A DNA stretch of 64,000 bases. It comes from Bacilli bacterium. GTDB taxonomy: Bacteria; Bacillota_I; Bacilli_A; RF39; UBA660. Under the pieces are notes generated by a model. That model was given only the letters and a program-made list of their open reading frames with translations. It made no database searches and was not told where the DNA came from. The position numbers and the translations under genes are program-made. Shown one piece after another: positions 1 to 64,000 of this stretch. Numbering within the stretch: the first letter of the stretch is position 1; every line of letters begins with the position of its first letter. The stretch lies in contig JAFWMN010000006.1 in the NCBI GenBank assembly GCA_017513865.1, positions 107,064 through 171,063 on the forward strand, read 5' to 3'.

Positions 1-1
1 T

Positions 2-370
2 TCTCATACCGAATCTGATACGAATGTAACTTACACAGTTACTTTAAGTAAGCCAACAGACTTTTATGAGTTTACTATCACTGTAATAAATGATGGTAAT
101 TTTAATGCTAATTTAACTTCAATCACAATGCCAACACTTACTGCACAACAAGCAAAATATTTGACTCATACTGTTACATATAACGGTACAGATTATAATT
201 CATCTCAAACAGGATTAGCTGTAGCTTTACCTTGTACTTCTGGTTCTAATACTAAAGTTTTAAAGGTTAGAGTTGCTTATATTCAACCTGAGTATAGTAC
301 AGATTTACCAACGACAGCTGATGCAACAGTAACTTTAAATGTAACTCTTCATTACGATCAAGTAGCTTAA
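2..370 (+). CDS. 3' fragment of a secreted beta-rich protein (gene starts upstream of the window). It shares a Thr/Asn-rich 'DFYEF...NDGNF' pattern with the 2605..4167 protein, making it a possible TasA-like / SipW-cognate fibre protein.
   Basis: The frame is open from base 2 to the stop at 368-370. The composition and motifs resemble the downstream secreted protein, and it lies immediately upstream of a SipW-type peptidase. Confidence 0.45.
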   Translation, partial: SHTESDTNVTYTVTLSKPTDFYEFTITVINDGNFNANLTSITMPTLTAQQAKYLTHTVTYNGTDYNSSQTGLAVALPCTSGSNTKVLKVRVAYIQPEYSTDLPTTADATVTLNVTLHYDQVA

Positions 371-418
371 TATGTATTCCATCATTTAGATGGAATATAC
401 CTGTTTAAAGGGGTATTT

Positions 419-1561
419 ATGAAAAAAAATGCGAAAATCATTTATGTTTGTGAGTTAATACTATTTATATATTTAATTTTGTTTGCAGTCTTAATAAATG
501 TAGTATCGCCATTTTTCAAAAGTGTTTCCACAATAGTGATTCTTGTGGTTATACTAGCTTTGTTAATTGCTTTTTTTGGCATGTCAAAAGATAAAAATTA
601 TTTACGAGGAACATCAACTAGGATTGTTATTTCTGGGTTGATGGCTTTCTTTCTAATAATATATGCATTAGGTATTCTTTTAGGATTTAATAAAGGTTAT
701 ATTTATAATGATTTTTTTACTTTAATGAAAAACATAATTTTTATTATATCTTTTACGGTGCTGCTTGAATTAATAAGATATTTAATTGCTAAAAATTCTT
801 TCCAGAATGGTAGATTAATCTTTGTTTTTACTATTTTAAGTGCAATTCTTAATATATTGTTAGAAATAAATATGGGCGTTTTGTCAACGTATGAGGATAA
901 ATTTATTTTTTTGAGTAAAGTTATTTTTCCAGTTGTTGCTGGAGAAGCTTTGTGCAGTTTTATGACAGTTAAAACCGGAATGTTACCTAGTGTTGTATAT
1001 AAATTGGTTATGAATTTATATATTTATATACTTCCTATTGTCCCTGATTTAGGAAATTATATTTATTCCGTTGCCAATATTCTTTTGCCATTTATTTTAT
1101 ATAGTGTTTTAAACAGAATAATTGTGCACTATGATAAAGAAAAAGAGCAATTAAGGAAGATTAATTTAGTTGTTTTTGTGACACCATTAATTATTCTGTT
1201 TTTGATTTTAGTAGCATTAGTTTCTGGAATTTTTAAGCATAGAATAATTGCGGTTGCTTCTAATTCAATGGCACCTACTTATAGACGTGGTGATGCTATT
1301 ATATATGAAAAAGTAGATGTATCAAATTTAGAGGTTGGTCATATATTAGCTTTTAAGCGTGAAGGCCTTATAATAACACATAGAATTACAAAAATATGGA
1401 AACAAAATGGCAAATATTACTTTACGACAAAAGGCGATAATAATAAAGACGTTGACCTTTATACGCCAAAAGAGGAAGATGTCTTAGGAAGGGTTAGGAT
1501 GACTTTTAAATTAATAGGTTATCCAACAGTTATAATAAATGAATATTTTGGAAAGGAGTAG
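419..1561 (+). CDS. Archaeal/ER-type signal peptidase I (SipW-like, S26B) fused to a ~250-aa N-terminal polytopic membrane domain.
   Basis: The C-terminal ~120 aa carry SNSMAPT (catalytic Ser), ITHRI (His) and TKGDNN motifs typical of SipW/Sec11. The N-terminal part has about 7 hydrophobic segments. An RBS (AAAGGGG) precedes the ATG. Confidence 0.75.
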   Translation: MKKNAKIIYVCELILFIYLILFAVLINVVSPFFKSVSTIVILVVILALLIAFFGMSKDKNYLRGTSTRIVISGLMAFFLIIYALGILLGFNKGYIYNDFFTLMKNIIFIISFTVLLELIRYLIAKNSFQNGRLIFVFTILSAILNILLEINMGVLSTYEDKFIFLSKVIFPVVAGEALCSFMTVKTGMLPSVVYKLVMNLYIYILPIVPDLGNYIYSVANILLPFILYSVLNRIIVHYDKEKEQLRKINLVVFVTPLIILFLILVALVSGIFKHRIIAVASNSMAPTYRRGDAIIYEKVDVSNLEVGHILAFKREGLIITHRITKIWKQNGKYYFTTKGDNNKDVDLYTPKEEDVLGRVRMTFKLIGYPTVIINEYFGKE

Positions 1562-1565
1562 AAAA

Positions 1566-2618
1566 ATGAAAAAGTATAAGAAAAATAAGTTTTTTCAGTT
1601 TTTATTTCCTTTCCTTTTTATTATTGGAATAGTTCTTATTTTTTTTGGTTTTAGAGATCGAAAAATTGTTAATTTAAAGTATAAGGAAGATAATAAAATA
1701 AATTATAATGTTTACTTGAAACCTAATAGTTTTTTTGAAACGCCATATTTAGGTGAAAACGAAACATATATTGCTAGTTTGATAGATTATATTGATATTC
1801 ATTTTCATTATGGAATAAAATATGATAAAAAGTTTTCGGGAAACTATAAATATAAATTTGTTGCTTTAGTTAGCGCTAATAAAAAGGATGCGAATGGTCA
1901 TTATTGGCAAAGAGAATATAGTTTAACCGAATTTAAAAATTTTGATGCAGTTAATCAGGATTTTATAGCAATAGATGATAATGTTAAAGTTAATTATGGT
2001 ACCTATAATGATATTTTAAATCAATTTAGAAAAGAATATGATTTAACAACACAGGGCGAATTAAAGGTTATTATGAAGGTAAGCAGTAATTTTCAGTTTA
2101 CCGAAGTAAAAGAACCTGTAGTTGATGATAGTGAACTTAATTTATCAATTCCTTTGTTAGAACAAGCTTTAGAACTTTCTATTAATAAAGATGTTTCTAA
2201 TGAAAGAGATGTTGTTTCTTTTGTTGAGAGTGATAATAGTATAATTTATATTTTCTTTAAAATTTTTGGAACACTTTGTATTATTTTTTCAATTGCTGGC
2301 TTTGTGATTGCTACAAAACGAGCAAGGGAATTTAGAAAAAACAATTTATATACGTTAAAACTTGATAAAATACTTAAAAATTATGACAGCATTATTGCTA
2401 ACGTTAAAAAGCTTCCTAATATTAATGATTTCAAAAAAATAGAAATAAGTAGTTTTGAAGAACTTTTAGATGTTTATAGTGAAGTTAGAATGCCTATAAA
2501 TTGTTATCAAGGAAGATATGAAGCTCTATTTGTTATAATTAATAATGAAACAGCATGGGTTTATAAGTTAAAAAGGTCAGACTTATCTGAAAAGAGTGAT
2601 GACTATGAAGAAGATTAA
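1566..2618 (+). CDS. Bitopic membrane protein of unknown function, with one N-terminal and one C-proximal TM helix, encoded in the SipW operon.
   Basis: An AAGGAG RBS precedes ATG 1566 (the track ORF starts earlier, at 1539). Hydrophobic segments are FFQFLFPFLFIIGIVLIFFGF and IYIFFKIFGTLCIIFSIAGFVIA. It overlaps neighbouring genes in an operon-like way. Confidence 0.55.
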   Translation: MKKYKKNKFFQFLFPFLFIIGIVLIFFGFRDRKIVNLKYKEDNKINYNVYLKPNSFFETPYLGENETYIASLIDYIDIHFHYGIKYDKKFSGNYKYKFVALVSANKKDANGHYWQREYSLTEFKNFDAVNQDFIAIDDNVKVNYGTYNDILNQFRKEYDLTTQGELKVIMKVSSNFQFTEVKEPVVDDSELNLSIPLLEQALELSINKDVSNERDVVSFVESDNSIIYIFFKIFGTLCIIFSIAGFVIATKRAREFRKNNLYTLKLDKILKNYDSIIANVKKLPNINDFKKIEISSFEELLDVYSEVRMPINCYQGRYEALFVIINNETAWVYKLKRSDLSEKSDDYEED

Positions 2619-4167
2619 TTTAAATAATAACGATAAAAAAACTATTAATATTAATATCTTTATGTCGGTATTGATTGTAGTTGTTTTATCGTTTATTTCT
2701 GTTGGTTATGCTTTATATGGTCAGAATTTAAGTGTGAGTGGTAATATTGGTTTTGGTCTTCAGGGTAAGATTGCGATTACTGATGTTACATTAACTTCAT
2801 CTACTAATGTTAGATCCGACAGTATTCCATCTTTTACTGATGATAGTGTTGATTTTAATTTGACTTTTGAAAAAGCTGCTGGGTCAACAGATCCGAATTA
2901 TCAAGCTGTTTATGAAATTACGATTTCTAATGGAACATTTTATGATTTTGAGTTTAATTTAGCAAATTTTCAACCAATTATAACTAATTCTCATGGAATA
3001 AATGTTGATCCGTCTTTTTTATCTACTTCTTTAAGTGGTATAAATATAGGGGATATGATTCCAGCTGGCGAGGATGTTACTTTTACGTTAACTTTGGATT
3101 TTAGACCTGACGTTGACGATACTTATTCAGTTAGTGGTGATATGGAAACAGAATTGGTAGAAGAACCACATGGGAGTCTTTTGGGATCTGTCCCTGAAGG
3201 TGCGCAAGGTGATTTGAAGGAAAGTTTAGGACATGATATTGTCTCTTTTACAGTAACAGTTATTAATTCTTATCAATCAAGTAGAACTTTTAATATAAAT
3301 ATTGCTGATACGAGTCATTTTCAACTTACTAATTCTGATGGTACTCCGCTTAGCAATTTTACAATAGCTGGAGGAACAACAGACACATATACTTTTTATG
3401 TAAAAAGAGTTAATGGAGCAATTTTTGGTGCTTCAAGTTTTACTACAGGAATTTATCTTTCTTATTCAGAAAATTCTAATGTTCCTTGCGGGAACGTTAC
3501 TTTATTTGTTGATGAAACGCAAATTGATGATACGACACCGCCACAAATTAGTGATGTAACTGCTGTTCAAAATAATGCGACAAGTAGCACAACTACTAAT
3601 GATACGGTTGGTTCAGTTACTGTTTCTTGGAACGGCGAAGATGCTGAATCTGGTGTAAAAAAATACTATGTTATTGTGAAAAATTCTAAAGGATCAACAA
3701 CTTATGAAACTACTGACAACACACCATCTTTAACGATTACGGGGCTTATAGATGACAGTAATTATACTTTCAAGGTTTATGGTGAAAACAACGATAATTA
3801 TAAGCCTAACGATAGTCAAATAGCTGTTGATTCGACAAGTCCTGGTGTTTGTTCAATGTCTACATCTTATTCATTTGATTGGCGTTATACAGTTGCATTT
3901 TCATCTGACACAAATAATATGCGAGAGTTGTCAACCACAGCCGTAAATAGGGGATATAATTATACCGTGACTCTTAGAGCCTCTAATAATTATAATCTTC
4001 CTAGTTCATTAAATTATGTAACCATGGGTGGGAATGAAATTACTTCTACCTCTGGGACAGAAACAGGACATTATAAATATACAAGTAGTAGTGGTTCTTT
4101 TAATGTATATGGGGTTACCGGAGATATTGTATTAAAACTAACACCAACAAGAAGTGGTGGATGTTAA
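2605..4167 (+). CDS. Large secreted protein with a SipW-cognate-type N-terminal signal (…ISVGYALYGQNLSVSG…) and a fibronectin-III-like domain. It is a likely SipW substrate or fibre/adhesin subunit.
   Basis: A basic N-terminus and hydrophobic core are followed by a GYAxY motif resembling the TasA/camelysin class. The FN3-like segment is 'TPPQISDVTAV…VSWNGEDAESGVKKYYVIV…YTFKVYGEN'. The start could be 2596 (GTG), 2599 or 2605; the AAAGAG RBS favours 2605. Confidence 0.6.
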   Translation: MKKINLNNNDKKTININIFMSVLIVVVLSFISVGYALYGQNLSVSGNIGFGLQGKIAITDVTLTSSTNVRSDSIPSFTDDSVDFNLTFEKAAGSTDPNYQAVYEITISNGTFYDFEFNLANFQPIITNSHGINVDPSFLSTSLSGINIGDMIPAGEDVTFTLTLDFRPDVDDTYSVSGDMETELVEEPHGSLLGSVPEGAQGDLKESLGHDIVSFTVTVINSYQSSRTFNINIADTSHFQLTNSDGTPLSNFTIAGGTTDTYTFYVKRVNGAIFGASSFTTGIYLSYSENSNVPCGNVTLFVDETQIDDTTPPQISDVTAVQNNATSSTTTNDTVGSVTVSWNGEDAESGVKKYYVIVKNSKGSTTYETTDNTPSLTITGLIDDSNYTFKVYGENNDNYKPNDSQIAVDSTSPGVCSMSTSYSFDWRYTVAFSSDTNNMRELSTTAVNRGYNYTVTLRASNNYNLPSSLNYVTMGGNEITSTSGTETGHYKYTSSSGSFNVYGVTGDIVLKLTPTRSGGC

Positions 4168-4170
4168 TAA

Positions 4171-4204
4171 AAAACACTATTTTTTATGAATAGTGTTTTT
4201 TTTG
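4171..4204. terminator. Bidirectional rho-independent terminator between convergent genes.
   Basis: A perfect 11-bp inverted repeat (AAAACACTATT / AATAGTGTTTT) has a 7-nt loop and is followed by a T-run on the + strand. Confidence 0.7.
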
Positions 4205-4860
4205 ATAATCAAAAAAGCGGTTATTATAAAGAGAAAAATGCTGAAAATTTGGTTTGAGGAAATTAGTTCTTTAATGTGACTATACCTTAGAAAATCTAAG
4301 GAAAATTTAAGGATTGAAATTAAAAGTAAAGTGATATAAGAAATGTTTTTTTTGTTTTTATTTGTATTACAGAAAAGAAATAAAATAAAAAACACGAAAG
4401 ATTCTAATAACTGTATAGGGAATAGGGGAATATTTAATCCATGAGGGTAGGTTACGCTGAAAGGTCCATTATAAGGAATGCCATAGCAACACCCAACAAA
4501 GAAACATCCAATTTTTCCGAAACTATAAATTAGCGGTAATGAAAGAATTGAATATTTAATTATTTTTTTATCTGAAGGATATATTTTTTCATAAATTAAT
4601 GGTGATATGATAACGCCAATTAATCCCCCATATGAGGAAAGACCACATTCTAAAAACTTTTTTTTAAAGCCACTTACAACAAATGTGTAAGTTTTAGCAG
4701 ACATATAGGTGATAATGAAGAAAAATATAAAAAAAAGTAGGATATTTTTTTTAGATATATTTTCATTTTTTAATGCAAAAAAAACATATAAAATGCCAAT
4801 GATAATTGAGAAGGACATCATTATTTTATAAAAAGGAAAAGGAATGTTATGTATTATCAT
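4177..4860 (-). CDS. Lgt-family (prolipoprotein diacylglyceryl transferase-like) paralog, short at 227 aa, with a mutated signature motif.
   Basis: It is colinear with Lgt (YGGLIGVII aligns with Lgt HGGLIGAIL). The Lgt signature GRWGNFxNxEAHG is replaced by GKIGCFFVGCCYG, and the C-terminal region is truncated. Confidence 0.55.
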   Translation of the reverse strand: MIIHNIPFPFYKIMMSFSIIIGILYVFFALKNENISKKNILLFFIFFFIITYMSAKTYTFVVSGFKKKFLECGLSSYGGLIGVIISPLIYEKIYPSDKKIIKYSILSLPLIYSFGKIGCFFVGCCYGIPYNGPFSVTYPHGLNIPLFPIQLLESFVFFILFLFCNTNKNKKNISYITLLLISILKFSLDFLRYSHIKELISSNQIFSIFLFIITAFLIIKKNTIHKK

Positions 4861-5084
4861 ATTATCACAACTTTCTATTTGAATTTTATCACAAAACTAG
4901 TTTTAAAACAATATTTTTTTATAATCGAAATTATGTGTATATTAGCTTTTTTGTGTTGATTATAAGTGATTATTTGTATGTAAACTAGGTTCTTGGAAAT
5001 ATAATTAATATATGATAAAATAGTTTTGATAAAAAGAGGCTATAATGAAATCTGGTTTACCAGTGTAAGAAAAGGAGATATGCG

Positions 5085-5924
5085 ATGATTTTACTAGATG
5101 GAAAAAAAGCCAAAATAAGTATTTTAGAAGAATTAAAAGAGGAATTATTAAAACTTGATAGAAAATTAGGATTAACAGTTATTCAAATTGGTGATGATCC
5201 AGCCAGTAATGTTTATGTTAGGAATAAAGGTAAGATGGCCAATGATTTAAATTATAATTTTAATCATATAAAACTTGATGATGACATTACTGAAGAAGAT
5301 GTTTTAGCTTTAATTAATAAGCTTAATAATGATGATATAGTTGATGGTATTTTAGTTCAAATGCCTATACCTAAACATTTAGATTCTAAAAAAATTCAAA
5401 ACGCGATTATTTCAGTTAAAGATGTTGATGGACTTACTGATATAAATATGGGTAAGCTTGCTCATGGAGTTGATTCTTTGGTCCCTTGTACAGCCATGGG
5501 AATATTAGATTTATTAAGATTTTATAACTTAGATGTTGAAAAGAAAAATGTAGCTATTGTTGGTAGAAGTGATTTAGTTGGTAAACCTTTAGCAAGTTTA
5601 TTAACTAATAATAATGCGACTGTGACTTTGTGTCATTCTAAAACAGAAAATTTAAAAGAACATACGAAACTTGCGGACATATTAGTAGTAGCCGTTGGAA
5701 AACCTAAGTTAATAAATGATGAATATATAAAAGAAGGAGCAGTAGTAGTCGATGTTGGAATAAACCGTACGGAAGAAGGTTTGGTTGGTGATGTCGATTT
5801 CGAAAAGGTTAAAGATAAGGTAAGTTATATTACACCAGTTCCTGGAGGAGTTGGTCAAATGACTGTAGCGGAACTTGGTAAAAACACATATAAAGCACAT
5901 GTGCTTAGAAAGAAAAAATTGTAG
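5085..5924 (+). CDS. folD: Bifunctional methylenetetrahydrofolate dehydrogenase / methenyl-THF cyclohydrolase.
   Basis: Hallmark FolD motifs are present: IQIGDDPASNVYVRNK, VPCTAMGILDLL, GRSDLVGKPLASLL, VGINR, PVPGGVGQMTVAEL. Confidence 0.92.
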   Translation: MILLDGKKAKISILEELKEELLKLDRKLGLTVIQIGDDPASNVYVRNKGKMANDLNYNFNHIKLDDDITEEDVLALINKLNNDDIVDGILVQMPIPKHLDSKKIQNAIISVKDVDGLTDINMGKLAHGVDSLVPCTAMGILDLLRFYNLDVEKKNVAIVGRSDLVGKPLASLLTNNNATVTLCHSKTENLKEHTKLADILVVAVGKPKLINDEYIKEGAVVVDVGINRTEEGLVGDVDFEKVKDKVSYITPVPGGVGQMTVAELGKNTYKAHVLRKKKL

Positions 5925-6063
5925 ATTTATTTAAGATTGAGGATAATAAAAAGGAAAATATTAAGATTGATAAAATTTTAAAATAAGAGAGCAAGATTTT
6001 TAAATCTTGTTTTCTTATGCTATAAATGTTAGAATATTTTTAGTTTTAGAAAGGAGGCTTTCC

Positions 6064-8010
6064 ATGTTTGAACTTGTATCAAATTTTAAACCAACTGGTG
6101 ATCAGCCAGAGGCTATAAAAGAGTTAGTTGATGGTGTGCGTGAAGGGAAAAGGCAGCAGGTCCTAAAAGGGGTTACTGGTTCTGGTAAAACCTTTACAAT
6201 GGCTAATGTTATAAAAGAACTTGGCAAACCTACTTTAGTTTTAGCGCACAATAAGACCTTAGCAGGACAACTTTATGCAGAGTTTAAAGAATTATTTCCA
6301 AACAATCATGTATGTTATTTTGTATCTTATTATGACTATTATCAACCAGAAGCATATGTGGCTAAGACTGACACATATATAGAAAAAGACGCTTCTATTA
6401 ATGATGAAATAGATGAGCTTAGACATTATGCTACGGCATCACTTTTAGCTCATAAAGATGTTATTGTTGTTGCTTCAGTTTCTTGTATTTATGGTATAGG
6501 TGAAATCGAAGATTATAAAGAAAAAGTATTATTTTTAAATGTTGGTGAAAATGTTAATAGAGATAAAATACTTGAAAAATTAGTTGATATGCTTTATGAA
6601 CGAAACAATATTGATTTAAAAAGAGGAACTTTTAGAGTTAGAGGAGATATTTTAGAAATTGTTCCCATAGGACAACATTCACATGGAATTAGAGTTGAGT
6701 TTTTTGGGGACGAAATTGATAGAATTTCAGAGTTTGATTTAGTAACGGGATCATTAATAACTGATAAGAAATCATATACTTTATTTCCTGCAAGTCATTT
6801 TGTAACAAGTGAGGATAAGCTTAACGTCGCTATTGAAAGAATAAAAAATGAACTAGATGAGCAGTTAAATAAATTTAAAAGTGAAAATAAACTTTTAGAG
6901 TATCAAAGATTAAAAGAGAGAACTAATTATGATATAGAAATGCTTAGTGAAACAGGGTTTTGTAGAGGGGTTGAAAATTATTCTAGGCACTTAGCTTTAA
7001 GAGAAGCTGGAGTTGCCCCAACCACTTTAATAGATTTTTTTGGTGATGATTTTTTACTTTTTGTAGATGAATCTCATGTTACATTACCTCAAGTTAAAGC
7101 AATGTATAATGGAGATAGAATGCGTAAGCAAGCGTTAGTTGATTATGGGTTTAGACTTCCTAGTGCTTTAGATAATAGACCGCTTACTTTTTCAGAGTTT
7201 GAAAAAAAATTAGATAACGTTATTTATGTTTCCGCAACACCAGGTGATTATGAAATAGAAAAAAGTTCTAATAGGGTTATTGAGCAAATTATAAGACCAA
7301 CCGGATTACTTGATCCAGAAATAGAGGTTAAACCAACGAAAAATCAAATTGATGATTTGGTTGAGCAAATACATAAGCAAAATGAGAAAAATGAAAGAAC
7401 CTTGATAACTACTTTGACTATTAGAATGGCTGAAGAACTTACGGTTTATCTTAAGGATTTAGATATTAAAGTTGCTTACTTGCACAATGAAATTAAAACT
7501 TTAGAGAGATTGCAAATAATTCATGATTTGCGTAGTGGCAAGTACGACGTAGTTGTAGGAATAAATTTACTTAGAGAAGGAATAGATATACCGGAAGTTA
7601 GCTTAATTGCGATAATGGATGCGGATAAACAAGGGTTTTTAAGAAGTGAACGCAGTTTAATTCAAACAATAGGAAGAGCGGCCAGAAATGCTTCTGGAAG
7701 AGTAATTATGTATGCTGATGAGGTTAGTTCAGCTATGGATGTTGCTATTAAAGAGACAAATAGACGAAGAAAAATTCAAGAAGAATATAATGAAAAGCAT
7801 GGCATTGTTCCTAAGACGATTGTTAAAGCAATTAGAGAAGTTATTTCTAATAATATAGAAATTAAAGAAAAGAAACAAAAGATATCTAAGAAAGATCGCA
7901 ATCTTATGATGATAAATATTGAAAAAGAAATGAAAGAAGCGGCCAAAAATTTAGACTTTGAAAGAGCTATGGAACTTCGTGACATATTATTTGAAATGAA
8001 GAGTGAATAA
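6064..8010 (+). CDS. uvrB: Excinuclease ABC subunit B.
   Basis: The N-terminus is [18 protein letters not shown] with a GVTGSGKTF Walker A, followed by helicase motifs and a C-terminal UvrB/UvrC interaction helix ([11 protein letters not shown]). An AAAGGAGG RBS precedes ATG 6064; the track ORF begins upstream at 6007. Confidence 0.95.
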
Positions 8011-8018
8011 GCCTCAAA

Positions 8019-8046
8019 TTGACAAAAACCCCTAAAATGGTATAAT
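8019..8046 (+). promoter_or_regulatory. Consensus sigma-A promoter (TTGACA, 16-nt spacer, TGgTATAAT) driving the AraC-HTH gene.
   Basis: Read directly from the sequence: 'aaTTGACAaaaacccctaaaatggTATAATttt'. Confidence 0.6.
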
Positions 8047-8081
8047 TTTATTAGCAATTTCTGAAAAGGGGGTTAGAAAAA

Positions 8082-8573
8082 GTGGATGAGAATCTTGTTA
8101 GAGAGATATGTAAATATATTATTAGTAATATAAATGATGATGTATCGCTTTCGTTTATTGCTGAAGAATTTAATTATAATATGTGTCATGTGGCCCGTAA
8201 ATTTAAGGATTATACGGGATTTACGATAACGGAGTTTATTAATGAGTGCCGTGTTTATAATACAATTGATCCTCTTGTTTTTACGGATGACACTATACTT
8301 AATATAGCTTTAATGCATGGTTTTAATAATCAAGAATATTATTCAGAAAAATTTAAAGATGTAATAGGAACATCACCACTTAGATTTAGAAAAGTGTTTT
8401 CTATCTTGACACAGCAGGCTTGTGAAAGTACCGATCTTGACGAATTAAAAACTATAAGAGAAGAATTCGAGAAATTAAAAGAGTATCAAGAATACTTAAA
8501 TGGTGCTTCGCTTGATTTTGTTTCGAAAGAAGAAAAAAGAATGGAAAAACCAAAAATTTTAAAACTACAGTAA
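8082..8573 (+). CDS. Small AraC-family helix-turn-helix protein (HTH domain plus a short tail, no ligand-binding domain).
   Basis: It has a GTG start with an AAAAGGGGG RBS. The AraC-type HTH is 'LSFIAEEFNYNMCHVARKFKDYTGFTITEFINECRV…GFNNQEYYSEKFKDVIGTSPLRFR'. Confidence 0.65.
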   Translation: MDENLVREICKYIISNINDDVSLSFIAEEFNYNMCHVARKFKDYTGFTITEFINECRVYNTIDPLVFTDDTILNIALMHGFNNQEYYSEKFKDVIGTSPLRFRKVFSILTQQACESTDLDELKTIREEFEKLKEYQEYLNGASLDFVSKEEKRMEKPKILKLQ

Positions 8574-8665
8574 TGTAGTTTTTTTGTCAATTTTGTTTAA
8601 AAAATAGTGTGTTTTCTGTGTTATATTTATTGTCAGAAAGGAAACTTTCTAAGGGGGAATATAAA

Positions 8666-8815
8666 ATGGAAACGATTGAAAAATTAAAATTACTAAAAGA
8701 AAAACTTTGTGAACAAGAAAAAGTAGAGAAACCTGCTTCTAAGGAAAAACCTAAAATAAAAAAGATAGGAACATTAAAAGATGGAAGACGACTTTTTGAA
8801 AAATCCCAATCCTAA
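8666..8815 (+). CDS. Small Lys/Glu-rich ORF of 49 aa (METIEKLKLLKEKL…) whose 3' end overlaps the next gene out of frame.
   Basis: A strong RBS (AAGGGGGA) lies 8 nt before ATG 8666, and the product is predicted helical. Its function is unknown. It could instead be a frameshifted leader of the downstream AAA gene. Confidence 0.35.
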   Translation: METIEKLKLLKEKLCEQEKVEKPASKEKPKIKKIGTLKDGRRLFEKSQS

Positions 8816-9680
8816 AAAAATCAAATTAGACGAAGATTTGTCTAATGAGGAACTTTGTAATAAAGTTCTTGACGATCTTCTTTCTTTAACTGGTTTGAAT
8901 TCTGTTAAAAAAGAGGTTATAAAACTTGCTCATTATTTAAAGTTTTTGAAAAAAGTAAGTTCAAAAGCAAATCTTGATAAGCTCAACTTACATATGGTTT
9001 TTAAGGGAAATCCAGGAACCGGAAAGACAACTGTAGCTAGAATTATGGCAAATATTCTTTATTATTTGGGCTATTTAGAAAATGATGAGATAGTGGAAGT
9101 AACACCGACAGATTTTATCGCGGGATACCTTGGTCAAACGGGTATAAAAACAAAAAAACTTTTAGAAAAGTGCCGTGGGGGTCTTATATTTATAGATGAG
9201 GCTTATAGTTTTAATAAAGGAAAAGACGAAGGTGATAATTCTTTTGCTGGAGAAGCTATTGCGGAGATAATCAAGGAAATGGAATCTAAAGAAACCGTAT
9301 TTATCTTTGCTGGATATGGTGATGAAATGGAAGAATTCATTAATTTGAATCCTGGTATTAGATCCCGCATCGGCTATCATATTGATTTTGAAGATTATTC
9401 TGAAGAAGAGCTTTTACAAATATTTTTTTCTAAATTGGAAAAAACTGGTTTTTCTTTATATGAAGATGCAGTTGAGGAGGTAAAAAAAATAATAAAAACC
9501 AAATCTCACGAAAAAAACTTTGGTAATGGTAGAATGATAGATAATTTATATAACAAATTACTTTTAGAACATGCAATGATTAACTGTGATGAGATTGATG
9601 AAGACAAATTATTAACTATTTCTAAAGAGGCAGTCTTAAATATTGAATTTAAAGGAAAGGCGGCGACTTATTTTGACTAA
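8781..9680 (+). CDS. SpoVK/CbbX-family AAA+ ATPase.
   Basis: Walker A 'MVFKGNPGTGKTTVARIMA' is essentially identical to SpoVK. Walker B is 'GLIFIDEAYSF', and arginine-finger and sensor regions are present. Confidence 0.8.
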   Translation: MEDDFLKNPNPKKIKLDEDLSNEELCNKVLDDLLSLTGLNSVKKEVIKLAHYLKFLKKVSSKANLDKLNLHMVFKGNPGTGKTTVARIMANILYYLGYLENDEIVEVTPTDFIAGYLGQTGIKTKKLLEKCRGGLIFIDEAYSFNKGKDEGDNSFAGEAIAEIIKEMESKETVFIFAGYGDEMEEFINLNPGIRSRIGYHIDFEDYSEEELLQIFFSKLEKTGFSLYEDAVEEVKKIIKTKSHEKNFGNGRMIDNLYNKLLLEHAMINCDEIDEDKLLTISKEAVLNIEFKGKAATYFD

Positions 9681-10212
9681 TATATTTGAAAACAAAATAT
9701 ATCAAAAACTAATTGATAATAGAATTATATTTTTAAATGGTGAAATAGATGATGAGTCGGCAAGCATGGTTGTTGCCAAGCTTTTGTATCTAGATTCTAT
9801 AAGCCATGAAGATATAGTAATATATATTAACTCTCCAGGAGGAAGTGTGACGAGCGGGCTTATGATATATGATACTATCAAATACTTAAAATCAGATGTT
9901 TCGACTATTAGTATAGGGTTATCAGCTTCGATGGCTTCAATTTTACTTATGTCGGGAACGCATGGTAAGCGAAAAATCCTTCCACACGGAAAAGTAATGC
10001 TTCATGAACTTTCAACAACAACGGGGGGAAAAATTTCCGATATTTTAGTTGCGGCTAATGAAGCAAAAAAAACGAATGAAATTCTCACAAAAATAATTTC
10101 TGAAAACAGCAAGTTAAATTATGAGCAGATTAAAGATAATTTAACCAAAGATTTATGGCTTGATAGTAATAAAGCTTTAGAATATGGCATTGTTGATAAA
10201 GTTATTTGCTAA
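9643..10212 (+). CDS. clpP: ATP-dependent Clp protease proteolytic subunit.
   Basis: ClpP motifs are present: 'IIFLNGEIDD…YINSPGGSVTSGLMIYDT…ISIGLSASMASILL…KRKILPHGKVMLHELS'. A TTG start (alternative TTG at ~9673) sits inside the 3' end of the AAA gene. Confidence 0.85.
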   Translation: MNLKERRRLILTNIFENKIYQKLIDNRIIFLNGEIDDESASMVVAKLLYLDSISHEDIVIYINSPGGSVTSGLMIYDTIKYLKSDVSTISIGLSASMASILLMSGTHGKRKILPHGKVMLHELSTTTGGKISDILVAANEAKKTNEILTKIISENSKLNYEQIKDNLTKDLWLDSNKALEYGIVDKVIC

Positions 10213-10283
10213 AAAGTGAATTTACTAATTCACTTTTTTAATATTTTATTAATAATATGATATAATTGTTAATAGGTGGAATT

Positions 10284-10676
10284 ATGAAAGAAAATTTAAA
10301 AAAATTATTTACTTTTTTTATAAAATTAGTCGGATATACTGTTATACTTATGGCAACTGCACTTATATTTCAAAACACGATATATATAGATAATTCAAAT
10401 TACGGATTATGGTGTTTTGTGGCAGCAGTACTAGTTTTTTTACTGAATGTGACAATAAAGCCATTTTTGGTGTGGCTTACAATTCCAATAACGGGAATTA
10501 CTTTGGGATTATTTTATCCTTTTATCAATTTAATTATATTAAAAATAGTTAGTATTATATTAGGAAGTCATTTTATAATATATGGTATTTTATATGCGGT
10601 GTTTGCTTCAGTTTTAATATCGTTTTTGAATATTTTATTGGATGAACTTGTTTTAAAAAAAATAGAGGGGAAATAA
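10284..10676 (+). CDS. YvlD/DUF360 (phage-holin-4_2-like) small membrane protein.
   Basis: It has four hydrophobic helices and an AGGTGG RBS. It is the synteny partner of uvrB, as in B. subtilis (uvrB-yvlD). Confidence 0.55.
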   Translation: MKENLKKLFTFFIKLVGYTVILMATALIFQNTIYIDNSNYGLWCFVAAVLVFLLNVTIKPFLVWLTIPITGITLGLFYPFINLIILKIVSIILGSHFIIYGILYAVFASVLISFLNILLDELVLKKIEGK

Positions 10677-10679
10677 TAT

Positions 10680-11483
10680 ATGAAATCAGTTATTGATTTG
10701 GGTTTTGTTTCTATTCATATTTATTCTTTATGTATTTTAATAGGTGTTTTACTATCTTTTTATTTAATTTTAAAAGAGAGCGAAAAGCATGGCTTTGATA
10801 AAGAAAAAATTTCAGATTTGCTTTTTTATACGATTATTTTTGGAATAATAGGTGCGAGATTATATTATTGTTTATTTAATTTAGATTATTATTTATCTAA
10901 TCCTTTTTCTGTTTTGAAAATATGGGAAGGGGGATTAGCTATACATGGAGGGATTATTGCTGGATTAATTACTATTTTTGTATATGCCAAAAGACATAAA
11001 TTAAACGTTCTTTGGCTTTTAGATTTTATAGTAGTTGGTTTAATAATTGCTCAAGCTATTGGTAGATGGGGAAATTTCTTTAATGGTGAGGCTCATGGGT
11101 CACTTACGACATTGTCTCATTTAAAAGGAATGAATTTACCTAGTTTTATTATTAAAGGAATGAAAATTGATGGAGTTTATTATATCCCAACCTTTTTATA
11201 TGAGTCTTTATGGTGTTTACTAGGGTTTATAATAATGATTTTAGTAAGACATAAAAAGAATATAAAAATAGGATATTTAACTGGTTTTTATTTTATTTGG
11301 TATTCTTTAGAAAGATTTTTTGTTGAAGGAATGCGTACAGATAGTTTAATGTTAGGTTTATTTAAAATCGCGCAAATAATCTCTATTATTATGTTTATAT
11401 GTGGTATTGTTATATTTATATATAGTTTTATTAATTCTTCAAACTATAATAAAAAACTTGAAAGGAATGATAAAAATGACTAA
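10680..11483 (+). CDS. lgt: Prolipoprotein diacylglyceryl transferase.
   Basis: 'LKIWEGGLAIHGGIIAGL' and the Lgt signature 'GRWGNFFNGEAHG' are present, along with 'PTFLYESLW…EGMRTDSLM'. Confidence 0.92.
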   Translation: MKSVIDLGFVSIHIYSLCILIGVLLSFYLILKESEKHGFDKEKISDLLFYTIIFGIIGARLYYCLFNLDYYLSNPFSVLKIWEGGLAIHGGIIAGLITIFVYAKRHKLNVLWLLDFIVVGLIIAQAIGRWGNFFNGEAHGSLTTLSHLKGMNLPSFIIKGMKIDGVYYIPTFLYESLWCLLGFIIMILVRHKKNIKIGYLTGFYFIWYSLERFFVEGMRTDSLMLGLFKIAQIISIIMFICGIVIFIYSFINSSNYNKKLERNDKND

Positions 11484-12420
11484 ACTTGCAGTTTTAGGGG
11501 GAGGAACAGGTCTTAGTATATTACTTAGAGGTCTAAAAAAACTTCCTTTTGATATTTCTGCGATTGTTTCTGTTTGTGATGATGGTAGTAGTACCGGAAG
11601 ACTTAGAAAAGAATTTAATACGCCAGCTGTTGGGGATATTAGAAAAGTTCTTATAAGTTTGTCAGAAAATGAAGAAACTGTTAAAAAATTACTTGATTAT
11701 CGTTTTGATACTTCTAGTGATTTGGATGGACATGCGCTTGGGAATTTATTATTAACTGGAGCAGATCATGTTGCTGGAAATATGTCAGGTGCTATTGAGC
11801 TGATTAATTCTTTACTTAATTTAAAAGGTAAAGTGATCCCGTTAACTGAGGAAAATGTTACCTTGGTAGGCAAAATGTATGGGGGAAAAACTGTTGTTGG
11901 TGAACATAACATAACAGAATCTAAAGAAAAAATAAAAGATGTTTTTTATAAAAAAATGCCTAAAGCAAACGAGGAAGTTTTAGAAGCAATTAAAGAAGCA
12001 GATGCTATTATCCTTAGCATGGGAAGTTTATTTACTAGTATTATTCCAAATTTGATTTGTAAAGATGTAGTTAAAGAAATAGATAAATCGACTGCAAAAA
12101 TAATATATGTTTGTAATATTATGACGCAGCCGGGAGAAACAGATGATTTTTCGGTTACAGATCATGTAAAACTAATAAACAAGTATTTAGGAAAAAGGAA
12201 AGTTGATGCGGTTGTTTTAAATAACGGTAGTATTTCACCAGAAATTATAAAAAAATATGAAACAACGGAACAAAAAGATTTAGTTAAAGTAGACCGTGAA
12301 AAAATAAATAAAATGAATGTTGATATTATTGAAAATGATTATATTTTAATTGAAAACGAAATTATTAGACACAATGCATTAAGGGTTGCTATTGATGTTA
12401 TTTCATATTTGTTAGATTAG
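11476..12420 (+). CDS. yvcK: Gluconeogenesis factor / UPF0052 (YvcK/GlmR, CofD-like).
   Basis: 'MTKLAVLGGGTGLSILLRGLK…VSVCDDGSSTGRLR' is present. It starts with an ATG overlapping the lgt stop, with RBS AAAGGAAT. Confidence 0.88.
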   Translation: MTKLAVLGGGTGLSILLRGLKKLPFDISAIVSVCDDGSSTGRLRKEFNTPAVGDIRKVLISLSENEETVKKLLDYRFDTSSDLDGHALGNLLLTGADHVAGNMSGAIELINSLLNLKGKVIPLTEENVTLVGKMYGGKTVVGEHNITESKEKIKDVFYKKMPKANEEVLEAIKEADAIILSMGSLFTSIIPNLICKDVVKEIDKSTAKIIYVCNIMTQPGETDDFSVTDHVKLINKYLGKRKVDAVVLNNGSISPEIIKKYETTEQKDLVKVDREKINKMNVDIIENDYILIENEIIRHNALRVAIDVISYLLD

Positions 12421-12431
12421 AGGGTGATTAC

Positions 12432-13346
12432 ATGTCATTTACGGGAGAAGTTAAAGATGAAGTAAGCAAATTAGAATTTATGGAAGCGGAGAATATTTCT
12501 GAACTTTCAGCTATTGTAAATTCTTTTTATGATTTTTCAGGGCAAATTAAAATAATTACTGAAAACAATAGTGTTGCCCGTAGAGTATATTCACTTTTTA
12601 AAGAAATTTATCATGTATATCCTAGTGTTTCGGTTAGAAAAGGGTATAATTATAGTCGTAAACTTTTATATATTGTTGAAGTAAAAAATAATGTTGACCG
12701 TATTTTAAAATCTTTGGGTATTACAAAATCTTTGCCAGAAAATTTTATTTGGTCTGATGAAGATCTTGTTAGAGCTTATTTACGAGGGTTGTTTTTGGTG
12801 TGTGCGAGTGTGAATGATCCAAAAAAATCAAGGTATCATTTAGAATTTAATTTAAATGATTTAAAATATGCTAAATTTGTTCAAAAATTATTAAATGGTT
12901 TTAATTTGAATAGTAAGGTTTTACACCGTGATAATAGATTTATGGTTTATATTAAAGAAGCCGAAAAAATAAGCGATTTACTTAGAGTAATAGGGGCAGT
13001 TAAGGCTGTATTATATTATGAAGATATTAGAATTTATCGTGATCATAAAAATATGACAAATAGATTAAACAATTGCGAACAAGCTAATGTCGATAGAATA
13101 ATTGAAACAGCAAATTCACAAGTAAAAGATATAGTCTTTTTAGAAAAAAATGACGCTTTTGATCTTTTAAGTGATAAAGAAAAAGAAGTGGCAATTTATA
13201 GAAAAAAATACCCCGACGCATCATTATTAGAACTTAGTCAGATAATAAGTTTGGAAACAGGTAATAAAATTACCAAGTCTGGTTTATATCATAGATTTAA
13301 TAAGATTAAAAAATTCGCTGTGAGAATTAAAAACAAAATGAAATAA
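12432..13346 (+). CDS. whiA: DNA-binding sporulation/cell-division regulator WhiA.
   Basis: The N-terminus is MSFTGEVKDE. It shows the conserved yvcK-whiA order, a LAGLIDADG-like middle domain and a C-terminal HTH. Confidence 0.85.
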   Translation: MSFTGEVKDEVSKLEFMEAENISELSAIVNSFYDFSGQIKIITENNSVARRVYSLFKEIYHVYPSVSVRKGYNYSRKLLYIVEVKNNVDRILKSLGITKSLPENFIWSDEDLVRAYLRGLFLVCASVNDPKKSRYHLEFNLNDLKYAKFVQKLLNGFNLNSKVLHRDNRFMVYIKEAEKISDLLRVIGAVKAVLYYEDIRIYRDHKNMTNRLNNCEQANVDRIIETANSQVKDIVFLEKNDAFDLLSDKEKEVAIYRKKYPDASLLELSQIISLETGNKITKSGLYHRFNKIKKFAVRIKNKMK

Positions 13347-13405
13347 TTTTGTTTTTTTTATTGTTAAAAAGTGGCATTTATGTTATCCTTATAATAGGTG
13401 ATAGT

Positions 13406-15229
13406 ATGAAAAAATATGTTAAATTTATATTTATATTTATATTTTTGATGATTGTGGGAATTTATAATGGAAGTGCGTTAAGTGATTCTGTTCATGTTCC
13501 TAATTATGAGAATTATAGATATATTATGGAAACTGAAAGTTTTGCGAACGGATCTAATAGACCGGTAATTTTTACTATTGGCGGTACAGATTATTTTTGT
13601 TCACATCTTCATTTAACTGAACCATGGGATAGAAATTGTTCTAAAATGTCTTTAAATGATAGTAATCCTGGTGATGGTCATTGGTCTCATCCAATGGCAG
13701 CAGCTATTGGTAAATTAGTTCAATATGTTTCTGAACATAAAACAGATGAGAATTTATATTATTTTGAAATCGCTACAAACCAATTCATTAAAAATAAAGG
13801 TGAGGGAGATAATGACAACTCTACAAATGGTGCTGGACCAACATCTACTTATGATAATTTTATGGATCTTATGAATACTGAGTATAATAGGGTTAAGAAT
13901 TTTGCGGCACCAACTATAACAATGACAGCTTTTACCCTTTCTAATAATAACTATACTTCAACTATAACTGTTTCTGGTTGTGAAAGTTGTGAAGTTGCAG
14001 TAAGTCCTAGTAATAAAGGAACATTATCTCATACAAGTGGTAGTAATGGTAATGGAAGTTATACTTTAACTGTTCCAGCAAGTGGTATTACAGCTGGTGC
14101 TAAAACAACATTTACGGTAACAGCTACTGACACTTTAACAGCTAGAATAGCTCGTAACTACAACTGTGGTGAAAACGTTCAAACAATCACACCTTTAGGA
14201 ACTGAAGGATATAGTACTTCTAAAAATGCATCAGCAACAAAAGATATTGAAAGATCTAAAATAATATTTAATAAAAAAGCAGCTGACACTAACGAAGTGC
14301 TTACTGGTGGTTCATTCGAATTTACTAAAAATAATACGGTAGTTGAAACTATTACTGTAGGGAATAAAACTTATCAAGATTTAGCTTTTGGAACTTATTG
14401 TATGGAAGAAAAAGAAGCACCAGAAGGTTATGTTAATGCTAAAGAAAAGAAATGTGTTACTCTTTCTAGTTCTAATCTTAATGCGACAATTACTATTTTT
14501 GATGATTTAACTTCAATTAAAATCAAAAAGATTGACGAAAACACAAAAGAAGCTTTAGAAGGGGCTAAACTAGTAATAGTTGATGAAGATGGTGAAGTTG
14601 TTAGTACAATTAACGATGAAGAATGTTCTTGGACTTCTGACGACGATTATGTATCGTTCTTTGGAATTCCAGTTGGAACATATTATATAAAAGAGCTAGA
14701 AGCCCCAGATGGCTACGAACTTATGCAAAATCAAGTAGAGTTTACAATAAATGAAGATGGATCAGTTGTAACTTCTAAAGAAGAAGATTTATCAGACGAT
14801 TCAATTGTAATTGTTAAGAATAAATTAACTAAAGTTGATATTAGTAAGCAAGACGCGACTACAGGAAAAGAACTTCCAGGAGCAAAATTACAAATTTTAG
14901 ATGCTGATGGCAATGTGGTAGAAGAGTGGACTTCTACAGATACTCCACACCGCGTTGAAGGGCTTAAAGCAGGACACTATTATTTAAAAGAAACAATTGC
15001 TCCTGCCGGTTATGAAAAAACAGAAACAACGGTAGAATTTGTAATATATTCTGATGGTTCTACAAAAGAAGTAGTTATGAAAAACGAACCAATAAAAGTT
15101 AAGGTTCCATCAACTGCTAAAAATATTTCGCTTATTTTAGCAGCAGGCGGCATTATATTTGTAGTTGTTGCCGGAACAATATTCCTTTATCAAGAAGGAA
15201 TAATAAAATCATCTAAGAATAAAAAATAA
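13406..15229 (+). CDS. Cell-wall-anchored surface adhesin with three SpaA/CnaB-type (prealbumin-like) repeats and a non-canonical sorting signal.
   Basis: A signal peptide starts at MKKYVKFIFIF. The repeats carry 'GTYYIKELEAPDGY', 'GHYYLKETIAPAGY' and 'GTYCMEEKEAPEGY'. The C-terminus is 'KVPSTAKN' plus a hydrophobic segment and a KSSKNKK tail. Confidence 0.75.
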   Translation: MKKYVKFIFIFIFLMIVGIYNGSALSDSVHVPNYENYRYIMETESFANGSNRPVIFTIGGTDYFCSHLHLTEPWDRNCSKMSLNDSNPGDGHWSHPMAAAIGKLVQYVSEHKTDENLYYFEIATNQFIKNKGEGDNDNSTNGAGPTSTYDNFMDLMNTEYNRVKNFAAPTITMTAFTLSNNNYTSTITVSGCESCEVAVSPSNKGTLSHTSGSNGNGSYTLTVPASGITAGAKTTFTVTATDTLTARIARNYNCGENVQTITPLGTEGYSTSKNASATKDIERSKIIFNKKAADTNEVLTGGSFEFTKNNTVVETITVGNKTYQDLAFGTYCMEEKEAPEGYVNAKEKKCVTLSSSNLNATITIFDDLTSIKIKKIDENTKEALEGAKLVIVDEDGEVVSTINDEECSWTSDDDYVSFFGIPVGTYYIKELEAPDGYELMQNQVEFTINEDGSVVTSKEEDLSDDSIVIVKNKLTKVDISKQDATTGKELPGAKLQILDADGNVVEEWTSTDTPHRVEGLKAGHYYLKETIAPAGYEKTETTVEFVIYSDGSTKEVVMKNEPIKVKVPSTAKNISLILAAGGIIFVVVAGTIFLYQEGIIKSSKNKK

Positions 15230-15250
15230 ACAGGTTTTCCTGTTTTTTTC
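15229..15250 (+). terminator. Rho-independent terminator after the adhesin gene.
   Basis: AACAGG-tttt-CCTGTT is followed by TTTTTTT. Confidence 0.6.
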
Positions 15251-15299
15251 TTTTTAGATGAGGACAAGTTTAATAAAATATAGTATAATGTTATAAAGG

Positions 15300-16274
15300 G
15301 TGATAATCGTGCAAAAATTCTTTGAAGATTTTACAAAATTGATAAAAAAACATGAACAAATTATTATTATGACACATTCTATACCTGATTTGGATGGTAT
15401 GGGTAGTGCAATTGTTTTAAATGAAATTTTAAATAAATTTAACAAAGAGAGCTATATTGTTGCCCCTAAAAAAATGATAAGAAATTCACTTAATAAAGCT
15501 ATTAAATATGTGAACGATGAAGGTTATCTAATTCCTTTTAAACATGAAAAATATATAAATTTTGACAAGGCTTTACTAATTATTTTAGATGTTTCAGAAC
15601 CAGAGCTTTTAGAGTGTGAAGAACTTATTAAAAGAGGGTATGATACGGTTATAATTGATCATCATTCGTTAAATGAAAGAACTATTCGCGATGCAGATCT
15701 TTTATACTTAAATGATGAAATGTCTAGCATTGTCGAAGTTATTACTAATTATATAAAATATTTAGAATTTAATGTTGATAAAATTTTTTATACAATATTA
15801 TTAACTGGTATATTTATAGACACGAATTATTTTAATTTAAAAACGACGCCAAAAACGTTTGAAACAGCTAGTTATTTACTTGAAAGAGGTGCGAATTTAA
15901 ATGTAAAACAACAGATTCTTAAAGAAAATTTAAATGATGTTTTGGAGCGTTATTCTTATATTGAAAAAATGATTAAGATAGACGAAAAGGTTTATCTAAG
16001 CATTATTGATGATAAATTATGTACAAATGTCGATGTGGCTAAGTTGGCTGATGAAATGCTTAAATTCTTTGAGGTAAAAGTAGCTTTAGCTATAGGAAAG
16101 AAAAATGATGAAGAAATTCTTGTAAGTGCAAGATCTCTTGGCGAAGTTGATGTATGTGAATATATGAGAAAACTTGGTGGTGGGGGTCATTTGGCCGCGG
16201 CAGCTGCTTTAGTAGAATCTAACAATTTTGAAGAAGTTATTGAAAAATTAAAAAATATTATTAAGGGGGAATAA
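15300..16274 (+). CDS. DHH-DHHA1 phosphoesterase (NrnA/GdpP-like catalytic domains only).
   Basis: DHH motifs ('IIMTHSIPDLDGMGSAI', 'IIDHH') and the DHHA1 motif 'GGGHLAAAAA' are present. It lies upstream of rplI, as gdpP does in Bacilli. It has a GTG start (alternative GTG at 15309). Confidence 0.75.
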   Translation: MIIVQKFFEDFTKLIKKHEQIIIMTHSIPDLDGMGSAIVLNEILNKFNKESYIVAPKKMIRNSLNKAIKYVNDEGYLIPFKHEKYINFDKALLIILDVSEPELLECEELIKRGYDTVIIDHHSLNERTIRDADLLYLNDEMSSIVEVITNYIKYLEFNVDKIFYTILLTGIFIDTNYFNLKTTPKTFETASYLLERGANLNVKQQILKENLNDVLERYSYIEKMIKIDEKVYLSIIDDKLCTNVDVAKLADEMLKFFEVKVALAIGKKNDEEILVSARSLGEVDVCEYMRKLGGGGHLAAAAALVESNNFEEVIEKLKNIIKGE

Positions 16275-16275
16275 T

Positions 16276-16713
16276 ATGCGTGTAATTTTACTTGAAGATG
16301 TGAAGAAGCAAGGAAAAAAAGATGATATTATAACAGTTAAAGATGGATATGGAACATACCTTATCAACAATAAAAAAGCAATTTTGGAAACTAAAGGTAG
16401 TGCAAAAGTATTACAGAAGCAAACGGAAACGAGAGCTTTAGAAGAAAATTTACTTATAAGAGATTGCGAAGAACTTAAGAAAAAACTTGAAAAAATGGTA
16501 TTAAAATTCAAAGTTAAAACAGGATCTAATGATCAAGTTTTTGGTAAAATAAGCTCTAAACAAATCGCTGAAGAACTTAATAATAAAGGAATAAAAATAG
16601 ATAAGAAAAAAATTAAGATTGCTGTTCCTATAAACAATTTAGGAACGACCAATGTAAAAATAAATTTACACAAAAAAGTGGAGGCAACTTTAAAAATCGA
16701 ATTACATAAGTAG
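16276..16713 (+). CDS. rplI: 50S ribosomal protein L9.
   Basis: The N-terminus MRVILLEDVKKQGKKDDIITVKDGYGTYL matches the L9 family. Confidence 0.93.
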   Translation: MRVILLEDVKKQGKKDDIITVKDGYGTYLINNKKAILETKGSAKVLQKQTETRALEENLLIRDCEELKKKLEKMVLKFKVKTGSNDQVFGKISSKQIAEELNNKGIKIDKKKIKIAVPINNLGTTNVKINLHKKVEATLKIELHK

Positions 16714-16722
16714 GTGATACAA

Positions 16723-18069
16723 ATGAATGAAAAATCTATGCCACAAAAAATTGATGCGGAGCAATCAATCCTTGGTTCAATGTTTTTAAGTGAACGAGCA
16801 TTAGAAAAAATAATAGAGACTTTAAATAAAGATATGTTTTATTTAGATTCTCACAAAAAAATATTTGAAACCATTAAAAATTTGGCTGATAATAAATCCC
16901 CCATTGATATTACAACAGTTACAGCAGAACTTGACCGAAAAAAACTTTTAAATCAAGTTGGCGGCGTTGAATATTTAACGCAAATTATTAGTTCTGTTCC
17001 AACCGCTGCTAATGCTGATGAATATATGAAAATTGTCGAAGAAAAGTTTTTGCGAAGAAACTTAATTGAAGCGGGAACAGATATTGCCAATAGCGGGTTT
17101 TCTTCAACGGAAGATATTGGCGACATATTAGATGAGGCTGAAAAGAAGATATTTGATGTAATAAGAAATAGAAGAGGAAGCGAATTTAAAACTATTCAGG
17201 ATGTCCTATTTAAAACACAGGCCGATTTAGAAAAATTAGCTTCTTTAAAAGGTGATATTACTGGAGTTCCAAGTGGATATTATGATATAGACAAGTTAAC
17301 TTCTGGTTTCCATGAAAATGAACTTATTATTTTGGCTGCGCGTCCTGCCATGGGTAAAACAGCTTTTGCTTTAAATATGGCTGTTAATATGGCTTTAAAT
17401 GCTAAAAAAAGTGTAGCTTTGTTTAATATGGAAATGGGGGCTGAACAGTTAACATCGAGAATGCTTTCTTCGGTTGGTCAAATAGAAGGTTCGAAACTTA
17501 GAACTGGTAGGCTTGAACATCATGATTGGAAGCGAATTAATGAAGCTATTAGTAGACTAGCTGATACAAAGATGTATATTGATGACACTCCAGGTATTAC
17601 TGTGAGCGAAATGCGTGCTAAGTGTAGGAGACTTGCAAATTCTGAAGATGGACTTGATGTTGTAATTATTGACTATTTACAATTAATTAGTGGTTCGTCA
17701 AAATATGTTGGGCAAAGGCAGCAAGAAGTGTCAGAAATTTCAAGATCTTTAAAAACGATGGCGATGGAGCTTAATATTCCAGTTATCGCTTTAGCGCAGC
17801 TTTCACGTAGTGTTGAAGGTAGGGAAGAAAAAAGACCGTTACTTTCAGATTTAAGAGAATCTGGTTCGATAGAACAGGATGCTGATATTGTTGCTTTCCT
17901 TTATCGTGATGATTATTATAATAAAGAAGCGGCGATTGATGAGAATACTAGCAAAAGTGAATTTATAATCGCGAAACATCGTAATGGACCAACAGCTACT
18001 GTTAATTTAGTATTTAAGCGAAATACTAGTTCATTTTTCAATATGGAAAATAGTGAGCAGGTGGTGTGA
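16723..18069 (+). CDS. dnaB: Replicative DNA helicase (DnaB-family; dnaC in the B. subtilis nomenclature).
   Basis: 'QSILGSMFL', Walker A 'ILAARPAMGKTAFALN', 'IIDYLQLI' and 'ALAQLSRSVE' are present. An AGGTGA RBS precedes ATG 16723. Confidence 0.95.
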   Translation: MNEKSMPQKIDAEQSILGSMFLSERALEKIIETLNKDMFYLDSHKKIFETIKNLADNKSPIDITTVTAELDRKKLLNQVGGVEYLTQIISSVPTAANADEYMKIVEEKFLRRNLIEAGTDIANSGFSSTEDIGDILDEAEKKIFDVIRNRRGSEFKTIQDVLFKTQADLEKLASLKGDITGVPSGYYDIDKLTSGFHENELIILAARPAMGKTAFALNMAVNMALNAKKSVALFNMEMGAEQLTSRMLSSVGQIEGSKLRTGRLEHHDWKRINEAISRLADTKMYIDDTPGITVSEMRAKCRRLANSEDGLDVVIIDYLQLISGSSKYVGQRQQEVSEISRSLKTMAMELNIPVIALAQLSRSVEGREEKRPLLSDLRESGSIEQDADIVAFLYRDDYYNKEAAIDENTSKSEFIIAKHRNGPTATVNLVFKRNTSSFFNMENSEQVV

Positions 18070-19520
18070 TGAAAAAAGTCATAGTTATATTTGTTGTTTT
18101 TATAAGTGTTTTTACTTGTGGCTTTGGGTACAGTAAAAATACAACACCAAACACGTTTTATCAAATTTATTTAAATGAAGACCTTCTTGGAGTAGTAAAA
18201 TCTAAAAAGGCTTTGGAAGATTATATTGATAAAAATGGTGAATATTATAAAAGAAAATTTGGCGTTTCAAAAATATATTCACCTAAAGGGTTAATTGTAA
18301 AAAAAATAAATACTTATAATAATAAAGTTGATTCTGTTTCATCAATATATAAAAAAATAAGTAAAAAGGCAGATTTTACTATTTTAGGATATGAATTTAA
18401 AATAAAGAAACATGCTGATAAAGATAAAATAGAAGTACAAAGTGTATATGTGTTAAAAAAGAAAACTTTTAGTGATGCGGTTAATGCTTTAATTACAACT
18501 TTTATTGGTGATGATAGATATACAGCTTATGTCGATGATACTCAAGTTAATATAGAATCTACTGGGGAGAACATCCAAAGTGTTTATATTAATGAAGATA
18601 TTACAGTTAGAAAAACAAATATACCAGTTACTGAAGTTATTTATACAGATTATAACGATCTTGCTCATTTTTTACTTTATGGTAAAAATAACAAGGAAAT
18701 GATATATGAAGTAAGAGCTGGCGATACGGTTGAGAGCGTTGCTTTTAATAACAAAATCAGCCCAGAAGAAGTGTTAATTTCTAATGTGGATTTAAATAGT
18801 AAAAACAATTTACTTTATCCAGGACAAAAATTAAAAATATCAGAAACAAATCCGCAAATTGGAATTGTTGAAGAATCTTATGTTGTTAAAGATATTGATA
18901 GCCAATTTACAACAGAAGAGCGTTATGACAATAATCTCGTGGTAGGGCAGGACAGAGTTATACAAGAAGGGGTTAAAGGCCTTGACCGAGTTTCGCAAAA
19001 GGTTAAAAAAATAAATGGAACGATAGTTTATGTTGACCCTAGAGGGAAAGTGGTTCTTAAGGATCCTGTAAGTAGAATAATTGTTAAAGGTAATAAAATT
19101 GTACCTGATGTTGGTAGTACTTCAAGTTGGGGTTGGCCAACAGATAGTGGATATACGATAAGTAGTGGATTTGTATGGCGTACTAATCCGGTTACTCATA
19201 GACGTGAATTACATGGTGGTCTTGATATAAGTGGTACTGGTTATGGTTCTAGAATATATGCTTCTAATAATGGACGTGTAGAGAAAGCAGAATATCATTA
19301 TAGTTTTGGTAATCATGTAATTATTAATCATAATAACGGATATCTTACAGTATATGCGCATATGTCGAGAATTGCTGTTAAAAAAGGTGATGTTGTATCA
19401 AGAGGACAAGTTATTGGATATGTTGGAATGACCGGAGTTGCTACGGGGCCACATCTTCATTATGAAATATGGCGAGGATGTAATTATTGCCGAATAAATC
19501 CAATGACAATGTATCGATGA
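18069..19520 (+). CDS. Secreted or lipid-anchored LysM / G5 / M23-family peptidoglycan endopeptidase.
   Basis: The signal peptide ends in VFTCGFG, a possible lipobox. The LysM segment is 'YEVRAGDTVESVA…LYPGQKL'. The M23 core is 'HGGLDISG…GNHVIINH…YAHM…GYVGMTGVATGPHLHYE'. Confidence 0.82.
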   Translation: MKKVIVIFVVFISVFTCGFGYSKNTTPNTFYQIYLNEDLLGVVKSKKALEDYIDKNGEYYKRKFGVSKIYSPKGLIVKKINTYNNKVDSVSSIYKKISKKADFTILGYEFKIKKHADKDKIEVQSVYVLKKKTFSDAVNALITTFIGDDRYTAYVDDTQVNIESTGENIQSVYINEDITVRKTNIPVTEVIYTDYNDLAHFLLYGKNNKEMIYEVRAGDTVESVAFNNKISPEEVLISNVDLNSKNNLLYPGQKLKISETNPQIGIVEESYVVKDIDSQFTTEERYDNNLVVGQDRVIQEGVKGLDRVSQKVKKINGTIVYVDPRGKVVLKDPVSRIIVKGNKIVPDVGSTSSWGWPTDSGYTISSGFVWRTNPVTHRRELHGGLDISGTGYGSRIYASNNGRVEKAEYHYSFGNHVIINHNNGYLTVYAHMSRIAVKKGDVVSRGQVIGYVGMTGVATGPHLHYEIWRGCNYCRINPMTMYR

Positions 19521-20275
19521 GAGTTTCGGTATTAGCTAGTGGTAGTAAAGGCAATTCAACATATATTGAGACTGAAAAGCTTAAATTTTTGGTTGATATA
19601 GGACCTAGTTGCGCATATATCGAAAGATCATTAAAAAGTATAGGTGTTAATCCTAACGATATTAAAATAATATTCTTAACTCATGCTCATGTTGATCATG
19701 TAGCTGGTCTTAGAGTATTTTTGAAAAAGTATAATCCGGTAGTTTATTTATCATCTAAAATGCACGAAGAATTGGGTTTGAAAATTGATAAATATATTTA
19801 TATAAATAAGGAAACATCTATAGAAGATTTAAATATTATTACTATAAAAACATCGCATGATACTTCTGATTCTCATGGTTTTGTGTTTACTTGCAATAAA
19901 AAATCAATTGTTTATATTACTGATACAGGATACATAAATATGCGTAATTTTGATAAATTAAGGGGAAAAAGTTTATATATATTTGAAAGTAACCATGATA
20001 TAAGAATGCTTAGAGAAGGGAAATATCCATATCATCTTCAGCAAAGAATATTAAGTGATAAAGGTCATTTGTCAAATAAAGATAGTTCATATTATTTATC
20101 AGAATTTATCGATAAGAATACTAAAAGGATTGTTTTGATTCATCTGAGTGAAGAAAATAATACTCCAGAAATTGCTTTGGAGACTTTGAAACAAACTTTA
20201 AAAAGCAAGAAAAAGAAGCGCCCAGAAATTATAATTGCTAAACAGAAGGAATGTACGGAGTTGATGGAAGTATGA
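19517..20275 (+). CDS. Metallo-beta-lactamase-fold hydrolase (YycJ/WalJ-like).
   Basis: 'LTHAHVDHVAGL' is present. The dnaC…yycJ…rlmH neighbourhood is conserved in Firmicutes. It shows ATGA start/stop coupling with the upstream gene. Confidence 0.8.
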   Translation: MRVSVLASGSKGNSTYIETEKLKFLVDIGPSCAYIERSLKSIGVNPNDIKIIFLTHAHVDHVAGLRVFLKKYNPVVYLSSKMHEELGLKIDKYIYINKETSIEDLNIITIKTSHDTSDSHGFVFTCNKKSIVYITDTGYINMRNFDKLRGKSLYIFESNHDIRMLREGKYPYHLQQRILSDKGHLSNKDSSYYLSEFIDKNTKRIVLIHLSEENNTPEIALETLKQTLKSKKKKRPEIIIAKQKECTELMEV

Positions 20276-20721
20276 TAAAAATAATTTGTGTAGGAAAATT
20301 AAAAGAAAAATATTTTTCATTAGCTATAAATGAATATTTGAAAAGGCTTTATAAATATGTAAAAATTGAAATGCTAGAGATTCCTGACGAATCTAATGTA
20401 GAAAAAGCTGTAAAAGCGGAAGGAGAGAAGATTCTTTCAAAAATTAAAGATGATGAATATGTTATTGCATTGGATATTTCTGGAAAGAGTCTTTCTTCTT
20501 TAGAATTTGCTGCAAAAATAGATAAGATATTTAATACTAATTCTAAGCTTACTTTTGTAATCGGTGGTTCGTATGGTCTTTCAGGAGAAGTAAAGGAACG
20601 AAGCAACTATTTACTTTCATTTTCTAAAATGACTTTTCCACATCAAATGTTTAGAGTAATTCTTTTAGAACAGATTTACCGGGCATATAAAATCAACAAC
20701 AATGAAAGTTATCATAAATGA
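20272..20721 (+). CDS. rlmH: 23S rRNA (pseudouridine1915-N3)-methyltransferase, SPOUT family.
   Basis: It has MIKIICVGKLKEKYF, an LDISGK segment and a VIGGSYGLS glycine-rich SAM-binding knot. Confidence 0.88.
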   Translation: MIKIICVGKLKEKYFSLAINEYLKRLYKYVKIEMLEIPDESNVEKAVKAEGEKILSKIKDDEYVIALDISGKSLSSLEFAAKIDKIFNTNSKLTFVIGGSYGLSGEVKERSNYLLSFSKMTFPHQMFRVILLEQIYRAYKINNNESYHK

Positions 20722-20765
20722 TGCCTGTAATTATAATATAATTTAAGAGAGGAGTCTGTGATGTT

Positions 20766-21137
20766 GTGAATAAAGACTTTATAAAAATTGATGTTAAAGA
20801 TTTGGTTGATTGGCATGGAGGATATGGTGAGGGATGTATTGTTTCTGATAGAATAACAAAAGAAGGTTACAAAGTTGGATATATGTATAGAGAAAAACCC
20901 GATGAGGGAAGACCAGATAGTGGTTGGCGATTTTTGGCTGGCAACGAAGACGATGAATATATGAATGATCCTAATAATGCTCATATTTTTGCAGTAAACA
21001 CAATATGTAATTATGATCCGGATATTATTCCTTATATTTTTTCTAATATTGGTAGTGTATATATTAGAATTAATGATAAGGAATTTATGATAGATAAAAA
21101 AGACCGAGAAATATTTATTGCAAGACAGAAAAGGTAA
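20766..21137 (+). CDS. DUF2185-like small cytoplasmic protein.
   Basis: The pattern 'GCIVSDRI…GYMYRE.P…DSGWRF' is recalled as DUF2185 and was not verified. Confidence 0.35.
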   Translation: MNKDFIKIDVKDLVDWHGGYGEGCIVSDRITKEGYKVGYMYREKPDEGRPDSGWRFLAGNEDDEYMNDPNNAHIFAVNTICNYDPDIIPYIFSNIGSVYIRINDKEFMIDKKDREIFIARQKR

Positions 21138-21164
21138 TCATTAAAAGATTTGAGAGGTGATTAA

Positions 21165-21530
21165 ATGAAAAAAAAGGGCATGTTACTTTTTGTTATATTA
21201 TTTACTTTAGTATTTGCGATACTGGTTTCACTAAAATTTTTTGATAGAAATAAATTAGTTCAACTAAATAGTGAATTTAGTTTAGAAAAAAATCAATTAG
21301 TTAAAGTTGCTAATAGAGATTATACTAATATTAAACTGATTTCAATAACTGATACTTGTGATGACAGCATTTGTTCTTTTAACGAGAAGTTAGAGTACAA
21401 GCTTATAGTAAATGGTAAAGAATATAAGATAACTAATATACCAACAAGTATAGATGTTTATGAAAATGCAGTGTTGGAAATACTAGATGGTGATGAGGAC
21501 AGATTGGTTTTGAAAGTTGTTGAAAAATAA
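21165..21530 (+). CDS. Hypothetical membrane-anchored protein (N-terminal TM helix).
   Basis: A GAGAGGTGA RBS is present, along with the hydrophobic stretch MLLFVILFTLVFAILV. No recognisable domain was found. Confidence 0.4.
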   Translation: MKKKGMLLFVILFTLVFAILVSLKFFDRNKLVQLNSEFSLEKNQLVKVANRDYTNIKLISITDTCDDSICSFNEKLEYKLIVNGKEYKITNIPTSIDVYENAVLEILDGDEDRLVLKVVEK

Positions 21531-21600
21531 AAAACTTATGTTTTTTATTTTTTTGTATATTTTTTTATAAATTTATTCATTATTAATTAGAGGTGAATTT

Positions 21601-22122
21601 ATGAAAAAATGTGTAATATTATTAATAATTATTAGTTTGTTTTATATATCTATATCTAGCTTTTTTTCTAAGAAACTTGCGGTACCTAGCGATGCTTTAA
21701 GGATAAGAATAATTCCTAATAGTAATTCTAACTATGATCAATTAGTTAAAGGAAAAGTTAAAGATAAGTTAGAAGTTACTCTCTATGATTTACTTAGAAA
21801 TGCTTCTAGTAGTGCAGAAGCCCGAAAAATTATAATTAATAATCTTGATTTGGTTGATAAAGATGTTTCCAAAATATTGTCTGGTGAAAATTATGGTTAT
21901 AAGATTAAATATGGTTATAATTATTTTCCAATGAAAAGATATAAAGGAATAAAATATGAAGAAGGTTATTATGAGTCTTTACTTGTTACCTTAGGAAAGG
22001 GTGAAGGGGATAATTGGTGGTGTGTTTTGTTTCCGCCTCTTTGTTTAATTGAGGCTGAAGAAAATACAGAAATTGAATATAAATCTATGGTGAAAGAGTT
22101 GTTAGAAAAATATTTGTCTTAA
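21601..22122 (+). CDS. spoIIR: Stage II sporulation protein R.
   Basis: It has a signal/TM anchor, 'ALRIRIIPNSNS', and the SpoIIR hallmark 'GEGDNWWCVLFPPLC'. Confidence 0.8.
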   Translation: MKKCVILLIIISLFYISISSFFSKKLAVPSDALRIRIIPNSNSNYDQLVKGKVKDKLEVTLYDLLRNASSSAEARKIIINNLDLVDKDVSKILSGENYGYKIKYGYNYFPMKRYKGIKYEEGYYESLLVTLGKGEGDNWWCVLFPPLCLIEAEENTEIEYKSMVKELLEKYLS

Positions 22123-22161
22123 ATATAAGTGCTTCCCATATTATTTTATAGGAGGCTTTTT

Positions 22162-22689
22162 ATGGACTTTGTTTTAGTAGTTTTGATGGCGGTTGGTTTA
22201 AGTATGGATGCTTTTTCATTATCACTTGCTTATGGAACTTTGAGTATTAATAAAAAAGATAAGTTTTTACTTTCATTAATAACTGGAACATTTCATTTTT
22301 TTATGCCGTTATTGGGTATGGCCACTGGCAATATAATTTTTAATTTTATTAAAATTAATTCAGATATTTTAGTTTTTATTATTTTGTTATTTATTGGTTT
22401 AGAAATGATTATTTCTTCTTTTAAAGAAAAAGAAATAAAATTAATGAAATTTTCAGAATTTTTTCTTTTTGCTTTGGCAGTTAGTATAGATAGTTTTTCT
22501 GTTGGCATTACCTTGACAAAAAGTATTGCCGGGGTCTTTTTTTCACCGGTTATATTTTCTTTTGTTAGCTTTCTATTTACCTATATTGGTTTATTTATAG
22601 GTAATAAAATTGCGAGATTACTTGGCAAAATAGCCCCAATCATAGGAGGTATTATTTTGATTGGGGTAGGAATAACCTATATCTTTTAA
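22162..22689 (+). CDS. mntP: MntP/YtaF-family manganese efflux pump (DUF204).
   Basis: 'GLSMDAFSLSLAYG' is duplicated in the second half as 'AVSIDSFSVGITL'. An AGGAGG RBS precedes ATG 22162. Confidence 0.7.
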   Translation: MDFVLVVLMAVGLSMDAFSLSLAYGTLSINKKDKFLLSLITGTFHFFMPLLGMATGNIIFNFIKINSDILVFIILLFIGLEMIISSFKEKEIKLMKFSEFFLFALAVSIDSFSVGITLTKSIAGVFFSPVIFSFVSFLFTYIGLFIGNKIARLLGKIAPIIGGIILIGVGITYIF

Positions 22690-22776
22690 TGTAAACCTTT
22701 TAATAAAAAATGAACTTATTTATAATTAAGTGATATAATATTATTAGGTGATTTATCTATATATGGAGGTGATTAT

Positions 22777-24027
22777 ATGGATAAAATAAAAGTTATAGGG
22801 GAGCAAACTTTGTCTGGCAAAATTTATATTAGTGGTGCTAAAAATAGTGCGGTAGCTTTGATACCTGCGGCTATACTTTCTGACAAAGCGGTTATTGATA
22901 GAGTTCCAAATATTTCTGATGTTAAAAGTTTAAGAGAAATTATGGAGTATTTGGGTGTTGAAACAAGAGTTAGTGATGGAAAAATGTTTGTTGATGCTAC
23001 AAATATAGAAAATAGAGATATTACTAAAGAATATTCTACAAAACTTCGCGCCTCATATTATTTTATGGGAGCTTTGTTAGCAAAATTTAAAAAAGTTGTT
23101 ATAAGCTTACCAGGTGGTTGTTCAATTGGCAAAAGATCTTTTGATTTTCATTTAAATGGGTTTGAAAAATTAGGAGCAAAAGTCACGGTTAACGAAGATA
23201 TTTATACAATTGAAGCTGATAAACTGGTTGGGGCGGATATTCATTTGCCTTTTCCAAGTGTGGGAGCGACAGTTAATATTATGTTGGCAGCAATATTTGC
23301 TGAAGGGGTTACTACAATTGATAATGCCGCTTTCGAACCAGAAATTGGTAATGTTATTGATTTTTTGAACAGTGCTGGTGCTAATATTGTAGGAAAAGAC
23401 ACTTCAAAGCTTACAATTACTGGTGTTAAAGAACTAAGTGGTGGAAATATTAGGGTGATTCCAGATAGAATAGAAGCTGGAACTTATATTTTAGCTGGGG
23501 TTATGAATGGCAAAAATTTAGAAATATGTGATATTTGCCCAGAGCATTTAACAAGTTTTTTTGAAAAATTAAAAGAGATGGGTGCTGACTTTGAAATAAA
23601 AGGAGACACAGTCATTACTAATAAAGTAGCCCATTTAAAACCAGTAAATATTGAAACAGCTGCTTATCCAGGTTTTGCAACTGATTTGCAGCAACCAATA
23701 ACAACTCTCTTACTTATGGCTGATGGTGTTAGTACCTTAAAAGAAACAATATATGAAAACAGATTTCAAAATACAAAATATTTAAATGAAATGGGCGCAC
23801 ACATTGAAATTACTGGAGATACTATAACAGTTTATGGTCCAACAAAATTAAATGGCAAAGTTGTTAAGACTAGTGATTTAAGAGCTGGGGCTGCGCTTAT
23901 TCTAGCCGCTTTATCAGCTCACGGGGAAACGACGATTACTGATATAAAACATCTTTTAAGAGGATATAGTAACTTAATTCAAAAATTAACTAATGTTGGA
24001 GCTAAAATATGGCTTGAGGAAGAATAG
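22777..24027 (+). CDS. murA: UDP-N-acetylglucosamine 1-carboxyvinyltransferase.
   Basis: 'KIYISGAKNSAVALIPAAIL', 'LPGGCSIGKRSFDFH' and 'DLRAGAALILAAL' are present. Confidence 0.95.
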   Translation: MDKIKVIGEQTLSGKIYISGAKNSAVALIPAAILSDKAVIDRVPNISDVKSLREIMEYLGVETRVSDGKMFVDATNIENRDITKEYSTKLRASYYFMGALLAKFKKVVISLPGGCSIGKRSFDFHLNGFEKLGAKVTVNEDIYTIEADKLVGADIHLPFPSVGATVNIMLAAIFAEGVTTIDNAAFEPEIGNVIDFLNSAGANIVGKDTSKLTITGVKELSGGNIRVIPDRIEAGTYILAGVMNGKNLEICDICPEHLTSFFEKLKEMGADFEIKGDTVITNKVAHLKPVNIETAAYPGFATDLQQPITTLLLMADGVSTLKETIYENRFQNTKYLNEMGAHIEITGDTITVYGPTKLNGKVVKTSDLRAGAALILAALSAHGETTITDIKHLLRGYSNLIQKLTNVGAKIWLEEE

Positions 24028-24085
24028 AAAAAAATATTTTGAGTAAAATTAAGTAGATATAATCTACTTTTTTTTGAGGTGTGAA

Positions 24086-24730
24086 ATGAAAAAATATTTG
24101 TTTTTGGGTTTTATTACAGTTATAACTTTTATTATATATTTAGTTAATGTCGACAATAAAGTGTATTATTTAGCTTTAGGTAATGTTAAATATAATAAAA
24201 ATTCTAATAGGAGTTATTTTCTTTATGTAAAAGATTATTTAAAAAAAGAAGATATTTTAGAAAAATTCGTTAATATTTATTCTAAGGAAGATGTTAGAAT
24301 AGCTGATATAATAAATAGTATTGAGAATAATAAGAAAACAAAGAATATAACTTTAAAAAACGCCTTAATAAAAGCAGATTTAATAACTTTAAATATAAGT
24401 GTTCAAGATATATATGATAGAATAAATAGAGAAGGTATAGATTATAACTATATATATGATTATATTGATGATTTACTAAAAGATATTGATAAATTATTTA
24501 GTTTGCTTAGACAATATTCTAAAGAAAAAATAATTTTTATAGGAAATTGTAGTAATATAAATAATGATGATGTAAAAGATGTTTTTGATTATTTAAATAG
24601 GTCTTATAAGAAAATGTGTGAAAAGTATGATATTATGTTTATAGATTTTGATGAAGTTAATTTTATAAGTGATGAAGTGATTGCTAATAAGATTATTCAT
24701 TTGATCAATAAAAATATGTCTAAGTCTTGA
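24086..24730 (+). CDS. Hypothetical N-terminally membrane-anchored protein.
   Basis: A GAGGTG RBS is followed by ATG (MKKYLFLGFITVITFIIYL). It is Lys/Asn/Asp-rich with no recognisable domain. Confidence 0.4.
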   Translation: MKKYLFLGFITVITFIIYLVNVDNKVYYLALGNVKYNKNSNRSYFLYVKDYLKKEDILEKFVNIYSKEDVRIADIINSIENNKKTKNITLKNALIKADLITLNISVQDIYDRINREGIDYNYIYDYIDDLLKDIDKLFSLLRQYSKEKIIFIGNCSNINNDDVKDVFDYLNRSYKKMCEKYDIMFIDFDEVNFISDEVIANKIIHLINKNMSKS

Positions 24731-24814
24731 TTTTTAAAAAAATGTTTGCTACAATATATTCGCTTATGAATTTCTATGGCTTGATTTTTAAGTCATGGCG
24801 GAAGGAGAGATAAT

Positions 24815-25027
24815 ATGAAAAAAGGTATTCATCCAGAATATATGGAAACAAAAGTTACTTGTGCTTGTGGAAATACTTTTACAGTAAAATCTAACAAGCC
24901 AGAATTAGAAGTGGAAGTTTGTGATAAATGTCACCCATTCTTTACTGGAAAACAAGGAGCAGTAAAAAAAGCTGGTAGAGTTGAAAAATTCAACAAAAAA
25001 TATGGTTTTGATAAAGAGGCTAAATAG
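24815..25027 (+). CDS. rpmE: 50S ribosomal protein L31 (zinc-ribbon type).
   Basis: MKKGIHPEY…CACGNTF…[10 protein letters not shown] is present, preceded by a GGAAGGAGAG RBS. Confidence 0.93.
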
Positions 25028-25054
25028 GCTTCTTTTTAGTAATGAGGGATATAT

Positions 25055-25390
25055 ATGTTGTGGGATGCTTTATATGAAATTAGCGATTATTTGAAGCAGA
25101 AAAAGTTTGCTATAGATAAGAAAAAATCTTTAAATAAAAAAGGATTAATTTTAGATAATTATTATCTTATTAGTGTTGTTAGAGGCGAAAATACAGAATT
25201 TTTTCTTGTTGAAGGAGAAGTTTTTGTTTCTGGTAATTCTGTTATGTTTTTTAAGGATGACAATCTTGAGCATTATATATTGGTTAATGATGGAACGCTG
25301 CATATTGAACATATAAATAAGAGTAGAGCAAAAGTTTTATCAAAAGATGAAAGCATTAAAAAATTTTTAAATAATAAAAAAGATTCCTAA
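25055..25390 (+). CDS. Hypothetical protein.
   Basis: The ORF has an AATGAGGGA RBS and no recognisable motifs. Confidence 0.35.
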   Translation: MLWDALYEISDYLKQKKFAIDKKKSLNKKGLILDNYYLISVVRGENTEFFLVEGEVFVSGNSVMFFKDDNLEHYILVNDGTLHIEHINKSRAKVLSKDESIKKFLNNKKDS

Positions 25391-25401
25391 AATGGAATCT
25401 T

Positions 25402-26367
25402 TTATTTTTCGATTAAGAAGTCAATTAGTTTTGTCGGTTTTTCATTTTCATAAATTATTCTTTCTATTAAGTTTATCATTGGCATTTCAACATCTTTGTC
25501 TTTAACTAAATCATTTATAGATTTTAACGTATATAAGCCTTCTATTGTCGTGTTTTTTATATATTCATCAACAACTTCTTTTGGATTTCCGCTACCTATT
25601 AAATAGCCAAGGGAATAGTTTCGGCTTTTTTCTGATGTTGCTGTTAATAGTAAGTCACCAAAGCCGGCATATGTTAAAACTGTATCTCCATCACTACCTA
25701 AACCTTTGATGAGTGATTTTATGTCATGGAGAGATTCAGTTATAAACATCGCTTTAGTTGAATCAGAAACTTTCATTCCAGCAATTATACCAGCAGCAAT
25801 AGCTATGACATTTTTTATGGCGCCACATATTTCAACCCCAACTATGTCATTTGTTTTTCTTAATTTAAATCTTTTATTTGCTAAAGCTTTTATAACTAAA
25901 TCAATTGTTTCTTTATCTTGTGAAGCTAAGGCTAAGCCAACTGGGAAATTATTAGCTATATCAATCGCAAAAGAAGGGCCTGATATAACAGCTAATTTTT
26001 CAGTGTCTAAATTTTCTTTTAAAATGTCATAAACAAAACGGCAGCTACCTTGCTCTATTCCTTTGGTGGCAATACATATAGGTGTATTATTGTAGTATTT
26101 TTTTAATTTTTGGGCCACCTCATTTAAATAAGCAGTAGGAATAGCAATAATTATGAGATCGGCTTTTTTTACTTCTTCCATATTAGTTGTAAACTTTAGT
26201 TCTTTCGGAAGTTTAATTCCTGGAAGTCTTGGGCTTTCCCTTTTTTCTGAAAGGTCCTTGGCATCTTTTTCAAAGTGAGCCCATAAAGTTACAGAATGAT
26301 TATTTTCATTTAAAACTGTTGCGAGTGCACAACCATAGGCTCCTGCGCCCAATATCATTACTTTCAT
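25402..26367 (-). CDS. gpsA: NAD(P)H-dependent glycerol-3-phosphate dehydrogenase.
   Basis: 'MKVMILGAGAYGCALA' Rossmann motif, 'GPSFAIDI' and 'GVEICGAIKNVIAIAAGI' are present. Confidence 0.93.
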   Translation of the reverse strand: MKVMILGAGAYGCALATVLNENNHSVTLWAHFEKDAKDLSEKRESPRLPGIKLPKELKFTTNMEEVKKADLIIIAIPTAYLNEVAQKLKKYYNNTPICIATKGIEQGSCRFVYDILKENLDTEKLAVISGPSFAIDIANNFPVGLALASQDKETIDLVIKALANKRFKLRKTNDIVGVEICGAIKNVIAIAAGIIAGMKVSDSTKAMFITESLHDIKSLIKGLGSDGDTVLTYAGFGDLLLTATSEKSRNYSLGYLIGSGNPKEVVDEYIKNTTIEGLYTLKSINDLVKDKDVEMPMINLIERIIYENEKPTKLIDFLIEK

Positions 26368-26456
26368 TTAATCACCATCTTAATTATATCACAAATTTTA
26401 TTATGGTTGCTTAAGTTAATTTCAAATGTTATAATTTTTATAGTAGAGGTGTATAT

Positions 26457-27059
26457 ATGGCATCATTAATTGTACATATGGCGGTAGCAAAAGAAGTTAA
26501 TAAACAGATATTAAAAGATGAAAAAAAATATTTATTAGGGGCATTAGCTCCGGATCTTGCTAAAGAATTTGGTGTTTCTCGTAAGAAAGGACATTTTGTT
26601 ACTGACAAGTTTGCGCCTAATATCGATTTGTTTTTAGAAAAATATGGTAAAAATTTAGATGACGATTTTGTATTTGGTTATTATGTTCATTTGCTTACAG
26701 ATTATTATTGGGAGAAAAAATTTATACCTAAAATCTTTAACGGAAAAATGGCCCGTTTTCGCAATGGTAAAAAAATGTATTGTACTTATAAAAGGTTTAT
26801 GAAGTACATGTATGAGGATTATAATAATTTGGATTTGCTAATTATAAAAAAATATGATTTAGATTTTAAAAAGCTTAAAGGATTAAAAATCAAACCAATA
26901 ATTAATGAGATTCCAACTAATGATATTTGTAATTTAGATTTTAATCGTTTTAAATATTCGGAGTATGATAAAGAGAAGTGCTTTTTCGTGACTAGTGAGA
27001 TGATTGATACATTTATTGATGATGTATATCATTATATTTTAGAAATTTTGAAAAGTTAG
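26457..27059 (+). CDS. Uncharacterised protein, possibly a zinc-dependent phospholipase-C-like / metal-dependent hydrolase fold.
   Basis: 'HMAVAKEV…LLGALAPD…GHF…YYVHLLTDYYW' shows His/Asp spacing reminiscent of Zn-PLC-like proteins. This rests on recall only. Confidence 0.3.
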   Translation: MASLIVHMAVAKEVNKQILKDEKKYLLGALAPDLAKEFGVSRKKGHFVTDKFAPNIDLFLEKYGKNLDDDFVFGYYVHLLTDYYWEKKFIPKIFNGKMARFRNGKKMYCTYKRFMKYMYEDYNNLDLLIIKKYDLDFKKLKGLKIKPIINEIPTNDICNLDFNRFKYSEYDKEKCFFVTSEMIDTFIDDVYHYILEILKS

Positions 27060-27111
27060 ATTTGCTAACTTTTTAATTTGTAAAAATAAATAAAAAAAGT
27101 CAAAAAAACCC

Positions 27112-27140
27112 TTGATTTTCATATAATTATTGTGTATAAT
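27112..27140 (+). promoter_or_regulatory. Strong sigma-A promoter of the S10 operon (TTGATT, 17-nt spacer, TGtgTATAAT), followed by a ~130-nt GC-richer leader.
   Basis: Read directly from the sequence. The leader at 27141-27274 is noticeably GC-richer than the flanks and contains inverted repeats. Confidence 0.6.
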
Positions 27141-27274
27141 CGTGTATGTGTGACGTGCTTAGATGTGTGAGGTTGTCGATACGCCAGGTTAAGTTGCAAA
27201 TCATTTTAACTTGTCTGTCGGGTTTTTACACGGAGCAAGTCTATACTTCGATATAGGCGAAAGGAGGATACAAT

Positions 27275-27586
27275 ATGTCAAGTGCTAAAGTTCGAATCAA
27301 ATTAAAATCTTTTGAACATAAAAATCTTGATGCTGCTTGTGCTAAAATTGTTGATACAGTTAAAAGAACTGGCGGAGAAGTTAGTGGGCCTGTGCCACTA
27401 CCAACTGAAGTCGAAAAAATAACAATTTTAAGAGCTGTTCATAAGTATAAAGATTCACGTGAACAATTTGAAAAAAGAACACATAAAAGACTTATTGATG
27501 TCAATAATCCAAGTAAGGAGACTATCGATGCTTTATCGCATCTAGATATTCCAAGTGGCGTTGATATTCAAATTAAACAAAATTAA
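27275..27586 (+). CDS. rpsJ: 30S ribosomal protein S10.
   Basis: '[15 protein letters not shown]…VSGPVPLPT…[26 protein letters not shown]' is present. Confidence 0.96.
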
Positions 27587-27603
27587 AATAGGAGGAAAAA
27601 ATT

Positions 27604-28428
27604 ATGAAAGGAATCTTAGGTCGTAAAATCGGAATGACTCAAGTATTTAATCAAGATGGAAAACTTATTCCGGTAACTGTTGTTGAAGTTACTCCTAATG
27701 TAGTAACACAAATTAAGACTAAAGAAAACGATGGTTATGAAGCTATTCAACTTGGTTTTGATACAAAAAGAGAAAAACTTGCGACAAAAGCTTCTGCTGG
27801 AATTACTAGCAAAGCAAAAACTACACCTAAGCGCTTCTTTAAAGAAATCAGAGGTGTAAATGTTAACGATTATACTTTAGGTCAAGAAATTAAAGCTGAC
27901 ATTTTTGAAGTAGGTGAAGTCGTTGACGTAACTGGAACTTCTAAAGGTAAAGGGTTCCAAGGATCAATCAAAAAATATAACCAACATAGAGGACCAATGG
28001 GACATGGGTCACATTATCATAGAGGACCTGGTTCACTTGGTACTATGAGACCAATGCGTGTGTTTAAAGGTAGAGGTTTACCAAGTCATATGGGAGTACT
28101 TACAGTAACTATTCAAAATTTAGAAATTGTTGCTGTTGATGTTGAAAATAATGTAATTTTAGTTAAAGGAAATATTCCTGGACCTAAAAAGTCATTAGTT
28201 GTTATTAAAAGTGCTGTTAAAAATCCTGGTAAAATTAACAAGACGTCTGAACTTGTAAATTGGAATAAAGAAGAAGTTGCTCCAGAAGTAGAGGAAACTA
28301 CTACTGAAGTTCCAGTTGAAAATGTAGAAGAAGCTACTGAAGAGGTTGCTCCAGAAGTTGCTGAAGAAAAAGAAGTAGAAGAAGCTGCTTCAGAAAAAAC
28401 TGAAACAGATGCAGAAGGTCAAAACTAG
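27604..28428 (+). CDS. rplC: 50S ribosomal protein L3 with a ~60-aa acidic C-terminal extension.
   Basis: The L3 core runs from '[15 protein letters not shown]' to '[22 protein letters not shown]'. An Glu/Val/Ala-rich tail '[52 protein letters not shown]' follows. Confidence 0.93.
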
Positions 28429-28438
28429 GAGGCAAATT

Positions 28439-29062
28439 ATGAAAAAGAATCAAATAGTTAACCTTAAAGGCGAAAAAGTTAGTGATATCACTTTAAACGA
28501 AAAAGTTTGGGGTATTACTCCAAATGATGCAGTACTTTATGATGCAATAACAACAGCTCAAAGTGCTCAAAGACAAGGTACAGCAAGTACTAAAACACGC
28601 AGTGATGTAAGTGGTGGTGGAAGAAAACCATGGAGACAAAAAGGTACTGGTCACGCAAGACAAGGTAGTACAAGAGCTCCTCATTGGTATCATGGTGGTG
28701 TAGTATTTGGACCACATCCACGTACTTATGGTAAAAAAATGAATAAAAAGGAAAGAGTTTTAGCCCTTAAATCTGCACTTAGTTATAAAGTGCAAGACAA
28801 TGCTTTAATTGTTGTAGATGACTTAACTCTTAAAACAAACAAAACAAAAGACATGATTAAAATCTTAAATGAATTAAAAGTTTCTAAAAATATTTTAATC
28901 GTTGTTAAAGAATTAACTGACAATTTAATTTTAGCAACAAGAAATATTCCAAAAGTGGAACTTCTTCAAAATGATGAAATTAACACTTTGGATATTATAG
29001 CTGCTGATTATTTAGTTATTACTAAGGATGCAGTAAGTGCTATAGAGGAGGTGCTTTCTTAA
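28439..29062 (+). CDS. rplD: 50S ribosomal protein L4.
   Basis: An AGGAGG RBS precedes ATG 28439. '[20 protein letters not shown]' is present. Confidence 0.95.
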
Positions 29063-29343
29063 TGGATAGATTTAGAGACATTATAAAAGCTCCAATTATA
29101 ACTGAAAAAAGTTCAGAGCTTGCTAGGGAACACAACACATTTGTATTTAGTGTAGATCCTAAAGCAACAAAAATAGAAATTAAAGAGGCTATTGAAAAAC
29201 TTTTCAATGTAGAAGTTTTAAATGTTAATACATTAAACACATATCCTAAGAAAAAAAGAGTTGGAAGATATGTTGGTAGAGCCAATAAAGTAAAAAAAGC
29301 AATTGTTAAATTAAAAGAAGGAAGTTCAATCGAACTTAGTTAA
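29062..29343 (+). CDS. rplW: 50S ribosomal protein L23.
   Basis: '[11 protein letters not shown]…[22 protein letters not shown]' is present. Confidence 0.95.
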
Positions 29344-29360
29344 TAAGGGAGGAACGAAAA

Positions 29361-30188
29361 ATGGCAATTAGATCATATAGACCGGTGACTAATGGAAGAC
29401 GTGGTATGACAACTTTAATCAATGATGAAGTTACTAAAACTACTCCAGAAAAGTCACTTGTTGTAACAATAAAAAAATCTGGTGGTCGTAATAATCAAGG
29501 TAAAATTACAGTGAGACATCACGGTGGTGGAGCTAAAAGAAAATACAGAATCATCGATTTTAAAAGAAATAAAGATGGTATCGTTGGAACAGTTGCTTCA
29601 ATTGAATACGATCCAAATAGAAGTGCTAACATTGCTTTAATAAATTATGCCGATGGAGAAAAAAGATATATTATTGCTCCAAATGGTTTAAAAGTTGGAA
29701 TGAAAATAGAAAGTGGAGAAAAAGCAGATATTAAAATTGGCAACAACTTACCACTTGCCTATATTCCAGAAGGTACTTTAGTTCACAATGTTGAATTAAT
29801 GCCTGGTAAAGGTGGCCAAATGGCTAGAAGTGCTGGTTCAAGTGCACAAATTCTTGGTAGAGAAGATAATTACACATTACTTCGTTTAACAAGCGGTGAA
29901 GTAAGAAAAGTATTAAGCGTTTGTAGAGCTACAATTGGTGAAGTTGGAAATGCTGATTATGAGCTTGTTAATTTAGGAAAAGCTGGTAGAAAAAGACATA
30001 TGGGTATTAGACCTACAGTTCGTGGATCTGTTATGAACCCTAATGATCACCCACACGGTGGTGGTGAAGGTAGAGCTCCAGTTGGTAGAAAAGGGCCTGT
30101 TACTCCTTGGGGTAAACCTGCTCTTGGATACAAGACACGTAATAAGAAAAAGGCTTCAAACAAGTTAATTGTTCGCCGAGGAAAATAA
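29361..30188 (+). CDS. rplB: 50S ribosomal protein L2.
   Basis: '[14 protein letters not shown]…HHGGG…[18 protein letters not shown]' is present. Confidence 0.96.
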
Positions 30189-30206
30189 GGAAAGGATGAT
30201 TTATAA

Positions 30207-30479
30207 ATGGCTAGAAGTTTGAAAAAAGGACCTTTTGTTGATAAAAGTTTAATGAAAAAGGTTAAAGAGATGAACGAATCTGGTAAAAAAGAAGTAATTA
30301 AAACTTGGTCTCGCCGTTCTACAATTTATCCTGAATTTGTTGGACACACATTTGCTGTTCATAATGGTAAAGAGTTTATTCCTGTTTATGTAACAGAAGA
30401 TATGGTTGGTCATAAATTAGGAGAATTTTCTTTGACACGTAAATTTGGCGGTCACGGCGATGATAAAAAGAAAAAATAA
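30207..30479 (+). CDS. rpsS: 30S ribosomal protein S19.
   Basis: '[12 protein letters not shown]…[23 protein letters not shown]' is present. Confidence 0.96.
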
Positions 30480-30498
30480 GCTGAAAGGAATGATATAA

Positions 30499-30831
30499 AT
30501 GGAAGCTAAAGCAATTGCAAAAGGCGTTAGAATTGCTCCAAGAAAAGCGCGCTTAGTTATCGACCTTATACGTGGCAAAGATGTTGTTGAGGCCGATACG
30601 ATTTTAGCAAACATAAATAAAGAAGCTTCAAGATTAATTCGTAAAGTTTTAACTTCTGCAGTAGCGAACGCAGAGAACAATTTAGAACTTAAGAAAGAAA
30701 ATCTTTATGTTAAAGAAGCTTATATAAATGAAGGCAGAACTCTTAAAAGAGGACGTGCTGGGGCTAAAGGTAGTCCAAAACCAATATTAAAAAGATCAAG
30801 CCACATTACTGTGGTTGTAGGTGAAAAATAA
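30499..30831 (+). CDS. rplV: 50S ribosomal protein L22.
   Basis: '[27 protein letters not shown]' is present. Confidence 0.95.
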
Positions 30832-30851
30832 AGTAAAGGAGGGTAATACTA

Positions 30852-31532
30852 ATGGGTCAAAAAGTTAGTCCAGTTGGACTTAGAATTGGAATTAATAAAA
30901 CTTGGGAATCTAAATGGTATGCAGGAAATAAAGATTTTGCTAAATTCTTAGGTAATGATTATAAAATTCGTAAATTCTTAGAAAAAAAATTATCTGGAGC
31001 TGCTGTTTCTAACATTGAAATTGAAAGAAACGGCGAAAAGACCGAAGTTATTATCAATACTGCTAAACCTGGTGTTGTTATTGGGCATGGCGGTGACGAA
31101 ATAGAAAAACTAAGAAAAGAACTTGCAAAATTAACTAAAGAAGAAATTCACATTTCTATTAAAGAAATTAAAAACCCTAATTTAGTTGCGGCTTTAGTTG
31201 CTGAAACTATAGCTCATCAAATAGAAGGTCGTGCTTCTTATAAAGTGGCTCAAAAGAAAGCAATTAGAAACACAATGAAAGCTGGGGCTAAGGGTATTAA
31301 AACTGAAGTTTCAGGCCGTTTAAATGGTAATGAAATTGCTAGAAGTGAACATTACACTGAAGGTAAAGTACCACGTCATACTTTAAGAGCTGATATTGAT
31401 TATGCTCATAAAGAAGCTGATACTATATACGGTAAAATCGGTGTTAAAGTATGGATATATAAAGGAGAAATCCTACCTGAAAAAGATGGTAAGGAGGGCA
31501 AGAAAAATGGCAGTCATTCCAAAAAGAACTAA
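30852..31532 (+). CDS. rpsC: 30S ribosomal protein S3.
   Basis: It has '[24 protein letters not shown]' and a KH domain. Its 3' end overlaps rplP by ~26 nt. Confidence 0.94.
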
Positions 31533-31929
31533 ATATCGTAGACCTCACCGTCTAAAATATACAGGAAGAAGTAAAGGTAATAGAACCTTATCATTTGGTG
31601 AATTTGGTCTTCAAGCACAAGAAGGTGCTTGGATAAGCCAACAACAGATAGAAGCTGCCCGTGTAGCTATGACTCGTTATATGAAACGTGGAGGAAAAAT
31701 ATGGATAAATATTTTCCCACATTTATCATTAACAGCTAAAGGAATTGGTGTTCGTCAAGGAAAAGGTAAAGGATCACCTGAAAAATGGGTTGCGGTTGTT
31801 AAAGAAGGAAAAATCATGTTTGAAGTTGCCGGTGTAAGTGAAGAAATTGCTAGAGAAGCATTGAGACTAGCTATGCACAAACTTCCAATAAAATGTAAAT
31901 TTGTAAAGAAAGAGAGTGGTGAGGCGTAA
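31507..31929 (+). CDS. rplP: 50S ribosomal protein L16.
   Basis: An AAGGAGGG RBS precedes ATG 31507 ('[15 protein letters not shown]'). The track ORF starts upstream only because there is no in-frame stop. Confidence 0.93.
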
Positions 31930-32123
31930 TGAAAATTAATGAACTTCGTGAACTTAGCGATAAAGAATTAAAAGCTAAAATTTCTGAATGCAAAGCTGAA
32001 TTATTTAATTTGCGTTTTAGCCAAGCTACTGGTAGTCTTGAAAAACCAGCTAGAATAAATGAACTTAGAAAGGCTGTCGCACGTATGAAGACAATTCTTC
32101 GCGAACGTGAATTACAAGGCTAG
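31929..32123 (+). CDS. rpmC: 50S ribosomal protein L29.
   Basis: '[35 protein letters not shown]' is present. It shows a TAATG overlap with rplP. Confidence 0.93.
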
Positions 32124-32134
32124 GAGGAATAGTA

Positions 32135-32392
32135 ATGGAAAATATTAAACAAGAATTAGTTGGAAAAGTAGTTAGTGATAAAACTGATAAAACTATTACA
32201 GTTTTAGTAGAAACTTACAGAACAGATAAAAAATACGGCAAAAGAGTTAAATACTCTAAAAAATATGCTGCACATGATGAAAATAATGAGGCTAAAGTTG
32301 GCGATACAGTAAGAATCGCTGAGACAAGACCACTATCTAAAACTAAACATTATCGTTTGGTTAAAGTAGTTGAGAAAGCAGTTATTTTATAA
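32135..32392 (+). CDS. rpsQ: 30S ribosomal protein S17.
   Basis: '[18 protein letters not shown]…[25 protein letters not shown]' is present. Confidence 0.94.
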
Positions 32393-32414
32393 CTTTTAGA
32401 AGGAGGAATTATAT

Positions 32415-32783
32415 ATGATTCAACAAGAAAGCCGTTTAAAAGTAGCTGACAACTCTGGTGCTCGTGAGCTTCTAGTTATTAGAGTATTAGGTGGCAGCAA
32501 AGTAAAAACTGGCAATATTGGAGATATCGTTGTAGGAACTGTTAAAAAAGCTATGCCTAACGGTACAATTCGTGCTGGGCAAGTTGTTAAAGCAGTTGTT
32601 GTTAGAACTAAATTTGGTCTTAGAAGAGAAGACGGGTCTTATATTAAATTTGATGAGAATGCTTGTGTTCTTATTAAAGAAGATAAAAGCCCAATCGGAA
32701 CTCGTGTATTTGGACCAGTAGCTCGTGAACTTCGTGACAAAGACTTCATGAAAATTGTGTCACTTGCTAAGGAAGTTTTATAA
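32415..32783 (+). CDS. rplN: 50S ribosomal protein L14.
   Basis: '[18 protein letters not shown]…' is present. Confidence 0.96.
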
Positions 32784-32801
32784 ATCGTTTGGAGGAATAA
32801 T

Positions 32802-33107
32802 ATGAAAATTAAACAAGGAGATAAAGTTGTCATCATTGCTGGTAAAGATAAAGGCAAAGAAGGCAAAGTTTTAAAAACATTTGCATCTTCTTCAAAGGTT
32901 ATCGTTGAAGGCGTTAATATTGTTAAAAAACATATTAAACCAAACGGTGGAGAAGATGGAAGAATAGCTGAAGTAGAAGCACCTTTACATGTTTCAAATG
33001 TTATGCTTTATGATGATAAAGCTAAAAAGGGAACTAGAGTAGGCTATGAAATAAAAGATGGTAAAAAAATAAGAGTGTCAAAAAAATCTGACAAGAAATT
33101 TAACTAG
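32802..33107 (+). CDS. rplX: 50S ribosomal protein L24.
   Basis: '[23 protein letters not shown]' (KOW motif) is present. Confidence 0.94.
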
Positions 33108-33126
33108 ACTTGAAAGGAGGGCATTT

Positions 33127-33666
33127 ATGAACCGCCTAGAAAAAGAGTATAAAGAAAAAATCGTACCAAGTTTATGTGAAAAATATAATTATAAAAGTCA
33201 TATGGCTGCGCCTAAGCTTGAAAAAATTGTTGTTAATATGGGTGTTGGTGATGCAACAACTAATAGTAAATTAATTGATGCCGCAGTAGAAGATTTAAAA
33301 GTTATTACTGGTCAACAACCAATTATCACTAAAGCTAAAAAAGCGGTGGCTGGTTTTAAAGTTAGAGAAGGTCAACCAATTGGCTGCAAAGCTACGCTTA
33401 GAGGCGAGAATATGTATAACTTTTTAGATAAGTTAATTAGTATTACACTTCCACGTGTAAGAGACTTTAGAGGTATTAGTCCAAAATCATTCGATGGTAG
33501 AGGTAATTACACTTTAGGTCTTACTGAACAATTAATCTTTTCTGAAATAGATTATGATAAAGTTGTTAAAGTTCGTGGAATGGATATTGTATTTGTTACC
33601 ACAGCAAAAACTAACGAAGAAGCTTTAGACTTACTTAAAGGTTTCGGTATGCCGTTTAGAAAATAA
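33127..33666 (+). CDS. rplE: 50S ribosomal protein L5.
   Basis: '[16 protein letters not shown]…[13 protein letters not shown]…' is present. Confidence 0.95.
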
Positions 33667-33683
33667 TTATTTAGGAGGAATTT

Positions 33684-33869
33684 ATGGCAAGAAAGAGTAT
33701 GATTGTTAAAGCTAATCGTAAACCAAAATATAAAGTACGTGAATATACACGTTGCCAAATTTGTGGCAGACCACATTCAGTACTTAAAAAATATGGAATA
33801 TGCCGTATTTGTTTTAGAGAATTAGCTTACAAAGGACAAATACCTGGATTTACAAAATCAAGTTGGTAA
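33684..33869 (+). CDS. rpsN: 30S ribosomal protein S14, type Z (zinc-binding, 61 aa).
   Basis: CQICGRPH…CRIC forms a C4 zinc ribbon. Its length matches the short S14 type. Confidence 0.93.
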
Positions 33870-33885
33870 GAAGGGAGGATTAATT

Positions 33886-34281
33886 ATGGTAGTATCAGAT
33901 CCAATTGCTGATATGCTTACGAGAATCCGTAATGCAAATCAATTAAGATATCAAGAAGTTGAAATGCCAACTTCAAAGATGAAAGAAGAAATTGCTAGAA
34001 TTTTAAAAGAAGAAGGTTTTATTTCTGAATATAAAATAGTAGAAGAAAAACCACAAAATAAATTAGTATTATCTTTAAAATATGATAATAAAACACGTGT
34101 TATTACTGGTCTTAAGAAAATTTCTAAACCAGGATTACGTGTATATGCTAAAGCCGCAGAAATACCTAGTGTACTTAACGGTTTAGGTATTGCTATCGTG
34201 TCAACATCAGAAGGTGTTATGACTGGTAGAGATGCTAAGAAAAAATCATTAGGTGGAGAAGTTTTAGCTTATATTTGGTAG
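33886..34281 (+). CDS. rpsH: 30S ribosomal protein S8.
   Basis: '[14 protein letters not shown]…' is present. Confidence 0.95.
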
Positions 34282-34296
34282 AAAGGAAAGATTTTA

Positions 34297-34827
34297 ATGA
34301 GTCGTATAGGAAACAGAGTATTAACAGTACCTGCCGGTGTTACAGTTGAGACTAATGGTAATATTGTTACAGTTAAGGGTCCTAAAGGTGAACTTTCTAC
34401 TGAAATAAATAAAAATATTACTGTTAAGGTGGAAGGAACAGAACTTACTACTTCAAGAAAAAGTGATGAGTTTAAAAGCTTTCATGGAACTGCTAATGCT
34501 AACATTAGTAATATGATTACTGGTGTAACTAAAGGTTTTGAAAAAAGATTAGAAACAGTTGGTGTTGGTTACCGTTTTGATGTACAAGGAAAGAAAATTA
34601 AAGTTACTGCTGGTTATTCTCATCCAGTTATGGTTGATATTCCAGAAGGATTAACCGCAGAAGCTCCAAGTAATACAGAACTTGTTATTAAAGGCGTTGA
34701 CAAACAGTTAGTTGGCGAATTTGCTGCTAATATTAGAAAAATCAGAAAACCTGAGCCTTATAAAGGTAAAGGAATTCGTTACCAAGACGAACATATTATT
34801 CGTAAAGTTGGTAAGAAAGCTGCTTAA
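34297..34827 (+). CDS. rplF: 50S ribosomal protein L6.
   Basis: '[18 protein letters not shown]…' is present. Confidence 0.95.
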
Positions 34828-34844
34828 TAGAAAGGAAGAAGAAT

Positions 34845-35207
34845 ATGATTAAAAAAGAAAGTCGTAACGATGTGCGTAGGGCTAGACATACAAGAGTTAG
34901 AAATAAAATGTCTGGTACTAAAGATATTCCTAGACTTAATGTGTTTAGATCTAATAGTAATATTTTTGCACAAATAATCGATGATACTAAAGGCGAAACT
35001 TTAGTGAGCGCTTCTTCAATTGATAAAGAATTAAAATTAGAAAATGGTGGAAATGTAGAAGCAGCTATTAAAGTTGGTAAATTAATTGCTGAAAGAGCGA
35101 AAAAAGCAAAAATTAAAAATGTAGTATTCGATAGAGGTGGATACTTATATCATGGTCGTGTTAAAGCTTTAGCTGAAGCGGCACGTGAAAATGGATTAAA
35201 TTTCTAG
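34845..35207 (+). CDS. rplR: 50S ribosomal protein L18.
   Basis: '[15 protein letters not shown]…RLNVFRSN…IFAQIIDD' is present. Confidence 0.94.
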
Positions 35208-35220
35208 AGGAGGGAAAATA

Positions 35221-35724
35221 GTGGAAAAACAAAGAAGAGAAGCCCGTCCAAAAATATTTGACGAAGAAGTTATTAGTATCGGCCGTGTAACTAAAGTAAC
35301 TAAAGGTGGACGTCAATTACGTTTTGCAGCTACAGCTGTTGTTGGCGATCGTAAAGGTCGTGTTGGTATTGGTTCAGGAAAAGCCGCTGAAGTACCAACA
35401 GCTATTAAAAAAGCAGTTGCTGCAGCCACTAAAAATGTTACAAGAGTTGCTATTGTCGATGGAAATACAATCCCACATGAAGCTATTGGAACAAGAGGAG
35501 CTAGTAAGGTATTATTAAGACCAGCTGTAAAAGGTACAGGAGTTAAAGCGGGAGGACCTGTTAGAACTGTATTAGAACTTGCTGGGGTTAAAGATATTTT
35601 GTCTAAATCTTTAGGTTCAAGCACTAAAATTAATATGGCTTATGCCACACTAGATGCACTTAAACAACAAAAAACTGCGGAACAAGTTGCTAAGTTACGT
35701 GGTAAAAAAGTGGAGGAATTATAA
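35221..35724 (+). CDS. rpsE: 30S ribosomal protein S5.
   Basis: It has a GTG start and '[39 protein letters not shown]'. Confidence 0.94.
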
Positions 35725-36167
35725 TGAAGTTACATACTATTACACCAGCAGAAGGTGCTACTAAAAATCGTAAAAGAGTTGGTAGAGGACCTGGAAGTGG
35801 AACTGGTAAAACAGCAGGCCGTGGTGAGAATGGACAAAATTCTAGAAGCGGTGGAGGCGTAAGAGTAGGCTTCGAAGGTGGTCAAACTCCTTTATTTAGA
35901 AGACTACCTAAAAGAGGTTTCTCTAATGCTAGATTTAAAAAAGTGTATGTAGTTATTAATTTAGATGATTTAAATAGATTTGATGATGGTGCTTTAGTAA
36001 ATCCTACAATTTTAAAAGAAATGGGATTAGTTAAAAAGGCGACAGATGGGATTAAAGTACTAGGTAATGGTACATTGAAGAAAAAATTGAATGTTCAGGC
36101 AAATAAATTCTCTGTTTCTGCCAAAAAACAAATTGAAGATTTAGGTGGAAAAGCTGAGGTGATTTAG
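35724..36167 (+). CDS. rplO: 50S ribosomal protein L15. It directly follows rpsE, with no rpmD/L30 gene in between.
   Basis: '[34 protein letters not shown]' is present. A TAATG overlap with rpsE leaves no room for L30. Confidence 0.94.
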
Positions 36168-36170
36168 CCT

Positions 36171-37412
36171 ATGAAAAAAATAAAACAATTCTTTAGTTCT
36201 TCAAACAAAGAACTTAGAAAAAAATTATTATTTACATTTTTCTGTTTGTTTGTATTTAAATTAGGTACAGCAATCGTTGTACCAGGAGTTAATTCTAATT
36301 TAAATATGGGGTTTTTGGAGCTACTTAATATCATGGGTGGCGGAGCTATGCAAAATTTTTCTATTTTTGCGCTTGGTGTTATGCCTTATATTACAGCTTC
36401 AATCATTATGCAGCTTTTGCAAATGGATATAATTCCTTATTTTTCAGATTTAGCTAAACAAGGTCAAACTGGCAGAAACAAATTAAATCAAATAACTAGA
36501 ATACTTGGTATAGTTTTGGCGTTTGTCCAAGGGTATATGTTCTCTTTTGCTTTTATAAAAGGAGGAACAGTGTCTGAATATATGCAAGTATCTTTAGTTC
36601 TGACTGCAGGTACATGTTTACTGCTTTGGATCGGTGATGAAATCACTAAAAAAGGTTTAGGAAATGGTACCTCAATGATAATTATGGCTGGTATTTTAGC
36701 AACTACTCCACATATGTTCACAGTTGCGTGGTCAAGTTTAGTTGGAGGAGCTTCTAATACAGCTATTGGTGCATTATTATTTGCTTTATTTGTTGTTGTT
36801 TATTTAATTGTTGTTCTTGGAGTATTATTTGTTGAACTTGCTGCAAGAAGAATACCTATTCAATATGCAAATAAAACAAATAATGTGTTTGGAAGTAAGA
36901 AAACTTACATTCCATTTAAATTAAATTCAGCTGGAGTTGTACCAGTAATATTTGCATCTGCACTTATTTCTGTACCAGCACTTATTGCTCAATTTTCTAA
37001 AAATGAGAGTATGATGAAATTTGTTCAGAAGTGGCTTAGTCTTTCTTCAGGAACAGGATTTGCCTTATTTGTATTATTTATCTTGGCATTTTCTTACTTT
37101 TATACATTTATTGTTATTAAACCTAAGGAAATGGCTGAGGATTTACAAAAATCAGGTGGATACATTCCAGGTATTAGACCAGGGGATGAAACTATAAAAT
37201 ATGTTAATAAAGTGTTAATAAGATTAACGGTTGTTGGATCACTTGCTTTAGCGCTAGTGGCTGGTCTTCCTTATGTGCTTAGTATGGTAACTAGTTTACC
37301 TACCACAGTTTCTATTGGAGGAACAGGGCTTATAATCGTTATTGGTGTTATTTTAGACACTTATAAGCAAATTGAAAGTAGTTTAATCAGTCAAAGTTAT
37401 AAGAGGAGATGA
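36171..37412 (+). CDS. secY: Preprotein translocase subunit SecY.
   Basis: It has 10 TM segments and 'FALGVMPYITASIIMQLL…GIQP…' motifs, in its expected position in the spc operon. Confidence 0.95.
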   Translation: MKKIKQFFSSSNKELRKKLLFTFFCLFVFKLGTAIVVPGVNSNLNMGFLELLNIMGGGAMQNFSIFALGVMPYITASIIMQLLQMDIIPYFSDLAKQGQTGRNKLNQITRILGIVLAFVQGYMFSFAFIKGGTVSEYMQVSLVLTAGTCLLLWIGDEITKKGLGNGTSMIIMAGILATTPHMFTVAWSSLVGGASNTAIGALLFALFVVVYLIVVLGVLFVELAARRIPIQYANKTNNVFGSKKTYIPFKLNSAGVVPVIFASALISVPALIAQFSKNESMMKFVQKWLSLSSGTGFALFVLFILAFSYFYTFIVIKPKEMAEDLQKSGGYIPGIRPGDETIKYVNKVLIRLTVVGSLALALVAGLPYVLSMVTSLPTTVSIGGTGLIIVIGVILDTYKQIESSLISQSYKRR

Positions 37413-37417
37413 TATAA

Positions 37418-38053
37418 GTGAATATAACGTTTATCGCTCCTCCAGCGGCTGGTAAAGGGGCACTTTCAAATATGATTTATGAAAAGTATGGTTTTCCTCA
37501 TATTTCAATTGGTGGTCTTTTACGTAATGTAGAAGATCCTGAAATTAAAAAAGAGCTTGAGGAAGGTGCTTTTGTAGATAATAAAATTGTGGCAAAACTT
37601 TTATATGATCGAATTAAAAAGGATGATTGCAAGGAAGGGTTTATTTTAGATGGCTTTCCGCGCAATGAATCACAAGTTGATATATATAATGATCTTTGTC
37701 ATAAAAATGATTTAAAAAATATTATTATTGTTGTGGATATACCTAAAGAAGTCGGTGAACTTAGAATTACTGGAAGAAGAGTATGTCCAAATTGTTCAAG
37801 TGTTTACAATGTCAATATTGATGATAGTAAACCTAAAGTTAAAAATATATGCGATGACTGTGGTCATGAGTTAGAAAAGCGATCTGATGATAACTTAGAA
37901 ACTTATGATCATAGATTTGAAGTTTATGAAAATGAAACGGCTCCTATATTAAATCATTTTTCTTCTAGTAGTAATTTGTATCATGTAGATGGTACTAAAT
38001 CAGTTGGTGAAGTTTTTAGCTCAATTGACGAAATTATAAAGGAAAATTTATGA
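37418..38053 (+). CDS. adk: Adenylate kinase (zinc-lid type).
   Basis: It has a GTG start, a 'IAPPAAGKG' P-loop and a CPNC…CDDCGHEL zinc-binding lid. Confidence 0.93.
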
Positions 38054-38796
38054 TTAGTATTAAAAATAAAGATGAAATCGAAAAACTTAGAATAGCTGGT
38101 GAAATAACTGGTAGTACACATAATCATTTAAAAAAATATATAAAGCCAGGGGTTACTACTAAAGAACTTGATAAAATTGCTGAAGAATATATTTTAAGCA
38201 GGGGAGCTACGCCATCTTTTAAAGGTTATGATGGTTTTCCGGGTACTATTTGTGCCTCAGTAAATAACGAAGTTGTTCACGGTATTCCAGACAATAGAGT
38301 TTTAAAAGAGGGAGATATTATTTCTCTTGATATTGGAGCGTGCTATGAAGGGTACCATGGTGATTCAGCTTGGACTTATTCTGTTGGAAAAATTAGTGAT
38401 GAGAAACAGTATTTACTTACGCATACAGAAAAATCCTTGTTTAAAGGATTAGAAGCTATACATGATGGATGTCATGTTGGTGATATTGGTTATGCAGTTT
38501 CAAAATATGCGAAAGAACATAACCTTGGTGTAGTTAGAGAGCTTGTTGGTCATGGTGTAGGGACTGATGTCCATGAGGAACCCGATGTTCCAAATTATGG
38601 AGCTCGTGGTGTAGGACCAGTTTTAAAAGAAGGAATGGTTATTGCTGTTGAACCTATGCTTAATTTAGGGTCTAGGAAAGTTTATATTTTAGATAATGGT
38701 TGGACAATTGTAACAGCTGATAATAAACCGTCTGCTCATTTTGAACACACTGTTCTAATTACTAAAGATGGATATGAAATATTAACAAGGAGGTGA
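38050..38796 (+). CDS. map: Methionine aminopeptidase type I.
   Basis: '[13 protein letters not shown]…[13 protein letters not shown]…EPMLN…FEHTVLIT' metal-ligand motifs are present. Confidence 0.95.
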
Positions 38797-38800
38797 TAAT

Positions 38801-39022
38801 ATGGCTAAAGAAGCAGTCATTGAACTTGAAGGAATAGTAGAAGAAATTTTGCCGGGAGGCGGATTTAAAGTTAGATTAGATAATAATCAAGTTATTAAGG
38901 CCCACATTTCTGGTAAAATGCGTGTTAATCGCATTCGTATTTTACTAGGCGACAAAGTAAAAGTAGAATTATCACCTTATGATTTAACATGTGGGCGTAT
39001 AACCTATAGAGTAACAAGGTAG
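38801..39022 (+). CDS. infA: Translation initiation factor IF-1.
   Basis: '[40 protein letters not shown]…' is present. Confidence 0.95.
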
Positions 39023-39033
39023 GAGGAATATTT

Positions 39034-39147
39034 ATGAAAGTTAGACCATCTGTAAAAAAGATATGTGATAAATGTAAAATTATCAAACGTAACGGAAAAA
39101 CAATGGTAATTTGTGCAAATCCTAAGCACAAACAAAGACAAGGTTAA
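39034..39147 (+). CDS. rpmJ: 50S ribosomal protein L36 (37 aa; absent from the ORF track because of its length).
   Basis: Manual translation gives [37 protein letters not shown], preceded by AGGAGG. Confidence 0.88.
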
Positions 39148-39157
39148 GGAGGTTTTT

Positions 39158-39523
39158 ATGGCACGTATTAAAGGTGTTGATGTACCTAATAATAAGAGAG
39201 CAGAGGTTGCTTTAACTTATATTTATGGTATTGGAAGAAGTTTGTCTAATAAAATCTTAGCTGATGCTAAAGTAGATAAGAATAAAAAAGCTGGAAGTTT
39301 AGATAATGATGAACTAGCTAGAATTCGTGACGAAGTTAATAAATATTTAACTGAAGGTGATTTAAGACGTGAAGTTAATATGAGTATTAAAACTAAGATG
39401 GAAATTAATTCTTATCAAGGAACTCGTCATAAAAAAGGGTTACCAGTACATGGTCAAAGAACTCGTAGTAATGCCAGAACTCGTAAGGGTAAACCAAAAA
39501 CAATAGCTAATAAGAAAAAATAA
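39158..39523 (+). CDS. rpsM: 30S ribosomal protein S13.
   Basis: An AAGGAGG RBS precedes ATG 39158 ('[14 protein letters not shown]'). Confidence 0.95.
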
Positions 39524-39538
39524 TTTAAGGAGGATATT

Positions 39539-39922
39539 ATGGCTTATAAAGCAAGAAAACGTAAAGTTAAAAAGAATGTCCCAGAGGGTAAAGCTTTTGT
39601 TCATTCAACCTTTAATAATACTATCGTAACTCTTACTGATAAAGACGGTAATGCGATTAGTTGGGCCTCTGCTGGTACACTTGGATTTAAAGGTAGTAAA
39701 AAATCTACGCCATTTGCTGCTGGTATGGCTGCTGAAGCTGCAGGAAAAGCAGCTGCAGAAATGGGAATGAAAAAAGTAGAAGTATATGCTAAAGGTTTAG
39801 GATCTGGACGTGAAACAGCTATTAGATCACTTCAAACTGCTGGTTTAGAGATTACATCTATTTCTGATGTAACACCTATTCCACACAATGGTTGTCGTCC
39901 ACCTAAAAGACCTCGTGGATAA
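39539..39922 (+). CDS. rpsK: 30S ribosomal protein S11.
   Basis: '[28 protein letters not shown]' is present. Confidence 0.95.
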
Positions 39923-39936
39923 GAAAGGAGCTCTTT

Positions 39937-40884
39937 ATGAACTTTGAAAAACCAGATTATAAAATAACAGAATATGTTGAAAATAATTTTTATGGAAAAT
40001 TTGAATTAGAACCTTTAGAAAGAGGATTTGGTCTTACTTTGTCAAATGCTCTTAGAAGAGTAATGCTATCTTCAATGCCTGGTTCAGCAATAGTTGCTGT
40101 TAAAATAGATGGGGTTATGCATGAATTCCAAACTATTGAAGGAGTTATTGAAGATGTAACTGCTATTATTCTTAATTTAAAAGGTGTCGTTATTAGAAAT
40201 CATTCTGATGAAGTTAAAACTGCTCGTTTATCAGTTAAAGGTGAGAGAGAAGTTACAGCCGCTGATATAGTATGTGATGCGGATATTGAAATTATTAATA
40301 AAGATCATGTTATCGCAACACTTGCTAAGGGTGGTAAAATCGATATGGAATTTATTATTGCTAACGGTAGAGGCTCTGCTCTTTCTTCAGAAAACAAAAA
40401 GTATATTGAAGATGCTAGCTTAGGATATATTCCTGTTGATGCTAATTATTCACCAATTGAACTTGTGGTTCCTTATGTTGAAAAAACTCGTGTTGGACAA
40501 GATGCTTCATATGATAAATTAATTATGGAGGTTCAAACAAATGGATCTATTAGACCTGAAGAAGCAATGGCTTTAGGGGCAAAGATCCTTATTGAGCACT
40601 TGAACATAATAACTAATTTATCAGAAATAGCTGATGCTACAGGTATTATGAATGCTAAACAAGAGGACAGCAAGCTTAAGAAATTAGAAACTTCAATTGA
40701 TGATTTAGATTTCTCAGTAAGAGCTTATAACTGTTTAAAAAGAGCAAACATCAATACCCTTGGTGATTTAACACAAAAGTCAGAACTTGAAATGATGAAA
40801 ATACGTAATTTAGGGAAAAAATCTTTAAAAGAAGTTATTGACAAAATTAAAGATTTAGGTCTTAAATTCCGTGATGAAGATTAA
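39937..40884 (+). CDS. rpoA: DNA-directed RNA polymerase alpha subunit.
   Basis: The N-terminal dimerisation domain carries 'GFGLTLSNALRRVMLSSMPG'. The C-terminal domain carries 'SVRAYNCLKRANINTLGDL'. Confidence 0.95.
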   Translation: MNFEKPDYKITEYVENNFYGKFELEPLERGFGLTLSNALRRVMLSSMPGSAIVAVKIDGVMHEFQTIEGVIEDVTAIILNLKGVVIRNHSDEVKTARLSVKGEREVTAADIVCDADIEIINKDHVIATLAKGGKIDMEFIIANGRGSALSSENKKYIEDASLGYIPVDANYSPIELVVPYVEKTRVGQDASYDKLIMEVQTNGSIRPEEAMALGAKILIEHLNIITNLSEIADATGIMNAKQEDSKLKKLETSIDDLDFSVRAYNCLKRANINTLGDLTQKSELEMMKIRNLGKKSLKEVIDKIKDLGLKFRDED

Positions 40885-40902
40885 TAGTTAGGAGGAATAA
40901 TA

Positions 40903-41259
40903 ATGGCTTATAGAAAATTAGGTCGTGACAATAAACATAGAAGAGCAATGCTTGCCAATCTAACTAAAGATGTCATAAATAATGAAAGTATTAAAACTAC
41001 TGAAACTAGAGCTAAAGAAGTACGTAAGTTTGTCGACAAGATGATTACTTATGGAAAAGATGGTTCAGTAGGTGCTAGAAGAAGAGCTTTAGCTTTCTTA
41101 CATAATGATAAGAAAACAGTTGATAAAATATTTAATGATTTAGCTGTTCGTTATGCCAAAAGAGAAGGCGGTTATACTAGAATTTTAAAACTAGATGAAC
41201 GTAGGGGCGATGATGCTTTAGTTGTTATTTTAGAATTAGTAGAAGGAGATGCTAAATAA
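40903..41259 (+). CDS. rplQ: 50S ribosomal protein L17.
   Basis: '[20 protein letters not shown]' is present. Confidence 0.95.
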
Positions 41260-41271
41260 GCATCTTTTTTT
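41248..41271 (+). terminator. Rho-independent terminator of the alpha operon.
   Basis: GATGCT-aaataa-GCATC plus T7; the rplQ stop lies in the loop. Confidence 0.6.
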
Positions 41272-41301
41272 GTTTTAAAACGTTTCTGCTATCAAGACAC
41301 A

Positions 41302-41330
41302 TTGTTTTTTGCTTTGGAATGTGCTATAAT
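41302..41330 (+). promoter_or_regulatory. Sigma-A promoter (TTGTTT, 17-nt spacer, TGcTATAAT) for the 41366 gene.
   Basis: Read directly from the sequence. Confidence 0.5.
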
Positions 41331-41365
41331 TTAGATGATAATAATGATAATTACGAGGTGTTTAT

Positions 41366-42514
41366 GTGAGAAGACTTAAACGAAATAGATTTAAAAATCA
41401 AAAAAATATATTAATAATTGCTGTATTAGGTCTTTTTTCTGTATTTACGGTTGGCTATGCAGCTTTTCAAACTAATATTAGTCTAACGGCTAAAGGTAAT
41501 GTATCACCAACCGCAACGTATACAGTAGATGATTTAAAAGAGCTTGTTACAGTTACTGGTGATGGACTATATACGGATTCTGATGAGCAAGGTAGATATG
41601 TTTATAAAGGAGCAAGTCCTAATAATTATTTATCTTTAAATGGAGAAACATGGAGGATAATGAGTATTGAATCAGATGATACTTTAAAAATAATAAGAGA
41701 AAATTCAGTTGGAAACGTTCTTTTTGATCCAGGAAGAGCTTCTGTAATATCCGGCATAACGGCAAGTAATTCAGACGTGGGAACAAGGTATTCATCTTCT
41801 TCCTCTGATTATTGTTATGCTTCCTCATTTAACTTGGGATGTAATGTATGGGGCAGTAAAGACACAATGGCAGATTCTGGTGGGTCATTATTGCGTAATA
41901 CTCAAGGTGGTGCCAAGATTAAAAGGAGTGTAACTGATACAGTTACATATAATCTTCCGGATGATGAAGCTTATGTAAATGTTTACTTAAATGGTGGAAC
42001 TTATGCTGGTGTTACAGTCCCTGGATGGTATAGCACTTGGTCTAATAGTTTGAGTAATGTTGTTAAAAGTTATATATCAATTCATCTACACAATGTTGGT
42101 TTGGTTTCAAATACGAGTGGGCAACTTACAGCCACAGATATAGTTCAAGAACATACTTATACTTGGTGGGGAATTGTAGGTCTTATGAATGCTTCTGATT
42201 ATGTAAGGGCCAGTTCTAATTCCGCTTGTACTGGTGTTTATGCTTATGCAAATAATTCATCATGTTATAATAATAGTTCTTCACATAACTATTTAATGAA
42301 ATCGACAACCCAGTGGACAATAGCGCCCCTTTCTGGAGCTATACATCGTCCATGGGCAACTAATTCATCAAATCTAAGTTTTTTCAATGCTTCCAACGCA
42401 TATAGTGTTCGTCCGGTTCTTTATTTGTATGAGGGTGTTTTATTAAAAGGTGAGGGAACAATTTCAAAAATGTATCAAATTGCTAATACGGAAGTTTTTA
42501 TGCCAATTGCTTAA
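41366..42514 (+). CDS. Secreted Ser/Asn/Thr-rich protein with a SipW-cognate-type signal peptide (…FTVGYAAFQTNISLTAKG…).
   Basis: Its N-terminal motif is nearly identical to that of the 2605 protein. The C-terminal 'TQWTIAP…AYSVRPVLYL' is reminiscent of DUF1566/Lcl-like domains, though that is recall only. Confidence 0.6.
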   Translation: MRRLKRNRFKNQKNILIIAVLGLFSVFTVGYAAFQTNISLTAKGNVSPTATYTVDDLKELVTVTGDGLYTDSDEQGRYVYKGASPNNYLSLNGETWRIMSIESDDTLKIIRENSVGNVLFDPGRASVISGITASNSDVGTRYSSSSSDYCYASSFNLGCNVWGSKDTMADSGGSLLRNTQGGAKIKRSVTDTVTYNLPDDEAYVNVYLNGGTYAGVTVPGWYSTWSNSLSNVVKSYISIHLHNVGLVSNTSGQLTATDIVQEHTYTWWGIVGLMNASDYVRASSNSACTGVYAYANNSSCYNNSSSHNYLMKSTTQWTIAPLSGAIHRPWATNSSNLSFFNASNAYSVRPVLYLYEGVLLKGEGTISKMYQIANTEVFMPIA

Positions 42515-42538
42515 AAGATGTTTTATACATCTTTTTTC
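42515..42538 (+). terminator. Rho-independent terminator.
   Basis: AAGATGT-tttata-ACATCTT plus T6. Confidence 0.6.
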
Positions 42539-42599
42539 TTTATTCAATTTACTTTTATTAATACATAATATATAATAGTTAATGGGGTAAGGTGATTTT

Positions 42600-43352
42600 A
42601 TGAAAGCTTTAATAACAGGTGCGAGTAGTGGACTTGGAGCAGATATGGCTAGAGTATTAGTCGAAGAAGGCTATGAAGTAATACTAGTTGCTAGAAGAAA
42701 AGGGAAATTGGAAAAGTTAGCTAAAGAACTTGGCGACAATGCTAAAATAATTGTTAAAGATATTTCTAGTACTTATAACTGTGTGGAACTTTATAATGAA
42801 GTTAAGAATGAAGATATCGATATTTTAATTAATAATGCTGGTTTTGGATTATGCGGATTTTTTAATGAAACTAATTTAGATAAGGAACTAGATATGATTG
42901 ATTTAAATATTAAATCACTTCATACTTTAACCAAATTATTTTTAAAAGATTTTGTAAAAAAGGATCAAGGCTATATTTTAAATGTAGGTAGTAGTGCAGG
43001 GTTTATGCCTGGACCTTTAATGACTACTTATTATTCTACTAAAAACTATGTTGTTAGCTTTACATCAGCTTTATATGAGGAACTTAGAAGACTTGGTAGT
43101 AATGTGTCTATTAGCTGTCTATGCCCTGGACCAGTTGATACTGAATTTAATAAAGTAGCTAGAGTTAAATTTGCAGTTAAGGCTATGGAAAGTAATAAAG
43201 TCGCAAGATATGCCATTAAAAAAATGTTTGATGAAAAATTAATAATAGTTCCTGGTTTTGGAATGAAAGCGGCTTTGTTTTTTAGTAAGTTTATGTCTAG
43301 AAAAAGTTTACTTAAAATGACTTATAAGATTCAAGAAAAGAAGACAAAATAA
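42600..43352 (+). CDS. Short-chain dehydrogenase/reductase (SDR) family oxidoreductase.
   Basis: It has the 'ITGASSGLG' cofactor motif, 'NNAG' and a catalytic YxxxK (YSTKNYV → Y…K). Confidence 0.85.
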   Translation: MKALITGASSGLGADMARVLVEEGYEVILVARRKGKLEKLAKELGDNAKIIVKDISSTYNCVELYNEVKNEDIDILINNAGFGLCGFFNETNLDKELDMIDLNIKSLHTLTKLFLKDFVKKDQGYILNVGSSAGFMPGPLMTTYYSTKNYVVSFTSALYEELRRLGSNVSISCLCPGPVDTEFNKVARVKFAVKAMESNKVARYAIKKMFDEKLIIVPGFGMKAALFFSKFMSRKSLLKMTYKIQEKKTK

Positions 43353-43373
43353 ATATAATATTTTGAGGTGTTT

Positions 43374-44540
43374 ATGAAAAAGATATTAGATTATGAAGAG
43401 ATGAATGATTTACTTTTATCTTTAGATAAAAGTATAATAGAAAAATGTGAGCCTATTGGATATAGTAATTTTGGTTATCCAATTGATCATTATAAATATG
43501 GTCATGGGGATAATCACGTTATTATTACAGCAGGTACTCATGGGGCAGAATTAATAACGAATGTTTTTGTTGTTAGATTTATGGAAATGCTTTCTAAAAA
43601 GGAAATTAATATTGATTCTGATCTTTATACAATCCACTTTGTTCCTTTTGTAAATCCTGAAGGAACAAAGATTGTAACGACAGCTATACGAAGTTTAATT
43701 CCAAGAGATATCAGTGAAGATCAAGAACAAACATACTGTTTAGCTTATTATAGAAATGCTTATATTGAAGGGGAGTATTCTAAACAAGGAGATAAAGATA
43801 TTAAACTGCACCAATGGATGTTCAGACATGCTACGCCTGATTTAATAGGTGGTGAACTAGGTAAAAGTGTTTTTAATATAATTAACAAATATAACTTACC
43901 TAAAGGCGTGATGATAAACTGGTCTAGCAATGGTAGAGGAGTAGATTTAAATAGTAATATTGAACTTGGTGAATTTGTAGATCAGGTTTCTAATGGTGAA
44001 GTAATATATGACACTTTGCATATGAATACCTTAAGACGTGATTTGCCTGGTCCAAAAGGAAGGCCATTTTATGAAGTGAAAGGCGATATTGAACCAGAAA
44101 ATGAGGCGTTATTTAAGTTTTATAATGAAATTAATGATAATCATAATTTAATAGGTTCTTTTATTTATCATAGCTGCGGTAATTTAGTTTATTATTTGGG
44201 TGATGAAAACAAGAAAAATCCATGGAATGAAAATTATGGTAAAAAAGAAATTGAAAATACTTTATATGTGGCTTCAAAATATGCGGAAATTACTAATTAT
44301 AAATTAGACGGAACAGAACCTTATACAACAATGGATACAAAATTAAAAACATTTTTCCCAGTTACTTTGCTTGTTGAACTTGGAGGTGTAAGGGCAACTC
44401 CACTGTCACAATTTATGGATTTAGATATACCTGGAAGTGGTGATGGTTTTAAAAATATTTATTCCAAGGTAATTAACGATAATGCCAAAGCCATTATTGA
44501 AACAATTCCTTATATGTTAGAAATTAATAAAACATCTTAA
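43374..44540 (+). CDS. M14-family zinc carboxypeptidase (gamma-D-glutamyl-diamino acid peptidase-like).
   Basis: 'TAGTHGAELIT' (HxxE zinc ligands) and 'FVPFVNPEG' are present. There is no signal peptide. Confidence 0.7.
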   Translation: MKKILDYEEMNDLLLSLDKSIIEKCEPIGYSNFGYPIDHYKYGHGDNHVIITAGTHGAELITNVFVVRFMEMLSKKEINIDSDLYTIHFVPFVNPEGTKIVTTAIRSLIPRDISEDQEQTYCLAYYRNAYIEGEYSKQGDKDIKLHQWMFRHATPDLIGGELGKSVFNIINKYNLPKGVMINWSSNGRGVDLNSNIELGEFVDQVSNGEVIYDTLHMNTLRRDLPGPKGRPFYEVKGDIEPENEALFKFYNEINDNHNLIGSFIYHSCGNLVYYLGDENKKNPWNENYGKKEIENTLYVASKYAEITNYKLDGTEPYTTMDTKLKTFFPVTLLVELGGVRATPLSQFMDLDIPGSGDGFKNIYSKVINDNAKAIIETIPYMLEINKTS

Positions 44541-44606
44541 ATAAGGTGTTTTTTTCTTGTAAAAAACTAATAATTTTATTATAATAATAAATCAAGGTGT
44601 GATTAT

Positions 44607-45383
44607 ATGAATGCAGTTGATATTGAAAATTTAAATTTTAGTTATAATGATACTTTAGTGTTTAATGATTTAAGCTTAAGTATTGATGAAAAATCTATCA
44701 CTACTATTTTAGGCAAAGGTTCCATTGGCAAAAGTACTTTATTTAAAATATTATGTGGTGATTTAAAATATGATGGCAATATTTTAGTTTTAAATAAATC
44801 TATTAAATACAATTTAGAAAAAGGATATTTGGGATTCATATCGACTGATTCATATAGTTTTAAAAAAAGAATAGTTAAAGACGAAATCTTATATTGTTTA
44901 GAAAATAAAGGTATAGCTTTTTCAAAGATTGATGCTGAATTAAAAAGAATTTCTAAAAAGGTTTGTCTTCAAAATATATTAGATTTTAAAATAAGTGATT
45001 TAAATGTTAAAGAAAAAAATTTATTAATGGTGGCTATTCAAATTATTAATAAGCCGAAAATCATAATAATAGATAATGTTTTTGATTATTTAGATAATGA
45101 AAAGAAAACTATTTGGAAAGAACTTATAAGATTAAATAGAAAAGGAACTACAATAGTAAATATAACAAATAACCCCGAGGAATGTCTGTTTGGTAAAGAT
45201 ATTATTATTTTGAATGATTCAGTTTTATATTTTAAGACTAAAGATATTTTAGAAGAAGATTTTTTAAATAATGATTTAGATGTTCCTTTTATAATTTCTT
45301 TATCTAACAAATTAAAATTTTATAATTTACTTGATAAGAATTATTTGGATATAGATAAGTTGGTCGATGTTTTATGGCAATAG
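44607..45383 (+). CDS. ECF/ABC-type ATPase subunit with degenerate catalytic motifs (likely a non-catalytic partner).
   Basis: Walker A is LGKGSIGKST. The signature is replaced by ISDLNVKEKN, Walker B reads IIIIDNVFDYLD (no Glu), and the H-loop His is replaced (ITNNPEE). Confidence 0.65.
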   Translation: MNAVDIENLNFSYNDTLVFNDLSLSIDEKSITTILGKGSIGKSTLFKILCGDLKYDGNILVLNKSIKYNLEKGYLGFISTDSYSFKKRIVKDEILYCLENKGIAFSKIDAELKRISKKVCLQNILDFKISDLNVKEKNLLMVAIQIINKPKIIIIDNVFDYLDNEKKTIWKELIRLNRKGTTIVNITNNPEECLFGKDIIILNDSVLYFKTKDILEEDFLNNDLDVPFIISLSNKLKFYNLLDKNYLDIDKLVDVLWQ

Positions 45384-46153
45384 TATTTGACGATGTTACA
45401 TATTATGATGAAATATATGATGCTTCTTTTAATATAGAAAGTGGTAAAATAACCGGTATTGTTGGTAGTAGTAATTCTGGCAAAAGTACAATAGTTGATT
45501 TAATAAGTGGTTTAATATATCCTGAGGATGATTCAATAATATATGATGATGTGAGGACAGATAATATTGGGGTATTATTTCAAGATATTAATGATCAATT
45601 TTTCTACGATAGTATTATTAAAGATTTTTACTTAATTTTAAAAAGACATCATATAAAAAATGCAGAGAAGAAAATGGTTGATTCTTTAAAAATGGTAGGG
45701 TTAGACAGTTCTTATTTATATCTTTCACCATTTGAACTCAGTCATAGTGAGCAAAAGAAGGTTTCTTTAGCCTTAATTCTTTCTTTTAATCCTAAAGTTA
45801 TTGTTTTGGATGAACCATTTTTAGGGCTTGATTATAAAGACAAGATGTGTTTTATAAATCTTATAAGAATGATGAAAATAAGATATGGTAAAACTATTGT
45901 TGTTGCTAGCAGGGATACAAATATTATTCATAGTTTTGCGGATAGTGTTATTTTATTAAATGAAGGTAGAGTTATAAAAACAGGCGACAAATATGAAGTT
46001 TTATCTGACAATAAGCTTTTAAATAAGTGTAATTTGTCGGTTCCTGATATTATAGGTTTTTCTAATTTGGTTCGAGATAAAAAGGGAATCAATATTGGAT
46101 ATCGTGATGATATAAATGATTTAGCTAAAGATATATATCGAAATTTAAGGTAA
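45374..46153 (+). CDS. ECF/ABC-type ATPase subunit (EcfA-like) with a variant signature.
   Basis: Walker A is GSSNSGKST, the Q-loop is LFQD, the signature is LSHSEQKKV, Walker B is VIVLDEPFLGLD, and the H-loop reads ASRDTN. It sits in the rplQ-ecfA-ecfA'-(ecfT)-truA position. Confidence 0.7.
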   Translation: MAIVFDDVTYYDEIYDASFNIESGKITGIVGSSNSGKSTIVDLISGLIYPEDDSIIYDDVRTDNIGVLFQDINDQFFYDSIIKDFYLILKRHHIKNAEKKMVDSLKMVGLDSSYLYLSPFELSHSEQKKVSLALILSFNPKVIVLDEPFLGLDYKDKMCFINLIRMMKIRYGKTIVVASRDTNIIHSFADSVILLNEGRVIKTGDKYEVLSDNKLLNKCNLSVPDIIGFSNLVRDKKGINIGYRDDINDLAKDIYRNLR

Positions 46154-46189
46154 TTTGTGTTACAATATAGCTAATGGAAGGAGAATATT

Positions 46190-46933
46190 ATGAGATATTT
46201 AATGACATTTTCTTATGATGGATCTAGATATAAAGGTTATCAAAAACAACCTGAAGAAAAAACGATTCAAGGAGAAATAGAAAAAGCTTTGGAAACTATA
46301 AATAGTAATGTGCCCGTTACTATTTATGCCTCTGGAAGAACGGATGCGGGAGTTCATGCTTATAATCAAAAAGCACATTTTGATTTAGAAAATAAGCAAC
46401 TTACTCCAGATAAAATAAAAGATTCATTAAATAGTTTGCTTCCAAAAGATATTTATATTAAAAATATAGAAATTGTCTCTGATGAGTTTCACGCCAGATA
46501 CAATGTTAAAGCTAAGGAATATATTTATGTAATAAATATGGGTGAGTATAATCCAATTGAAAAAGACTATGTTTTTCAGTATAATAAGCAATTAGATGTT
46601 GTTGAGATGGAAAGAGCTTTAAAGTATTTAGAAGGCACACATGATTTTAAATCATTCGCAAAAGCTGATGATGAAAGAGAGGATTATACAAGGACAATAG
46701 TTCAAACTCATTTGCTTAGAGATTTAAAAAATGTAAATAAATTAACAATTAGCTTTTTAGGAACTGGTTTTTTGCGTCATCAAATAAGAAATATGATGGG
46801 AATTTTACTTGAAATTGGTGAAGGCAAAAGAAAAAGTGAAGAAATCATTGAAATATTAGCGGCTAGAGATAGAACTAAGGCTGGAATAGCTGCCAATCCT
46901 GAAGGATTATATCTTAAAGATGTTTTATATTAA
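46190..46933 (+). CDS. truA: tRNA pseudouridine(38-40) synthase.
   Basis: 'RYLMTFSYDGSRYKGYQKQP…ASGRTDAGVHAYNQKAHFD' is present. Confidence 0.93.
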   Translation: MRYLMTFSYDGSRYKGYQKQPEEKTIQGEIEKALETINSNVPVTIYASGRTDAGVHAYNQKAHFDLENKQLTPDKIKDSLNSLLPKDIYIKNIEIVSDEFHARYNVKAKEYIYVINMGEYNPIEKDYVFQYNKQLDVVEMERALKYLEGTHDFKSFAKADDEREDYTRTIVQTHLLRDLKNVNKLTISFLGTGFLRHQIRNMMGILLEIGEGKRKSEEIIEILAARDRTKAGIAANPEGLYLKDVLY

Positions 46934-46958
46934 AGTACATGTATTGTACTTTTTTATT
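46932..46958 (+). terminator. Rho-independent terminator after truA.
   Basis: AAGTACA-tgtat-TGTACTT plus T5. Confidence 0.55.
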
Positions 46959-47003
46959 TTTGTAAATATTAGTGATAAAAATGCATAAAATTTATTATAT
47001 TTG

Positions 47004-47111
47004 TTGACTTTTTAAGGGGTTTTTAATATAATTAATACTGGTACATTTATTTATCCCACATGAGTGAGCCCCTGGGAAGGCTTACTAATGTAAAGGAGAA
47101 AGGAAAAAATT
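47004..47111 (+). promoter_or_regulatory. Perfect-consensus sigma-A promoter (TTGACT, 17-nt spacer, TATAAT) plus an ~80-nt leader preceding rplM. It is a candidate L13 ribosomal-protein leader.
   Basis: The promoter is read directly from the sequence. The leader contains GAGCCCCTGGGAAGGCTTAC-type paired segments. Its position matches the Rfam L13_leader context in Firmicutes, but it was not covariance-tested. Confidence 0.45.
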
Positions 47112-47543
47112 ATGAAAACATACATGCAAAGGAAAGAAGACGTCCAAAGAAATTGGTATGTTGTTGACGCTGAAGGACAAACTTTAGGTCGTCTAGCAAC
47201 AAAAGTAGCTAATGTTTTAAGAGGAAAACATAAACCTACTTATACACCACATGTCGATGGCGGAGATTTTGTTATTGTTATTAATGCTAGCAAAGTAGTT
47301 TTAACTGGAAACAAATTAAATGATAAAATTTATTACAACCATAGTAGATATACTGGTGGTCTTAGAGAAAGAACTGCCAAAGAAATGGTTGAAAATTATC
47401 CGGTTGAAATGATTGAAAGAGCAGTTAAAGGAATGCTTCCAAAAGGAAGACTTGGAAGACAAATGTATAAAAAGTTATTTGTATATGCAGAAGGGAATCA
47501 TCCACATAGTGCACAAAAACCAAGTGCATTAGAGGTTAAATAG
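47112..47543 (+). CDS. rplM: 50S ribosomal protein L13.
   Basis: '[45 protein letters not shown]' is present. Confidence 0.95.
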
Positions 47544-47552
47544 GAGGTTTAA

Positions 47553-47972
47553 ATGGCAGAAGTTAGAAAATTTTATGGAACTGGTAGAAGAAAAGCTTCT
47601 ATCGCTAAAGTTACATTAGTTGCTCCAGGAACTGGAAAAATTACTGTTAATGGTAGAGATGTTAGAGAATTTATGCCATATGAAACTAATGTTATGGATT
47701 TAATGCAACCTTTAGTTGCGACAAATAACGAAAAAACATTTGATGTAGAAGTTAAGGTTAATGGTGGAGGATTTACTGGCCAAACCGGTGCTATTCGTTT
47801 AGGAATAACTAGAGCTTTACTTGAATATGATAAAGATAACGAAGCAAAGGAAGACAGTTATCGTAAAACTTTAAAAAGAGCTGGTTTTGTTACTCGTGAT
47901 CCTAGAGTTAAGGAAAGAAAGAAACCTGGACTTAAAGGTGCACGTAGAGCTCCACAATTTAGTAAGAGATAA
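47553..47972 (+). CDS. rpsI: 30S ribosomal protein S9.
   Basis: '[13 protein letters not shown]…[19 protein letters not shown]…[25 protein letters not shown]' is present. Confidence 0.95.
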
Positions 47973-47977
47973 TTTTG

Positions 47978-48003
47978 AAAAGTCCGTATTTACGGGCTTT
48001 TTT
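47978..48003 (+). terminator. Rho-independent terminator after rpsI.
   Basis: AAAGTCCGT-attt-ACGGGCTTT (one G·U pair) plus T6. Confidence 0.6.
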
Positions 48004-48155
48004 CAATGTTTAATTATAAAAAATAGTATTTTTTATGGGATGCAGGCTACAAGTATATTACAAGGTTTTAAAAACTTTTATTTATGTTGGTAATATAAAT
48101 CAGAGAAACAGATTAAGATTAGTGTGGTATAATTATAATTGAAAGGAGCATAGAT

Positions 48156-48404
48156 ATGTATAAGGATTTTATTGGTGAAAAAGTTATAATTGTTGTTTCT
48201 TCAAGAGGGGATAATTTGCTAGAGTATATTGGTACTTTATCATCTGAAAATGGTGATTTGATAGAATTAATTAATGTAGATATTTCATATTTAATGCTTA
48301 ATTTTCAAAAAGGAATTTTTGGAGATAATATTACCAGATATAAACAAGGTTTAAATAAAGTAATTATAAATAAGAGATATATTATTTCTTGCAATAAACA
48401 ATGA
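48156..48404 (+). CDS. Hypothetical small protein (82 aa).
   Basis: An AAAGGAGCA RBS is present, with an upstream TGtggTATAAT -10 element. No domain was recognised. Confidence 0.4.
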   Translation: MYKDFIGEKVIIVVSSRGDNLLEYIGTLSSENGDLIELINVDISYLMLNFQKGIFGDNITRYKQGLNKVIINKRYIISCNKQ

Positions 48405-48478
48405 AAAATGGTATCTTGAAGAACATGATAAGCTGTTATTGATGAGGTCATATGCTATAATTATATAAGGGTGATGAT

Positions 48479-49102
48479 ATGAATGATTACTTTGGTCATG
48501 ATGAATATTGGAAAGAACATATGAATGAAAGTTTAGAAGCAGACATGTGGATTGATGAATATAAAAGTTATTTTAATACTGGCGGATTATGTTTAGATTT
48601 AGGTTGCGGTATGGGTCAATTTACAAAAAGGCTTATGGAATACGGATATGAAGTTATCCCGTTAGATATTTCTGAAATAGCTCTTAATAAAGTGCAAGAG
48701 TTTAACAGTAATATTTTAAAAGCTGATATGCGACATTCTTTACCTTTTCATGATGAGACGTTTGATTTAGTGTTTGCTAATTTATCTATTCATTATTTTT
48801 CAGATGATGATACAAAAAAGCTTATTAATGAGGTTAAAAGAATTTTAAAAAATGGTGGATTATTTATTGGTAGTGTTAATGGTATAAAAAATTTTCAAAG
48901 TATTAAAGATACTGCAGAAGTGCTTGATTATCATTTTTATTTAAATAGAGTAAAACACATTAGATTATTTGATGTAGATGATTTAAAGAAATATTTAAAT
49001 ATATTTAAAGTGTTAAAAATAGATGAAAGAGAAATAACAAGGTTTGAAAAAAACAATAGTTGTTTATTGTTTTTTACGAAAAAGCAGGATTTTAATTATT
49101 GA
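48479..49102 (+). CDS. Class I SAM-dependent methyltransferase (YbaJ-like).
   Basis: Motif I is 'LDLGCGMGQF'. It sits in the rpsI-ybaJ-ybaK-cwlD position seen in Bacillus. Confidence 0.75.
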   Translation: MNDYFGHDEYWKEHMNESLEADMWIDEYKSYFNTGGLCLDLGCGMGQFTKRLMEYGYEVIPLDISEIALNKVQEFNSNILKADMRHSLPFHDETFDLVFANLSIHYFSDDDTKKLINEVKRILKNGGLFIGSVNGIKNFQSIKDTAEVLDYHFYLNRVKHIRLFDVDDLKKYLNIFKVLKIDEREITRFEKNNSCLLFFTKKQDFNY

Positions 49103-49167
49103 TTATAAAATGATTTTTTTGTGGAGGCACACAAATTTTATATTTCATGATATAATTAAGGTGTAGG

Positions 49168-49540
49168 ATGATAGATATGGTAAAAAAGCTATTTGGGGAA
49201 ATTAATTTAACATGGAAGAAGTTGATTATATTTTCTGTTGTGATTGGAGTATATACCGGTATAGTGGCAATGCTTCCTATAACAAAAGATACTTCTTTTG
49301 CTGATATATCTATTTCTTTTGAGTGGTGGAGAATCTTGAATAGTTTTTGATGATACTTATAAAGTTTCTTTGAAAGATGAGAAATATGGGAAATTATATA
49401 TTGTTTATGAAAAAAATATTGAAGATTATATGATAAATGCTGAATTTAAGAAAACTGGAATCTTGAATCACCAAGTGGTGAGAAAACGGAATTTGATTTA
49501 AAAATTGAAAGAAGTTCATATGATGTTAGGAAAAAATAAT
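49168..49540 (+). pseudogene. Frameshifted small membrane-anchored protein, broken at homopolymer runs into three reading-frame pieces.
   Basis: The ORF 49168-49350 (TM helix) stops after a T5 run. The +1 frame then continues 'DDTYKVSLKDEKYGKLYIVYEKN…' and a further shift continues '…ESPSGEKTEFDLKIERSSYDVRKK'. Confidence 0.35.
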
Positions 49541-49548
49541 TTAGAAAG

Positions 49549-49776
49549 TTGAGTATAATTATGAATGGATTTTCTTGTTTAATGTTAATATTTGCTGTTT
49601 TAGTATTTATAGCTGGCCTTTATATTTATACCGGTCATAATAGCGAACTATTAATATGGAAAGGATATAATAAAAATGCGACTAAAAGTGAATTAGAAAA
49701 TATTGGCAAATGGACAATGATAGCTAGTTTAGTTCCATTTATATTATTTATAGTAGGATTTTTTATAGAGGTTTGA
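49549..49776 (+). CDS. Small two-TM membrane protein (75 aa).
   Basis: It has two hydrophobic helices flanking a short polar loop. Its function is unknown. Confidence 0.4.
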   Translation: MSIIMNGFSCLMLIFAVLVFIAGLYIYTGHNSELLIWKGYNKNATKSELENIGKWTMIASLVPFILFIVGFFIEV

Positions 49777-49782
49777 GACGTT

Positions 49783-50238
49783 ATGAAAAAGATATTTATA
49801 TATTATAGTTTAAGTGGTAATGGTGATTTTGTTGCTTCCTACTTAAAAGAAAAAGGCTTTGATATTAGAAAAGTAATATCTAGTGATAAGATGCCCCAGA
49901 ATACTTTTTTAAGAATTATGACTGGTGGTTTTTTGGCAGGAATTGGTCATAAATCAAAACTAATTAATTTTGATAATGATATAAGGGATTATGATGAGAT
50001 AATAATTGGTTCACCTATTTGGAATGGTAGACTTTCTTGTCCTATTAATTCAGTATTAGATAATCTTGATTTAAACAACAAAAGATTAACTTTTATATTA
50101 TATAGTGGTTCTGGCGAGGCGCCCAAAGTAAATGAAAAATTGTCTCAGAAATTTCCCCAATCTAAAATTATTCATTTAAAAGAACCAAAAAGTAACATAG
50201 AAAACATGAAAACAATTTTTAATGAGGAGGACATATGA
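49783..50238 (+). CDS. Flavodoxin-like fold protein (Flavodoxin_4-type).
   Basis: 'KIFIYYSLSGNGDF' and 'IIIGSPIWNG' FMN-binding-like motifs are present. Confidence 0.55.
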   Translation: MKKIFIYYSLSGNGDFVASYLKEKGFDIRKVISSDKMPQNTFLRIMTGGFLAGIGHKSKLINFDNDIRDYDEIIIGSPIWNGRLSCPINSVLDNLDLNNKRLTFILYSGSGEAPKVNEKLSQKFPQSKIIHLKEPKSNIENMKTIFNEEDI

Positions 50239-51323
50239 ATAAAATTGATATTTTAAAATTTAATAATGAAAAAAAGAATATGGTGTATGGACCTTATTCA
50301 ATATTAGTGGCTTTATCAATGCTTGATGAAGGAGCTACGGAGGCTACTAAAGAAAGTTTAGATTTGTTTTTAGGAAATATTCCTATAAATAAATATAATA
50401 ATATTGAAAATGTTTTGTCAGTAGCTAATAAAATGTATATTAAAGATGATATAGCGAAAGATATAAACGAATCTTATAAAAATGTTTTAAGTGACAAGTA
50501 TAATGCTGAAATTGAAATTAATGATTTTAGCGATGAGTTTGTTATGAATAATTGGATTAACAATAAAACTTTCGGGCAGATAAAAAATATTGTTACTAAA
50601 GATGCTCTTTTAAATAATAATTTATTCTTAATTAATACTACGGCGATCGATATGGAATGGCAAGCAGAAATAAATGGTAGTTCTGTTAATGGCGGAATAT
50701 TTAACAATGGTTCAGAAGTAGAGGCAAGTTATATTTATGGTTTTACAAAGAATATGGCTTCTTATTATGAGAATGACGAGGTTTTATCTTTAGGTCTTAA
50801 TTTAAAAAAATATGATGATAATGATTATGAATTTGTGGCTATTCAACCTAAAGGTGTTGAACTTAGTGAGTATATAAATAATTTAAGTGACAATAAAGTA
50901 AATAATATTCTTGCAAATTTGAAATCTTTGTTAGACGAACCAAGAAATGTAGATATAAGTATTCCTAAATTTTCTTTTAATTATAGTTTGAATTGTTTAA
51001 GTACTTTTAAAAATATGGGTTTAGAAAATGTTTTTGAAAATGCCCATTTTGGCAAAATTGGAGATCTTCCAACACTTAATTTAGATGTTCTTCATAAAAC
51101 TAATATCGATTTTTCTGAGGTTGGTTTAAAAGCCGCAAGTGCAACAGTAGTATTATTATTTGAAGGTGCTTATTTCGATCCAAATGAAAGACTAATTATT
51201 GAAATAAACAAACCATTTATGTTTGTTATAAGAGAAAAGAATAAAAACGATATTTTGTTTATGGGTACTGTTTATAATCCTGTTTTATGGGCTGATGATT
51301 CAAAAAACTATGCTTATAAATAA
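50235..51323 (+). CDS. Serpin-family serine protease inhibitor (intracellular, no signal peptide).
   Basis: It has the 'YGPYSILVALSMLDEGATEATKESL' serpin N-terminal helix, a hinge/RCL 'EVGLKAASATVVLL', and the C-terminal 'KPFMFVIRE…ILFMGTVYNP'. A GAGGAGG RBS is present, and the start overlaps the flavodoxin stop (ATGA). Confidence 0.75.
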   Translation: MNKIDILKFNNEKKNMVYGPYSILVALSMLDEGATEATKESLDLFLGNIPINKYNNIENVLSVANKMYIKDDIAKDINESYKNVLSDKYNAEIEINDFSDEFVMNNWINNKTFGQIKNIVTKDALLNNNLFLINTTAIDMEWQAEINGSSVNGGIFNNGSEVEASYIYGFTKNMASYYENDEVLSLGLNLKKYDDNDYEFVAIQPKGVELSEYINNLSDNKVNNILANLKSLLDEPRNVDISIPKFSFNYSLNCLSTFKNMGLENVFENAHFGKIGDLPTLNLDVLHKTNIDFSEVGLKAASATVVLLFEGAYFDPNERLIIEINKPFMFVIREKNKNDILFMGTVYNPVLWADDSKNYAYK

Positions 51324-51332
51324 ATTTGTGTA

Positions 51333-51360
51333 AAAAATGGTGTAAAGTGCCATTTTTTTG
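51333..51360 (+). terminator. Rho-independent terminator after the serpin gene.
   Basis: AAAATGG-loop-CCATTTTTTT. Confidence 0.5.
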
Positions 51361-51371
51361 TTTCAAAAATA

Positions 51372-51502
51372 TTGTTATTTTGAAAAAGTGTGCATATAAT
51401 TGTATCATAAGGGAGGATGTTAAAGTGGGGCTTGCTATAGCGCTAAATTCAATTTAAGACATCTTCTTCCTTTACAAAAGTCCAAGTTTATTGGACTTTT
51501 TT
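51372..51502 (+). promoter_or_regulatory. Micro transcription unit or attenuator-like leader: a promoter (TTGTTA, 17-nt spacer, TATAAT), SD AAGGGAGG, a 7-codon ORF (MLKWGLL, 51417-51440) and an intrinsic terminator (51477-51502).
   Basis: All elements were read directly from the sequence. It lies 34 nt upstream of an rRNA methyltransferase / RluA operon that also has its own -10 element (TGaTATAAT). Confidence 0.4.
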
Positions 51503-51535
51503 GTTTATAATGATATAATGTTAATAGGTGATTTT

Positions 51536-52405
51536 ATGCTTAGAATTAGTGAATGGGAAGAGTATGAATGTATCGAAGCTGGCAATGGTGAAAAATTAGA
51601 AAGATGGGGAAATATAATTTTAAGGAGACCAGAACCACAAGCGATGTGGGGAATATCTTTTGATGATGATTGGAACAAGATAGATGGATTTTATCATCGA
51701 TCAGATAAAGGTGGTGGTTATTGGGATTTTAAAAATGAACTTCCTTTATTTTGGACTGTATCTTATAAAGATTTAACCTTTAAAGTAACACCTACTAATT
51801 TTAAGCACACAGGATTATTCCCAGAACAAGCAATTAATTGGGATTTTATGATGGATAAGATTAAGAAGGCGGGAAGAGAAGTTAAAGTTCTTAATTTGTT
51901 TGCTTATACAGGTGCGGCTAGTATGGCTTGTGCGAAAGCTGGGGCTTCAGTTGTTCAAGTTGATGCGTCAAAAGGAATGACGGAATGGGCTAAAGAAAAT
52001 AAGCATTTATGTGGGCTTGATGATGCTAATATAAGATTTATTGTTGACGATGTGGTAAAATTTGTTCAAAGAGAATATAGACGTGGTAATAAGTATGATG
52101 CGATTGTGATGGATCCACCTAGTTATGGTAGAGGGCCAAATAAAGAAGTGTGGAAATTTGAAAAGAACATGACTTTTTTACTTGAAGAATGTTTAAAAAT
52201 TATGAGTGATAAGCCATTATTTTTACTTATTAATGCCTATACTACTGGTATCTCAAGCATTGTTCTTGCCAATATGCTTAAGACAATGATGCTTCCACTT
52301 TATCCTAACGGAAAGATTGATGCTGGTGAGGTTGGACTTAAAATTAGTAAAAACAATTTAGTTCTTCCTTGCGGAATATATGGAAGATGGGAAGAAAATG
52401 ATTAA
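51536..52405 (+). CDS. Class I SAM-dependent RNA methyltransferase (RlmI/RlmK-like catalytic domain).
   Basis: 'LNLFAYTGAASMACAKAGASVVQVDAS' (motif I) and 'AIVMDPPSYGRG' (motif IV) are present. An AGGTGA RBS precedes ATG 51536. Confidence 0.6.
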   Translation: MLRISEWEEYECIEAGNGEKLERWGNIILRRPEPQAMWGISFDDDWNKIDGFYHRSDKGGGYWDFKNELPLFWTVSYKDLTFKVTPTNFKHTGLFPEQAINWDFMMDKIKKAGREVKVLNLFAYTGAASMACAKAGASVVQVDASKGMTEWAKENKHLCGLDDANIRFIVDDVVKFVQREYRRGNKYDAIVMDPPSYGRGPNKEVWKFEKNMTFLLEECLKIMSDKPLFLLINAYTTGISSIVLANMLKTMMLPLYPNGKIDAGEVGLKISKNNLVLPCGIYGRWEEND

Positions 52406-53048
52406 TATAATTTATGAGGATAATCATTTGTTGATAGTTGAAAAACCTGTAAACATTCCGGTTCAAGCTGATAGTAGTGGCGATGAAGATTTACTTTCGA
52501 TGTTGAAAAAATATCTAAAAGAAAAATATAATAAACCAGGCAATGTATATCTTGGATTAGTCCACAGGCTTGATAGACCAGTATCCGGGATTATGGTTTT
52601 TGCTAAAACTAGTAAAGCAGCCAGTAGACTTTCTAAGCAAATTGCTAGTCATGAATTTAGAAAGACTTATTTAGCTGTATGTGAAGGCAAAGTTATGAAA
52701 TTTGGAACTTTTACTGACAAGCTAGAGAAAGATAAAAAAAATAATATTACAAAAGTTTCTGCTAATGGTAAAGAGGCTATTCTTAGTTTTAATTTGCTTG
52801 ATTATAAAGATGGCTTGTCTTTGGTTGAAATATATTTAAAAACAGGAAGAAGCCATCAAATAAGGGTTCAATTTTCTTCTAGAGGTTTTCCTTTATATGG
52901 TGATCAAAAATATAATGTAAATTCTAAAAAAGATAATATTGCTTTATTTGCTAAAGAAGTAGAATTTTATCATCCTGTAACTAATGAGTTAATTAAATTT
53001 TCTTTATCAAAACCTCAAAGATATCCTTTTAATATATTTAAAGATTAG
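52398..53048 (+). CDS. RluA-family pseudouridine synthase.
   Basis: 'IIYEDNHLLIVEKPVNIPV' and the catalytic 'GLVHRLDRPVSGIMVFAKT' are present. Confidence 0.85.
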   Translation: MINIIYEDNHLLIVEKPVNIPVQADSSGDEDLLSMLKKYLKEKYNKPGNVYLGLVHRLDRPVSGIMVFAKTSKAASRLSKQIASHEFRKTYLAVCEGKVMKFGTFTDKLEKDKKNNITKVSANGKEAILSFNLLDYKDGLSLVEIYLKTGRSHQIRVQFSSRGFPLYGDQKYNVNSKKDNIALFAKEVEFYHPVTNELIKFSLSKPQRYPFNIFKD

Positions 53049-53056
53049 GTGATTTT

Positions 53057-53728
53057 ATGAAATTATTAAAAAGATTAATTTATGTTTTAATATTTTTGTT
53101 AATATGTTATTGTATTAGTTTTTCTTTTTTAAATAAAGCCAATTTAAAACCAGTTAATGCTCAGCTTAATGATCTGGATTTAAGTGGTTTTAATAAGCTT
53201 ATGATAGTAGCTCATCCAGAAGATGAAACTGTTTGGGGTGGAGTTCATCTCCTTTCTGATAATTATTTAGTTGTTTGTGTATCATGTGGTTTTGATAGTA
53301 AAAAGGAAAAAAAAATGGAAAAAGTATTGGAAATCACTAAAGATAGGTTAGTAAAATTAGGTTATTCCGACAAATTTTTAGTGCGTAGACATTATAGAGG
53401 CGTTAAAAAACGCATAAAAAAAATTCTCAATTATAAAACTTGGGAGTTAGTTGTTACGCATAATCCTGATGGTGAAACTGGTAATTTAGAACATAAACAA
53501 ATTAGTGAAATTGTTTCTAATTTAGATATTTATAATTTATATTATTTTGGGAATTATTATAATAAAAAGGAATTAATTAAATTAGATAAAGTGACAACAT
53601 TGAAAGGAGATTTAATTAAAGACAAAATAAATGTTTTAATTAAAACATATCATGATAAAAATTTAAATAATTATAAGCACATGTTTCCTTTTGAAGACTG
53701 GATAAGTAGAGAAAATTATAAGGTATAA
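53057..53728 (+). CDS. PIG-L / LmbE-family deacetylase with an N-terminal membrane anchor.
   Basis: The 'LMIVAHPEDETVWGG' (AHPDDE-type) motif follows a TM helix. Confidence 0.65.
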   Translation: MKLLKRLIYVLIFLLICYCISFSFLNKANLKPVNAQLNDLDLSGFNKLMIVAHPEDETVWGGVHLLSDNYLVVCVSCGFDSKKEKKMEKVLEITKDRLVKLGYSDKFLVRRHYRGVKKRIKKILNYKTWELVVTHNPDGETGNLEHKQISEIVSNLDIYNLYYFGNYYNKKELIKLDKVTTLKGDLIKDKINVLIKTYHDKNLNNYKHMFPFEDWISRENYKV

Positions 53729-53807
53729 CTTATAATTTTTTTTATTAAAAAAAGGAAATGATATTTTTTTTCAGTATATATATAGTAGAGGGGCAGAAAG
53801 GAGAGGC

Positions 53808-54707
53808 ATGAAAAAAATTGTTTTTGCAGTACTATTATCCCTTTTTGTTTTTACAAAGCCCGTTTTAGCTGAAGAAACAACAATAACGTATAATAAGTTG
53901 CAAGGAATTGCTTATAACCAGAAAATAGGCAACGAATTAAAATCGAATATAGTAACTTTTTTCCAAATGAAAAATCGAATTGCTTACTGTATTGAGCCAG
54001 GTGTGGAAATAAATGAAAGGTATTATGATATTGGCTATGATTGGAATGTGACTAATTTGTCTAGTGAATTGAAAGAAGAAATAGAAAAAATAGGATATTA
54101 TGGCTATGAATATCCCGGGCATAATAATAGTTATTATTATATTGCAGCTCAAGAGTTGATTTGGAAAGCTGTAAGACCAGATATCGAAGTGACATGGACT
54201 ACTGAAAAAAATTTAGGTGGGTCAATTATTGATATCAGTAAAGAGAAAAATGAAATAATGGATTTAGTTAATAATCATTCTTTAGTTCCAAGTTTTGCAG
54301 ATCAAATGTTTATTGATTATACGGGCAAAGAAATAATTTTAAAAGATGAAAATAATGTTCTAGATTATTATGAAGTTTCTGATAGTAACAATCATGCAAT
54401 TATTAGAGATGGTAATGTGTTAAAAATAAAGCTCAACGAAAAAAAAGTAGATGATGAAGAAATATTTTTGACCCGAAAATATTATGATAAGGAACCATTA
54501 TTAGTTTATAGTAGAGGAAATTCACAAAAATTAGCTGCTCTTAGAATTACAATGGATAGAAGATCTAGTTTCACTATTGGAAATAAAGAAGAACCAGAAG
54601 AAATTATAGAAGTTCCTGATACTGGGATTGATATTAATTTAGGGGAGTCAATATTTATGACTGTCTTAGGCTTAGGAATGATTATTAGTGTTTTTAAAAT
54701 TAATTAA
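53808..54707 (+). CDS. Sortase-anchored surface protein with a putative thioester (TQXA-like) domain and a VPDTG sorting signal.
   Basis: A signal peptide is present. 'AYCIEPG' fits the TED Cys motif [YFL]C-phi-[DNE], and 'IAAQELIWKA' fits the Gln motif phi-Q-x-phi-phi-W. The C-terminus is 'VPDTG' plus a hydrophobic segment and a 'KIN' tail. Confidence 0.55.
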   Translation: MKKIVFAVLLSLFVFTKPVLAEETTITYNKLQGIAYNQKIGNELKSNIVTFFQMKNRIAYCIEPGVEINERYYDIGYDWNVTNLSSELKEEIEKIGYYGYEYPGHNNSYYYIAAQELIWKAVRPDIEVTWTTEKNLGGSIIDISKEKNEIMDLVNNHSLVPSFADQMFIDYTGKEIILKDENNVLDYYEVSDSNNHAIIRDGNVLKIKLNEKKVDDEEIFLTRKYYDKEPLLVYSRGNSQKLAALRITMDRRSSFTIGNKEEPEEIIEVPDTGIDINLGESIFMTVLGLGMIISVFKIN

Positions 54708-55239
54708 ATTTTTATCATTTGTATTTTTGTTTTTTTCATTTAGTCTATGTAATTATAATGAAAACAGATTAAATAATAAAGTAGATGAATATATAAGTCA
54801 CAATTATTTAAACGAAAAAGTTTCAGCAGAGCCATCTAAACCGATTACTTTAAGATCTAATCAAAGTATTTATATTCCTAAAATTAATTTAGAGAAAAAT
54901 TTATATAGCATTAATTCTAAACTTAATACAGTTAATAAGAATATTCAAATATTAAAAAATTCTGATATGCCGGATAAAGAAAACGGTAATTTTGTATTAG
55001 CCGCACATAGTGGGAATAGTTCTGTTTCTTATTTTCATAATTTATATAAACTTGATATCGGTGATGAGGTAATAATAAAATATAATAATCATAAATATAT
55101 TTATGCTGTGGATAAAAAATATGAGGTAATTAAAACAGGTAAAGTATCAATTAAAAGGGATAAAAACAAAAATTCAATAACGTTAATAACTTGTAAGGAA
55201 AAAGACAAGCAATTAGTTGTTATTGGCTATTTAACTTAA
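54688..55239 (+). CDS. Sortase (small, class B/D-like) transpeptidase.
   Basis: It has an N-terminal TM anchor, a 'LAAHSG' His motif and the 'TLITC' catalytic Cys motif. A GTG start overlaps the substrate gene's 3' end. Confidence 0.8.
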   Translation: MFLKLIKFLSFVFLFFSFSLCNYNENRLNNKVDEYISHNYLNEKVSAEPSKPITLRSNQSIYIPKINLEKNLYSINSKLNTVNKNIQILKNSDMPDKENGNFVLAAHSGNSSVSYFHNLYKLDIGDEVIIKYNNHKYIYAVDKKYEVIKTGKVSIKRDKNKNSITLITCKEKDKQLVVIGYLT

Positions 55240-55295
55240 AAAGACGAAATGTCTTTTTTTATTAGTAATATGAATATATTTATATAGGTGATTGA

Positions 55296-55958
55296 ATGAG
55301 GAAAACTCGTATAGTTATATTTGTGGTTTTTTTAATATTTTTATCGTTTTTTAATGTAGTTTGGGCTAGTGATAAAAAAATGAATTTGTTTTCAAAAGTA
55401 ATATATTTAGATCCTGGACATGGAGGGGCAGATAGTGGGGCTTATTATAAGAATTATAGAGAAGCTGACATTAATCTCCAAATAAGTAAAAAACTTATGG
55501 ATATTTTAAAAAAAGAAGGGGCTATAGTTTATTTGACAAGGTATGATGATTATGATTTATCTATTTCTAATGCTTGGAATAGAAAACGTAGTGATTTGTC
55601 TAGAAGAGCTAATATTATAAATAAATCTAAATGTGATTTATATTTATCTATTCATTTAAATGCTGAGGATAGTGGTTTATTTAGAGGAGCTGAAGTTTAT
55701 TATGATACGATAAATGCTGAAAATGAAAAAATTGCTTATATTTTTCAAGATGAATTCAGAAGACATTTGAATTCAAATAGGAGTTTTAAGGAAAACAGTA
55801 CTAAATATTTACAAAGAAGAGTTAATAGACCAGGTGTTTTATTAGAGGTTGGCTTTTTATCTAATGCTAGCGATAGGGCTTTATTAATAGATGCGACTTA
55901 TCAAAATAAAATAGCTAATGTTATAAAAACTGGTATTATTAGATATTTTGATAGTTAA
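55296..55958 (+). CDS. cwlD: N-acetylmuramoyl-L-alanine amidase, Amidase_3 family (CwlD-like, germination-specific).
   Basis: A signal/TM segment is followed by 'VIYLDPGHGGADSGA', 'SIHLNAED' and 'RGAEVYY'. It sits in the rpsI-…-cwlD synteny seen in Bacillus. Confidence 0.8.
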   Translation: MRKTRIVIFVVFLIFLSFFNVVWASDKKMNLFSKVIYLDPGHGGADSGAYYKNYREADINLQISKKLMDILKKEGAIVYLTRYDDYDLSISNAWNRKRSDLSRRANIINKSKCDLYLSIHLNAEDSGLFRGAEVYYDTINAENEKIAYIFQDEFRRHLNSNRSFKENSTKYLQRRVNRPGVLLEVGFLSNASDRALLIDATYQNKIANVIKTGIIRYFDS

Positions 55959-56022
55959 TGTGCATAGGAAAAAAATGTCTATAATACCTTTTTTTGTGTT
56001 ATAATGAATAATAGGTGATAAT

Positions 56023-56955
56023 ATGACAACGAAAACATTTCGAACTTTAGATGAACAAATTGGTATTTTAAGAAGCAAGGGACTTACTGTTAATGACGAA
56101 GAAAATGCTAGAAAAGTTTTATATAGAGAAAATTACTTTTTTATAAGTGGATATAGGCATTTATTTACGCTTAAAGGAGAAAAAGATAATTATATAAAGG
56201 GAACCACTTTTGATGAACTTTATGCGACTTTTGTTTTTGATAGAAGAATTAGAAATACCTTTTTTAAGAATATTTTAATTGTTGAAAATAATTTAAAATC
56301 AATTATGAGTTATCAATTGTCTAAGAAATATGGTATTAAAGAAAAAGACTATTTGGAACCAACAAATTTTTCTGATGATGCGATTAGATCAAGGCAAGTT
56401 TACGATGTTTTAAATAAAGTTAAAAGGCAAATTAGAGTTAATGGTAATAAGCATACAGCTACTTATCATTATATAAATAATTATGGATATATTCCTTTAT
56501 GGATTTTAGTTAAAGTTTTATCATTTGGAATTATGTCGGAGTTTTTTGATATTTTAAAACTAGAAGATAAAGAAGAAATTATAAAACCATATCAAATTGA
56601 TGTTGAAACAATGGTTGTATTTTTAGCTTTGCTTTCTAATTTTAGAAATGTTTGTGCGCATGAGGATATGCTTTATGATCATAGAACTCAAAGATCTATT
56701 CCTGATACAAAATATCATGAGGCATTAGGCATTGAAAAAAATGAGGATGGTTATATATACGGTAAAAATGATTTATTTAGTTTGGTAATTATTCTTAAAT
56801 ATATGCTTAGAGATGAAGAATTTTATGAAATGATAGATGAGATTAAAAGAGAAGTTGATCTTTTAGATGAAAATGTTGACATTGTTCCTTTAGACCATAT
56901 TTTAAACAAAATTGGTTTTCCTAGTAATTGGTATGATATAAAGGATCTTGATTAG
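56023..56955 (+). CDS. Abi_2 family (AbiD/AbiF-like) abortive-infection protein.
   Basis: It is ~310 aa, with 'RRIRNTFFKNILIVENNLKS' and the conserved 'LSNFRNVCAHEDMLYD' block typical of Abi_2. It has its own promoter (TGtgTTATAAT at ~55995). Confidence 0.65.
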   Translation: MTTKTFRTLDEQIGILRSKGLTVNDEENARKVLYRENYFFISGYRHLFTLKGEKDNYIKGTTFDELYATFVFDRRIRNTFFKNILIVENNLKSIMSYQLSKKYGIKEKDYLEPTNFSDDAIRSRQVYDVLNKVKRQIRVNGNKHTATYHYINNYGYIPLWILVKVLSFGIMSEFFDILKLEDKEEIIKPYQIDVETMVVFLALLSNFRNVCAHEDMLYDHRTQRSIPDTKYHEALGIEKNEDGYIYGKNDLFSLVIILKYMLRDEEFYEMIDEIKREVDLLDENVDIVPLDHILNKIGFPSNWYDIKDLD

Positions 56956-56965
56956 GAGGAGTAGT

Positions 56966-58042
56966 ATGAGAGAAAAAGGTAGAAATTTAATAATTTTAAT
57001 AATAGTATTTTGTTTAGGTGCTTGTGTGGCTTACTTTTTTATGGACAATAGTACACCTAGTTCTAATGGCCCAACAATAAATAAAAAAGTTACAATTACC
57101 TCTAATGATTCAATTAATGAATCTATTCAAAAAATTTATGATTCAGTAGTTGTGATTAGTAATTATCGAAATGGCAGATTAGCTGGTTATGGCTCAGGTT
57201 TTGTGTATAAGAAAGATAATAAAAATGGTTATATAATGACTAACAACCATGTTGTCGAAGGAGCTAGTGAGATTAAAGTTACTTTAAACTCTGGTGAAGA
57301 AGTAGAAGCCAAAGTTTTAGGAACCGATAGTTATATGGATATCGCTATTGTATCTATCGATGCTGACAAGGTAATGAATGTTGCAGAGATAGGTGATAGT
57401 TCTAAATCTAAGTTAGGTGATACTATTTTTACTGTAGGAACTCCAATAAGTACTGATTATTCAGGTACAGTTACTAAAGGAATTATTTCTGGTGAAAACA
57501 GAGAAATTACTGTTACTAATAAAGGAACATCCTATGTAATGGAGGCAATTCAAATTGATGCTTCTATTAATCCAGGGAATAGTGGTGGACCTCTCGCTAA
57601 CATTAATGGAGAAGTTATTGGTGTTAATTCTGTTAAACTTGTAGAAAACTCTATTGAAGGTATGGGCTTTGCTATTCCAATTGAAGTAGCTATGTCACAA
57701 GTTTCTAAACTCGAAAAGGGTGAAAAAATTGATAGACCTTTAATAGGAATCTCTTCTTATGATTTATCAATGGCAGTATATCTTGGTAGAACAGATATAA
57801 ATTCTAATATTAAAAATGGAGTTATTGTAAATTCTGTTGAAGAGGGTTCAGATGCAGCTGAAGCAGGAATTTTAAAAAATGATATAATTACTAAAGTTGA
57901 TGGTAAAGAAGTTAAAAGTTCCGCTCATTTAAAATATTTACTTTATAAGCATGAAATAGGAGATATTGTTAAATTAACTGTTTATAGAGAAAACAAAGAA
58001 AAAGAACTTACTTTAAAACTAACACATAAAATAGGAGACTAA
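56966..58042 (+). CDS. htrA: HtrA/DegP-family serine protease with a C-terminal PDZ domain.
   Basis: A TM anchor is present, with catalytic 'MTNNHVV' (His), a 'DIAIV' Asp and 'NPGNSGGPL' (Ser). The PDZ segment is 'GVIVNSVEEGSDAAEAGI'. A GGAGGAG RBS precedes ATG 56966. Confidence 0.88.
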   Translation: MREKGRNLIILIIVFCLGACVAYFFMDNSTPSSNGPTINKKVTITSNDSINESIQKIYDSVVVISNYRNGRLAGYGSGFVYKKDNKNGYIMTNNHVVEGASEIKVTLNSGEEVEAKVLGTDSYMDIAIVSIDADKVMNVAEIGDSSKSKLGDTIFTVGTPISTDYSGTVTKGIISGENREITVTNKGTSYVMEAIQIDASINPGNSGGPLANINGEVIGVNSVKLVENSIEGMGFAIPIEVAMSQVSKLEKGEKIDRPLIGISSYDLSMAVYLGRTDINSNIKNGVIVNSVEEGSDAAEAGILKNDIITKVDGKEVKSSAHLKYLLYKHEIGDIVKLTVYRENKEKELTLKLTHKIGD

Positions 58043-58054
58043 AATTAGTCTCCT

Positions 58055-58480
58055 TTATCTTATTTCCGGACAAGTTCCTATACTTGGAATGTAGAAACAA
58101 TGATTTTTATATCTTCCACTATTATATTGATCCCACCATGTTTTAGCGCAATTCTCATTATTTTTAGGGGCATAAAACCATAAAGCATTGGTTGCTGGAT
58201 AGTAGTATTCTCCTTTTAATACTCTTTCAGCCAGATTTTGTTCAGTAGTTGTTGGATTACTAAAAAAAAGAGGGTTATTAATTCCTGAAAAACCACCAGG
58301 GTTTTGATAAATAACATCAGTTATTGTTTTTGTATTAGTGAAAGTTAGGCAGTTTGCTAGGGCTCTATTGACAACGACATTGCCTACCATTAACATACCT
58401 AAATCACCTTCACCAAGAGCTTCGGCTCGCATTATTCTAGCTAGCAATTCTTTTTCTTTTGTTGATGCCTGTAAAATCAT
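58055..58480 (-). CDS. SleB/CwlJ-family spore cortex-lytic cell-wall hydrolase (Hydrolase_2).
   Basis: 'ELLARIMRAEALGEGDLGMLMVGNVVVNRA' is characteristic of the family, and the 141-aa length matches CwlJ. Confidence 0.75.
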   Translation of the reverse strand: MILQASTKEKELLARIMRAEALGEGDLGMLMVGNVVVNRALANCLTFTNTKTITDVIYQNPGGFSGINNPLFFSNPTTTEQNLAERVLKGEYYYPATNALWFYAPKNNENCAKTWWDQYNSGRYKNHCFYIPSIGTCPEIR

Positions 58481-58565
58481 AGATAAATCACCACTACATT
58501 ATATGTTTGAAATTTAAAGAAGTTGAATAATATTTAATGATATGGTATAATTATTGTGTCCTTTT

Positions 58566-58641
58566 AGGGGAATAGTTCAGCTGGTAGAACGTCGGTCTCC
58601 AAAACCGAATGTCGTGGGTTCAAATCCTGCTTCCCCTGCCA
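58566..58641 (+). tRNA. tRNA-Trp (anticodon CCA).
   Basis: The cloverleaf has acceptor AGGGGAA/TTCCCCT, an anticodon loop CTCCAAA, a T-loop TTCAAAT and an encoded 3' CCA. It is 76 nt long. Confidence 0.9.
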
Positions 58642-58651
58642 TTTAGAATAT

Positions 58652-58682
58652 TAAAACACTAACAAATAAGTTAGTGTTTTTC
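58652..58682. terminator. Bidirectional intrinsic terminator between the tRNA and the convergent minus-strand gene.
   Basis: AACACTAAC-aaataa-GTTAGTGTT plus TTTT. Confidence 0.6.
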
Positions 58683-59327
58683 TTTGGTCCATTTTTTCGC
58701 TTCTTCAAAGATAAAATCGGCTTTTTCTCTTAGGTAATTAGGATTAGAGTATAATTTGTATATTTCTTCATCAGAATAGTTGGATAGGATATAGTTAATA
58801 ATCGTATATGAAAATTTATATCCACCTTTATAATGTCTGAAATCTTTTTTAAGTTTATCAAAATCACATTTATCTAAGTTTTGAAGAGTGTAATCTTGGT
58901 TTGAAAGATTCGTAGCCAAGCCTTCAGCAAACCAAGTTATTTGATTATAATCCATGTGATATGTGTGATGGCATTGATGGACAATTTCATGTAGGACGGT
59001 TTTTTTAATTTTATCTACATTTGCATCTTTATGAGTAGTGTGTTTTATTTGATCTTCAACATTTAATATTCTAATAGTATTAGTCGGGGAATCAGAATCA
59101 GCGGATATATAATTTAAAATTTCTCCGTATTTAGAAATGATAAAATTTTTAAAAGGCTCATAACTAAGTAATATTATTCTTACTTTATTTGGCAATTTTT
59201 CTAAATTGAAGAAATTTAATATTCTTTTTTCATTACTAATAATGTAGTCAATGATATCATTAAAATAAGTATGTGGAAAATCACTTTCAATAATAAAGTT
59301 TTTTAATTCTTTTTTCACGAATATCAC
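58671..59327 (-). CDS. Putative zinc metalloprotease-like protein (HExxH).
   Basis: 'VLHEIVHQCHH' is an HExxH motif. No other domain was recognised. Confidence 0.4.
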   Translation of the reverse strand: MIFVKKELKNFIIESDFPHTYFNDIIDYIISNEKRILNFFNLEKLPNKVRIILLSYEPFKNFIISKYGEILNYISADSDSPTNTIRILNVEDQIKHTTHKDANVDKIKKTVLHEIVHQCHHTYHMDYNQITWFAEGLATNLSNQDYTLQNLDKCDFDKLKKDFRHYKGGYKFSYTIINYILSNYSDEEIYKLYSNPNYLREKADFIFEEAKKWTKEKH

Positions 59328-59422
59328 CTATATATATTATATCATAATTGTAATTTATACTATGTATAATTTGTTGTATGTATATTAAGATTGTGCTAAA
59401 ATTATATTGTAGGAGGTATAAG

Positions 59423-60610
59423 ATGCGTGATTTAGGTACAGTTGTAAGAGGTGTGCGCACACCAATAATTAAAGAAGGAGACGATTTAGCTAATATAGTT
59501 GTTGATTCAATCATGGAGGCTAGTAGAAATAATGATTTTGAATTTAATGATAGGGATGTAATCGCTATTACAGAAGCTGTGGTAGGAATTAGTGAAGGAA
59601 ATTATGTTACAGTTTCTGAAGTGTCAGAGGATATTAAAAGAAAATTTAAAAATCCAGAAGTATTAGGTATCGTTTTTCCAATTTTAAGTAGAAATAGATT
59701 TTCTTTAATTTTAAAAGCTATTGCTAGAAGCACTAAGAAATTATATGTACAGTTATCTTTTCCAAGTGATGAGGTTGGTAATGGAATTTTGGATGAAGAA
59801 AAATTATATAGAAGTGATTATACTTTAGGTAGCGTTATTACAGAAGAAGAATATAGAAAGCATTTTGGTGACTTTCTTCACCCTTTTACAGGAATTAATA
59901 TGATTGATTTTTATAAAGAATTAATTGAAAAAGAAGGCTGTGAAGCTGAATTTGTTTTATCAAATAATGTTTTAGATATTTTAAAATATACCAAAAATGT
60001 TATTAACTGCGATATTCACACAAGATATAGGACTAAAGAAATTTTAAAAGATGGCGGAGCTAATGTTATTGGTTTATTTGAAATAATGACTGAACCAATT
60101 AATGGTAGTGGTTTTAATAAAGAGTATGGGATGCTTGGTTCTAATAAATCAACTGAAGAAAGATTGAAATTATTTCCGAGAACTGGTCAAGAATTAGTTG
60201 AAAAAATTCAAAAGGAGCTAAAAGAAAAGACTGGTAAAATGATTGAAGTAATGGTATATGGGGATGGAGCATTTAAAGATCCCGTAGGGAAGATTTGGGA
60301 ACTTGCTGATCCAGTTGTTTCACCAGCTTATACTAAAGGTTTAGAAGGAACGCCTAATGAAATAAAATTAAAATATGTTTCGGATAATAAGTATGCTGAC
60401 TTAGAGGGCGATGAATTAAAAGAAGCTATAAAAGAAGAAATTAGACAAAAAGAAGATAATTTAAAAGGAAAAATGATAACTCAAGGGACTACCCCTAGAC
60501 GACTTACTGATTTAATAGGATCATTATGTGATTTAACTAGTGGTAGTGGTGATAAAGGAACACCAGTTGTATTTATTCAAGGCTATTTTGATAATCTAGC
60601 AAGTGAATAG
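59423..60610 (+). CDS. CofE-like (F420-0:gamma-glutamyl ligase family) protein.
   Basis: 'VRGVRTPIIKEGDDLANIV' resembles the CofE N-terminal ligand-binding motif (recall only). An AGGAGG RBS precedes ATG 59423. Confidence 0.4.
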   Translation: MRDLGTVVRGVRTPIIKEGDDLANIVVDSIMEASRNNDFEFNDRDVIAITEAVVGISEGNYVTVSEVSEDIKRKFKNPEVLGIVFPILSRNRFSLILKAIARSTKKLYVQLSFPSDEVGNGILDEEKLYRSDYTLGSVITEEEYRKHFGDFLHPFTGINMIDFYKELIEKEGCEAEFVLSNNVLDILKYTKNVINCDIHTRYRTKEILKDGGANVIGLFEIMTEPINGSGFNKEYGMLGSNKSTEERLKLFPRTGQELVEKIQKELKEKTGKMIEVMVYGDGAFKDPVGKIWELADPVVSPAYTKGLEGTPNEIKLKYVSDNKYADLEGDELKEAIKEEIRQKEDNLKGKMITQGTTPRRLTDLIGSLCDLTSGSGDKGTPVVFIQGYFDNLASE

Positions 60611-60682
60611 AAAGCTAACTTTGTTTAGCTTTTTTATTTGCAAAAACAAGTTAGTTTGTTATATAATTTAATTGGTGATAAT

Positions 60683-61315
60683 ATGAAAGAAATTTATTTA
60701 ATTAGGCATTCGGCACCATTTGTGGATATTTTAAATTACAAAGATTTTGAAAATACTGTTTTGTGGGATGAATTTAATAAAAATATGATTTTATCGGTAG
60801 AGGGGGAAGAAAACGCTAAAAAATTATGTGATGTTCCTTGTTTAAAATCTTTGGATGCAGTTTATGCTAGTAATTCAGCTAGAGCAATAGGTACAGCCAA
60901 ATATATTTCAGAAGCAAATAATATTCCTTTGATGCTTGATGATAGAATAAATGAACGTAGTTTTGGAGTTAATTATATAAAAGAGTTACCAGAAGATTAT
61001 AGTGTTAGATCTTTTAATGATAAAGATTTTAAGATGGAAAATGGCGAATCTTTAAATGAGCTTGATAGTAGATTTAACTTATTTATTGATGATATTTTAA
61101 ATAGTGATTATGATAATGTAGCTTTAGTTATTCATGGAATTATCCTACTTTCATTTTTGCAAAATAGTTGTGATTTTAATGCTGACGGGAAAAAGTTTTT
61201 AATTAAATATAATGGTAATATTATTTTGGATGGAAATCCTAAAAATCCTGATATATATAAAGTAGAATTTGATAATAAAAAAGTAATTAATATTAGTAAT
61301 ATAGAAATTAATTAA
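60683..61315 (+). CDS. Histidine phosphatase superfamily (phosphoglycerate-mutase-like) protein.
   Basis: 'IYLIRHSAP' (catalytic RHx) and a later 'VIHG' are present. A GGTGA RBS precedes ATG 60683. Confidence 0.6.
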   Translation: MKEIYLIRHSAPFVDILNYKDFENTVLWDEFNKNMILSVEGEENAKKLCDVPCLKSLDAVYASNSARAIGTAKYISEANNIPLMLDDRINERSFGVNYIKELPEDYSVRSFNDKDFKMENGESLNELDSRFNLFIDDILNSDYDNVALVIHGIILLSFLQNSCDFNADGKKFLIKYNGNIILDGNPKNPDIYKVEFDNKKVINISNIEIN

Positions 61316-61320
61316 GGAGA

Positions 61321-62010
61321 ATGAACATGAATGATTTAATAATATATGGTTTAACATTTTTAGCGGTTATAATAACTGGGGCAGCTCAAGCTTTTATTAC
61401 TTCTGCCTATAAAAAATATAGTGAAGTAGCAAATACCAAAGGTATGTCAGGAGCTACAGCAGCTAGAAAAATTTTAGATGAAAATGGTTTATCTAATGTT
61501 AAAGTTACGGAGGTTAGCGGTTATTTGTCTGATCATTATGATCCTTCAGCTAAAGAAATTAGGCTTTCTAGTAGTAATTTTAATGGAAAGTCTATTGCTG
61601 GACTTAGTGTGGCGGCTCATGAATGTGGTCATGCCATTCAAGATAAGGAAAATTATACTTTTTTAAGGCTTAGAGCTTCTTTAGTTCCCCTTGTAAATTT
61701 TTCCTCTTATGCTGGTTATTTAGCTATTACGATTGGTTGTTTAACGGGGTTAATTGGTATAGTTAAAATAGGAATATTACTGGAATGTGTAATTTTACTT
61801 TTCCAGGTAGTTACTTTACCGGTTGAAATTGATGCGAGTAGTCGAGCTTTAAAGGAAGTAGAAAAATACAACCTTTTGAGTAGCAGCGAGCATGAAAAAG
61901 GAAAGACAGTTTTAAAGGCAGCAGCTTTAACTTATGTTGCTAGTGTAGCTTCAACATTAATTCAAATACTTAGATTAATATTTATGTTTAGGCGAAATGA
62001 TAGAGATTAA
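61321..62010 (+). CDS. YugP-family membrane zinc metallopeptidase.
   Basis: It has an N-terminal TM, 'AAHECGHAIQ' (HExxH) and C-terminal TM helices, as in YugP. Confidence 0.7.
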   Translation: MNMNDLIIYGLTFLAVIITGAAQAFITSAYKKYSEVANTKGMSGATAARKILDENGLSNVKVTEVSGYLSDHYDPSAKEIRLSSSNFNGKSIAGLSVAAHECGHAIQDKENYTFLRLRASLVPLVNFSSYAGYLAITIGCLTGLIGIVKIGILLECVILLFQVVTLPVEIDASSRALKEVEKYNLLSSSEHEKGKTVLKAAALTYVASVASTLIQILRLIFMFRRNDRD

Positions 62011-62027
62011 AAAAATAGTATTAAATA

Positions 62028-62744
62028 CTATTTTTTTATTTCAACACTTACGGGATAGTGATCACTTATATATTTATTTTTATATTTATAATCGTGTTTT
62101 ATAGGATTTTCAAATTTCAAATTTTTATCGATTAGTATGTGATCTAAGTGATATATTTCTTTTTTTGTTGTAAAGGTTTTTCCAATATTTTTAGTGGTAT
62201 CGATGAAATTGTTTTTTTCACAGAAGTTTTTAATTCTTTTTATGCCTAGGTTGAAATCACCGGTCATAATAATTGGTTTATCTTTTTTTAATAAATTTGT
62301 AATACATTTTAACTGAAGCATTTTATTTTTATCTACTTTGTTAGATAAATGAGTATTATAAAGATAAAATTCTTTTGTTTCAATTTCAGTTATTATTCTT
62401 GGGAATTTATCATTTTTAAACTTAGTTTTTGGTATTAATGGAGTTTCTGATAGTGAAAATGTATTAGTTTTTAACACTTTTATTTTTGAATTTACTAATA
62501 TACAGTTATATTCATCAAAAGTTCTATGATTTCTATTTCGGCTTTCACCATAGAAATTATATTGTAAATTGTTTTCTTTTAATAATTTTTCTAATCTTTT
62601 TTTAGCTTTATAAGTCATTTCTTGAGTGCCGATTATATCTGGTTTTTCTTCTTTTATTAAATTTACAAAGCCTTTCAATCTTTTTTTCCATTTACCAAAA
62701 ATAAATAGTCCATCATTTTTTAGATTAAATGTCATTATTTTCAT
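62028..62744 (-). CDS. Endonuclease/exonuclease/phosphatase (EEP) family protein.
   Basis: 'MKIMTFNLKN', 'IIGTQEM' and 'DHYPVSVEI' are present. Confidence 0.75.
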   Translation of the reverse strand: MKIMTFNLKNDGLFIFGKWKKRLKGFVNLIKEEKPDIIGTQEMTYKAKKRLEKLLKENNLQYNFYGESRNRNHRTFDEYNCILVNSKIKVLKTNTFSLSETPLIPKTKFKNDKFPRIITEIETKEFYLYNTHLSNKVDKNKMLQLKCITNLLKKDKPIIMTGDFNLGIKRIKNFCEKNNFIDTTKNIGKTFTTKKEIYHLDHILIDKNLKFENPIKHDYKYKNKYISDHYPVSVEIKK

Positions 62745-62773
62745 GGAATCACCTCTATTTTAAGAAAACGCTT

Positions 62774-63394
62774 TTAAGAGCGTTTCACTTTTTTTCTTTT
62801 TTTAAAATATATTATAACAGTTATAATAAATAAAATAATTAGAACTACTAGTGTTAAATGAGCATAAGTATCGAAGACTGCTAATATCTTTTCCCATTTT
62901 TTACCGACAATGCTTCCGGATATAGAAAGCACAGAATTCCATATTGCTGAACCAACAATGGTGTATAAAAGGAATTTCGGCATTTCCATTTCACTCATAC
63001 CGGCTGGGATGGAAATTAAACTTCTTAATATTGGCACAAATCTGCAGAAAAACACTGTTTTATTTCCTTTGGTATCAAACCATTCATCAGCTTTATCAAT
63101 ATCTTTTTCTTTTAATCTTAATATTTTTCCTATTTTTCCTTTAACTAGTTTTTTTAATCTTTCTTTGTTTAATATTTTTCCAATATAGTATAAGATTAAA
63201 GCTCCTATTAAAGATCCTAAAGTAGAGGCAATTATAACACCAATAATATTTAATTTAGAATAAGTAGTCATAAATCCACCGAATAGTAAAATAACTTCTG
63301 ATGGGATTGGTGGGAATATATTTTCAATTGCTATTAAAGAAAAAACGCCCAAATAGCCAAATTTATTCATAATTGAAATTATAGCAGTTTTCAT
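62774..63394 (-). CDS. DedA-family membrane protein.
   Basis: The 'ENIFPPIPSEVILLFGG' motif and multiple TM helices are present. Confidence 0.8.
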   Translation of the reverse strand: MKTAIISIMNKFGYLGVFSLIAIENIFPPIPSEVILLFGGFMTTYSKLNIIGVIIASTLGSLIGALILYYIGKILNKERLKKLVKGKIGKILRLKEKDIDKADEWFDTKGNKTVFFCRFVPILRSLISIPAGMSEMEMPKFLLYTIVGSAIWNSVLSISGSIVGKKWEKILAVFDTYAHLTLVVLIILFIITVIIYFKKRKKVKRS

Positions 63395-63424
63395 AAAAAC
63401 ACCTCTTTATAAGTATAACATATT

Positions 63425-64000
63425 TTACTCAAATGGTTTATATATTTTAGCGATAGCTTCGGCAACTTTTATACCATCCATGGCAGCACTCATAATTCCG
63501 CCAGCATATCCGGCTCCTTCACCGCAAGGGTATATGCCTTTAATATTACTTATTAAATTATCGTCTCTTATTATTTTTATAGGTGATGACGTTCTGCTTT
63601 CAACAGCTGATAATATGGCATCATCTGAAGCAAAACCATTTATTTTTTTATCGAAGTGTAATATAGCTTCTTTTAACGATGTGTTTATATATTTTGGAAA
63701 TATATTATTTAAATTAGCGAAAGTATAATTTCCTTTAAATATAGGAGCTATATTTCCCAATTTGTTACTTATTTTATTATCTATAAAATCTTTAAATAAC
63801 TGTGTTGGTATTTTCCCTTTTCCCTCATTATACGTTGCTTTTTCTAATTTTCTTTGAAATTTTGCACCATCTAGTGGATTATAACCGAAATCATCAGGCG
63901 TGATAGTTACGATAATTGCGCTGTTGGCATTTTCTTCATCCCTTTTATGGTTACTCATTCCATTTATGGAAAGCATACCTTCTTCTGATGAAGAATTTAC
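63425..64000 (-). CDS. C-terminal part of an FAD-dependent oxidoreductase (HI0933/YhiN-like). The gene continues beyond the window end.
   Basis: 'YPCGEGAGYAGGIMSAAMDGIKVAEAI' is typical of the C-terminus of this flavoprotein family. The frame is open to position 64000. Confidence 0.6.
   Translation of the reverse strand, partial: VNSSSEEGMLSINGMSNHKRDEENANSAIIVTITPDDFGYNPLDGAKFQRKLEKATYNEGKGKIPTQLFKDFIDNKISNKLGNIAPIFKGNYTFANLNNIFPKYINTSLKEAILHFDKKINGFASDDAILSAVESRTSSPIKIIRDDNLISNIKGIYPCGEGAGYAGGIMSAAMDGIKVAEAIAKIYKPFE

Follow-up and report, generated by a model that had tools for sequence, protein, structure and literature searches.

Target gene and its setting between rplQ and truA

The stretch of DNA analyzed here, referred to as the window, comprises 64,000 nucleotides of contig JAFWMN010000006.1 from an uncultured member of the Bacilli (GTDB lineage Bacilli_A; RF39; UBA660), and the target gene, its flanking signals and the cassette genes described below lie on the + strand. 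The target open reading frame (41366–42514) begins with a GTG codon at 41366, ends with a stop codon at 42512–42514, and encodes a protein of 382 residues. A ribosome-binding site, GAGGTG (41355–41360), is positioned 5 nt 5' of the start codon, and the ortholog in the related MAG L006 carries ATG at the homologous position.

The target gene is bracketed by two RNA hairpins. The first (41245–41267) folds over the rplQ stop codon into a 9-bp stem of −10 kcal/mol (z −3.08) with a UUUUUUU tract behind it, and is likely the intrinsic terminator of the rpoA-rplQ unit. The second (42513–42535), also a 9-bp stem (−7.8 kcal/mol, z −4.33) with a U-run, is found past the target stop and is likely the terminator of the target gene itself. 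A consensus scan returned no terminators on the + strand because the stems are AT-rich, whereas direct RNA folding did reveal the hairpins. A putative extended −10 promoter was read by eye at 41302–41330; it consists of a −35 element TTGTTT (41302–41307), a 17-nt spacer with TG at 41322–41323, and a −10 element TATAAT (41325–41330), the −10 region reading TGcTATAAT. The segment TGTGCTACAAT is kept at the matching place upstream of the L006 ortholog, and the consensus promoter scanner listed just a weaker 9/12 site (41314–41342) that overlaps the promoter read by eye. The SDR gene 3' of the target has a separate promoter, TTTACT-17-TATAAT (42548–42576). The earlier note had credited the gene with its own promoter and terminator, and the putative elements at 41302–41330 and 42513–42535 agree with this; the target gene looks like a monocistronic unit inside an otherwise conserved ribosomal/ecf/truA block. 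The regulon proposed in the same note finds no such support: each gene compared has its own sigma-A-type promoter and a shared operator is not seen. When the sequences 5' of the target, of its orthologs in L006 and L010, of paralog P0008 and of the gene for a 186-aa protein described below are set side by side, only sigma-A-type −10 elements are common to them. ‘Substrate repertoire’ is the defensible term for these genes.

The gene order is rpoA-rplQ-[target]-SDR-M14-ecfA-ecfA'-truA-rplM. No ecfT is present between ecfA' (ending at 46153) and truA (starting at 46190), and none of the ten candidate ORFs elsewhere in the window is CbiQ-like. Across 44 related contigs, rplQ>SDR>ecfA is the commonest state and the rplQ/SDR interval is the one variable position. 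An initial description of this locus had the target, the SDR and the M14 carboxypeptidase genes together interrupting a conserved rplQ-ecfA-ecfA'-ecfT-truA arrangement. The part of it that stands is the placement of the target in an otherwise conserved block, at a rplQ–SDR position that varies in relatives; the SDR lies outside the insertion because rplQ>SDR>ecfA is the commonest arrangement, and ecfT is absent both here and in the closest relatives. The same insertion is shared by at least two related MAGs, L006 and L010, and so belongs to the lineage and not to a single strain. L093 encodes at this locus a body-homologous relative with a plain long transmembrane (TM) anchor. In L013, the nearby peptidase is a short SipW of 184 aa, without the cassette described in the next section.

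The signal peptidase and probable fibre cassette at 1–4167

A four-gene cassette, kept across unrelated genomic contexts, occupies the start of the window. The first gene, of which only the C-terminal part lies in the window (1–370; full gene at L001:9392–9952), encodes a 186-aa putative fibre subunit with the N-terminus ...LFMSIGFA-AFFTDLTINGTATV. The second (419–1561) encodes a polytopic archaeal/ER-type signal peptidase I of 380 aa (TIGR02228, 89.9 bits against a cutoff of 51.85), in which at least seven hydropathy peaks precede a catalytic domain containing the motifs SNSMAP, ITHR and GDNN; against the Bacillus SipW equivalog NF046067, it scores 60.3 bits, under the cutoff of 190. The third gene (1539–2618) encodes a DUF5305 protein with two TM segments (PF17231, 53.3 bits against a cutoff of 29) and adjoins the peptidase also in L083 and L086. 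Its product is presumed to be an accessory subunit of the signal peptidase, a role described for DUF5305 proteins (bioRxiv 10.64898/2026.01.04.697558; PMC11821415). The fourth gene (2596–4167) encodes a leader-bearing protein of 523 aa with an fn3 domain (28 bits) and the leader ...SFISVGYA-LYGQNLSVSGN; in other cassettes, this position is taken by proteins of 791 and 826 aa with GYALYGQ or GYAVFF leaders.

The Peptidase_M73 family gives no sequence match to the 186-aa subunit, and its fold was assessed by submitting the AF2 model of a 96%-identical protein, P0241, to Foldseek. The top match is the CanA cannula fibre (9h8b, E 6.9e-4, probability 1.0), followed by the TasA fibre (8aur, E 1.1e-3), both at modest TM-scores of 0.37–0.43; chaperone-usher pilins (Pap/Cfa) and the Tafi pilus come next. 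Sandwiches of the Ig-like type are widespread among protein folds. We read the cassette as a TasA-superfamily fibre locus. It resembles the AbpX/Tafi loci, in which the major subunit is accompanied by an SPase I with 10 TM segments, an accessory DUF5305 protein, and minor and tip subunits, in that a multi-TM TIGR02228 peptidase, DUF5305, a subunit, and a large leader protein are also found at 1–4167. The tip proteins of AbpX/Tafi are encoded in the locus, whereas the strand-bearing proteins described here are scattered singly through the genome. Fibres of the TasA superfamily are a recently recognised cross-domain route to biofilm matrices, and their known accessory or tip subunits are few and encoded within the locus.

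Leader, strand and body of the target protein

The N-terminus of the target reads MRRLKRNRFKNQKN-ILIIAVLGLFSVFTV-GYA-AFQTNISLTAKGNV, a module built by a basic n-region, an h-region of ~15 residues, the tripeptide G-[YF]-A, and an amphipathic strand. The leader (residues 1–32; 41366–41461) comprises the basic n-region (residues 1–15), the h-region (residues 16–29) and G30-Y31-A32, with a predicted signal-peptidase cut after A32; residues 2–30 form a helix in the AF2 model. Among 43 relatives, G30 and Y31 never vary and A32 is retained in at least 90%; F34, T36, G44 and N45 are likewise invariant across the target family. The predicted cut site resembles that of TasA (TWA followed by AF, cut between the two alanines) in its small −3/−1 residues and its Phe at P2'. 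Past the cut, the donor-strand-like segment AFQTNISLTAKGNV (residues 33–46; 41462–41503) is amphipathic, with hydrophobic residues at even positions, in a two-residue periodicity, and the second residue of the mature protein is aromatic, like that of TasA and AbpX. No other 16-residue stretch of the family is as well conserved as residues 30–45 (0.82 versus 0.43–0.70 in the body), and the invariant part of the motif runs 14 residues beyond the predicted cut (AFQTNISLTAKGN). In the AF2 monomer, the strand is disordered (pLDDT <50, versus >90 for the body), which is compatible with strand donation and not proof of it. The motif looks like more than a cleavage site, namely a donor strand of the TasA/TapA type, and the leader can be summarized in a sequence rule: an h-region followed by G-Y-A-A-F-x-T-x-L-x-I.

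The resemblance of this module to the N-termini of the cassette proteins was evaluated statistically. Among stop-to-stop ORFs with a minimum length of 80 residues in the six-frame translation of the window, a loose regex of the motif hits only the target and the 523-aa protein, in both of which the motif sits about 30–44 residues from the N-terminus. A profile of the h-region and motif, made with 42 relatives and without the target itself, was run against the 283 window ORFs; it recovered the target (E 4e-18), the 186-aa protein 5' of the peptidase gene (E 2.3e-5) and the 523-aa protein (E 0.013), every other ORF having E > 1. Shuffled controls, 3000 each for the full sequence, the portion from the motif onward, and the motif only, reached the 10.2 bits of the 523-aa protein in one, one, and three cases, respectively, and never the 20.2 bits of the 186-aa protein. 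By hhalign, the target and 186-aa families align with 96.2% probability (E 2.2e-9) over 41 columns confined to the h-region, G[YF]AAF and the strand; a profile–profile comparison of the 186-aa family with the 523-aa protein gives 93% (E 3.5e-7, 34 columns). The target leader resembles that of the 186-aa protein even more clearly than that of the 523-aa protein. The likeness first noticed between the target and the ‘2605 protein’, which is the 523-aa product of 2596–4167, is thus backed by profile search, profile–profile comparison and shuffles. The proposed link to the signal-peptidase operon 37 kb away rests on this shared module and holds with it. Further genes with the same leader, whose existence had been predicted, are the 186-aa gene that precedes the peptidase gene, and paralog P0008, elsewhere in the same MAG.

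The leader falls outside the described families. NCBIfam and Pfam searches with full proteins and N-terminal fragments identified no family for it, PDB sequence searches, whether started from the profile of the target family or from the 186-aa protein, returned nothing meaningful, and the literature yielded nothing relevant on the motif strings GYAAF, GFAAF and GYALY. The ‘SipW-cognate’ label given to the target in the earlier note does not correspond to membership of the curated class: TIGR04088, with a threshold of 19 bits and a TasA control at 41.9 bits, and TIGR04089 gave no match at E ≤ 10 to N-terminal fragments, 54 and 64 residues long, of the two window proteins with the motif, and NCBIfam gave no match to the same proteins at full length. 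Like the TIGR04088 class (TasA, CalY), the target has small residues at −3/−1, an aromatic at P2' and an association with an S26B peptidase, whereas the class motif, G-G-T-x-A-x-F-x-D, differs from the G-Y-A-A-F-x-T-x-L-x-I of the target family. The features of an S26B-type leader are all present in the target, which combines an n-region, a short h-region (ILIIAVLGLFSVFTV), small −3/−1 residues and an aromatic P2' (G-Y-A then A-F). According to PMC10269814, SipW-type peptidases need special P' residues, and an aromatic at P2' blocks LepB. Two other signal types were considered: a Tat signal is unlikely, since RR at positions 2–3 is not invariant in the family and is missing from the 186-aa protein, and a class III (prepilin) signal was rejected for the target, which is devoid of the G-F-T-L-x-E motif (PF07963).

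The h-region and GYA together amount to 18 residues, and the target N-terminus could therefore be an uncleaved signal anchor. Helix 2–30 would then tether the protein to the membrane and GYAAF...KGN would act as a juxtamembrane linker or interaction motif, for instance with DUF5305. Such an arrangement is consistent with the single continuous helix that AF2 builds for residues 2–30, with the plain long TM anchor of the body-homologous L093 relative at the same locus, and with the lack of any other anchor in the target. We nonetheless consider it quite unlikely, as the hydrophobic core spans just 14–15 residues and is followed by G-Y-A, fitting the −3/−1 rule; moreover, the same leader is present on a fibre-type subunit, whose polymerisation requires release, and TasA, TapA and TafA, which have comparable leaders, are cleaved.

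The target body (residues 47–382 and the stop codon; 41504–42514) is a globular domain of DUF6273/C-type-lectin-like fold, an assignment we count as established; by sequence, Pfam gave no match to the target at E ≤ 1, and the DUF6273 (PF19789) cutoff of 23.5 bits was not reached. The body lacks a C-terminal anchor, so the cleaved protein needs some attachment mechanism. DUF6273 is also found in the N-terminal domain of ThomasA, the IgA protease of Thomasclavelia ramosa, a domain whose function is itself unassigned (PMC12402451), and in the DGR-targeted phage ‘tentaclins’; the target differs from these proteins in having no peptidase domain and, within the window, no DGR. A receptor-binding protein of phage origin, or one diversified by a DGR, could have come to lie beside rplQ and resemble the cassette leaders by coincidence, but such an origin of the target is highly improbable: low-stringency blastn of the target gene against the 64-kb window gave chance matches alone, with no template/variable repeat, phage genes are not found near the target, and the N-terminal likeness is statistically supported.

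Proposed strand donation and exchange of N-terminal modules

TapA (YqxM) of B. subtilis provides a precedent. It is processed by SipW, has an N-terminus like the TasA donor strand, and serves as strand donor and nucleator of TasA fibres (PMC10151520, PMC9674648); its body is unable to accept a strand, and TapA is therefore located at the filament start. The target resembles TapA in its archaeal-type peptidase leader, its unstructured, donor-like N-terminus, which aligns with the N-terminus of the fibre subunit, and its non-accepting body, the alignment to the subunit family staying within the 41 N-terminal columns. It differs in lacking detectable sequence homology to TapA, in having a DUF6273/C-type-lectin-like body in place of the V-set Ig of TapA, and in its genetic setting, outside the operon, 37 kb from the peptidase and as one of a large paralogous repertoire. 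The function of the target, unlike that of TapA, is one that we infer.

Because the target shares its N-terminus with a TasA-like subunit whose gene adjoins that of a dedicated peptidase, the target is probably cut by this peptidase and plugged onto the fibre. In module 1 (residues 1–46), the Sec-type leader would be cut after G30-Y31-A32 by the 419–1561 peptidase with its DUF5305 partner, freeing the strand AFQTNISLTAKGNV at the N-terminus. Module 2 (residues 47–382), without a membrane or wall anchor of its own, would be the DUF6273/C-type-lectin-like binding domain. Since the 186-aa protein has the same leader and strand and a predicted TasA/CanA fold, strand insertion is proposed: the freed strand may enter the acceptor groove of the 186-aa subunit, as TapA does with TasA, and the lectin module would thereby be held at one fibre end. 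Lacking an acceptor domain, the target could only be a terminal subunit, either the tip or a cell-proximal nucleator. Several observations speak against the fibre reading: AbpX and TasA keep an acidic residue at mature position 4, where the target family has Thr/Asn; the curated SipW-signal models give no match; the TM-scores of the subunit model to CanA and TasA are modest; the 18-residue span of h-region and GYA would also suit a signal anchor; and L013 has a short SipW nearby in place of the cassette peptidase. We give about an even chance to the target being a TapA-like strand donor that fixes a lectin module to a TasA-like fibre, a reading in which we infer that the leader is cut, which peptidase cuts it and that the strand is donated.

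Another possibility is that the target is an ordinary substrate of the dedicated peptidase and, once cut, a soluble lectin-like exoprotein that is set free or stays loosely associated, with post-cut residues that serve peptidase recognition or form a short pro-segment, and with no fibre involved. The homology of its leader to those of the cassette proteins and the P' preferences of SipW-type peptidases fit such a role, and insertion of the strand into a fibre is itself a proposal. However, the 14 residues past the cut are conserved, more strongly so than the folded body, the N-terminus of a protein with a predicted donor-strand fibre fold is formed by the identical segment, and TapA is a precedent for a strand donor. 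We regard a soluble exoprotein as unlikely.

The leader is widespread. An exhaustive representative search with the leader profile retrieved 2014 clusters at E ≤ 1e-3, and among the 150 best matches listed of these 2014, the leader match begins within the first 32 residues. Thousands of gut-bacterial proteins bear this same, hitherto undescribed N-terminal tag. A Pfam scan of the bodies, covering 113 leader-profile matches, identified DUF6273, Listeria-Bacteroides repeats, DUF285, BspA-type LRR and Ig-like domains, and one Peptidase_M73 (TasA family). The target gene is one of many that lie solitary among housekeeping genes, share an invariant G-Y-A-A-F leader, and differ in their adhesin-type bodies. 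A word-indexed search with the short leader profile returned fragments of at most 100 aa alone, which are uninformative on bodies.

In some relatives, a target-type body is joined to a type IV pilin N-terminus in place of the motif (PF07963; 27 bits in P0099, against a cutoff of 21.2), and the homologous body begins directly after the strand boundary. The bodies of the pilin-type proteins P0099/P0108 are 42% identical to the target over its residues 39–373. Pilin-type DUF6273 genes are solitary, like the target, and in relatives are found even at the target's position downstream of rplQ; GYA-leader and pilin-leader types are also found together on one contig. The two N-termini are distinct, that of the pilin type being a class III signal and alpha-1 helix handled by prepilin peptidase, whereas the target has a type I leader and a beta-strand. 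The same body is swapped between these two modules, and its presence on type IV pilin N-termini points to filament display, which argues against a soluble exoprotein.

More tentatively, and with somewhat greater doubt than confidence, we suggest that the GYAAF leader and strand form a portable, previously undescribed ‘plug’, by which uncultured gut and rumen Bacilli may mount interchangeable adhesins on a single TasA-like fibre. One small cassette would make the fibre, the system would work in parallel to type IV pilins and swap modules with them, and genes of this kind would land preferentially past the rplQ terminator. If the target and its ~2,000 leader relatives are indeed strand donors, these poorly known gut Bacilli would own a modular display system, in which one fibre with many swappable binding heads could explain how small-genome commensals diversify adhesion. 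The leader rule would then annotate thousands of ‘hypothetical proteins’, the strand and its acceptor would constitute a defined, testable peptide–groove pair, and the purpose of the DUF6273 domain, including that in the Thomasclavelia IgA protease, would be hinted at. Loci encoding DUF6273 bodies number up to nine or more in one MAG.

The N-terminal module and its copies in the window

The protein encoded at 41366–42514 (+), 382 residues long and here called the target, carries an n-region, an h-region and G-Y-A, followed by a donor-strand-like segment. An identical protein (P0001; NCBI IKG27_02260) is annotated 'hypothetical protein'; the MAG that contains the window ('Bacilli bacterium') has 29.5% G+C. 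The earlier note had described this N-terminus as nearly superimposable on that of a 523-residue protein encoded at 2596–4167 (the 2596 protein). Among the six-frame window ORFs of at least 80 residues, a loose motif regex matches these two and no other. A third copy of the module, closer to the target's than the 2596 protein's copy, belongs to a 186-residue protein encoded immediately before a peptidase gene; it begins MEKKRNGQIAVILVLSVAILFMSIGFAAFFTDLTINGTATV in DNA upstream of the window, which holds its C-terminus only (1–370).

A profile of the h-region and motif, built from 42 relatives with the target left out, was searched against the window ORFs and ranked the target first (E 4e-18), the 186-residue protein second (E 2.3e-5) and the 2596 protein third (E 0.013), with the remaining 280 ORFs at E > 1. 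In composition-preserving shuffles, which included a test scrambling the 20-residue motif alone, the real score of the 2596 protein was reached by 1, 1 and 3 of 3000 in three tests, and that of the 186-residue protein by 0 of 3000. Profile–profile comparison linked the target family to the 186-residue family (96.2% probability, E 2.2e-9) over 41 columns, corresponding to leader plus strand, and the 186-residue family to the 2596 protein (93%, E 3.5e-7). The claimed likeness thus withstands the profile search with shuffled controls that had been proposed beforehand to refute it. Judged by sequence, the target's leader is very probably homologous to those of the proteins encoded with the peptidase. 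The curated SipW-signal models TIGR04088 and TIGR04089 match neither the target's nor the 2596 protein's N-terminus, which places the target outside the curated 'SipW-cognate' signal class.

Target homologs number 239 at E ≤ 1e-3. Across 43 of them, at 40–65% identity, residues 30–45 (GYAAFQTNISLTAKGN) are the best-conserved stretch of the whole protein, with a mean top-residue frequency of 0.82 versus 0.43–0.70 in the body; G30, Y31, F34, T36, G44 and N45 do not vary at all. Internally, conservation is lowest at residues 311–350 (window 42300–42430; 0.43), directly before the conserved C-terminal strand VRPVLYL and in the position of the variable ligand-binding loop of DGR-type C-lectin proteins; neither a DGR nor a DGR template repeat was found within the window.

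A probable fibre cassette and a putative strand donor

The 186-residue small subunit, the peptidase (419–1561), a DUF5305 gene directly after it (1539–2618) and the 2596 protein form a cassette. The 380-residue peptidase passes TIGR02228, the model for archaeal-type signal peptidase I (89.9 bits, cutoff 51.85), and fails the Bacillus SipW equivalog model; at least seven hydropathy peaks precede its catalytic domain, which contains SNSMAP, ITHR and GDNN. The same four-gene unit of small subunit, ~375-residue peptidase, DUF5305 protein and large leader-bearing protein recurs on other contigs in unrelated neighbourhoods. Its architecture is the one recently reported for TasA-superfamily loci of the AbpX and Tafi kinds, where minor and tip subunits are encoded along with a dedicated SPase I of ~10 TM helices and a DUF5305 accessory protein (PMC11821415; bioRxiv 10.64898/2026.01.04.697558). 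The fold of the small-subunit family was taken from the AlphaFold2 model of P0241 (96% identical, pLDDT 89.5). At modest TM-scores, it best matches two PDB structures, CanA, a cannula fibre of Pyrodictium, and the TasA fibre of B. subtilis; the Tafi pilus and chaperone-usher pilins come next. Donor-strand fibres thus lead the list; as modelled, this similarity is significant but loose. Directly upstream of the cassette, just before the window start (L001:7040–9282), lie a Fic-domain gene and a gene for a TMEM43-family membrane protein.

In the target's AlphaFold2 model (pLDDT 91), residues 2–30 form a single helix, residues 30–46 fall below pLDDT 50 and residues 50–375 make up a confident globular body. 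A C-terminal anchor is absent from the protein; its N-terminus might, less probably, be an uncleaved anchor. The G-Y-A↓A-F sequence satisfies the -3/-1 rule, and its P2' residue is Phe, as it is in TasA (T-W-A↓A-F); such a P2' residue has been associated with SipW-type processing (PMC10269814). Cleavage after G-Y-A by the cassette peptidase is the reading we consider reasonably likely. Past the predicted cut, hydrophobic residues recur with a period of two in the target segment AFQTNISLTAKGNV, whose position 2 is aromatic. The small-subunit segment AFFTDLTINGTATV shows both features, as do the TasA and AbpX donor strands. The acidic residue that TasA and AbpX have at mature position 4 is not conserved in the target family.

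B. subtilis TapA is processed by SipW and resembles the TasA donor strand at its N-terminus; its body is unable to accept a strand, so that it donates its own and occupies the filament start (PMC10151520, PMC9674648). The target is built on the same principle. It shares the strand, which is disordered in the monomer model, and its body is taken as a non-acceptor because only the 41 N-terminal columns align with the subunit family. On these grounds we take it for a terminal subunit of TapA type, at the tip or the cell-proximal end, by which a lectin-like head would be attached to a fibre of TasA type. That the freed strand plugs into such a fibre has, in our judgement, close to an even chance, at most. 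The description that suits the target best is a strand-donor subunit of TapA type in a TasA-superfamily fibre, with a DUF6273 lectin-like head, encoded away from the cassette.

Modularity and spread of the leader

In some relatives, the target-type body stands behind a bona fide type IV pilin N-terminus (PF07963), and the shared part begins exactly where the strand ends; in one such protein, P0099, residue 140 is the counterpart of target residue 39 (42% identity). Contig L035 encodes, at 9506–10915 and 15289–16617, a GYAAF-leader (GYAAF-type) protein and a prepilin-type protein with homologous DUF6273 bodies, 4.4 kb apart and each solitary among housekeeping genes. In P0044-type relatives, a domain related to the 186-residue subunit is placed between strand and body.

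A leader-only profile, searched exhaustively against 1.84 billion representatives, matched 2014 clusters at E ≤ 1e-3, of which 493 reach E ≤ 1e-10. Among the best 150 of the 2014, in proteins of 50–2335 residues, the match begins no later than residue 32. The bodies include DUF6273, Listeria-Bacteroides repeats, DUF285, BspA-type LRRs, Ig-like domains and Laminin_G_3, and one leader-bearing match has a Peptidase_M73 (TasA family) body. The target belongs to a large family with an undescribed leader, and a literature search found no paper naming the GYAAF-type motif. In single MAGs the DUF6273-bodied type alone reaches at least nine loci.

Leader genes are usually solitary among housekeeping genes, as on L016, L022 and L035. 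A paralog in the same MAG (P0008) follows a PBP gene and two small ORFs and directly precedes prfA. The upstream regions of the target, its L006 and L010 orthologs, P0008 and the 186-residue gene have only -10 elements in common, which leaves co-regulation, implied by the proposed regulon of processed proteins, unsupported. In one relative (L074:39–6634), a different SipW cluster encodes proteins with classical 'GTYAKYTSS'-type leaders, and a target homolog, a GYAAF-type DUF6273 gene, lies ~2 kb past it, directly upstream of rpsJ; two leader classes thus seem to coexist in one genome.

The locus downstream of rplQ

The target starts with GTG (ATG in the L006 ortholog), 5 nt after the ribosome-binding site GAGGTG, between rplQ (40903–41259) and an SDR gene (42600–43352). 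A putative extended -10 promoter (TTGTTT, 17 nt, TGcTATAAT; 41302–41330) was read from the sequence. Hairpins of 9 bp with U-runs overlap the rplQ stop (-10 kcal/mol, z -3.1) and lie 3' of the target stop (-7.8 kcal/mol, z -4.3) in folding calculations. The gene therefore looks monocistronic, in line with the promoter and terminator of its own ascribed to it earlier; a consensus scanner by itself would have missed this picture.

Past the SDR gene follow an M14 peptidase gene, two ecf ATPase genes, truA and rplM. The order rpoA-rplQ-homolog-SDR-M14-ecfA-ecfA'-truA-rplM is common to two related MAGs, L006 (64% identity) and L010 (42%). Synteny was compared on 44 metagenomic contigs whose RplQ is 70–86% identical and which extend far enough downstream. 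The most frequent order, in 14 of 44, is rplQ>SDR>ecfA>ecfA'>truA; few contigs carry the M14 gene, and the rplQ/SDR interval holds very different genes. They encode proteins with the G-Y-A leader (L144, and a tandem pair in L149), proteins of prepilin type (L096, L127, L145/L146), two TM-anchored proteins, of which one is a DUF6273 protein whose anchor is plain (L093) and the other resembles it (L104), and lipoproteins and others. The earlier note had the target, SDR and M14 genes interrupting a conserved rplQ-ecfA-ecfA'-ecfT-truA arrangement. The target does sit at a variable position; the SDR gene is not part of the insertion. Between ecfA' and truA, the window has a 36-bp gap (46153–46190) and no ecfT, as in L006 and L010; an ORF of ~190–257 residues that may be ecfT occurs there in some related contigs only, and ten candidates from other parts of the window do not resemble CbiQ. 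The quoted arrangement is thus not exactly the local ancestral one.

L006, L010, L013, L014 and others pair a Bacilli-type ribosomal operon and the target gene family with the labels Muribaculaceae, Sphaerochaetaceae, Vescimonas or Oscillospiraceae, and are probably mis-binned or mislabelled. The window has 60 ORFs with a length of 150 residues or more. The + strand carries 53 of them and the - strand 7, including 62028–62744, 62774–63394 and 63425–63976; at least one of these seven is no more than a putative gene. Two lgt (prolipoprotein diacylglyceryl transferase) paralogs are present at 4177–4860 (-) and 10680–11483 (+). A bacterial serpin (PF00079, E 1e-49) is encoded at 50235–51323 and an Abi_2 abortive-infection-like protein (E 3e-38) at 56023–56955. 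A second surface-display system, this one based on sortase, is encoded at 53808–55239: a thioester-domain (TED) adhesin, whose C-terminus carries a VPDTG sorting signal and a TM tail, comes first, and a sortase-like protein containing a TLITC motif comes next. From this system it follows that the organism has a cell wall.

Follow-up and report, generated by a model that had tools for sequence, protein, structure and literature searches.

A diverged EcfA1-EcfA2 pair that has lost ecfT from its operon, possibly a nucleotide-binding pseudo-ATPase heterodimer

The 64-kb window (the whole stretch of DNA that was analysed) contains two adjacent genes that are diverged orthologues of ecfA1 and ecfA2, of group II ECF ATPase ancestry. 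The ecfT gene has been lost from this operon, and such a loss has occurred more than once among the relatives. The pair derives from the ATP-driven motor of vitamin uptake and is still under selection across a clade of uncultured gut bacteria. On balance, we slightly favour the explanation that the two proteins (A1 and A2 hereafter) form a heterodimer of non-hydrolysing, nucleotide-binding pseudo-ATPases, which would no longer drive transport and would be kept for a role that does not depend on EcfT.

An ECF module is regarded as an obligate A-A'-T unit, and such modules are under study as targets for antibiotics. A lineage that has dropped both the T component and the catalytic residues while the pair is still selected would imply a second, transport-independent function of EcfA. 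The pair is also a natural experiment on the capabilities of a doubly degenerate ABC dimer. For annotation, such genes are no basis for inferring ECF-dependent vitamin uptake in these genomes. In the part of the literature that was covered, no account was found of an EcfA pair without EcfT or with two degenerate sites.

Identity of the gene pair

The ecfA1-like ORF (258 aa) spans positions 44607-45383 and the ecfA2-like ORF (259 aa) positions 45374-46153, both on the forward strand; both are real genes, as called in an earlier, sequence-only reading of this DNA. That reading had also described both ATPases as short, and canonical relatives in the clade are indeed longer by 10 and 24 residues (268 and 283 aa). 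The stop of A1 and the start of A2 overlap by 10 nt (ATGGCAATAG, 45374-45383, forward strand), an arrangement suggestive of translational coupling, through which A1 and A2 would be produced in a 1:1 ratio. The overlap recurs in all nine loci compared, EcfT-bearing and T-less alike.

The highest-scoring NCBIfam family of A1 is ECF_ATPase_1 (TIGR04520, 99.3 bits, below the curated cutoff of 315) and that of A2 is ECF_ATPase_2 (TIGR04521, 164.1 bits, below the cutoff of 330). The best PDB sequence match of A2 is an EcfA2 chain (4mki_B, E 1.8e-30). In the AF2 models, with a pLDDT of 93.6 for A1 and 92.6 for A2, both proteins are predicted to fold still as ECF-type nucleotide-binding domains. The top Foldseek matches are the EcfA1 chains 6zg3_F and 8bms_A for A1 (TMq 0.82-0.85), and 4mki_B and 8bms_B for A2 (TMq 0.87-0.89). 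Two C-terminal helices are present in both predicted models, and the alignments to the EcfA1 and EcfA2 chains are full-length. The C-terminal motifs PF..LS.KLKFY...LVD.LW and GYRDDINDL.KDIYR are near-invariant. Such a C-terminal helical domain serves A-A' dimerisation in group II, and the domains that hold EcfA1 to EcfA2 have been kept.

Overall, group II EcfA1 and EcfA2 (5JSZ, 6ZG3, 4HUQ, 4MKI, 4HLU) are the best matches in both sequence and structure, the dimerisation helices included. The pair shares with them the gene order, the 10-nt overlap, the slot before truA-rplM-rpsI, a Walker A motif in both proteins and the acidic residue of the coupling groove. It differs from them in the absence of an adjacent EcfT, in the low family scores and in the loss of both signature motifs and both H-loop His, together with the catalytic Glu, the Q-loop Gln and the Q-helix of A1.

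Upstream of A1, a Shine-Dalgarno sequence (AAGGTG, 44594-44599, forward strand) can be read from the sequence. A promoter-like site (TTGTAA-17-TATAAT, 44557-44585, forward strand) comes from a consensus scan only, in which 10 of 12 positions match; the DNA around the pair is AT-rich, which makes promoter and terminator scans uninformative. No Rfam match to a riboswitch or leader 5' of A1 was found near the locus.

Nucleotide-binding sites of A1 and A2

The motif states were read from alignments of both proteins to canonical relatives, and proper alignment to EcfA relatives does not restore the catalytic residues. In A1, the Walker A motif (GKGSIGKST, G36-T44, 44712-44738) is intact, and its Gly36, Gly41, Lys42 and Thr44 are invariant across 31-34 family members. 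In the Walker B motif (IIIID-N, 45060-45077), Asp156 is kept and is invariant among the aligned members, and the catalytic Glu is substituted by Asn157; within the T-less A1 family, 19 of 20 members have the same D-N pair. The signature position reads LNVKE instead of LSGGQ (45000-45014). At the H-loop position, the orthologue alignment places Asn188 instead of His (45168-45170). This Asn is shared by the window and the T-less clusters P0002-P0020, and the 90% cluster representative P0001 has a Gln. The sequence-only reading had listed the loss of the signature, the Walker-B Glu and the H-loop His, and all three are borne out.

To that list the Q-loop Gln and the Q-helix of A1 have to be added. 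The Q-helix motif (X-P-D/E-X-Q-Phi) directly follows the Q-loop, is specific to ECF ATPases and is essential for ECF transport activity (PMC6828968). Where canonical relatives have VFE-NPDNQF, A1 has S-TDSYSF (S79-F85, 44841-44861), so that the Q-loop Gln is gone and, within T-D-S-Y-S-F, the final Phe alone is retained. Since A1 keeps its P-loop and Walker-B Asp and carries Asn at both the catalytic Glu and the H-loop, it would be expected to bind ATP without hydrolysing it.

A2 was said to keep Walker A and Walker B and to have lost the canonical signature and the H-loop His, which the alignments bear out. Its Walker A (GSSNSGKST, G31-T39, 45464-45490), Q-loop Gln70 and Walker B (VIVLD-E, 45797-45814) are intact in the window. 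The Q-helix is altered to D-I-N-D-Q-F, in which the Gln and Phe are kept and the Pro has been substituted by Ile. The signature position reads LSHSE instead of LSGGQ (45737-45751), in line with a subgroup consensus of LS[LH]SE, compared to LSxGE in EcfT-bearing relatives. The H-loop His is substituted by Arg180 (45911-45913); of the 19 subgroup members, ten have Arg at this position and nine have Lys, compared to the long relatives (at least 275 aa), of which 41 out of 56 have His.

Over the family as a whole, A2 is variably eroded. Of the 19 subgroup members, 17-19 retain Lys37, Gln70 and Asp146; at position 147, 13 have Glu and six have Asp. The P-loop Gly before the Lys (Gly36 in the window) is missing in four of the 19, namely P0123 (GNMDSCKDT), P0125 (GATDSFKGT), P0130 and P0132. 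The whole P-loop is deleted in the loci L091 and L096.

Compared to a competent ABC ATPase, both proteins have Walker A, A2 alone has the Walker B D-E pair, and neither has the LSGGQ signature or the H-loop His. As both signatures are gone, neither composite ATP site is canonical. With its P-loop, Q-loop Gln and catalytic Glu, the window A2 might still support slow hydrolysis at one site.

The acidic groove of ECF ATPases is present in both subunits (Asp92-Glu93 in A1 and Asp84 in A2). Glu93 is invariant in the 15-sequence close family of A1, and of the 19 members of the A2 subgroup, 15 have an Asp or Glu at position 84. These groove acids occupy the positions that contact the coupling-helix arginines of EcfT.

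The operon and the missing ecfT

The pair lies after the alpha operon and before truA-rplM-rpsI, as in the Bacilli ecf operon. The earlier claim that it follows rplQ in the ecf slot holds for the slot before truA, not for direct succession to rplQ: three unrelated genes intervene, which encode an exported protein of 382 aa, an SDR and an M14-type peptidase (the latter two at 42600-44540, forward strand, from the locus comparison). Every locus that includes the stretch 5' of the ecf genes has the SDR gene there; in L096 it was not recovered. Directly downstream of the pair, as had been noted, is truA (TIGR00071, 207 bits), which starts at 46190 and is followed by rplM and rpsI. These three genes (46190-47972, forward strand) are what is left of the ancestral ecf operon on the downstream side. 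The 36-nt spacer between the A2 stop and truA (46154-46189, forward strand) corresponds to the slot of ecfT in relatives and contains only the truA ribosome-binding site.

That the pair is EcfA-type, but has no EcfT, agrees with the NCBIfam and Foldseek matches on the one hand and with the searches on the other. No ecfT was matched in the 64-kb window by tblastn or HMM to the EcfT of the clade (best E 0.75). Neither the multi-TM ORFs of the window nor the 10 kb past each end gave a match to the CbiQ or S-component Pfam families, and no adjacent CbiQ (PF02361) completes an A-A'-T module at this locus. A substitute T among the ORFs between rplQ and A1 in the T-less loci was ruled out, as all of these have 0-1 TM segments. 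The M14 peptidase was considered as an obligate new partner; it is found in four T-less lineages and is absent from L085, and is thus not universal among them. An anti-phage defence ATPase was likewise rejected: PADLOC models give 27-59 bits, i.e. generic ABC similarity below the ECF scores.

Relatives and the repeated loss of ecfT

In three related loci (L088, L094 and L095) a CbiQ gene of 250-252 aa lies between A2 and truA and overlaps truA. No CbiQ gene is found at this position in the window, L098, L085, L091 and L097. The 'Bacilli bacterium' MAGs thereby form a series from canonical A1 with EcfT, through dead A1 with EcfT, to dead A1 without EcfT, which provides ready comparison sets for biochemistry. 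In L094, an equally degenerate A1/A2 pair lies beside an apparently intact EcfT, which means that degeneracy alone is no proof that transport has been lost.

A tree of SDR, TruA, RplM and RpsI (four linked genes, neighbour joining only) groups the T-bearing L094 with the T-less L091 and L097 (100% bootstrap) and places the window, L098 and L085 in a separate clade (77% bootstrap). With L094 among T-less loci and apart from the window clade, ecfT must have been lost at least twice independently, and A1 and A2 were kept each time. In L096, the ecfT slot holds a 173-aa ORF with four TM segments. It has no hmmsearch match, and hhalign aligns it to EcfT over 42 columns (P 6e-4, 28% probability); it is possibly an EcfT remnant.

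Degeneracy is also seen beyond these loci. Among 120 single-domain representatives (50% identity), 63 have neither the Glu nor the His nor the S-G-G signature core, and most of these, among those listed (70 of 120), retain the P-loop. The series of MAGs shows that ECF modules made asymmetric by a dead A1 are common in this clade.

A1 and A2 descend vertically from the ATPase genes of the group II module shared in ECF micronutrient uptake, and ecfT has been cleanly deleted from the ancestral Bacilli ecf operon, leaving A1 and A2 in place. The resulting soluble pair would no longer power S-component transport. It could instead clamp or sense, in an ATP-dependent manner, a partner that sits in the former coupling groove, where Glu93 of A1 and Asp84 of A2 are retained. 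We tentatively extend this to a widespread family of dead EcfA1/EcfA2 heterodimers in uncultured low-GC Bacilli, whose role would require neither EcfT nor hydrolysis and might predate the loss of ecfT; nucleotide sensing and the clamping or scaffolding of a partner are candidates. An EcfT-independent role that was already present alongside EcfT would explain why ecfT was lost repeatedly and the ATPase pair always kept.

Possible alternatives: a transport motor or an active ATPase

The pair might still be an ECF motor, with an EcfT or another CbiQ-family T and the S components encoded elsewhere, and either with non-canonical catalysis or with an A2 site that hydrolyses very slowly. The retained groove acids and the Gln-Phe of the A2 Q-helix would be compatible with a T-like partner that has survived. 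The window A2 also has Walker A, the Q-loop and the Walker B Asp-Glu, in line with residual activity, and L094 shows a similarly degenerate pair beside an intact-looking EcfT. Moreover, the inspection covered only about 84 kb of the genome, and the remainder may encode EcfT or another CbiQ-family protein as well as S components. We nevertheless regard such a motor as unlikely. Both signatures and both H-loop His are gone, A1 is devoid of the Q-helix described as essential for ECF transport (PMC6828968), the A2 P-loop is wholly lost in sister T-less lineages, and ecfT has left the operon on at least two occasions. In the best 120 of 969 matches to an EcfT profile, the L094-like T is represented by P0242 (its own) and one more at 60% identity; none of these 120 was traced to contigs with T-less pairs, one of 1.36 Mb included, which weighs lightly against a T encoded elsewhere.

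Alternatively, the A2 site would hydrolyse ATP and A1 would be structural or regulatory, the pair being an asymmetric but active ATPase that energises a different, non-homologous partner. The good retention of Lys37, Gln70 and Asp146 in the A2 subgroup, and of Glu147 in most members, speaks for this. Degenerate sites are well established in other ABC heterodimers (PMC7756269), and ABC dimers that work on soluble partners exist, e.g. PhnK/PhnL, which are among the structural matches of A2. Hydrolysis at the A2 P-loop, however, needs the signature of A1, which is LNVKE here, and the H-loop His of A2, which is Arg or Lys. Four of the 19 subgroup members have lost the P-loop Gly and six have Asp in place of the Glu, two relatives have no A2 P-loop at all, and the operon offers no conserved candidate partner. 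An active, asymmetric ATPase is therefore judged quite improbable, and the non-hydrolysing heterodimer is retained as the preferred explanation.

Selection on the pair

The dN/dS values were estimated by NG86 with bootstrap, with L098 as the reference orthologue. The omega is 0.205 for A1 (95% CI 0.13-0.29; 76% identity) and 0.101 for A2 (95% CI 0.06-0.17; 83% identity), to be read with the caution that the dS values are high (0.7-1.5). Purifying selection thus acts on both genes. By region, the omega of A1 amounts to 0.13 in the P-loop half, 0.17 in the C-terminal domain and 0.29 in the helical subdomain. Clustered at 90% identity, A1 has at least 20 intact clusters and A2 at least 19, and intact orthologues are found down to 47-49% identity. 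In a neutral simulation the ORFs were closed after 0.1-0.2 substitutions per site and none of 2000 was open at 0.2 or more, compared to an observed dS of 0.7-1.0.

At the same time, the constraint is clearly relaxed relative to EcfT-bearing relatives. Between the window and L098 the neighboring SDR and TruA are 98% and 96% identical, far above the values of A1 and A2. In the T-less pair, dN(A1) is about 20 times dN(SDR), compared to a ratio of 0.72 in the T-bearing pair. The GC content of the A1 gene (21%) is the lowest in the locus.

The sequence-only reading had left open a decaying module and a repurposed, non-transport ABC dimer, and had proposed dN/dS as a check for relaxed selection. Decay in the sense of pseudogenisation is contradicted by the intact frames in many lineages, by omega values well under 1 and by the simulation; decay in the sense of relaxed constraint stands. 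The repurposed dimer is what we infer, as the better supported of the two. That the genes are functionless relics heading for deletion, with frames open by chance, is barely credible and largely refuted: the lowered identity, the low GC and the eroded catalytic motifs would suit it, but the bootstrap upper bounds of omega stay at 0.17-0.29, no simulated neutral frame survived, orthologues are intact at deep divergence, the replacement residues are fixed rather than random (D-N, N, R/K), and the 10-nt overlap and the C-terminal motifs are conserved.

Comparison with other ABC ATPases

In SufC and in PhnK/PhnL, the face of the coupling groove binds another protein instead of a TMD. The pair resembles SufC (SufBCD) and PhnK/PhnL (C-P lyase, 7Z15/7Z16) in being a transporter-type NBD dimer with no permease alongside. 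Contrary to the pair, these proteins keep their catalytic motifs and have known partners in the same operon, with nothing comparable at the A1/A2 locus.

A second comparison is with heterodimeric ABC transporters that have one degenerate site, such as TM287/288, TmrAB, TAP1/2 and CFTR, in which the degenerate sites bind ATP and barely hydrolyse it (PMC7756269). As in these, one subunit of the pair has a non-acidic Walker-B residue and no H-loop His, and the signature of its partner is non-canonical. These transporters always keep one consensus site and have fused or bound TMDs, whereas the pair has two non-canonical sites and no membrane partner encoded beside it.

A third comparison, for A1, is with 8BMS, the 'solitary ECF module 2EQ' in its ATP-bound closed state; its two ATPase chains rank with the best structural matches of the pair (8bms_A for A1, 8bms_B for A2). 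Made in the laboratory, this mutant still has EcfT, the signature motifs and the H-loop His, unlike the locus described here. Its Walker-B Glu-to-Gln trap mutation permits ATP binding and dimer closure without hydrolysis. The natural Glu-to-Asn substitution of A1 mimics this mutation, and A1 would be expected to behave in a manner akin to the engineered trap.

Identity and genomic setting

The two overlapping forward-strand ORFs at 44607-45383 (A1, 258 aa) and 45374-46153 (A2, 259 aa) are descendants of EcfA1 and EcfA2, respectively, that still reside in the ancestral slot, as is evident from descent, fold and synteny. Their top NCBIfam families are ECF_ATPase_1 for A1 (TIGR04520; 99 bits against a curated cutoff of 315) and ECF_ATPase_2 for A2 (TIGR04521; 164 bits against 330), and a PDB sequence search gives full-length matches to EcfA1 and EcfA2 chains. 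The AlphaFold2 models are confident (pLDDT 93.6 for A1 and 92.6 for A2). Their top Foldseek matches are EcfA1 chains for A1 (6zg3_F, 8bms_A) and EcfA2 chains for A2 (4mki_B, 8bms_B), with TMq values of 0.82-0.89 and the C-terminal helices covered.

Upstream of the pair lie rpoA and rplQ; downstream, truA begins 36 nt past A2 and is followed by rplM and rpsI. The sequence-only reading had placed the pair in the ecf slot downstream of rplQ. The truA side of this placement holds, but the pair is not directly adjacent to rplQ, as three genes intervene: an exported protein, an SDR and an M14-type peptidase. The first (41366-42514, 382 aa) carries a single TM or signal segment at its N-terminus and matches no family in Pfam or NCBIfam. 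Its orthologue in L098, a homologous locus (GCA_964553605.1), measures 537 aa and is 64% identical, which marks a fast-evolving exported protein inside the ribosomal super-operon. The SDR gene (42600-43352) lies directly upstream of the ecf genes, with or without EcfT, wherever this stretch was recovered (all but L096), and is 60-98% identical between loci, far better conserved than A1 or A2. The MpaA-like M14-type peptidase (43368-44540) is found between SDR and A1 in four lineages without ecfT (the window, L098, L091 and L097) and is missing from L085, likewise without ecfT, and from the EcfT loci. L097 additionally carries a VanY-type peptidase between SDR and A1, and an IS605 OrfB/TnpB (Cas12f-like) gene inserted right after rpsI (L097 positions 11121-12104).

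Catalytic motifs

Alignment with canonical relatives bore out every motif call of the earlier reading. Walker A is intact in both proteins (GKGSIGKST in A1, GSSNSGKST in A2). In A1, the Q-loop Gln is lost (Ser/Thr), as is the Q-helix (T-D-S-Y-S-F; motif X-P-D/E-X-Q-Phi as defined in PMC6828968). The A1 signature reads LNVKE, the Walker-B Glu has been substituted by Asn157 (IIIID-N) and the H-loop His by Asn188. A2 keeps Gln70 of the Q-loop, an intact Walker B (VIVLD-E) and a partial Q-helix (D-I-N-D-Q-F), with LSHSE as signature and Arg180 in place of the H-loop His. Each composite ATP site pairs one subunit's P-loop side with its partner's signature, which leaves the pair without a canonical site.

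The replacement residues are fixed, not random. The D-N pair of A1 is shared by 19 of the 20 proteins in the family without ecfT, the A1 H-loop position is Asn in the window and in clusters P0002-P0020, and the equivalent A2 position is Arg or Lys in all 19 subgroup members. Representative P0001 (90% identity clustering) differs from the window A1 by one residue, Asn188 to Gln at the former H-loop His (45168-45170). The catalytic positions of A2 are unstable even between closely related proteins: 4/19 subgroup members no longer have the Gly of the P-loop GK, and 6/19 carry Asp for the Walker-B Glu.

Repeated loss of ecfT

By homologue searches and contig look-ups, the pair belongs to a clade of uncultured MAGs that bear only the label 'Bacilli bacterium'. 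Sample labels in the record names of L001, L085 and L086 (XIEF21-1, STEW19-1) resemble those of ruminant gastrointestinal MAG studies; going by the names only, the habitat may be rumen or gut.

The absence of ecfT beside the pair was confirmed in the window and 10 kb on either side. Neither tblastn nor a profile HMM of EcfT proteins from the clade itself found an EcfT in the 64-kb window (best E 0.75), and precomputed Pfam annotation of the 10 kb past each end contains no CbiQ or S-component family. All window ORFs with at least three predicted TM segments were identified; the Pfam-scanned ones all belong to other families (Lgt twice, holin-like, MntP, VTT-domain, Zn-peptidase and signal-peptidase-like), and the ninth is SecY. 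Among the best 120 of 969 EcfT-profile matches, none lies on a contig whose length fits those of the lineages lacking ecfT.

The homologous loci differ in how far the module has been altered. L088 has a canonical A1 (LSGGQ, D-E, His), a 283-aa A2 (LSNGE, D-E, His) and a CbiQ-family EcfT of 252 aa. In L095, A1 is degenerate in its signature only, next to a 281-aa A2 and an EcfT (CbiQ). L094 (GCA_963633925.1; 6001-8379) combines a fully degenerate A1 and a 278-aa A2, whose P-loop departs from the consensus (GGPGSSKST) and whose H-loop His is replaced by Met, with an intact-looking 250-aa EcfT (CbiQ), and may be an ECF module without any canonical ATP site. In the window, L098 and L085, A1 is degenerate, A2 is short with an intact P-loop, and EcfT is absent. 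L097 (contigs up to 1.36 Mb) and L091 likewise have a degenerate A1 and no EcfT; A2 is short in L097, and in L091 its P-loop is deleted. L096 has a degenerate A1, an A2 without P-loop and, at the ecfT slot, a 173-aa ORF with four TM segments (3381-3902). Its weak N-terminal likeness to EcfT (hhalign P 6e-4) is compatible with a truncated EcfT without coupling helices.

In a neighbour-joining tree of SDR, TruA, RplM and RpsI (782 columns), L094, which carries ecfT, joins L091 and L097, which do not, at 100% bootstrap, and the window, L098 and L085 form a separate clade (77%). It follows from this grouping that A1 inactivation is older than ecfT loss. There were at least two independent losses of the gene, and the ATPase pair survived each of them.

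A profile of the degenerate A1 was run against the full library with HMMER; 120 of the best 150 representatives at 50% identity were single-domain proteins (200-300 aa). In 63 of the 120, the catalytic Glu, the H-loop His and the signature core S-G-G are all missing, and just nine are canonical; the P-loop is kept in most of the 70 listed.

Selection on A1 and A2

The earlier suggestion of a decaying module, in the sense of pseudogenisation, is contradicted by purifying selection. Against L098, the nearest orthologous locus (76% identity for A1, 83% for A2), NG86 dN/dS is 0.205 for A1 (bootstrap 95% interval 0.13-0.29) and 0.101 for A2 (0.06-0.17). Intact orthologues are found down to 47-49% identity. 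In neutral simulations with the window's base composition, 0.2-0.75% of ORFs were still open at 0.1 substitutions per site and 0/2000 at 0.2, well below the observed dS of 0.7-1.0. A pair of pseudogenes is therefore rejected.

Neighbouring genes give lower dN/dS against L098 (SDR 0.02, truA 0.04, rpoA 0.03). A1 and A2 are under selection, yet their constraint is relaxed relative to relatives with ecfT: dN(A1)/dN(SDR) is about 20 for window-L098 versus 0.72 for the ecfT-bearing loci L088-L099, where dS is saturated. The instability of the A2 catalytic positions is a further sign of this relaxation. The GC content of A1 (21.1%) is the minimum of the locus, compared with 26.5% for the canonical A1 of L088 at equal overall GC; since its GC3 is similar to that of the neighbours, the shift sits in the amino-acid composition. 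Best conserved are the P-loop half of A1, both C-terminal domains and the 10-nt A1/A2 overlap, present in 9/9 loci compared. Selection thus maintains the fold, co-expression, the dimerisation domains and the P-loop and Walker-B Asp of A1, not hydrolysis.

Proposed role

Compared to a working ECF module, the pair fails the curated HMM cutoffs and has no adjacent T component, A1 is without Q-helix and catalytic Glu, and both signatures and both H-loop histidines are gone. The Glu-to-Asn substitution of A1 parallels the engineered Glu-to-Gln exchange of 8BMS, an ECF module trapped closed and ATP-bound that is among the top structural matches. By this analogy, the A1-A2 heterodimer would bind ATP and barely turn it over. 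Heterodimeric ABC exporters have a degenerate site that the pair resembles (PMC7756269), but neither site of the pair is canonical and no membrane domain is encoded next to it. SufC and PhnK/PhnL, ABC dimers without transmembrane domain that have soluble partners, may serve as a functional analogy only. Literature searches returned no description of EcfA pairs that lack ecfT or are doubly degenerate.

Without an EcfT scaffold in the operon, the pair would no longer power S-component transport. The pair outlasted repeated losses of ecfT, so an EcfT-independent role is most likely. Alternatively, a T component encoded elsewhere in the genome could still dock onto the pair. Acidic groove residues normally contact arginines of the EcfT coupling helices, and these residues (Glu93 in A1, Asp84 in A2) are kept, as is Gln-Phe of the A2 Q-helix. 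Docking in the groove may thus continue, be it of a new partner or of such a distant T, and in L094 a degenerate pair does coexist with an intact-looking EcfT. The pattern is clear and conserved; the EcfT-independent role stands as a proposal.

Other observations in the window

A 362-aa bacterial serpin (Pfam Serpin) is encoded at 50235-51323 (77% identical in L098, dN/dS 0.17). Two Lgt (prolipoprotein diacylglyceryl transferase) paralogues are present, of which the one at 4177-4860 (reverse strand) is shorter and scores far lower than that at 10680-11483 (forward strand; 87 versus 255 bits). A surface-protein and sortase set (419-4167, 13349-15229, 54688-55239) contains an 8-TM protein that weakly matches signal-peptidase S26/S24, a DUF5305 protein, an fn3-like protein and a 626-aa protein with SpaA-type domains, with the sortase gene farther downstream. 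Only two Rfam matches were obtained in the window, an L31-Firmicutes ribosomal-protein leader (24774-24807; 35 bits, barely over threshold) and a tRNA (58566-58638). A SpoIIR homologue at 21601-22122 makes it probable that the organism forms endospores, despite the small size of related genomes (1.1-1.4 Mb contigs).

Follow-up and report, generated by a model that had tools for sequence, protein, structure and literature searches.

The question raised by this locus is whether a serpin gene whose start codon overlaps the stop codon of a flavodoxin-like gene works together with that neighbour, and where the serpin would act. An earlier note on the window (the whole stretch of 64,000 nucleotides that was analysed) had described an intracellular serpin coupled to a redox-type protein and had suggested horizontal transfer as one origin. 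We consider it highly probable that the gene is a genuine, selectively maintained leaderless serpin, most likely cytoplasmic, of endospore-forming ruminant-gut Bacilli, and that the flavodoxin-like gene is a bystander. The two genes belong to a co-directional trio of which tm75 is the first gene (Table 1).

Table 1. Positions of the trio genes and of the signals around them, counted from the first letter of the window.
Feature	Position	Strand	Description	Basis
tm75	49561..49776 (extended ORF from TTG at 49549)	+	71-aa two-helix membrane protein	
Flavodoxin-like ORF	49783..50238	+	151 aa; Flavodoxin_4 / FMN_red type	
Shine-Dalgarno GAGGAGG for serpin	50224..50230	+	within last codons of flavodoxin-like gene	
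ATGA start/stop overlap, flavodoxin-like / serpin	50235..50238	+		read from sequence
Serpin ORF, leaderless	50235..51323	+	362 aa	Pfam, AlphaFold2, Foldseek, dN/dS
Hinge and reactive-centre loop	51117..51215	+	residues E295-P327 (EVGLKAASATVVLLFEGAYFDPNERLIIEINKP)	alignment, RCL table
Weak hairpin (AATGG-9 nt-CCATT) and T7 run	51336..51359	+	not called by the terminator scan	read from sequence

The gene was confirmed to encode a genuine serpin. Its product matches the Pfam Serpin profile (PF00079 / MEROPS I4) with an E value of 1.1e-49 (170 bits against a cut-off of 27), and residues 10-349 correspond to profile positions 17-370 of 370, a full-length match. The hinge GLKAASATVV (residues 297-306) and the C-terminal serpin core were both found to be kept, as the earlier note had read them, with the Pfam match running to the end of the profile. 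The serpin fold that it had claimed is also borne out by the AlphaFold2 model (pLDDT 84.7, pTM 0.80), for which the best 50 PDB matches in Foldseek are all serpins at TM values of about 0.7-0.78, headed by latent tengpin (E 2.4e-26). Tengpin is the nearest solved relative as well (E 7.8e-29, 28% identity over a full-length alignment), ahead of the other solved relatives by ten orders of magnitude in E. By Foldseek the model lies closer to loop-inserted (latent or cleaved) serpins than to native ones. Predicted serpin models often take the relaxed state, which is a known bias, and the latent or cleaved look of this model therefore counts neither way. The NCBIfam profile search matched no serpin model, the PHROG search returned one weak match (E 0.0019) to a family of unknown function, and the protein is 100% identical to the NCBI entry 'MAG: hypothetical protein IKG27_02325 [Bacilli bacterium]'. 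A dN/dS of 0.17-0.26 against its orthologues indicates purifying selection, and the ORF is intact in 9 contigs of the same species and in 15 members of its clade. The serpin is thus selectively maintained and appears to belong to a bacterial tengpin-like group.

The absence of a signal peptide, also claimed earlier, holds on closer reading. The nearest in-frame stop lies 4 codons upstream of the serpin ATG, which leaves no room for a signal peptide, and an MNK[ILT] start placed directly at helix A is common to all 15 leaderless members. Neither a signal peptide, a lipobox nor a TM anchor was found in the serpin, whereas its relatives have an additional 30-130 residues that include a TM helix; of the 70+ other serpin relatives, almost all carry a TM helix or lipobox at the N-terminus. 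The leaderless serpins form a small clade from uncultured herbivore-gut Bacilli that is monophyletic in 40/40 bootstraps of an NJ tree and nested in 15/40, so that the leaderless state may be either derived or ancestral. Their mean cysteine content is 1.9 per protein, while the serpin domains of 73 anchored relatives average 0.16 (median 0; Mann-Whitney p 2e-10), and this tolerance of cysteine fits a cytoplasmic location. With the missing leader and the cysteine content taken together, the serpin most likely remains in the cytoplasm after synthesis, so that the intracellular placement proposed earlier is retained as probable. The literature already recognises a class of leaderless or intracellular serpins in prokaryotes (PMC8233489, PMC10090351).

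The clade is most closely related to extracellular serpins (membrane-anchored, lipoprotein, SLH-bearing or dockerin-bearing) found in anaerobic fungi and in herbivore-gut Clostridia, Bacilli and Saccharibacteria. The anchored, lipoprotein and SLH gut serpins (P0016-P0115, L013-L089) are 33-45% identical to the window serpin over the whole serpin domain and share with it the hinge FSEKG[ILV]KAAA, the s1C motif I[DN]KPF and the C-terminal W.DD..Y tail. Unlike it, they have N-terminal extensions of 30-130 residues that contain a TM helix, lipobox or SLH domains; they have almost no cysteine, and their canonical P1 residue is hypervariable whereas that of the leaderless clade is an invariant glycine. 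Fungal CBM10/dockerin serpins (P0083, P0111) are direct homologues (37-41% identity) from the same herbivore-gut habitat. Protection from proteases of the environment is the role ascribed to the cellulosomal serpins, namely celpin of Piromyces/Neocallimastix and PinA/PinB of Clostridium thermocellum, and PinA inhibits subtilisins (PMC8778642, PMC8201313). They are secreted and docked to the cellulosome, while the window serpin has neither a signal peptide nor a dockerin.

Tengpin of Thermoanaerobacter tengcongensis (PDB 2pee/2pef/2vh4; 'Group T', Spence et al. 2021), the best solved relative, is a proven inhibitor of leucocyte elastase (PMC1905895). Miropin, the siropins and the B. longum serpin are further bacterial Group T members. 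Tengpin and the window serpin agree in the hinge pattern G-x-K-A-x-A-x-T and in their long distal loop; the window serpin differs in having Leu instead of Thr at P14, one extra loop residue and Gly at the canonical P1. Within the 56-residue N-terminal region of tengpin, residues 37-56 clamp the native state, and deletion leaves a latent, inactive protein (PMC1905895). The window serpin has no counterpart of this latency-preventing region or of its clamp, and in the alignment its residue 11 falls at position 41 of the delta-31 chain. The archaeal Tk-serpin and Pnserpin, along with the 'housekeeping' intracellular prokaryotic serpins proposed by Spence et al. 2021, are comparable in their proposed role, that of an inhibitory serpin in control of an endogenous subtilisin-type protease (PMC8233489). 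All of these, however, fall into another serpin group (S / hub) and are distant from the window serpin in sequence.

In the reactive-centre loop, P17 is E295, P15 is G297, P14 is L298 and P12-P9 are AASA (A300-A301-S302-A303). Inhibitory serpins are marked by a hinge consensus over P17-P9 with small residues at P12-P9 (PMC8233489), and the window serpin fits this pattern (E-x-G-T/S-x-A-A-A-A, small P12-P9, no charged or bulky P14). Its P14 is an aliphatic, uncharged Leu instead of the usual Thr/Ser, and I/V/L is found at this position in the whole gut family. Across the aligned loops the hinge hardly varies, whereas P6-P2 and the P' side do. The canonical register puts P1 at G311 (bond G311-A312), although the tengpin alignment gives Y313 instead. 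Glycine, an unusual P1 residue, is invariant at the canonical position in 15/15 leaderless members, within a clade motif G-[ASC]-A-hydrophobic. Compared with alpha-1-antitrypsin, the loop has about 4-5 additional residues, so that the scissile bond is not assignable; model confidence falls to pLDDT <50 at residues 308-321. By analogy with its family, the serpin would act as a suicide-substrate inhibitor: a serine protease would cut the exposed loop somewhere within F309-F314 (LLFEGAYF), after which the hinge (GLKAASATV) would insert into beta-sheet A and trap the protease. The aromatic and hydrophobic loop residues would favour a subtilisin- or chymotrypsin-like target. Both the inhibitory activity and this target class are predicted from the family and the loop residues.

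The junction of the two genes reads GAGGAGGACATATGAATAAA, with the serpin ATG at 50235-50237 and the flavodoxin TGA at 50236-50238. The 4-nt ATGA overlap reported earlier is thus correct, and the same arrangement was observed in 9 contigs of the window species. Alignment with L001 (TTTT-TAATGA vs TTTTAAAATAA) shows the overlap to be the product of a 1-nt indel. In L001 a TAA stop and a 9-nt spacer separate flavodoxin and serpin; the indel removes both and lengthens the window flavodoxin by 4 codons. In L001 the serpin Shine-Dalgarno is conserved as AAGGAGGA and lies between the genes. Overlapping same-strand junctions make up 19/83 in the 64-kb window, and three are exact 4-nt overlaps, the other two being dnaB to M23 peptidase and adk to map. 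The overlap does not exceed what chance gives in so tightly packed a genome, and it arose recently and by accident.

A terminator scan found none between the flavodoxin-like gene and the serpin, and the first terminator that it called near the trio lies at 51476-51500. Since the genes also overlap, they very likely share a transcript; the co-expression that the earlier note had drawn from the overlap is therefore very likely at this level, and tm75 is probably co-transcribed with them. The weak hairpin in Table 1, which starts 13 nt after the serpin stop and is conserved in L001, may be the 3' end of the operon; L003 has an extra hairpin of its own after the serpin stop. An Rfam search of the conserved intergenic block gave no family; a small RNA of about 95 nt, at roughly 51407 to 51505, is a candidate. 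The promoter scan, with 28 sites against 29 expected, is uninformative on a separate serpin promoter.

The flavodoxin-like ORF matches FMN_red (PF03358, 5.8e-7) and Flavodoxin_4 (PF12682, 1.8e-6) in Pfam with 29.6 and 27.9 bits against curated cut-offs of 24, and the NCBIfam flavodoxin models score below cut-off. It fits the family of Flavodoxin_4 / WrbA-like short proteins (PDB 3edo/2mwm, 'putative trp repressor binding protein'), with 2mwm/3edo as nearest solved relative (1.1e-7), and keeps the YYS.SG loop and GSP[IV]W motif of that family. FMN binding is predicted from the intact phosphate-loop motif YYSLSGNG, whose counterpart in 3edo is YYSWSGET. The identical NCBI entry is annotated as 'NAD(P)H-dependent oxidoreductase'. 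At E<=1e-5 the gene product has 1192 homologues, with 60-75% identity for many of them, and the close ones are single genes in many unrelated contexts. PHROG and PADLOC searches gave nothing for this gene, whose dN/dS against L001 is 0.18, and we know of no member of the family that is paired with a protease inhibitor. The tm75 gene ends 6 nt upstream of the flavodoxin-like start, and a homologue (88.7% identity, dN/dS 0.096) lies directly upstream of the flavodoxin in L001/L002/L010. No family was found for tm75 in Pfam, PHROG or PADLOC. A holin function for tm75 was dropped, as it has no PHROG match and none to any holin family, and so was a link of the trio to phage defence, PADLOC having found nothing for tm75, flavodoxin or serpin.

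Among 86 serpin loci, a flavodoxin was found to adjoin the serpin only in the window species and one sister species (L001/L002/L010), and this adjacency is thus not kept in phylogenetically independent lineages. In the next sister lineage (L003/L004) the serpin occupies the syntenic site without a flavodoxin, and the serpin loci L005, L011 and L012 lie in unrelated contexts. Three flavodoxin homologues of 67-71% identity (L007-L009), sampled from more than 1000, were observed in three unrelated contexts with a serpin in 0/3. Neighbour clustering over the 86 loci showed no recurrent partner beyond lineage-specific synteny and no protease. The flavodoxin-like gene is a bystander of the serpin. 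The earlier note had taken the pairing as meaningful and had let it stand or fall with conservation in other genomes, which is essentially missing among these loci; the seemingly odd combination of serpin and redox protein comes down to gene packing in a variable island. The adjacency does survive in two lineages with dS ~1, which is compatible with, and not evidence for, a value of co-expression.

It is extremely unlikely that flavodoxin and serpin constitute a functional unit, co-translated by way of the ATGA overlap, for instance a redox-controlled inhibitor. The overlap and shared strand are real, no terminator was found between the genes, the trio is kept in the sister species despite dS ~1, and several clade members have a cysteine in the reactive loop. 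The loop of the window serpin, however, has none, the overlap arose from an indel where L001 has a stop and spacer, and 4-nt overlaps likewise join adk-map and dnaB-M23; the pair's occurrence in only one other species, its absence from the L003/L004 site and the unrelated contexts of the flavodoxin homologues argue against it as well. Recent horizontal transfer of the serpin, alone or with the flavodoxin, is very unlikely. The trio does lie in a variable island bounded by rpsI and an rRNA methyltransferase gene, where five sister lineages differ in the genes they carry, and members of the family occur in Bacilli, Clostridia, Saccharibacteria and fungi. Two sister lineages, L093 and L094, lack the serpin and have in common with the window rpsI or His_Phos, the methyltransferase, RluA, PIG-L, a TED protein and a sortase. 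However, the GC and codon skew proposed as a check was not seen (GC z -0.97, GC3 z -0.24, codon-usage rank 69/78, all typical of the window), and serpin dS to the L001 and L003 orthologues (0.89-1.07) equals that of flanking core genes, which indicates that the serpin diverged together with its flanks. No integrase, repeat or mobile-element gene adjoins the locus, and tblastn against phages and plasmids found only relatives of <=29% identity, for which reason mobile-element cargo was dropped. What is left of the earlier cargo suggestion is the variable island.

With the serpin standing on its own, its location and activity have to be weighed. A leaderless protein can still work outside the cell after lysis. 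Action on host, fungal or microbial gut proteases following release by lysis (e.g. of the mother cell) or by a non-classical route is nevertheless unlikely: the serpin has no export signal, its cysteine content resembles that of cytoplasmic proteins and differs from that of its anchored relatives, and the neighbouring tm75 has no holin-like match, although the close relatives are all extracellular or surface-anchored, the family is confined to gut microbiomes of herbivores and other animals, anaerobic-fungal cellulosomal serpins are among the relatives (PMC8778642) and the organism has sporulation genes. We also regard it as improbable that the serpin is non-inhibitory, rapidly self-inactivating (latency-prone) or drifting towards loss. 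The clamp that tengpin needs to stay native is missing, the model is loop-inserted, P14 is Leu and the canonical P1 Gly, serpin dN is the highest of the locus (0.15-0.28 vs 0.05-0.17 for downstream neighbours) and two sister lineages lack the gene; yet purifying selection, intact ORFs in the 9 contigs and 15 clade members, and the invariant hinge with small P12-P9 residues, an inhibitory signature (PMC8233489), speak for a maintained inhibitor, and most serpins do not need an N-terminal clamp.

As to the sporulation or germination protease that the earlier note had put forward as a possible target, the window does carry spoIIR, CwlD-like and SleB-like genes and a gene for an HtrA-like protease. 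The HtrA-like protein (56948-58042), which the earlier note had suggested, was rejected as a target: it has an N-terminal membrane anchor, its protease domain should therefore be outside the cell, and its gene is not adjacent. ClpP (9643-10212), with its enclosed chamber, and a weakly matching S26-like protein (419-1561) were also rejected, neither being adjacent or of suitable topology. The cysteine tolerance, the glycine that never varies at the canonical P1, and the G-[ASC]-A-hydrophobic motif point tentatively to the leaderless clade being a cytoplasmic offshoot of surface-anchored gut serpins that acquired an endogenous protease of endospore-forming rumen Bacilli as its new target, a proposal we regard as improbable at present. 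A signal-less subtilisin-type sporulation or germination protease could be an example of such a target. The clade, lacking the clamp that tengpin needs, may also be a self-timing inhibitor prone to latency.

The gut/rumen serpin family thus splits cleanly into anchored, nearly cysteine-free members and rare leaderless, cysteine-containing ones. The role of intracellular bacterial serpins is still called enigmatic in the literature (PMC8233489), and the window serpin is a concrete candidate for studying it. In addition, the leaderless clade provides a natural test of whether a tengpin-like serpin is able to stay native when the N-terminal clamp is missing.

The serpin gene and the flavodoxin-like gene before it were found exactly where an earlier note, made from the sequence alone, had placed them; its observation is confirmed, and its interpretation has partial support. 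The serpin is a full-length Pfam match (E 1.1e-49, profile positions 17-370 of 370), to which NCBIfam added nothing, and its nearest solved structure by sequence is tengpin (7.8e-29), with the next best serpins at 1e-19. An AlphaFold2 model built from 23 homologues (pLDDT 84.7, pTM 0.80) is disordered only at residues 308-321, the reactive-centre loop, and in a Foldseek search against the PDB its best 50 matches were all serpins, latent tengpin (2pef) being first at 2.4e-26. The model is closer to loop-inserted than to native conformers, a predicted state that we give no evidential weight. Serpin dN is the highest at the locus, but a dN/dS of 0.17-0.26 against orthologues of two sister lineages shows that the gene is under constraint.

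The absence of a signal peptide was also borne out. An in-frame TGA lies four codons upstream of the serpin ATG. A database search with the serpin yielded 129 relatives at E<=1e-10, and every one of the 15 nearest clusters (352-362 aa, 49-77% identity) begins MNK[ILT] at helix A. Next-tier relatives (33-45% identity, about 400-480 aa) carry an N-terminal transmembrane helix, a lipobox or SLH domains. The leaderless set was monophyletic in 40 of 40 bootstraps of an NJ tree and nested among the anchored forms in 15 of them. Exported proteins of Gram-positive bacteria are known to exclude cysteine. Each leaderless serpin has 0-5 cysteines (mean 1.9) whereas 73 anchored relatives average 0.16 in the serpin domain, with a median of 0 (p 2e-10). 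This contrast is independent of the missing leader and fits a cytoplasmic location, so that the window serpin is probably cytoplasmic. Leaderless prokaryotic serpins are a recognised though minor category (PMC8233489; PMC10090351).

The hinge read earlier as GLKAASATVV is present (E295-V-G297-L-K-A-A-S-A-T-V-V), with E at P17, G at P15 and AASA at P12-P9. Judged from these residues it is an inhibitory signature except for Leu at P14, which is I, V or L throughout the gut serpin family. The earlier note had proposed predicting P1. Counting from P15 gives G311, within LLFE-G-AYF, but the HMMER alignment to tengpin places Y313 opposite tengpin's canonical P1 Ala and the two registers disagree. 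All 15 leaderless members keep this glycine (motif G-[ASC]-A-[FYLRV]), and the same column is hypervariable among anchored relatives. From P15 to the s1C motif there are 26-30 residues across the whole gut family, and its reactive loop is therefore longer than that of classical serpins. The F/Y/F loop residues would point to a target of the subtilisin or chymotrypsin type.

On the likeliest reading, this serpin would work in the cytoplasm as a suicide substrate, inhibiting a serine protease that prefers hydrophobic residues. Tengpin, the closest known protein, requires residues 37-56 of its N-terminal region for the native state, and its bare serpin domain turns latent (PMC1905895). Unlike tengpin, the window serpin is without this N-terminal region; its residue 11 is matched to position 41 in the tengpin delta-31 chain and to position 26 in the latent one. 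Serine proteases within the window are ClpP, a membrane-anchored HtrA-like protein and a weak S26-like match, and no link of these to the serpin was found. The presence of spoIIR, CwlD-like and SleB-like genes in the window shows the organism to be an endospore former, but these genes do not connect the serpin to sporulation.

Coordinates of features in the stretch (window numbering)
Feature	Position	Strand	Basis or remark
ClpP	9643-10212		
spoIIR	21601-22122		
L31-Firmicutes ribosomal-protein leader (RF03156)	24774-24807	+	35 bits, just above gathering score; upstream of rpmE
rpmE	24815-25027		
rpsI-to-rRNA-methyltransferase turnover interval	47973-51323		comparison with L001, L003, L093, L094
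Class I SAM methyltransferase, 207 aa	48479-49102	+	PADLOC mad2 (mads_2) 6.6e-21
Probable gene remnant	49168-49548	+	60-aa ORF resembling a membrane-protein N-terminus, ending abruptly; then about 200 nt coding-like, out of frame
Flavodoxin-like ORF, 151 aa	49783-50238	+	ORF listing
Strong Shine-Dalgarno for serpin	50224-50230	+	sequence reading
Serpin ORF, 362 aa	50235-51323	+	ORF listing
Promoter-like site for the block	51372-51400		TTGTTA-17-TATAAT
Near-invariant intergenic block, about 110 nt	51393-51505	+	between serpin stop and methyltransferase start (~51536)
Intrinsic terminator in the block	51476-51500		
TED (thioester-domain) surface protein	53808-55239	+	PDTG-type sorting motif near C-terminus
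Envelope/sporulation-related gene run	55296-58480		CwlD-like Amidase_3; AbiD/Abi_2 abortive-infection protein (PADLOC AbiD 9e-61); HtrA-like protease (Trypsin_2 + PDZ), 8-nt overlap with the Abi gene; SleB-type cell-wall hydrolase (opposite strand)

The ATGA overlap had been taken to imply co-expression of the two genes. By direct reading the junction is GAGGAGGACATATGAATAAA, where the serpin ATG (50235-50237) shares bases with the flavodoxin-like TGA (50236-50238), and the overlap occurs in all nine contigs of the window's own species. In the sister-species locus L001 the flavodoxin stop is a TAA located 9 nt ahead of the serpin ATG; relative to it, a 1-nt deletion a few codons before shifts the frame in the window and carries the flavodoxin four codons further into ATGA. 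On the window as a whole, 84 of 91 ORFs lie on one strand with a median same-strand spacing of 17 nt. Genes overlap at 19 of the 83 same-strand junctions, and exact 4-nt overlaps occur three times, the other two at DnaB/M23-LysM peptidase and adenylate kinase/methionine aminopeptidase. With such tight packing and frequent overlaps, co-transcription of tm75 (the small membrane-protein gene just upstream), flavodoxin and serpin is likely. The overlap is real, but these comparisons indicate that it is recent and unremarkable, and a shared transcript reflects gene packing, not partnership.

Partnership was also not reflected in other genomes. The flavodoxin-like ORF matches Pfam FMN_red (5.8e-7) and Flavodoxin_4 (1.8e-6) above cut-off, with only sub-threshold flavodoxin matches in NCBIfam. 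Neighbourhoods of serpin orthologues were retrieved by exact protein, and a GTDB species-genome scan gave 198 relatives, from which the 80 best loci were retained, each with 5 kb of flanking sequence. In L001 and L002 the serpin is 77% identical and the region fully syntenic, running truA, rplM, rpsI, His_Phos, HTH, 71-aa membrane protein, flavodoxin and serpin, followed by methyltransferase, RluA, PIG-L, TED-domain protein and sortase. The 64% orthologue of the next sister lineage (L003/L004) stands between His_Phos and methyltransferase without a flavodoxin, and a 53% relative (L005) has a different gene context. By tblastn across 86 serpin loci, flavodoxin adjoins serpin in a single species, represented by L001, L002 and L010. 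Clustering three genes on each side of every compared serpin gave no family common beyond lineage-specific synteny, and no protease. The genes around two further leaderless members are unrelated: aquaporin and patatin at one locus, and VWA protein, methyltransferase and T4SS coupling protein at the other. The flavodoxin-like family is very large and well conserved (1192 matches, many at 60-75% identity), and three homologues at 67-71% identity occur in three differing contexts, all without a serpin. In these comparisons the pairing is not conserved, the idea of a meaningful unit is not supported, and the flavodoxin-like protein would be a bystander to the serpin. We noticed that L010 (CAZKKR010000010.1) is labelled 'uncultured Muribaculaceae bacterium'; its taxonomic label or bin assignment looks wrong, because its contig shows synteny and 77-92% protein identity with the window, a low-GC, sortase-bearing Firmicute.

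The serpin had also been considered possible cargo of horizontal transfer, and the variability of its surroundings agrees with this. From rpsI to the rRNA methyltransferase, the interval holds orf82, MTase207, remnant, tm75, flavodoxin and serpin in the window, His_Phos, HTH, tm71, flavodoxin and serpin in L001, and His_Phos and serpin in L003. Two more sister lineages, L093 and L094, share the methyltransferase, RluA, PIG-L, TED and sortase block (methyltransferase 88-89% identical), and serpin is absent from the syntenic interval of both. The upstream side of L093 ends in rpsI, with an HD-domain protein, Tag and an ABC-FtsX protein before the methyltransferase, and L094 has His_Phos and an unknown 176-aa ORF immediately upstream of it. 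Since the content differs in each of the five lineages, the interval is a gene-turnover hotspot. However, serpin GC (0.258, z -0.97), GC3 (0.163, z -0.24) and codon usage (rank 69 of 78, higher being more typical) are ordinary, as is the composition of the flavodoxin-like gene. Serpin dS (0.89-1.07) equals that of flanking genes (0.73-1.20), and therefore the serpin diverged in place in its three lineages. A phage and plasmid search gave no close relatives and a defence-system search no match; on this evidence the locus has no sign of recent transfer.

Other features were observed nearby. A stretch of L094 between two called genes has 68% protein identity to the probable remnant, and the 207-aa methyltransferase may be an orphan component or a generic methyltransferase match. 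The intergenic block 3' of the serpin is almost unchanged in five sister lineages (window, L001, L003, L093, L094) although the genes flanking it approach saturation at synonymous sites (dS about 1). It contains a long hairpin, GGGAGGAUGU paired with ACAUCUUCUUCC, with one compensatory U-A to C-G pair in L093 and L094, and a predicted fold of -29.4 kcal/mol (z -3.4). The block has one copy in the window, no Rfam family and no conserved ORF, and accompanies the methyltransferase/RluA operon, not the serpin; it may be a small RNA or a leader. The TED gene overlaps a dedicated sortase gene by 20 nt, a pair kept in all five sister lineages.

On a wider scale, the serpin family spans Bacilli, Clostridia, Saccharibacteria and the cellulosomal serpins of anaerobic fungi (PMC8778642), a range that indicates ancient transfer in the herbivore gut. 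Members from many gut Saccharibacteria (CPR; L065-L088, Candidatus Saccharibacteria/Nanosyncoccus MAGs) are membrane-anchored and syntenic with argS and an oligoribonuclease-like gene, and Neocallimastigomycota serpins (P0083, P0098, P0104, P0111) are fused to CBM10/dockerin or chitin-binding domains. This distribution suggests that the family crossed domains of life inside the herbivore gut. The clean split between leaderless and anchored members of the gut serpin family is the only aspect that is mildly novel.
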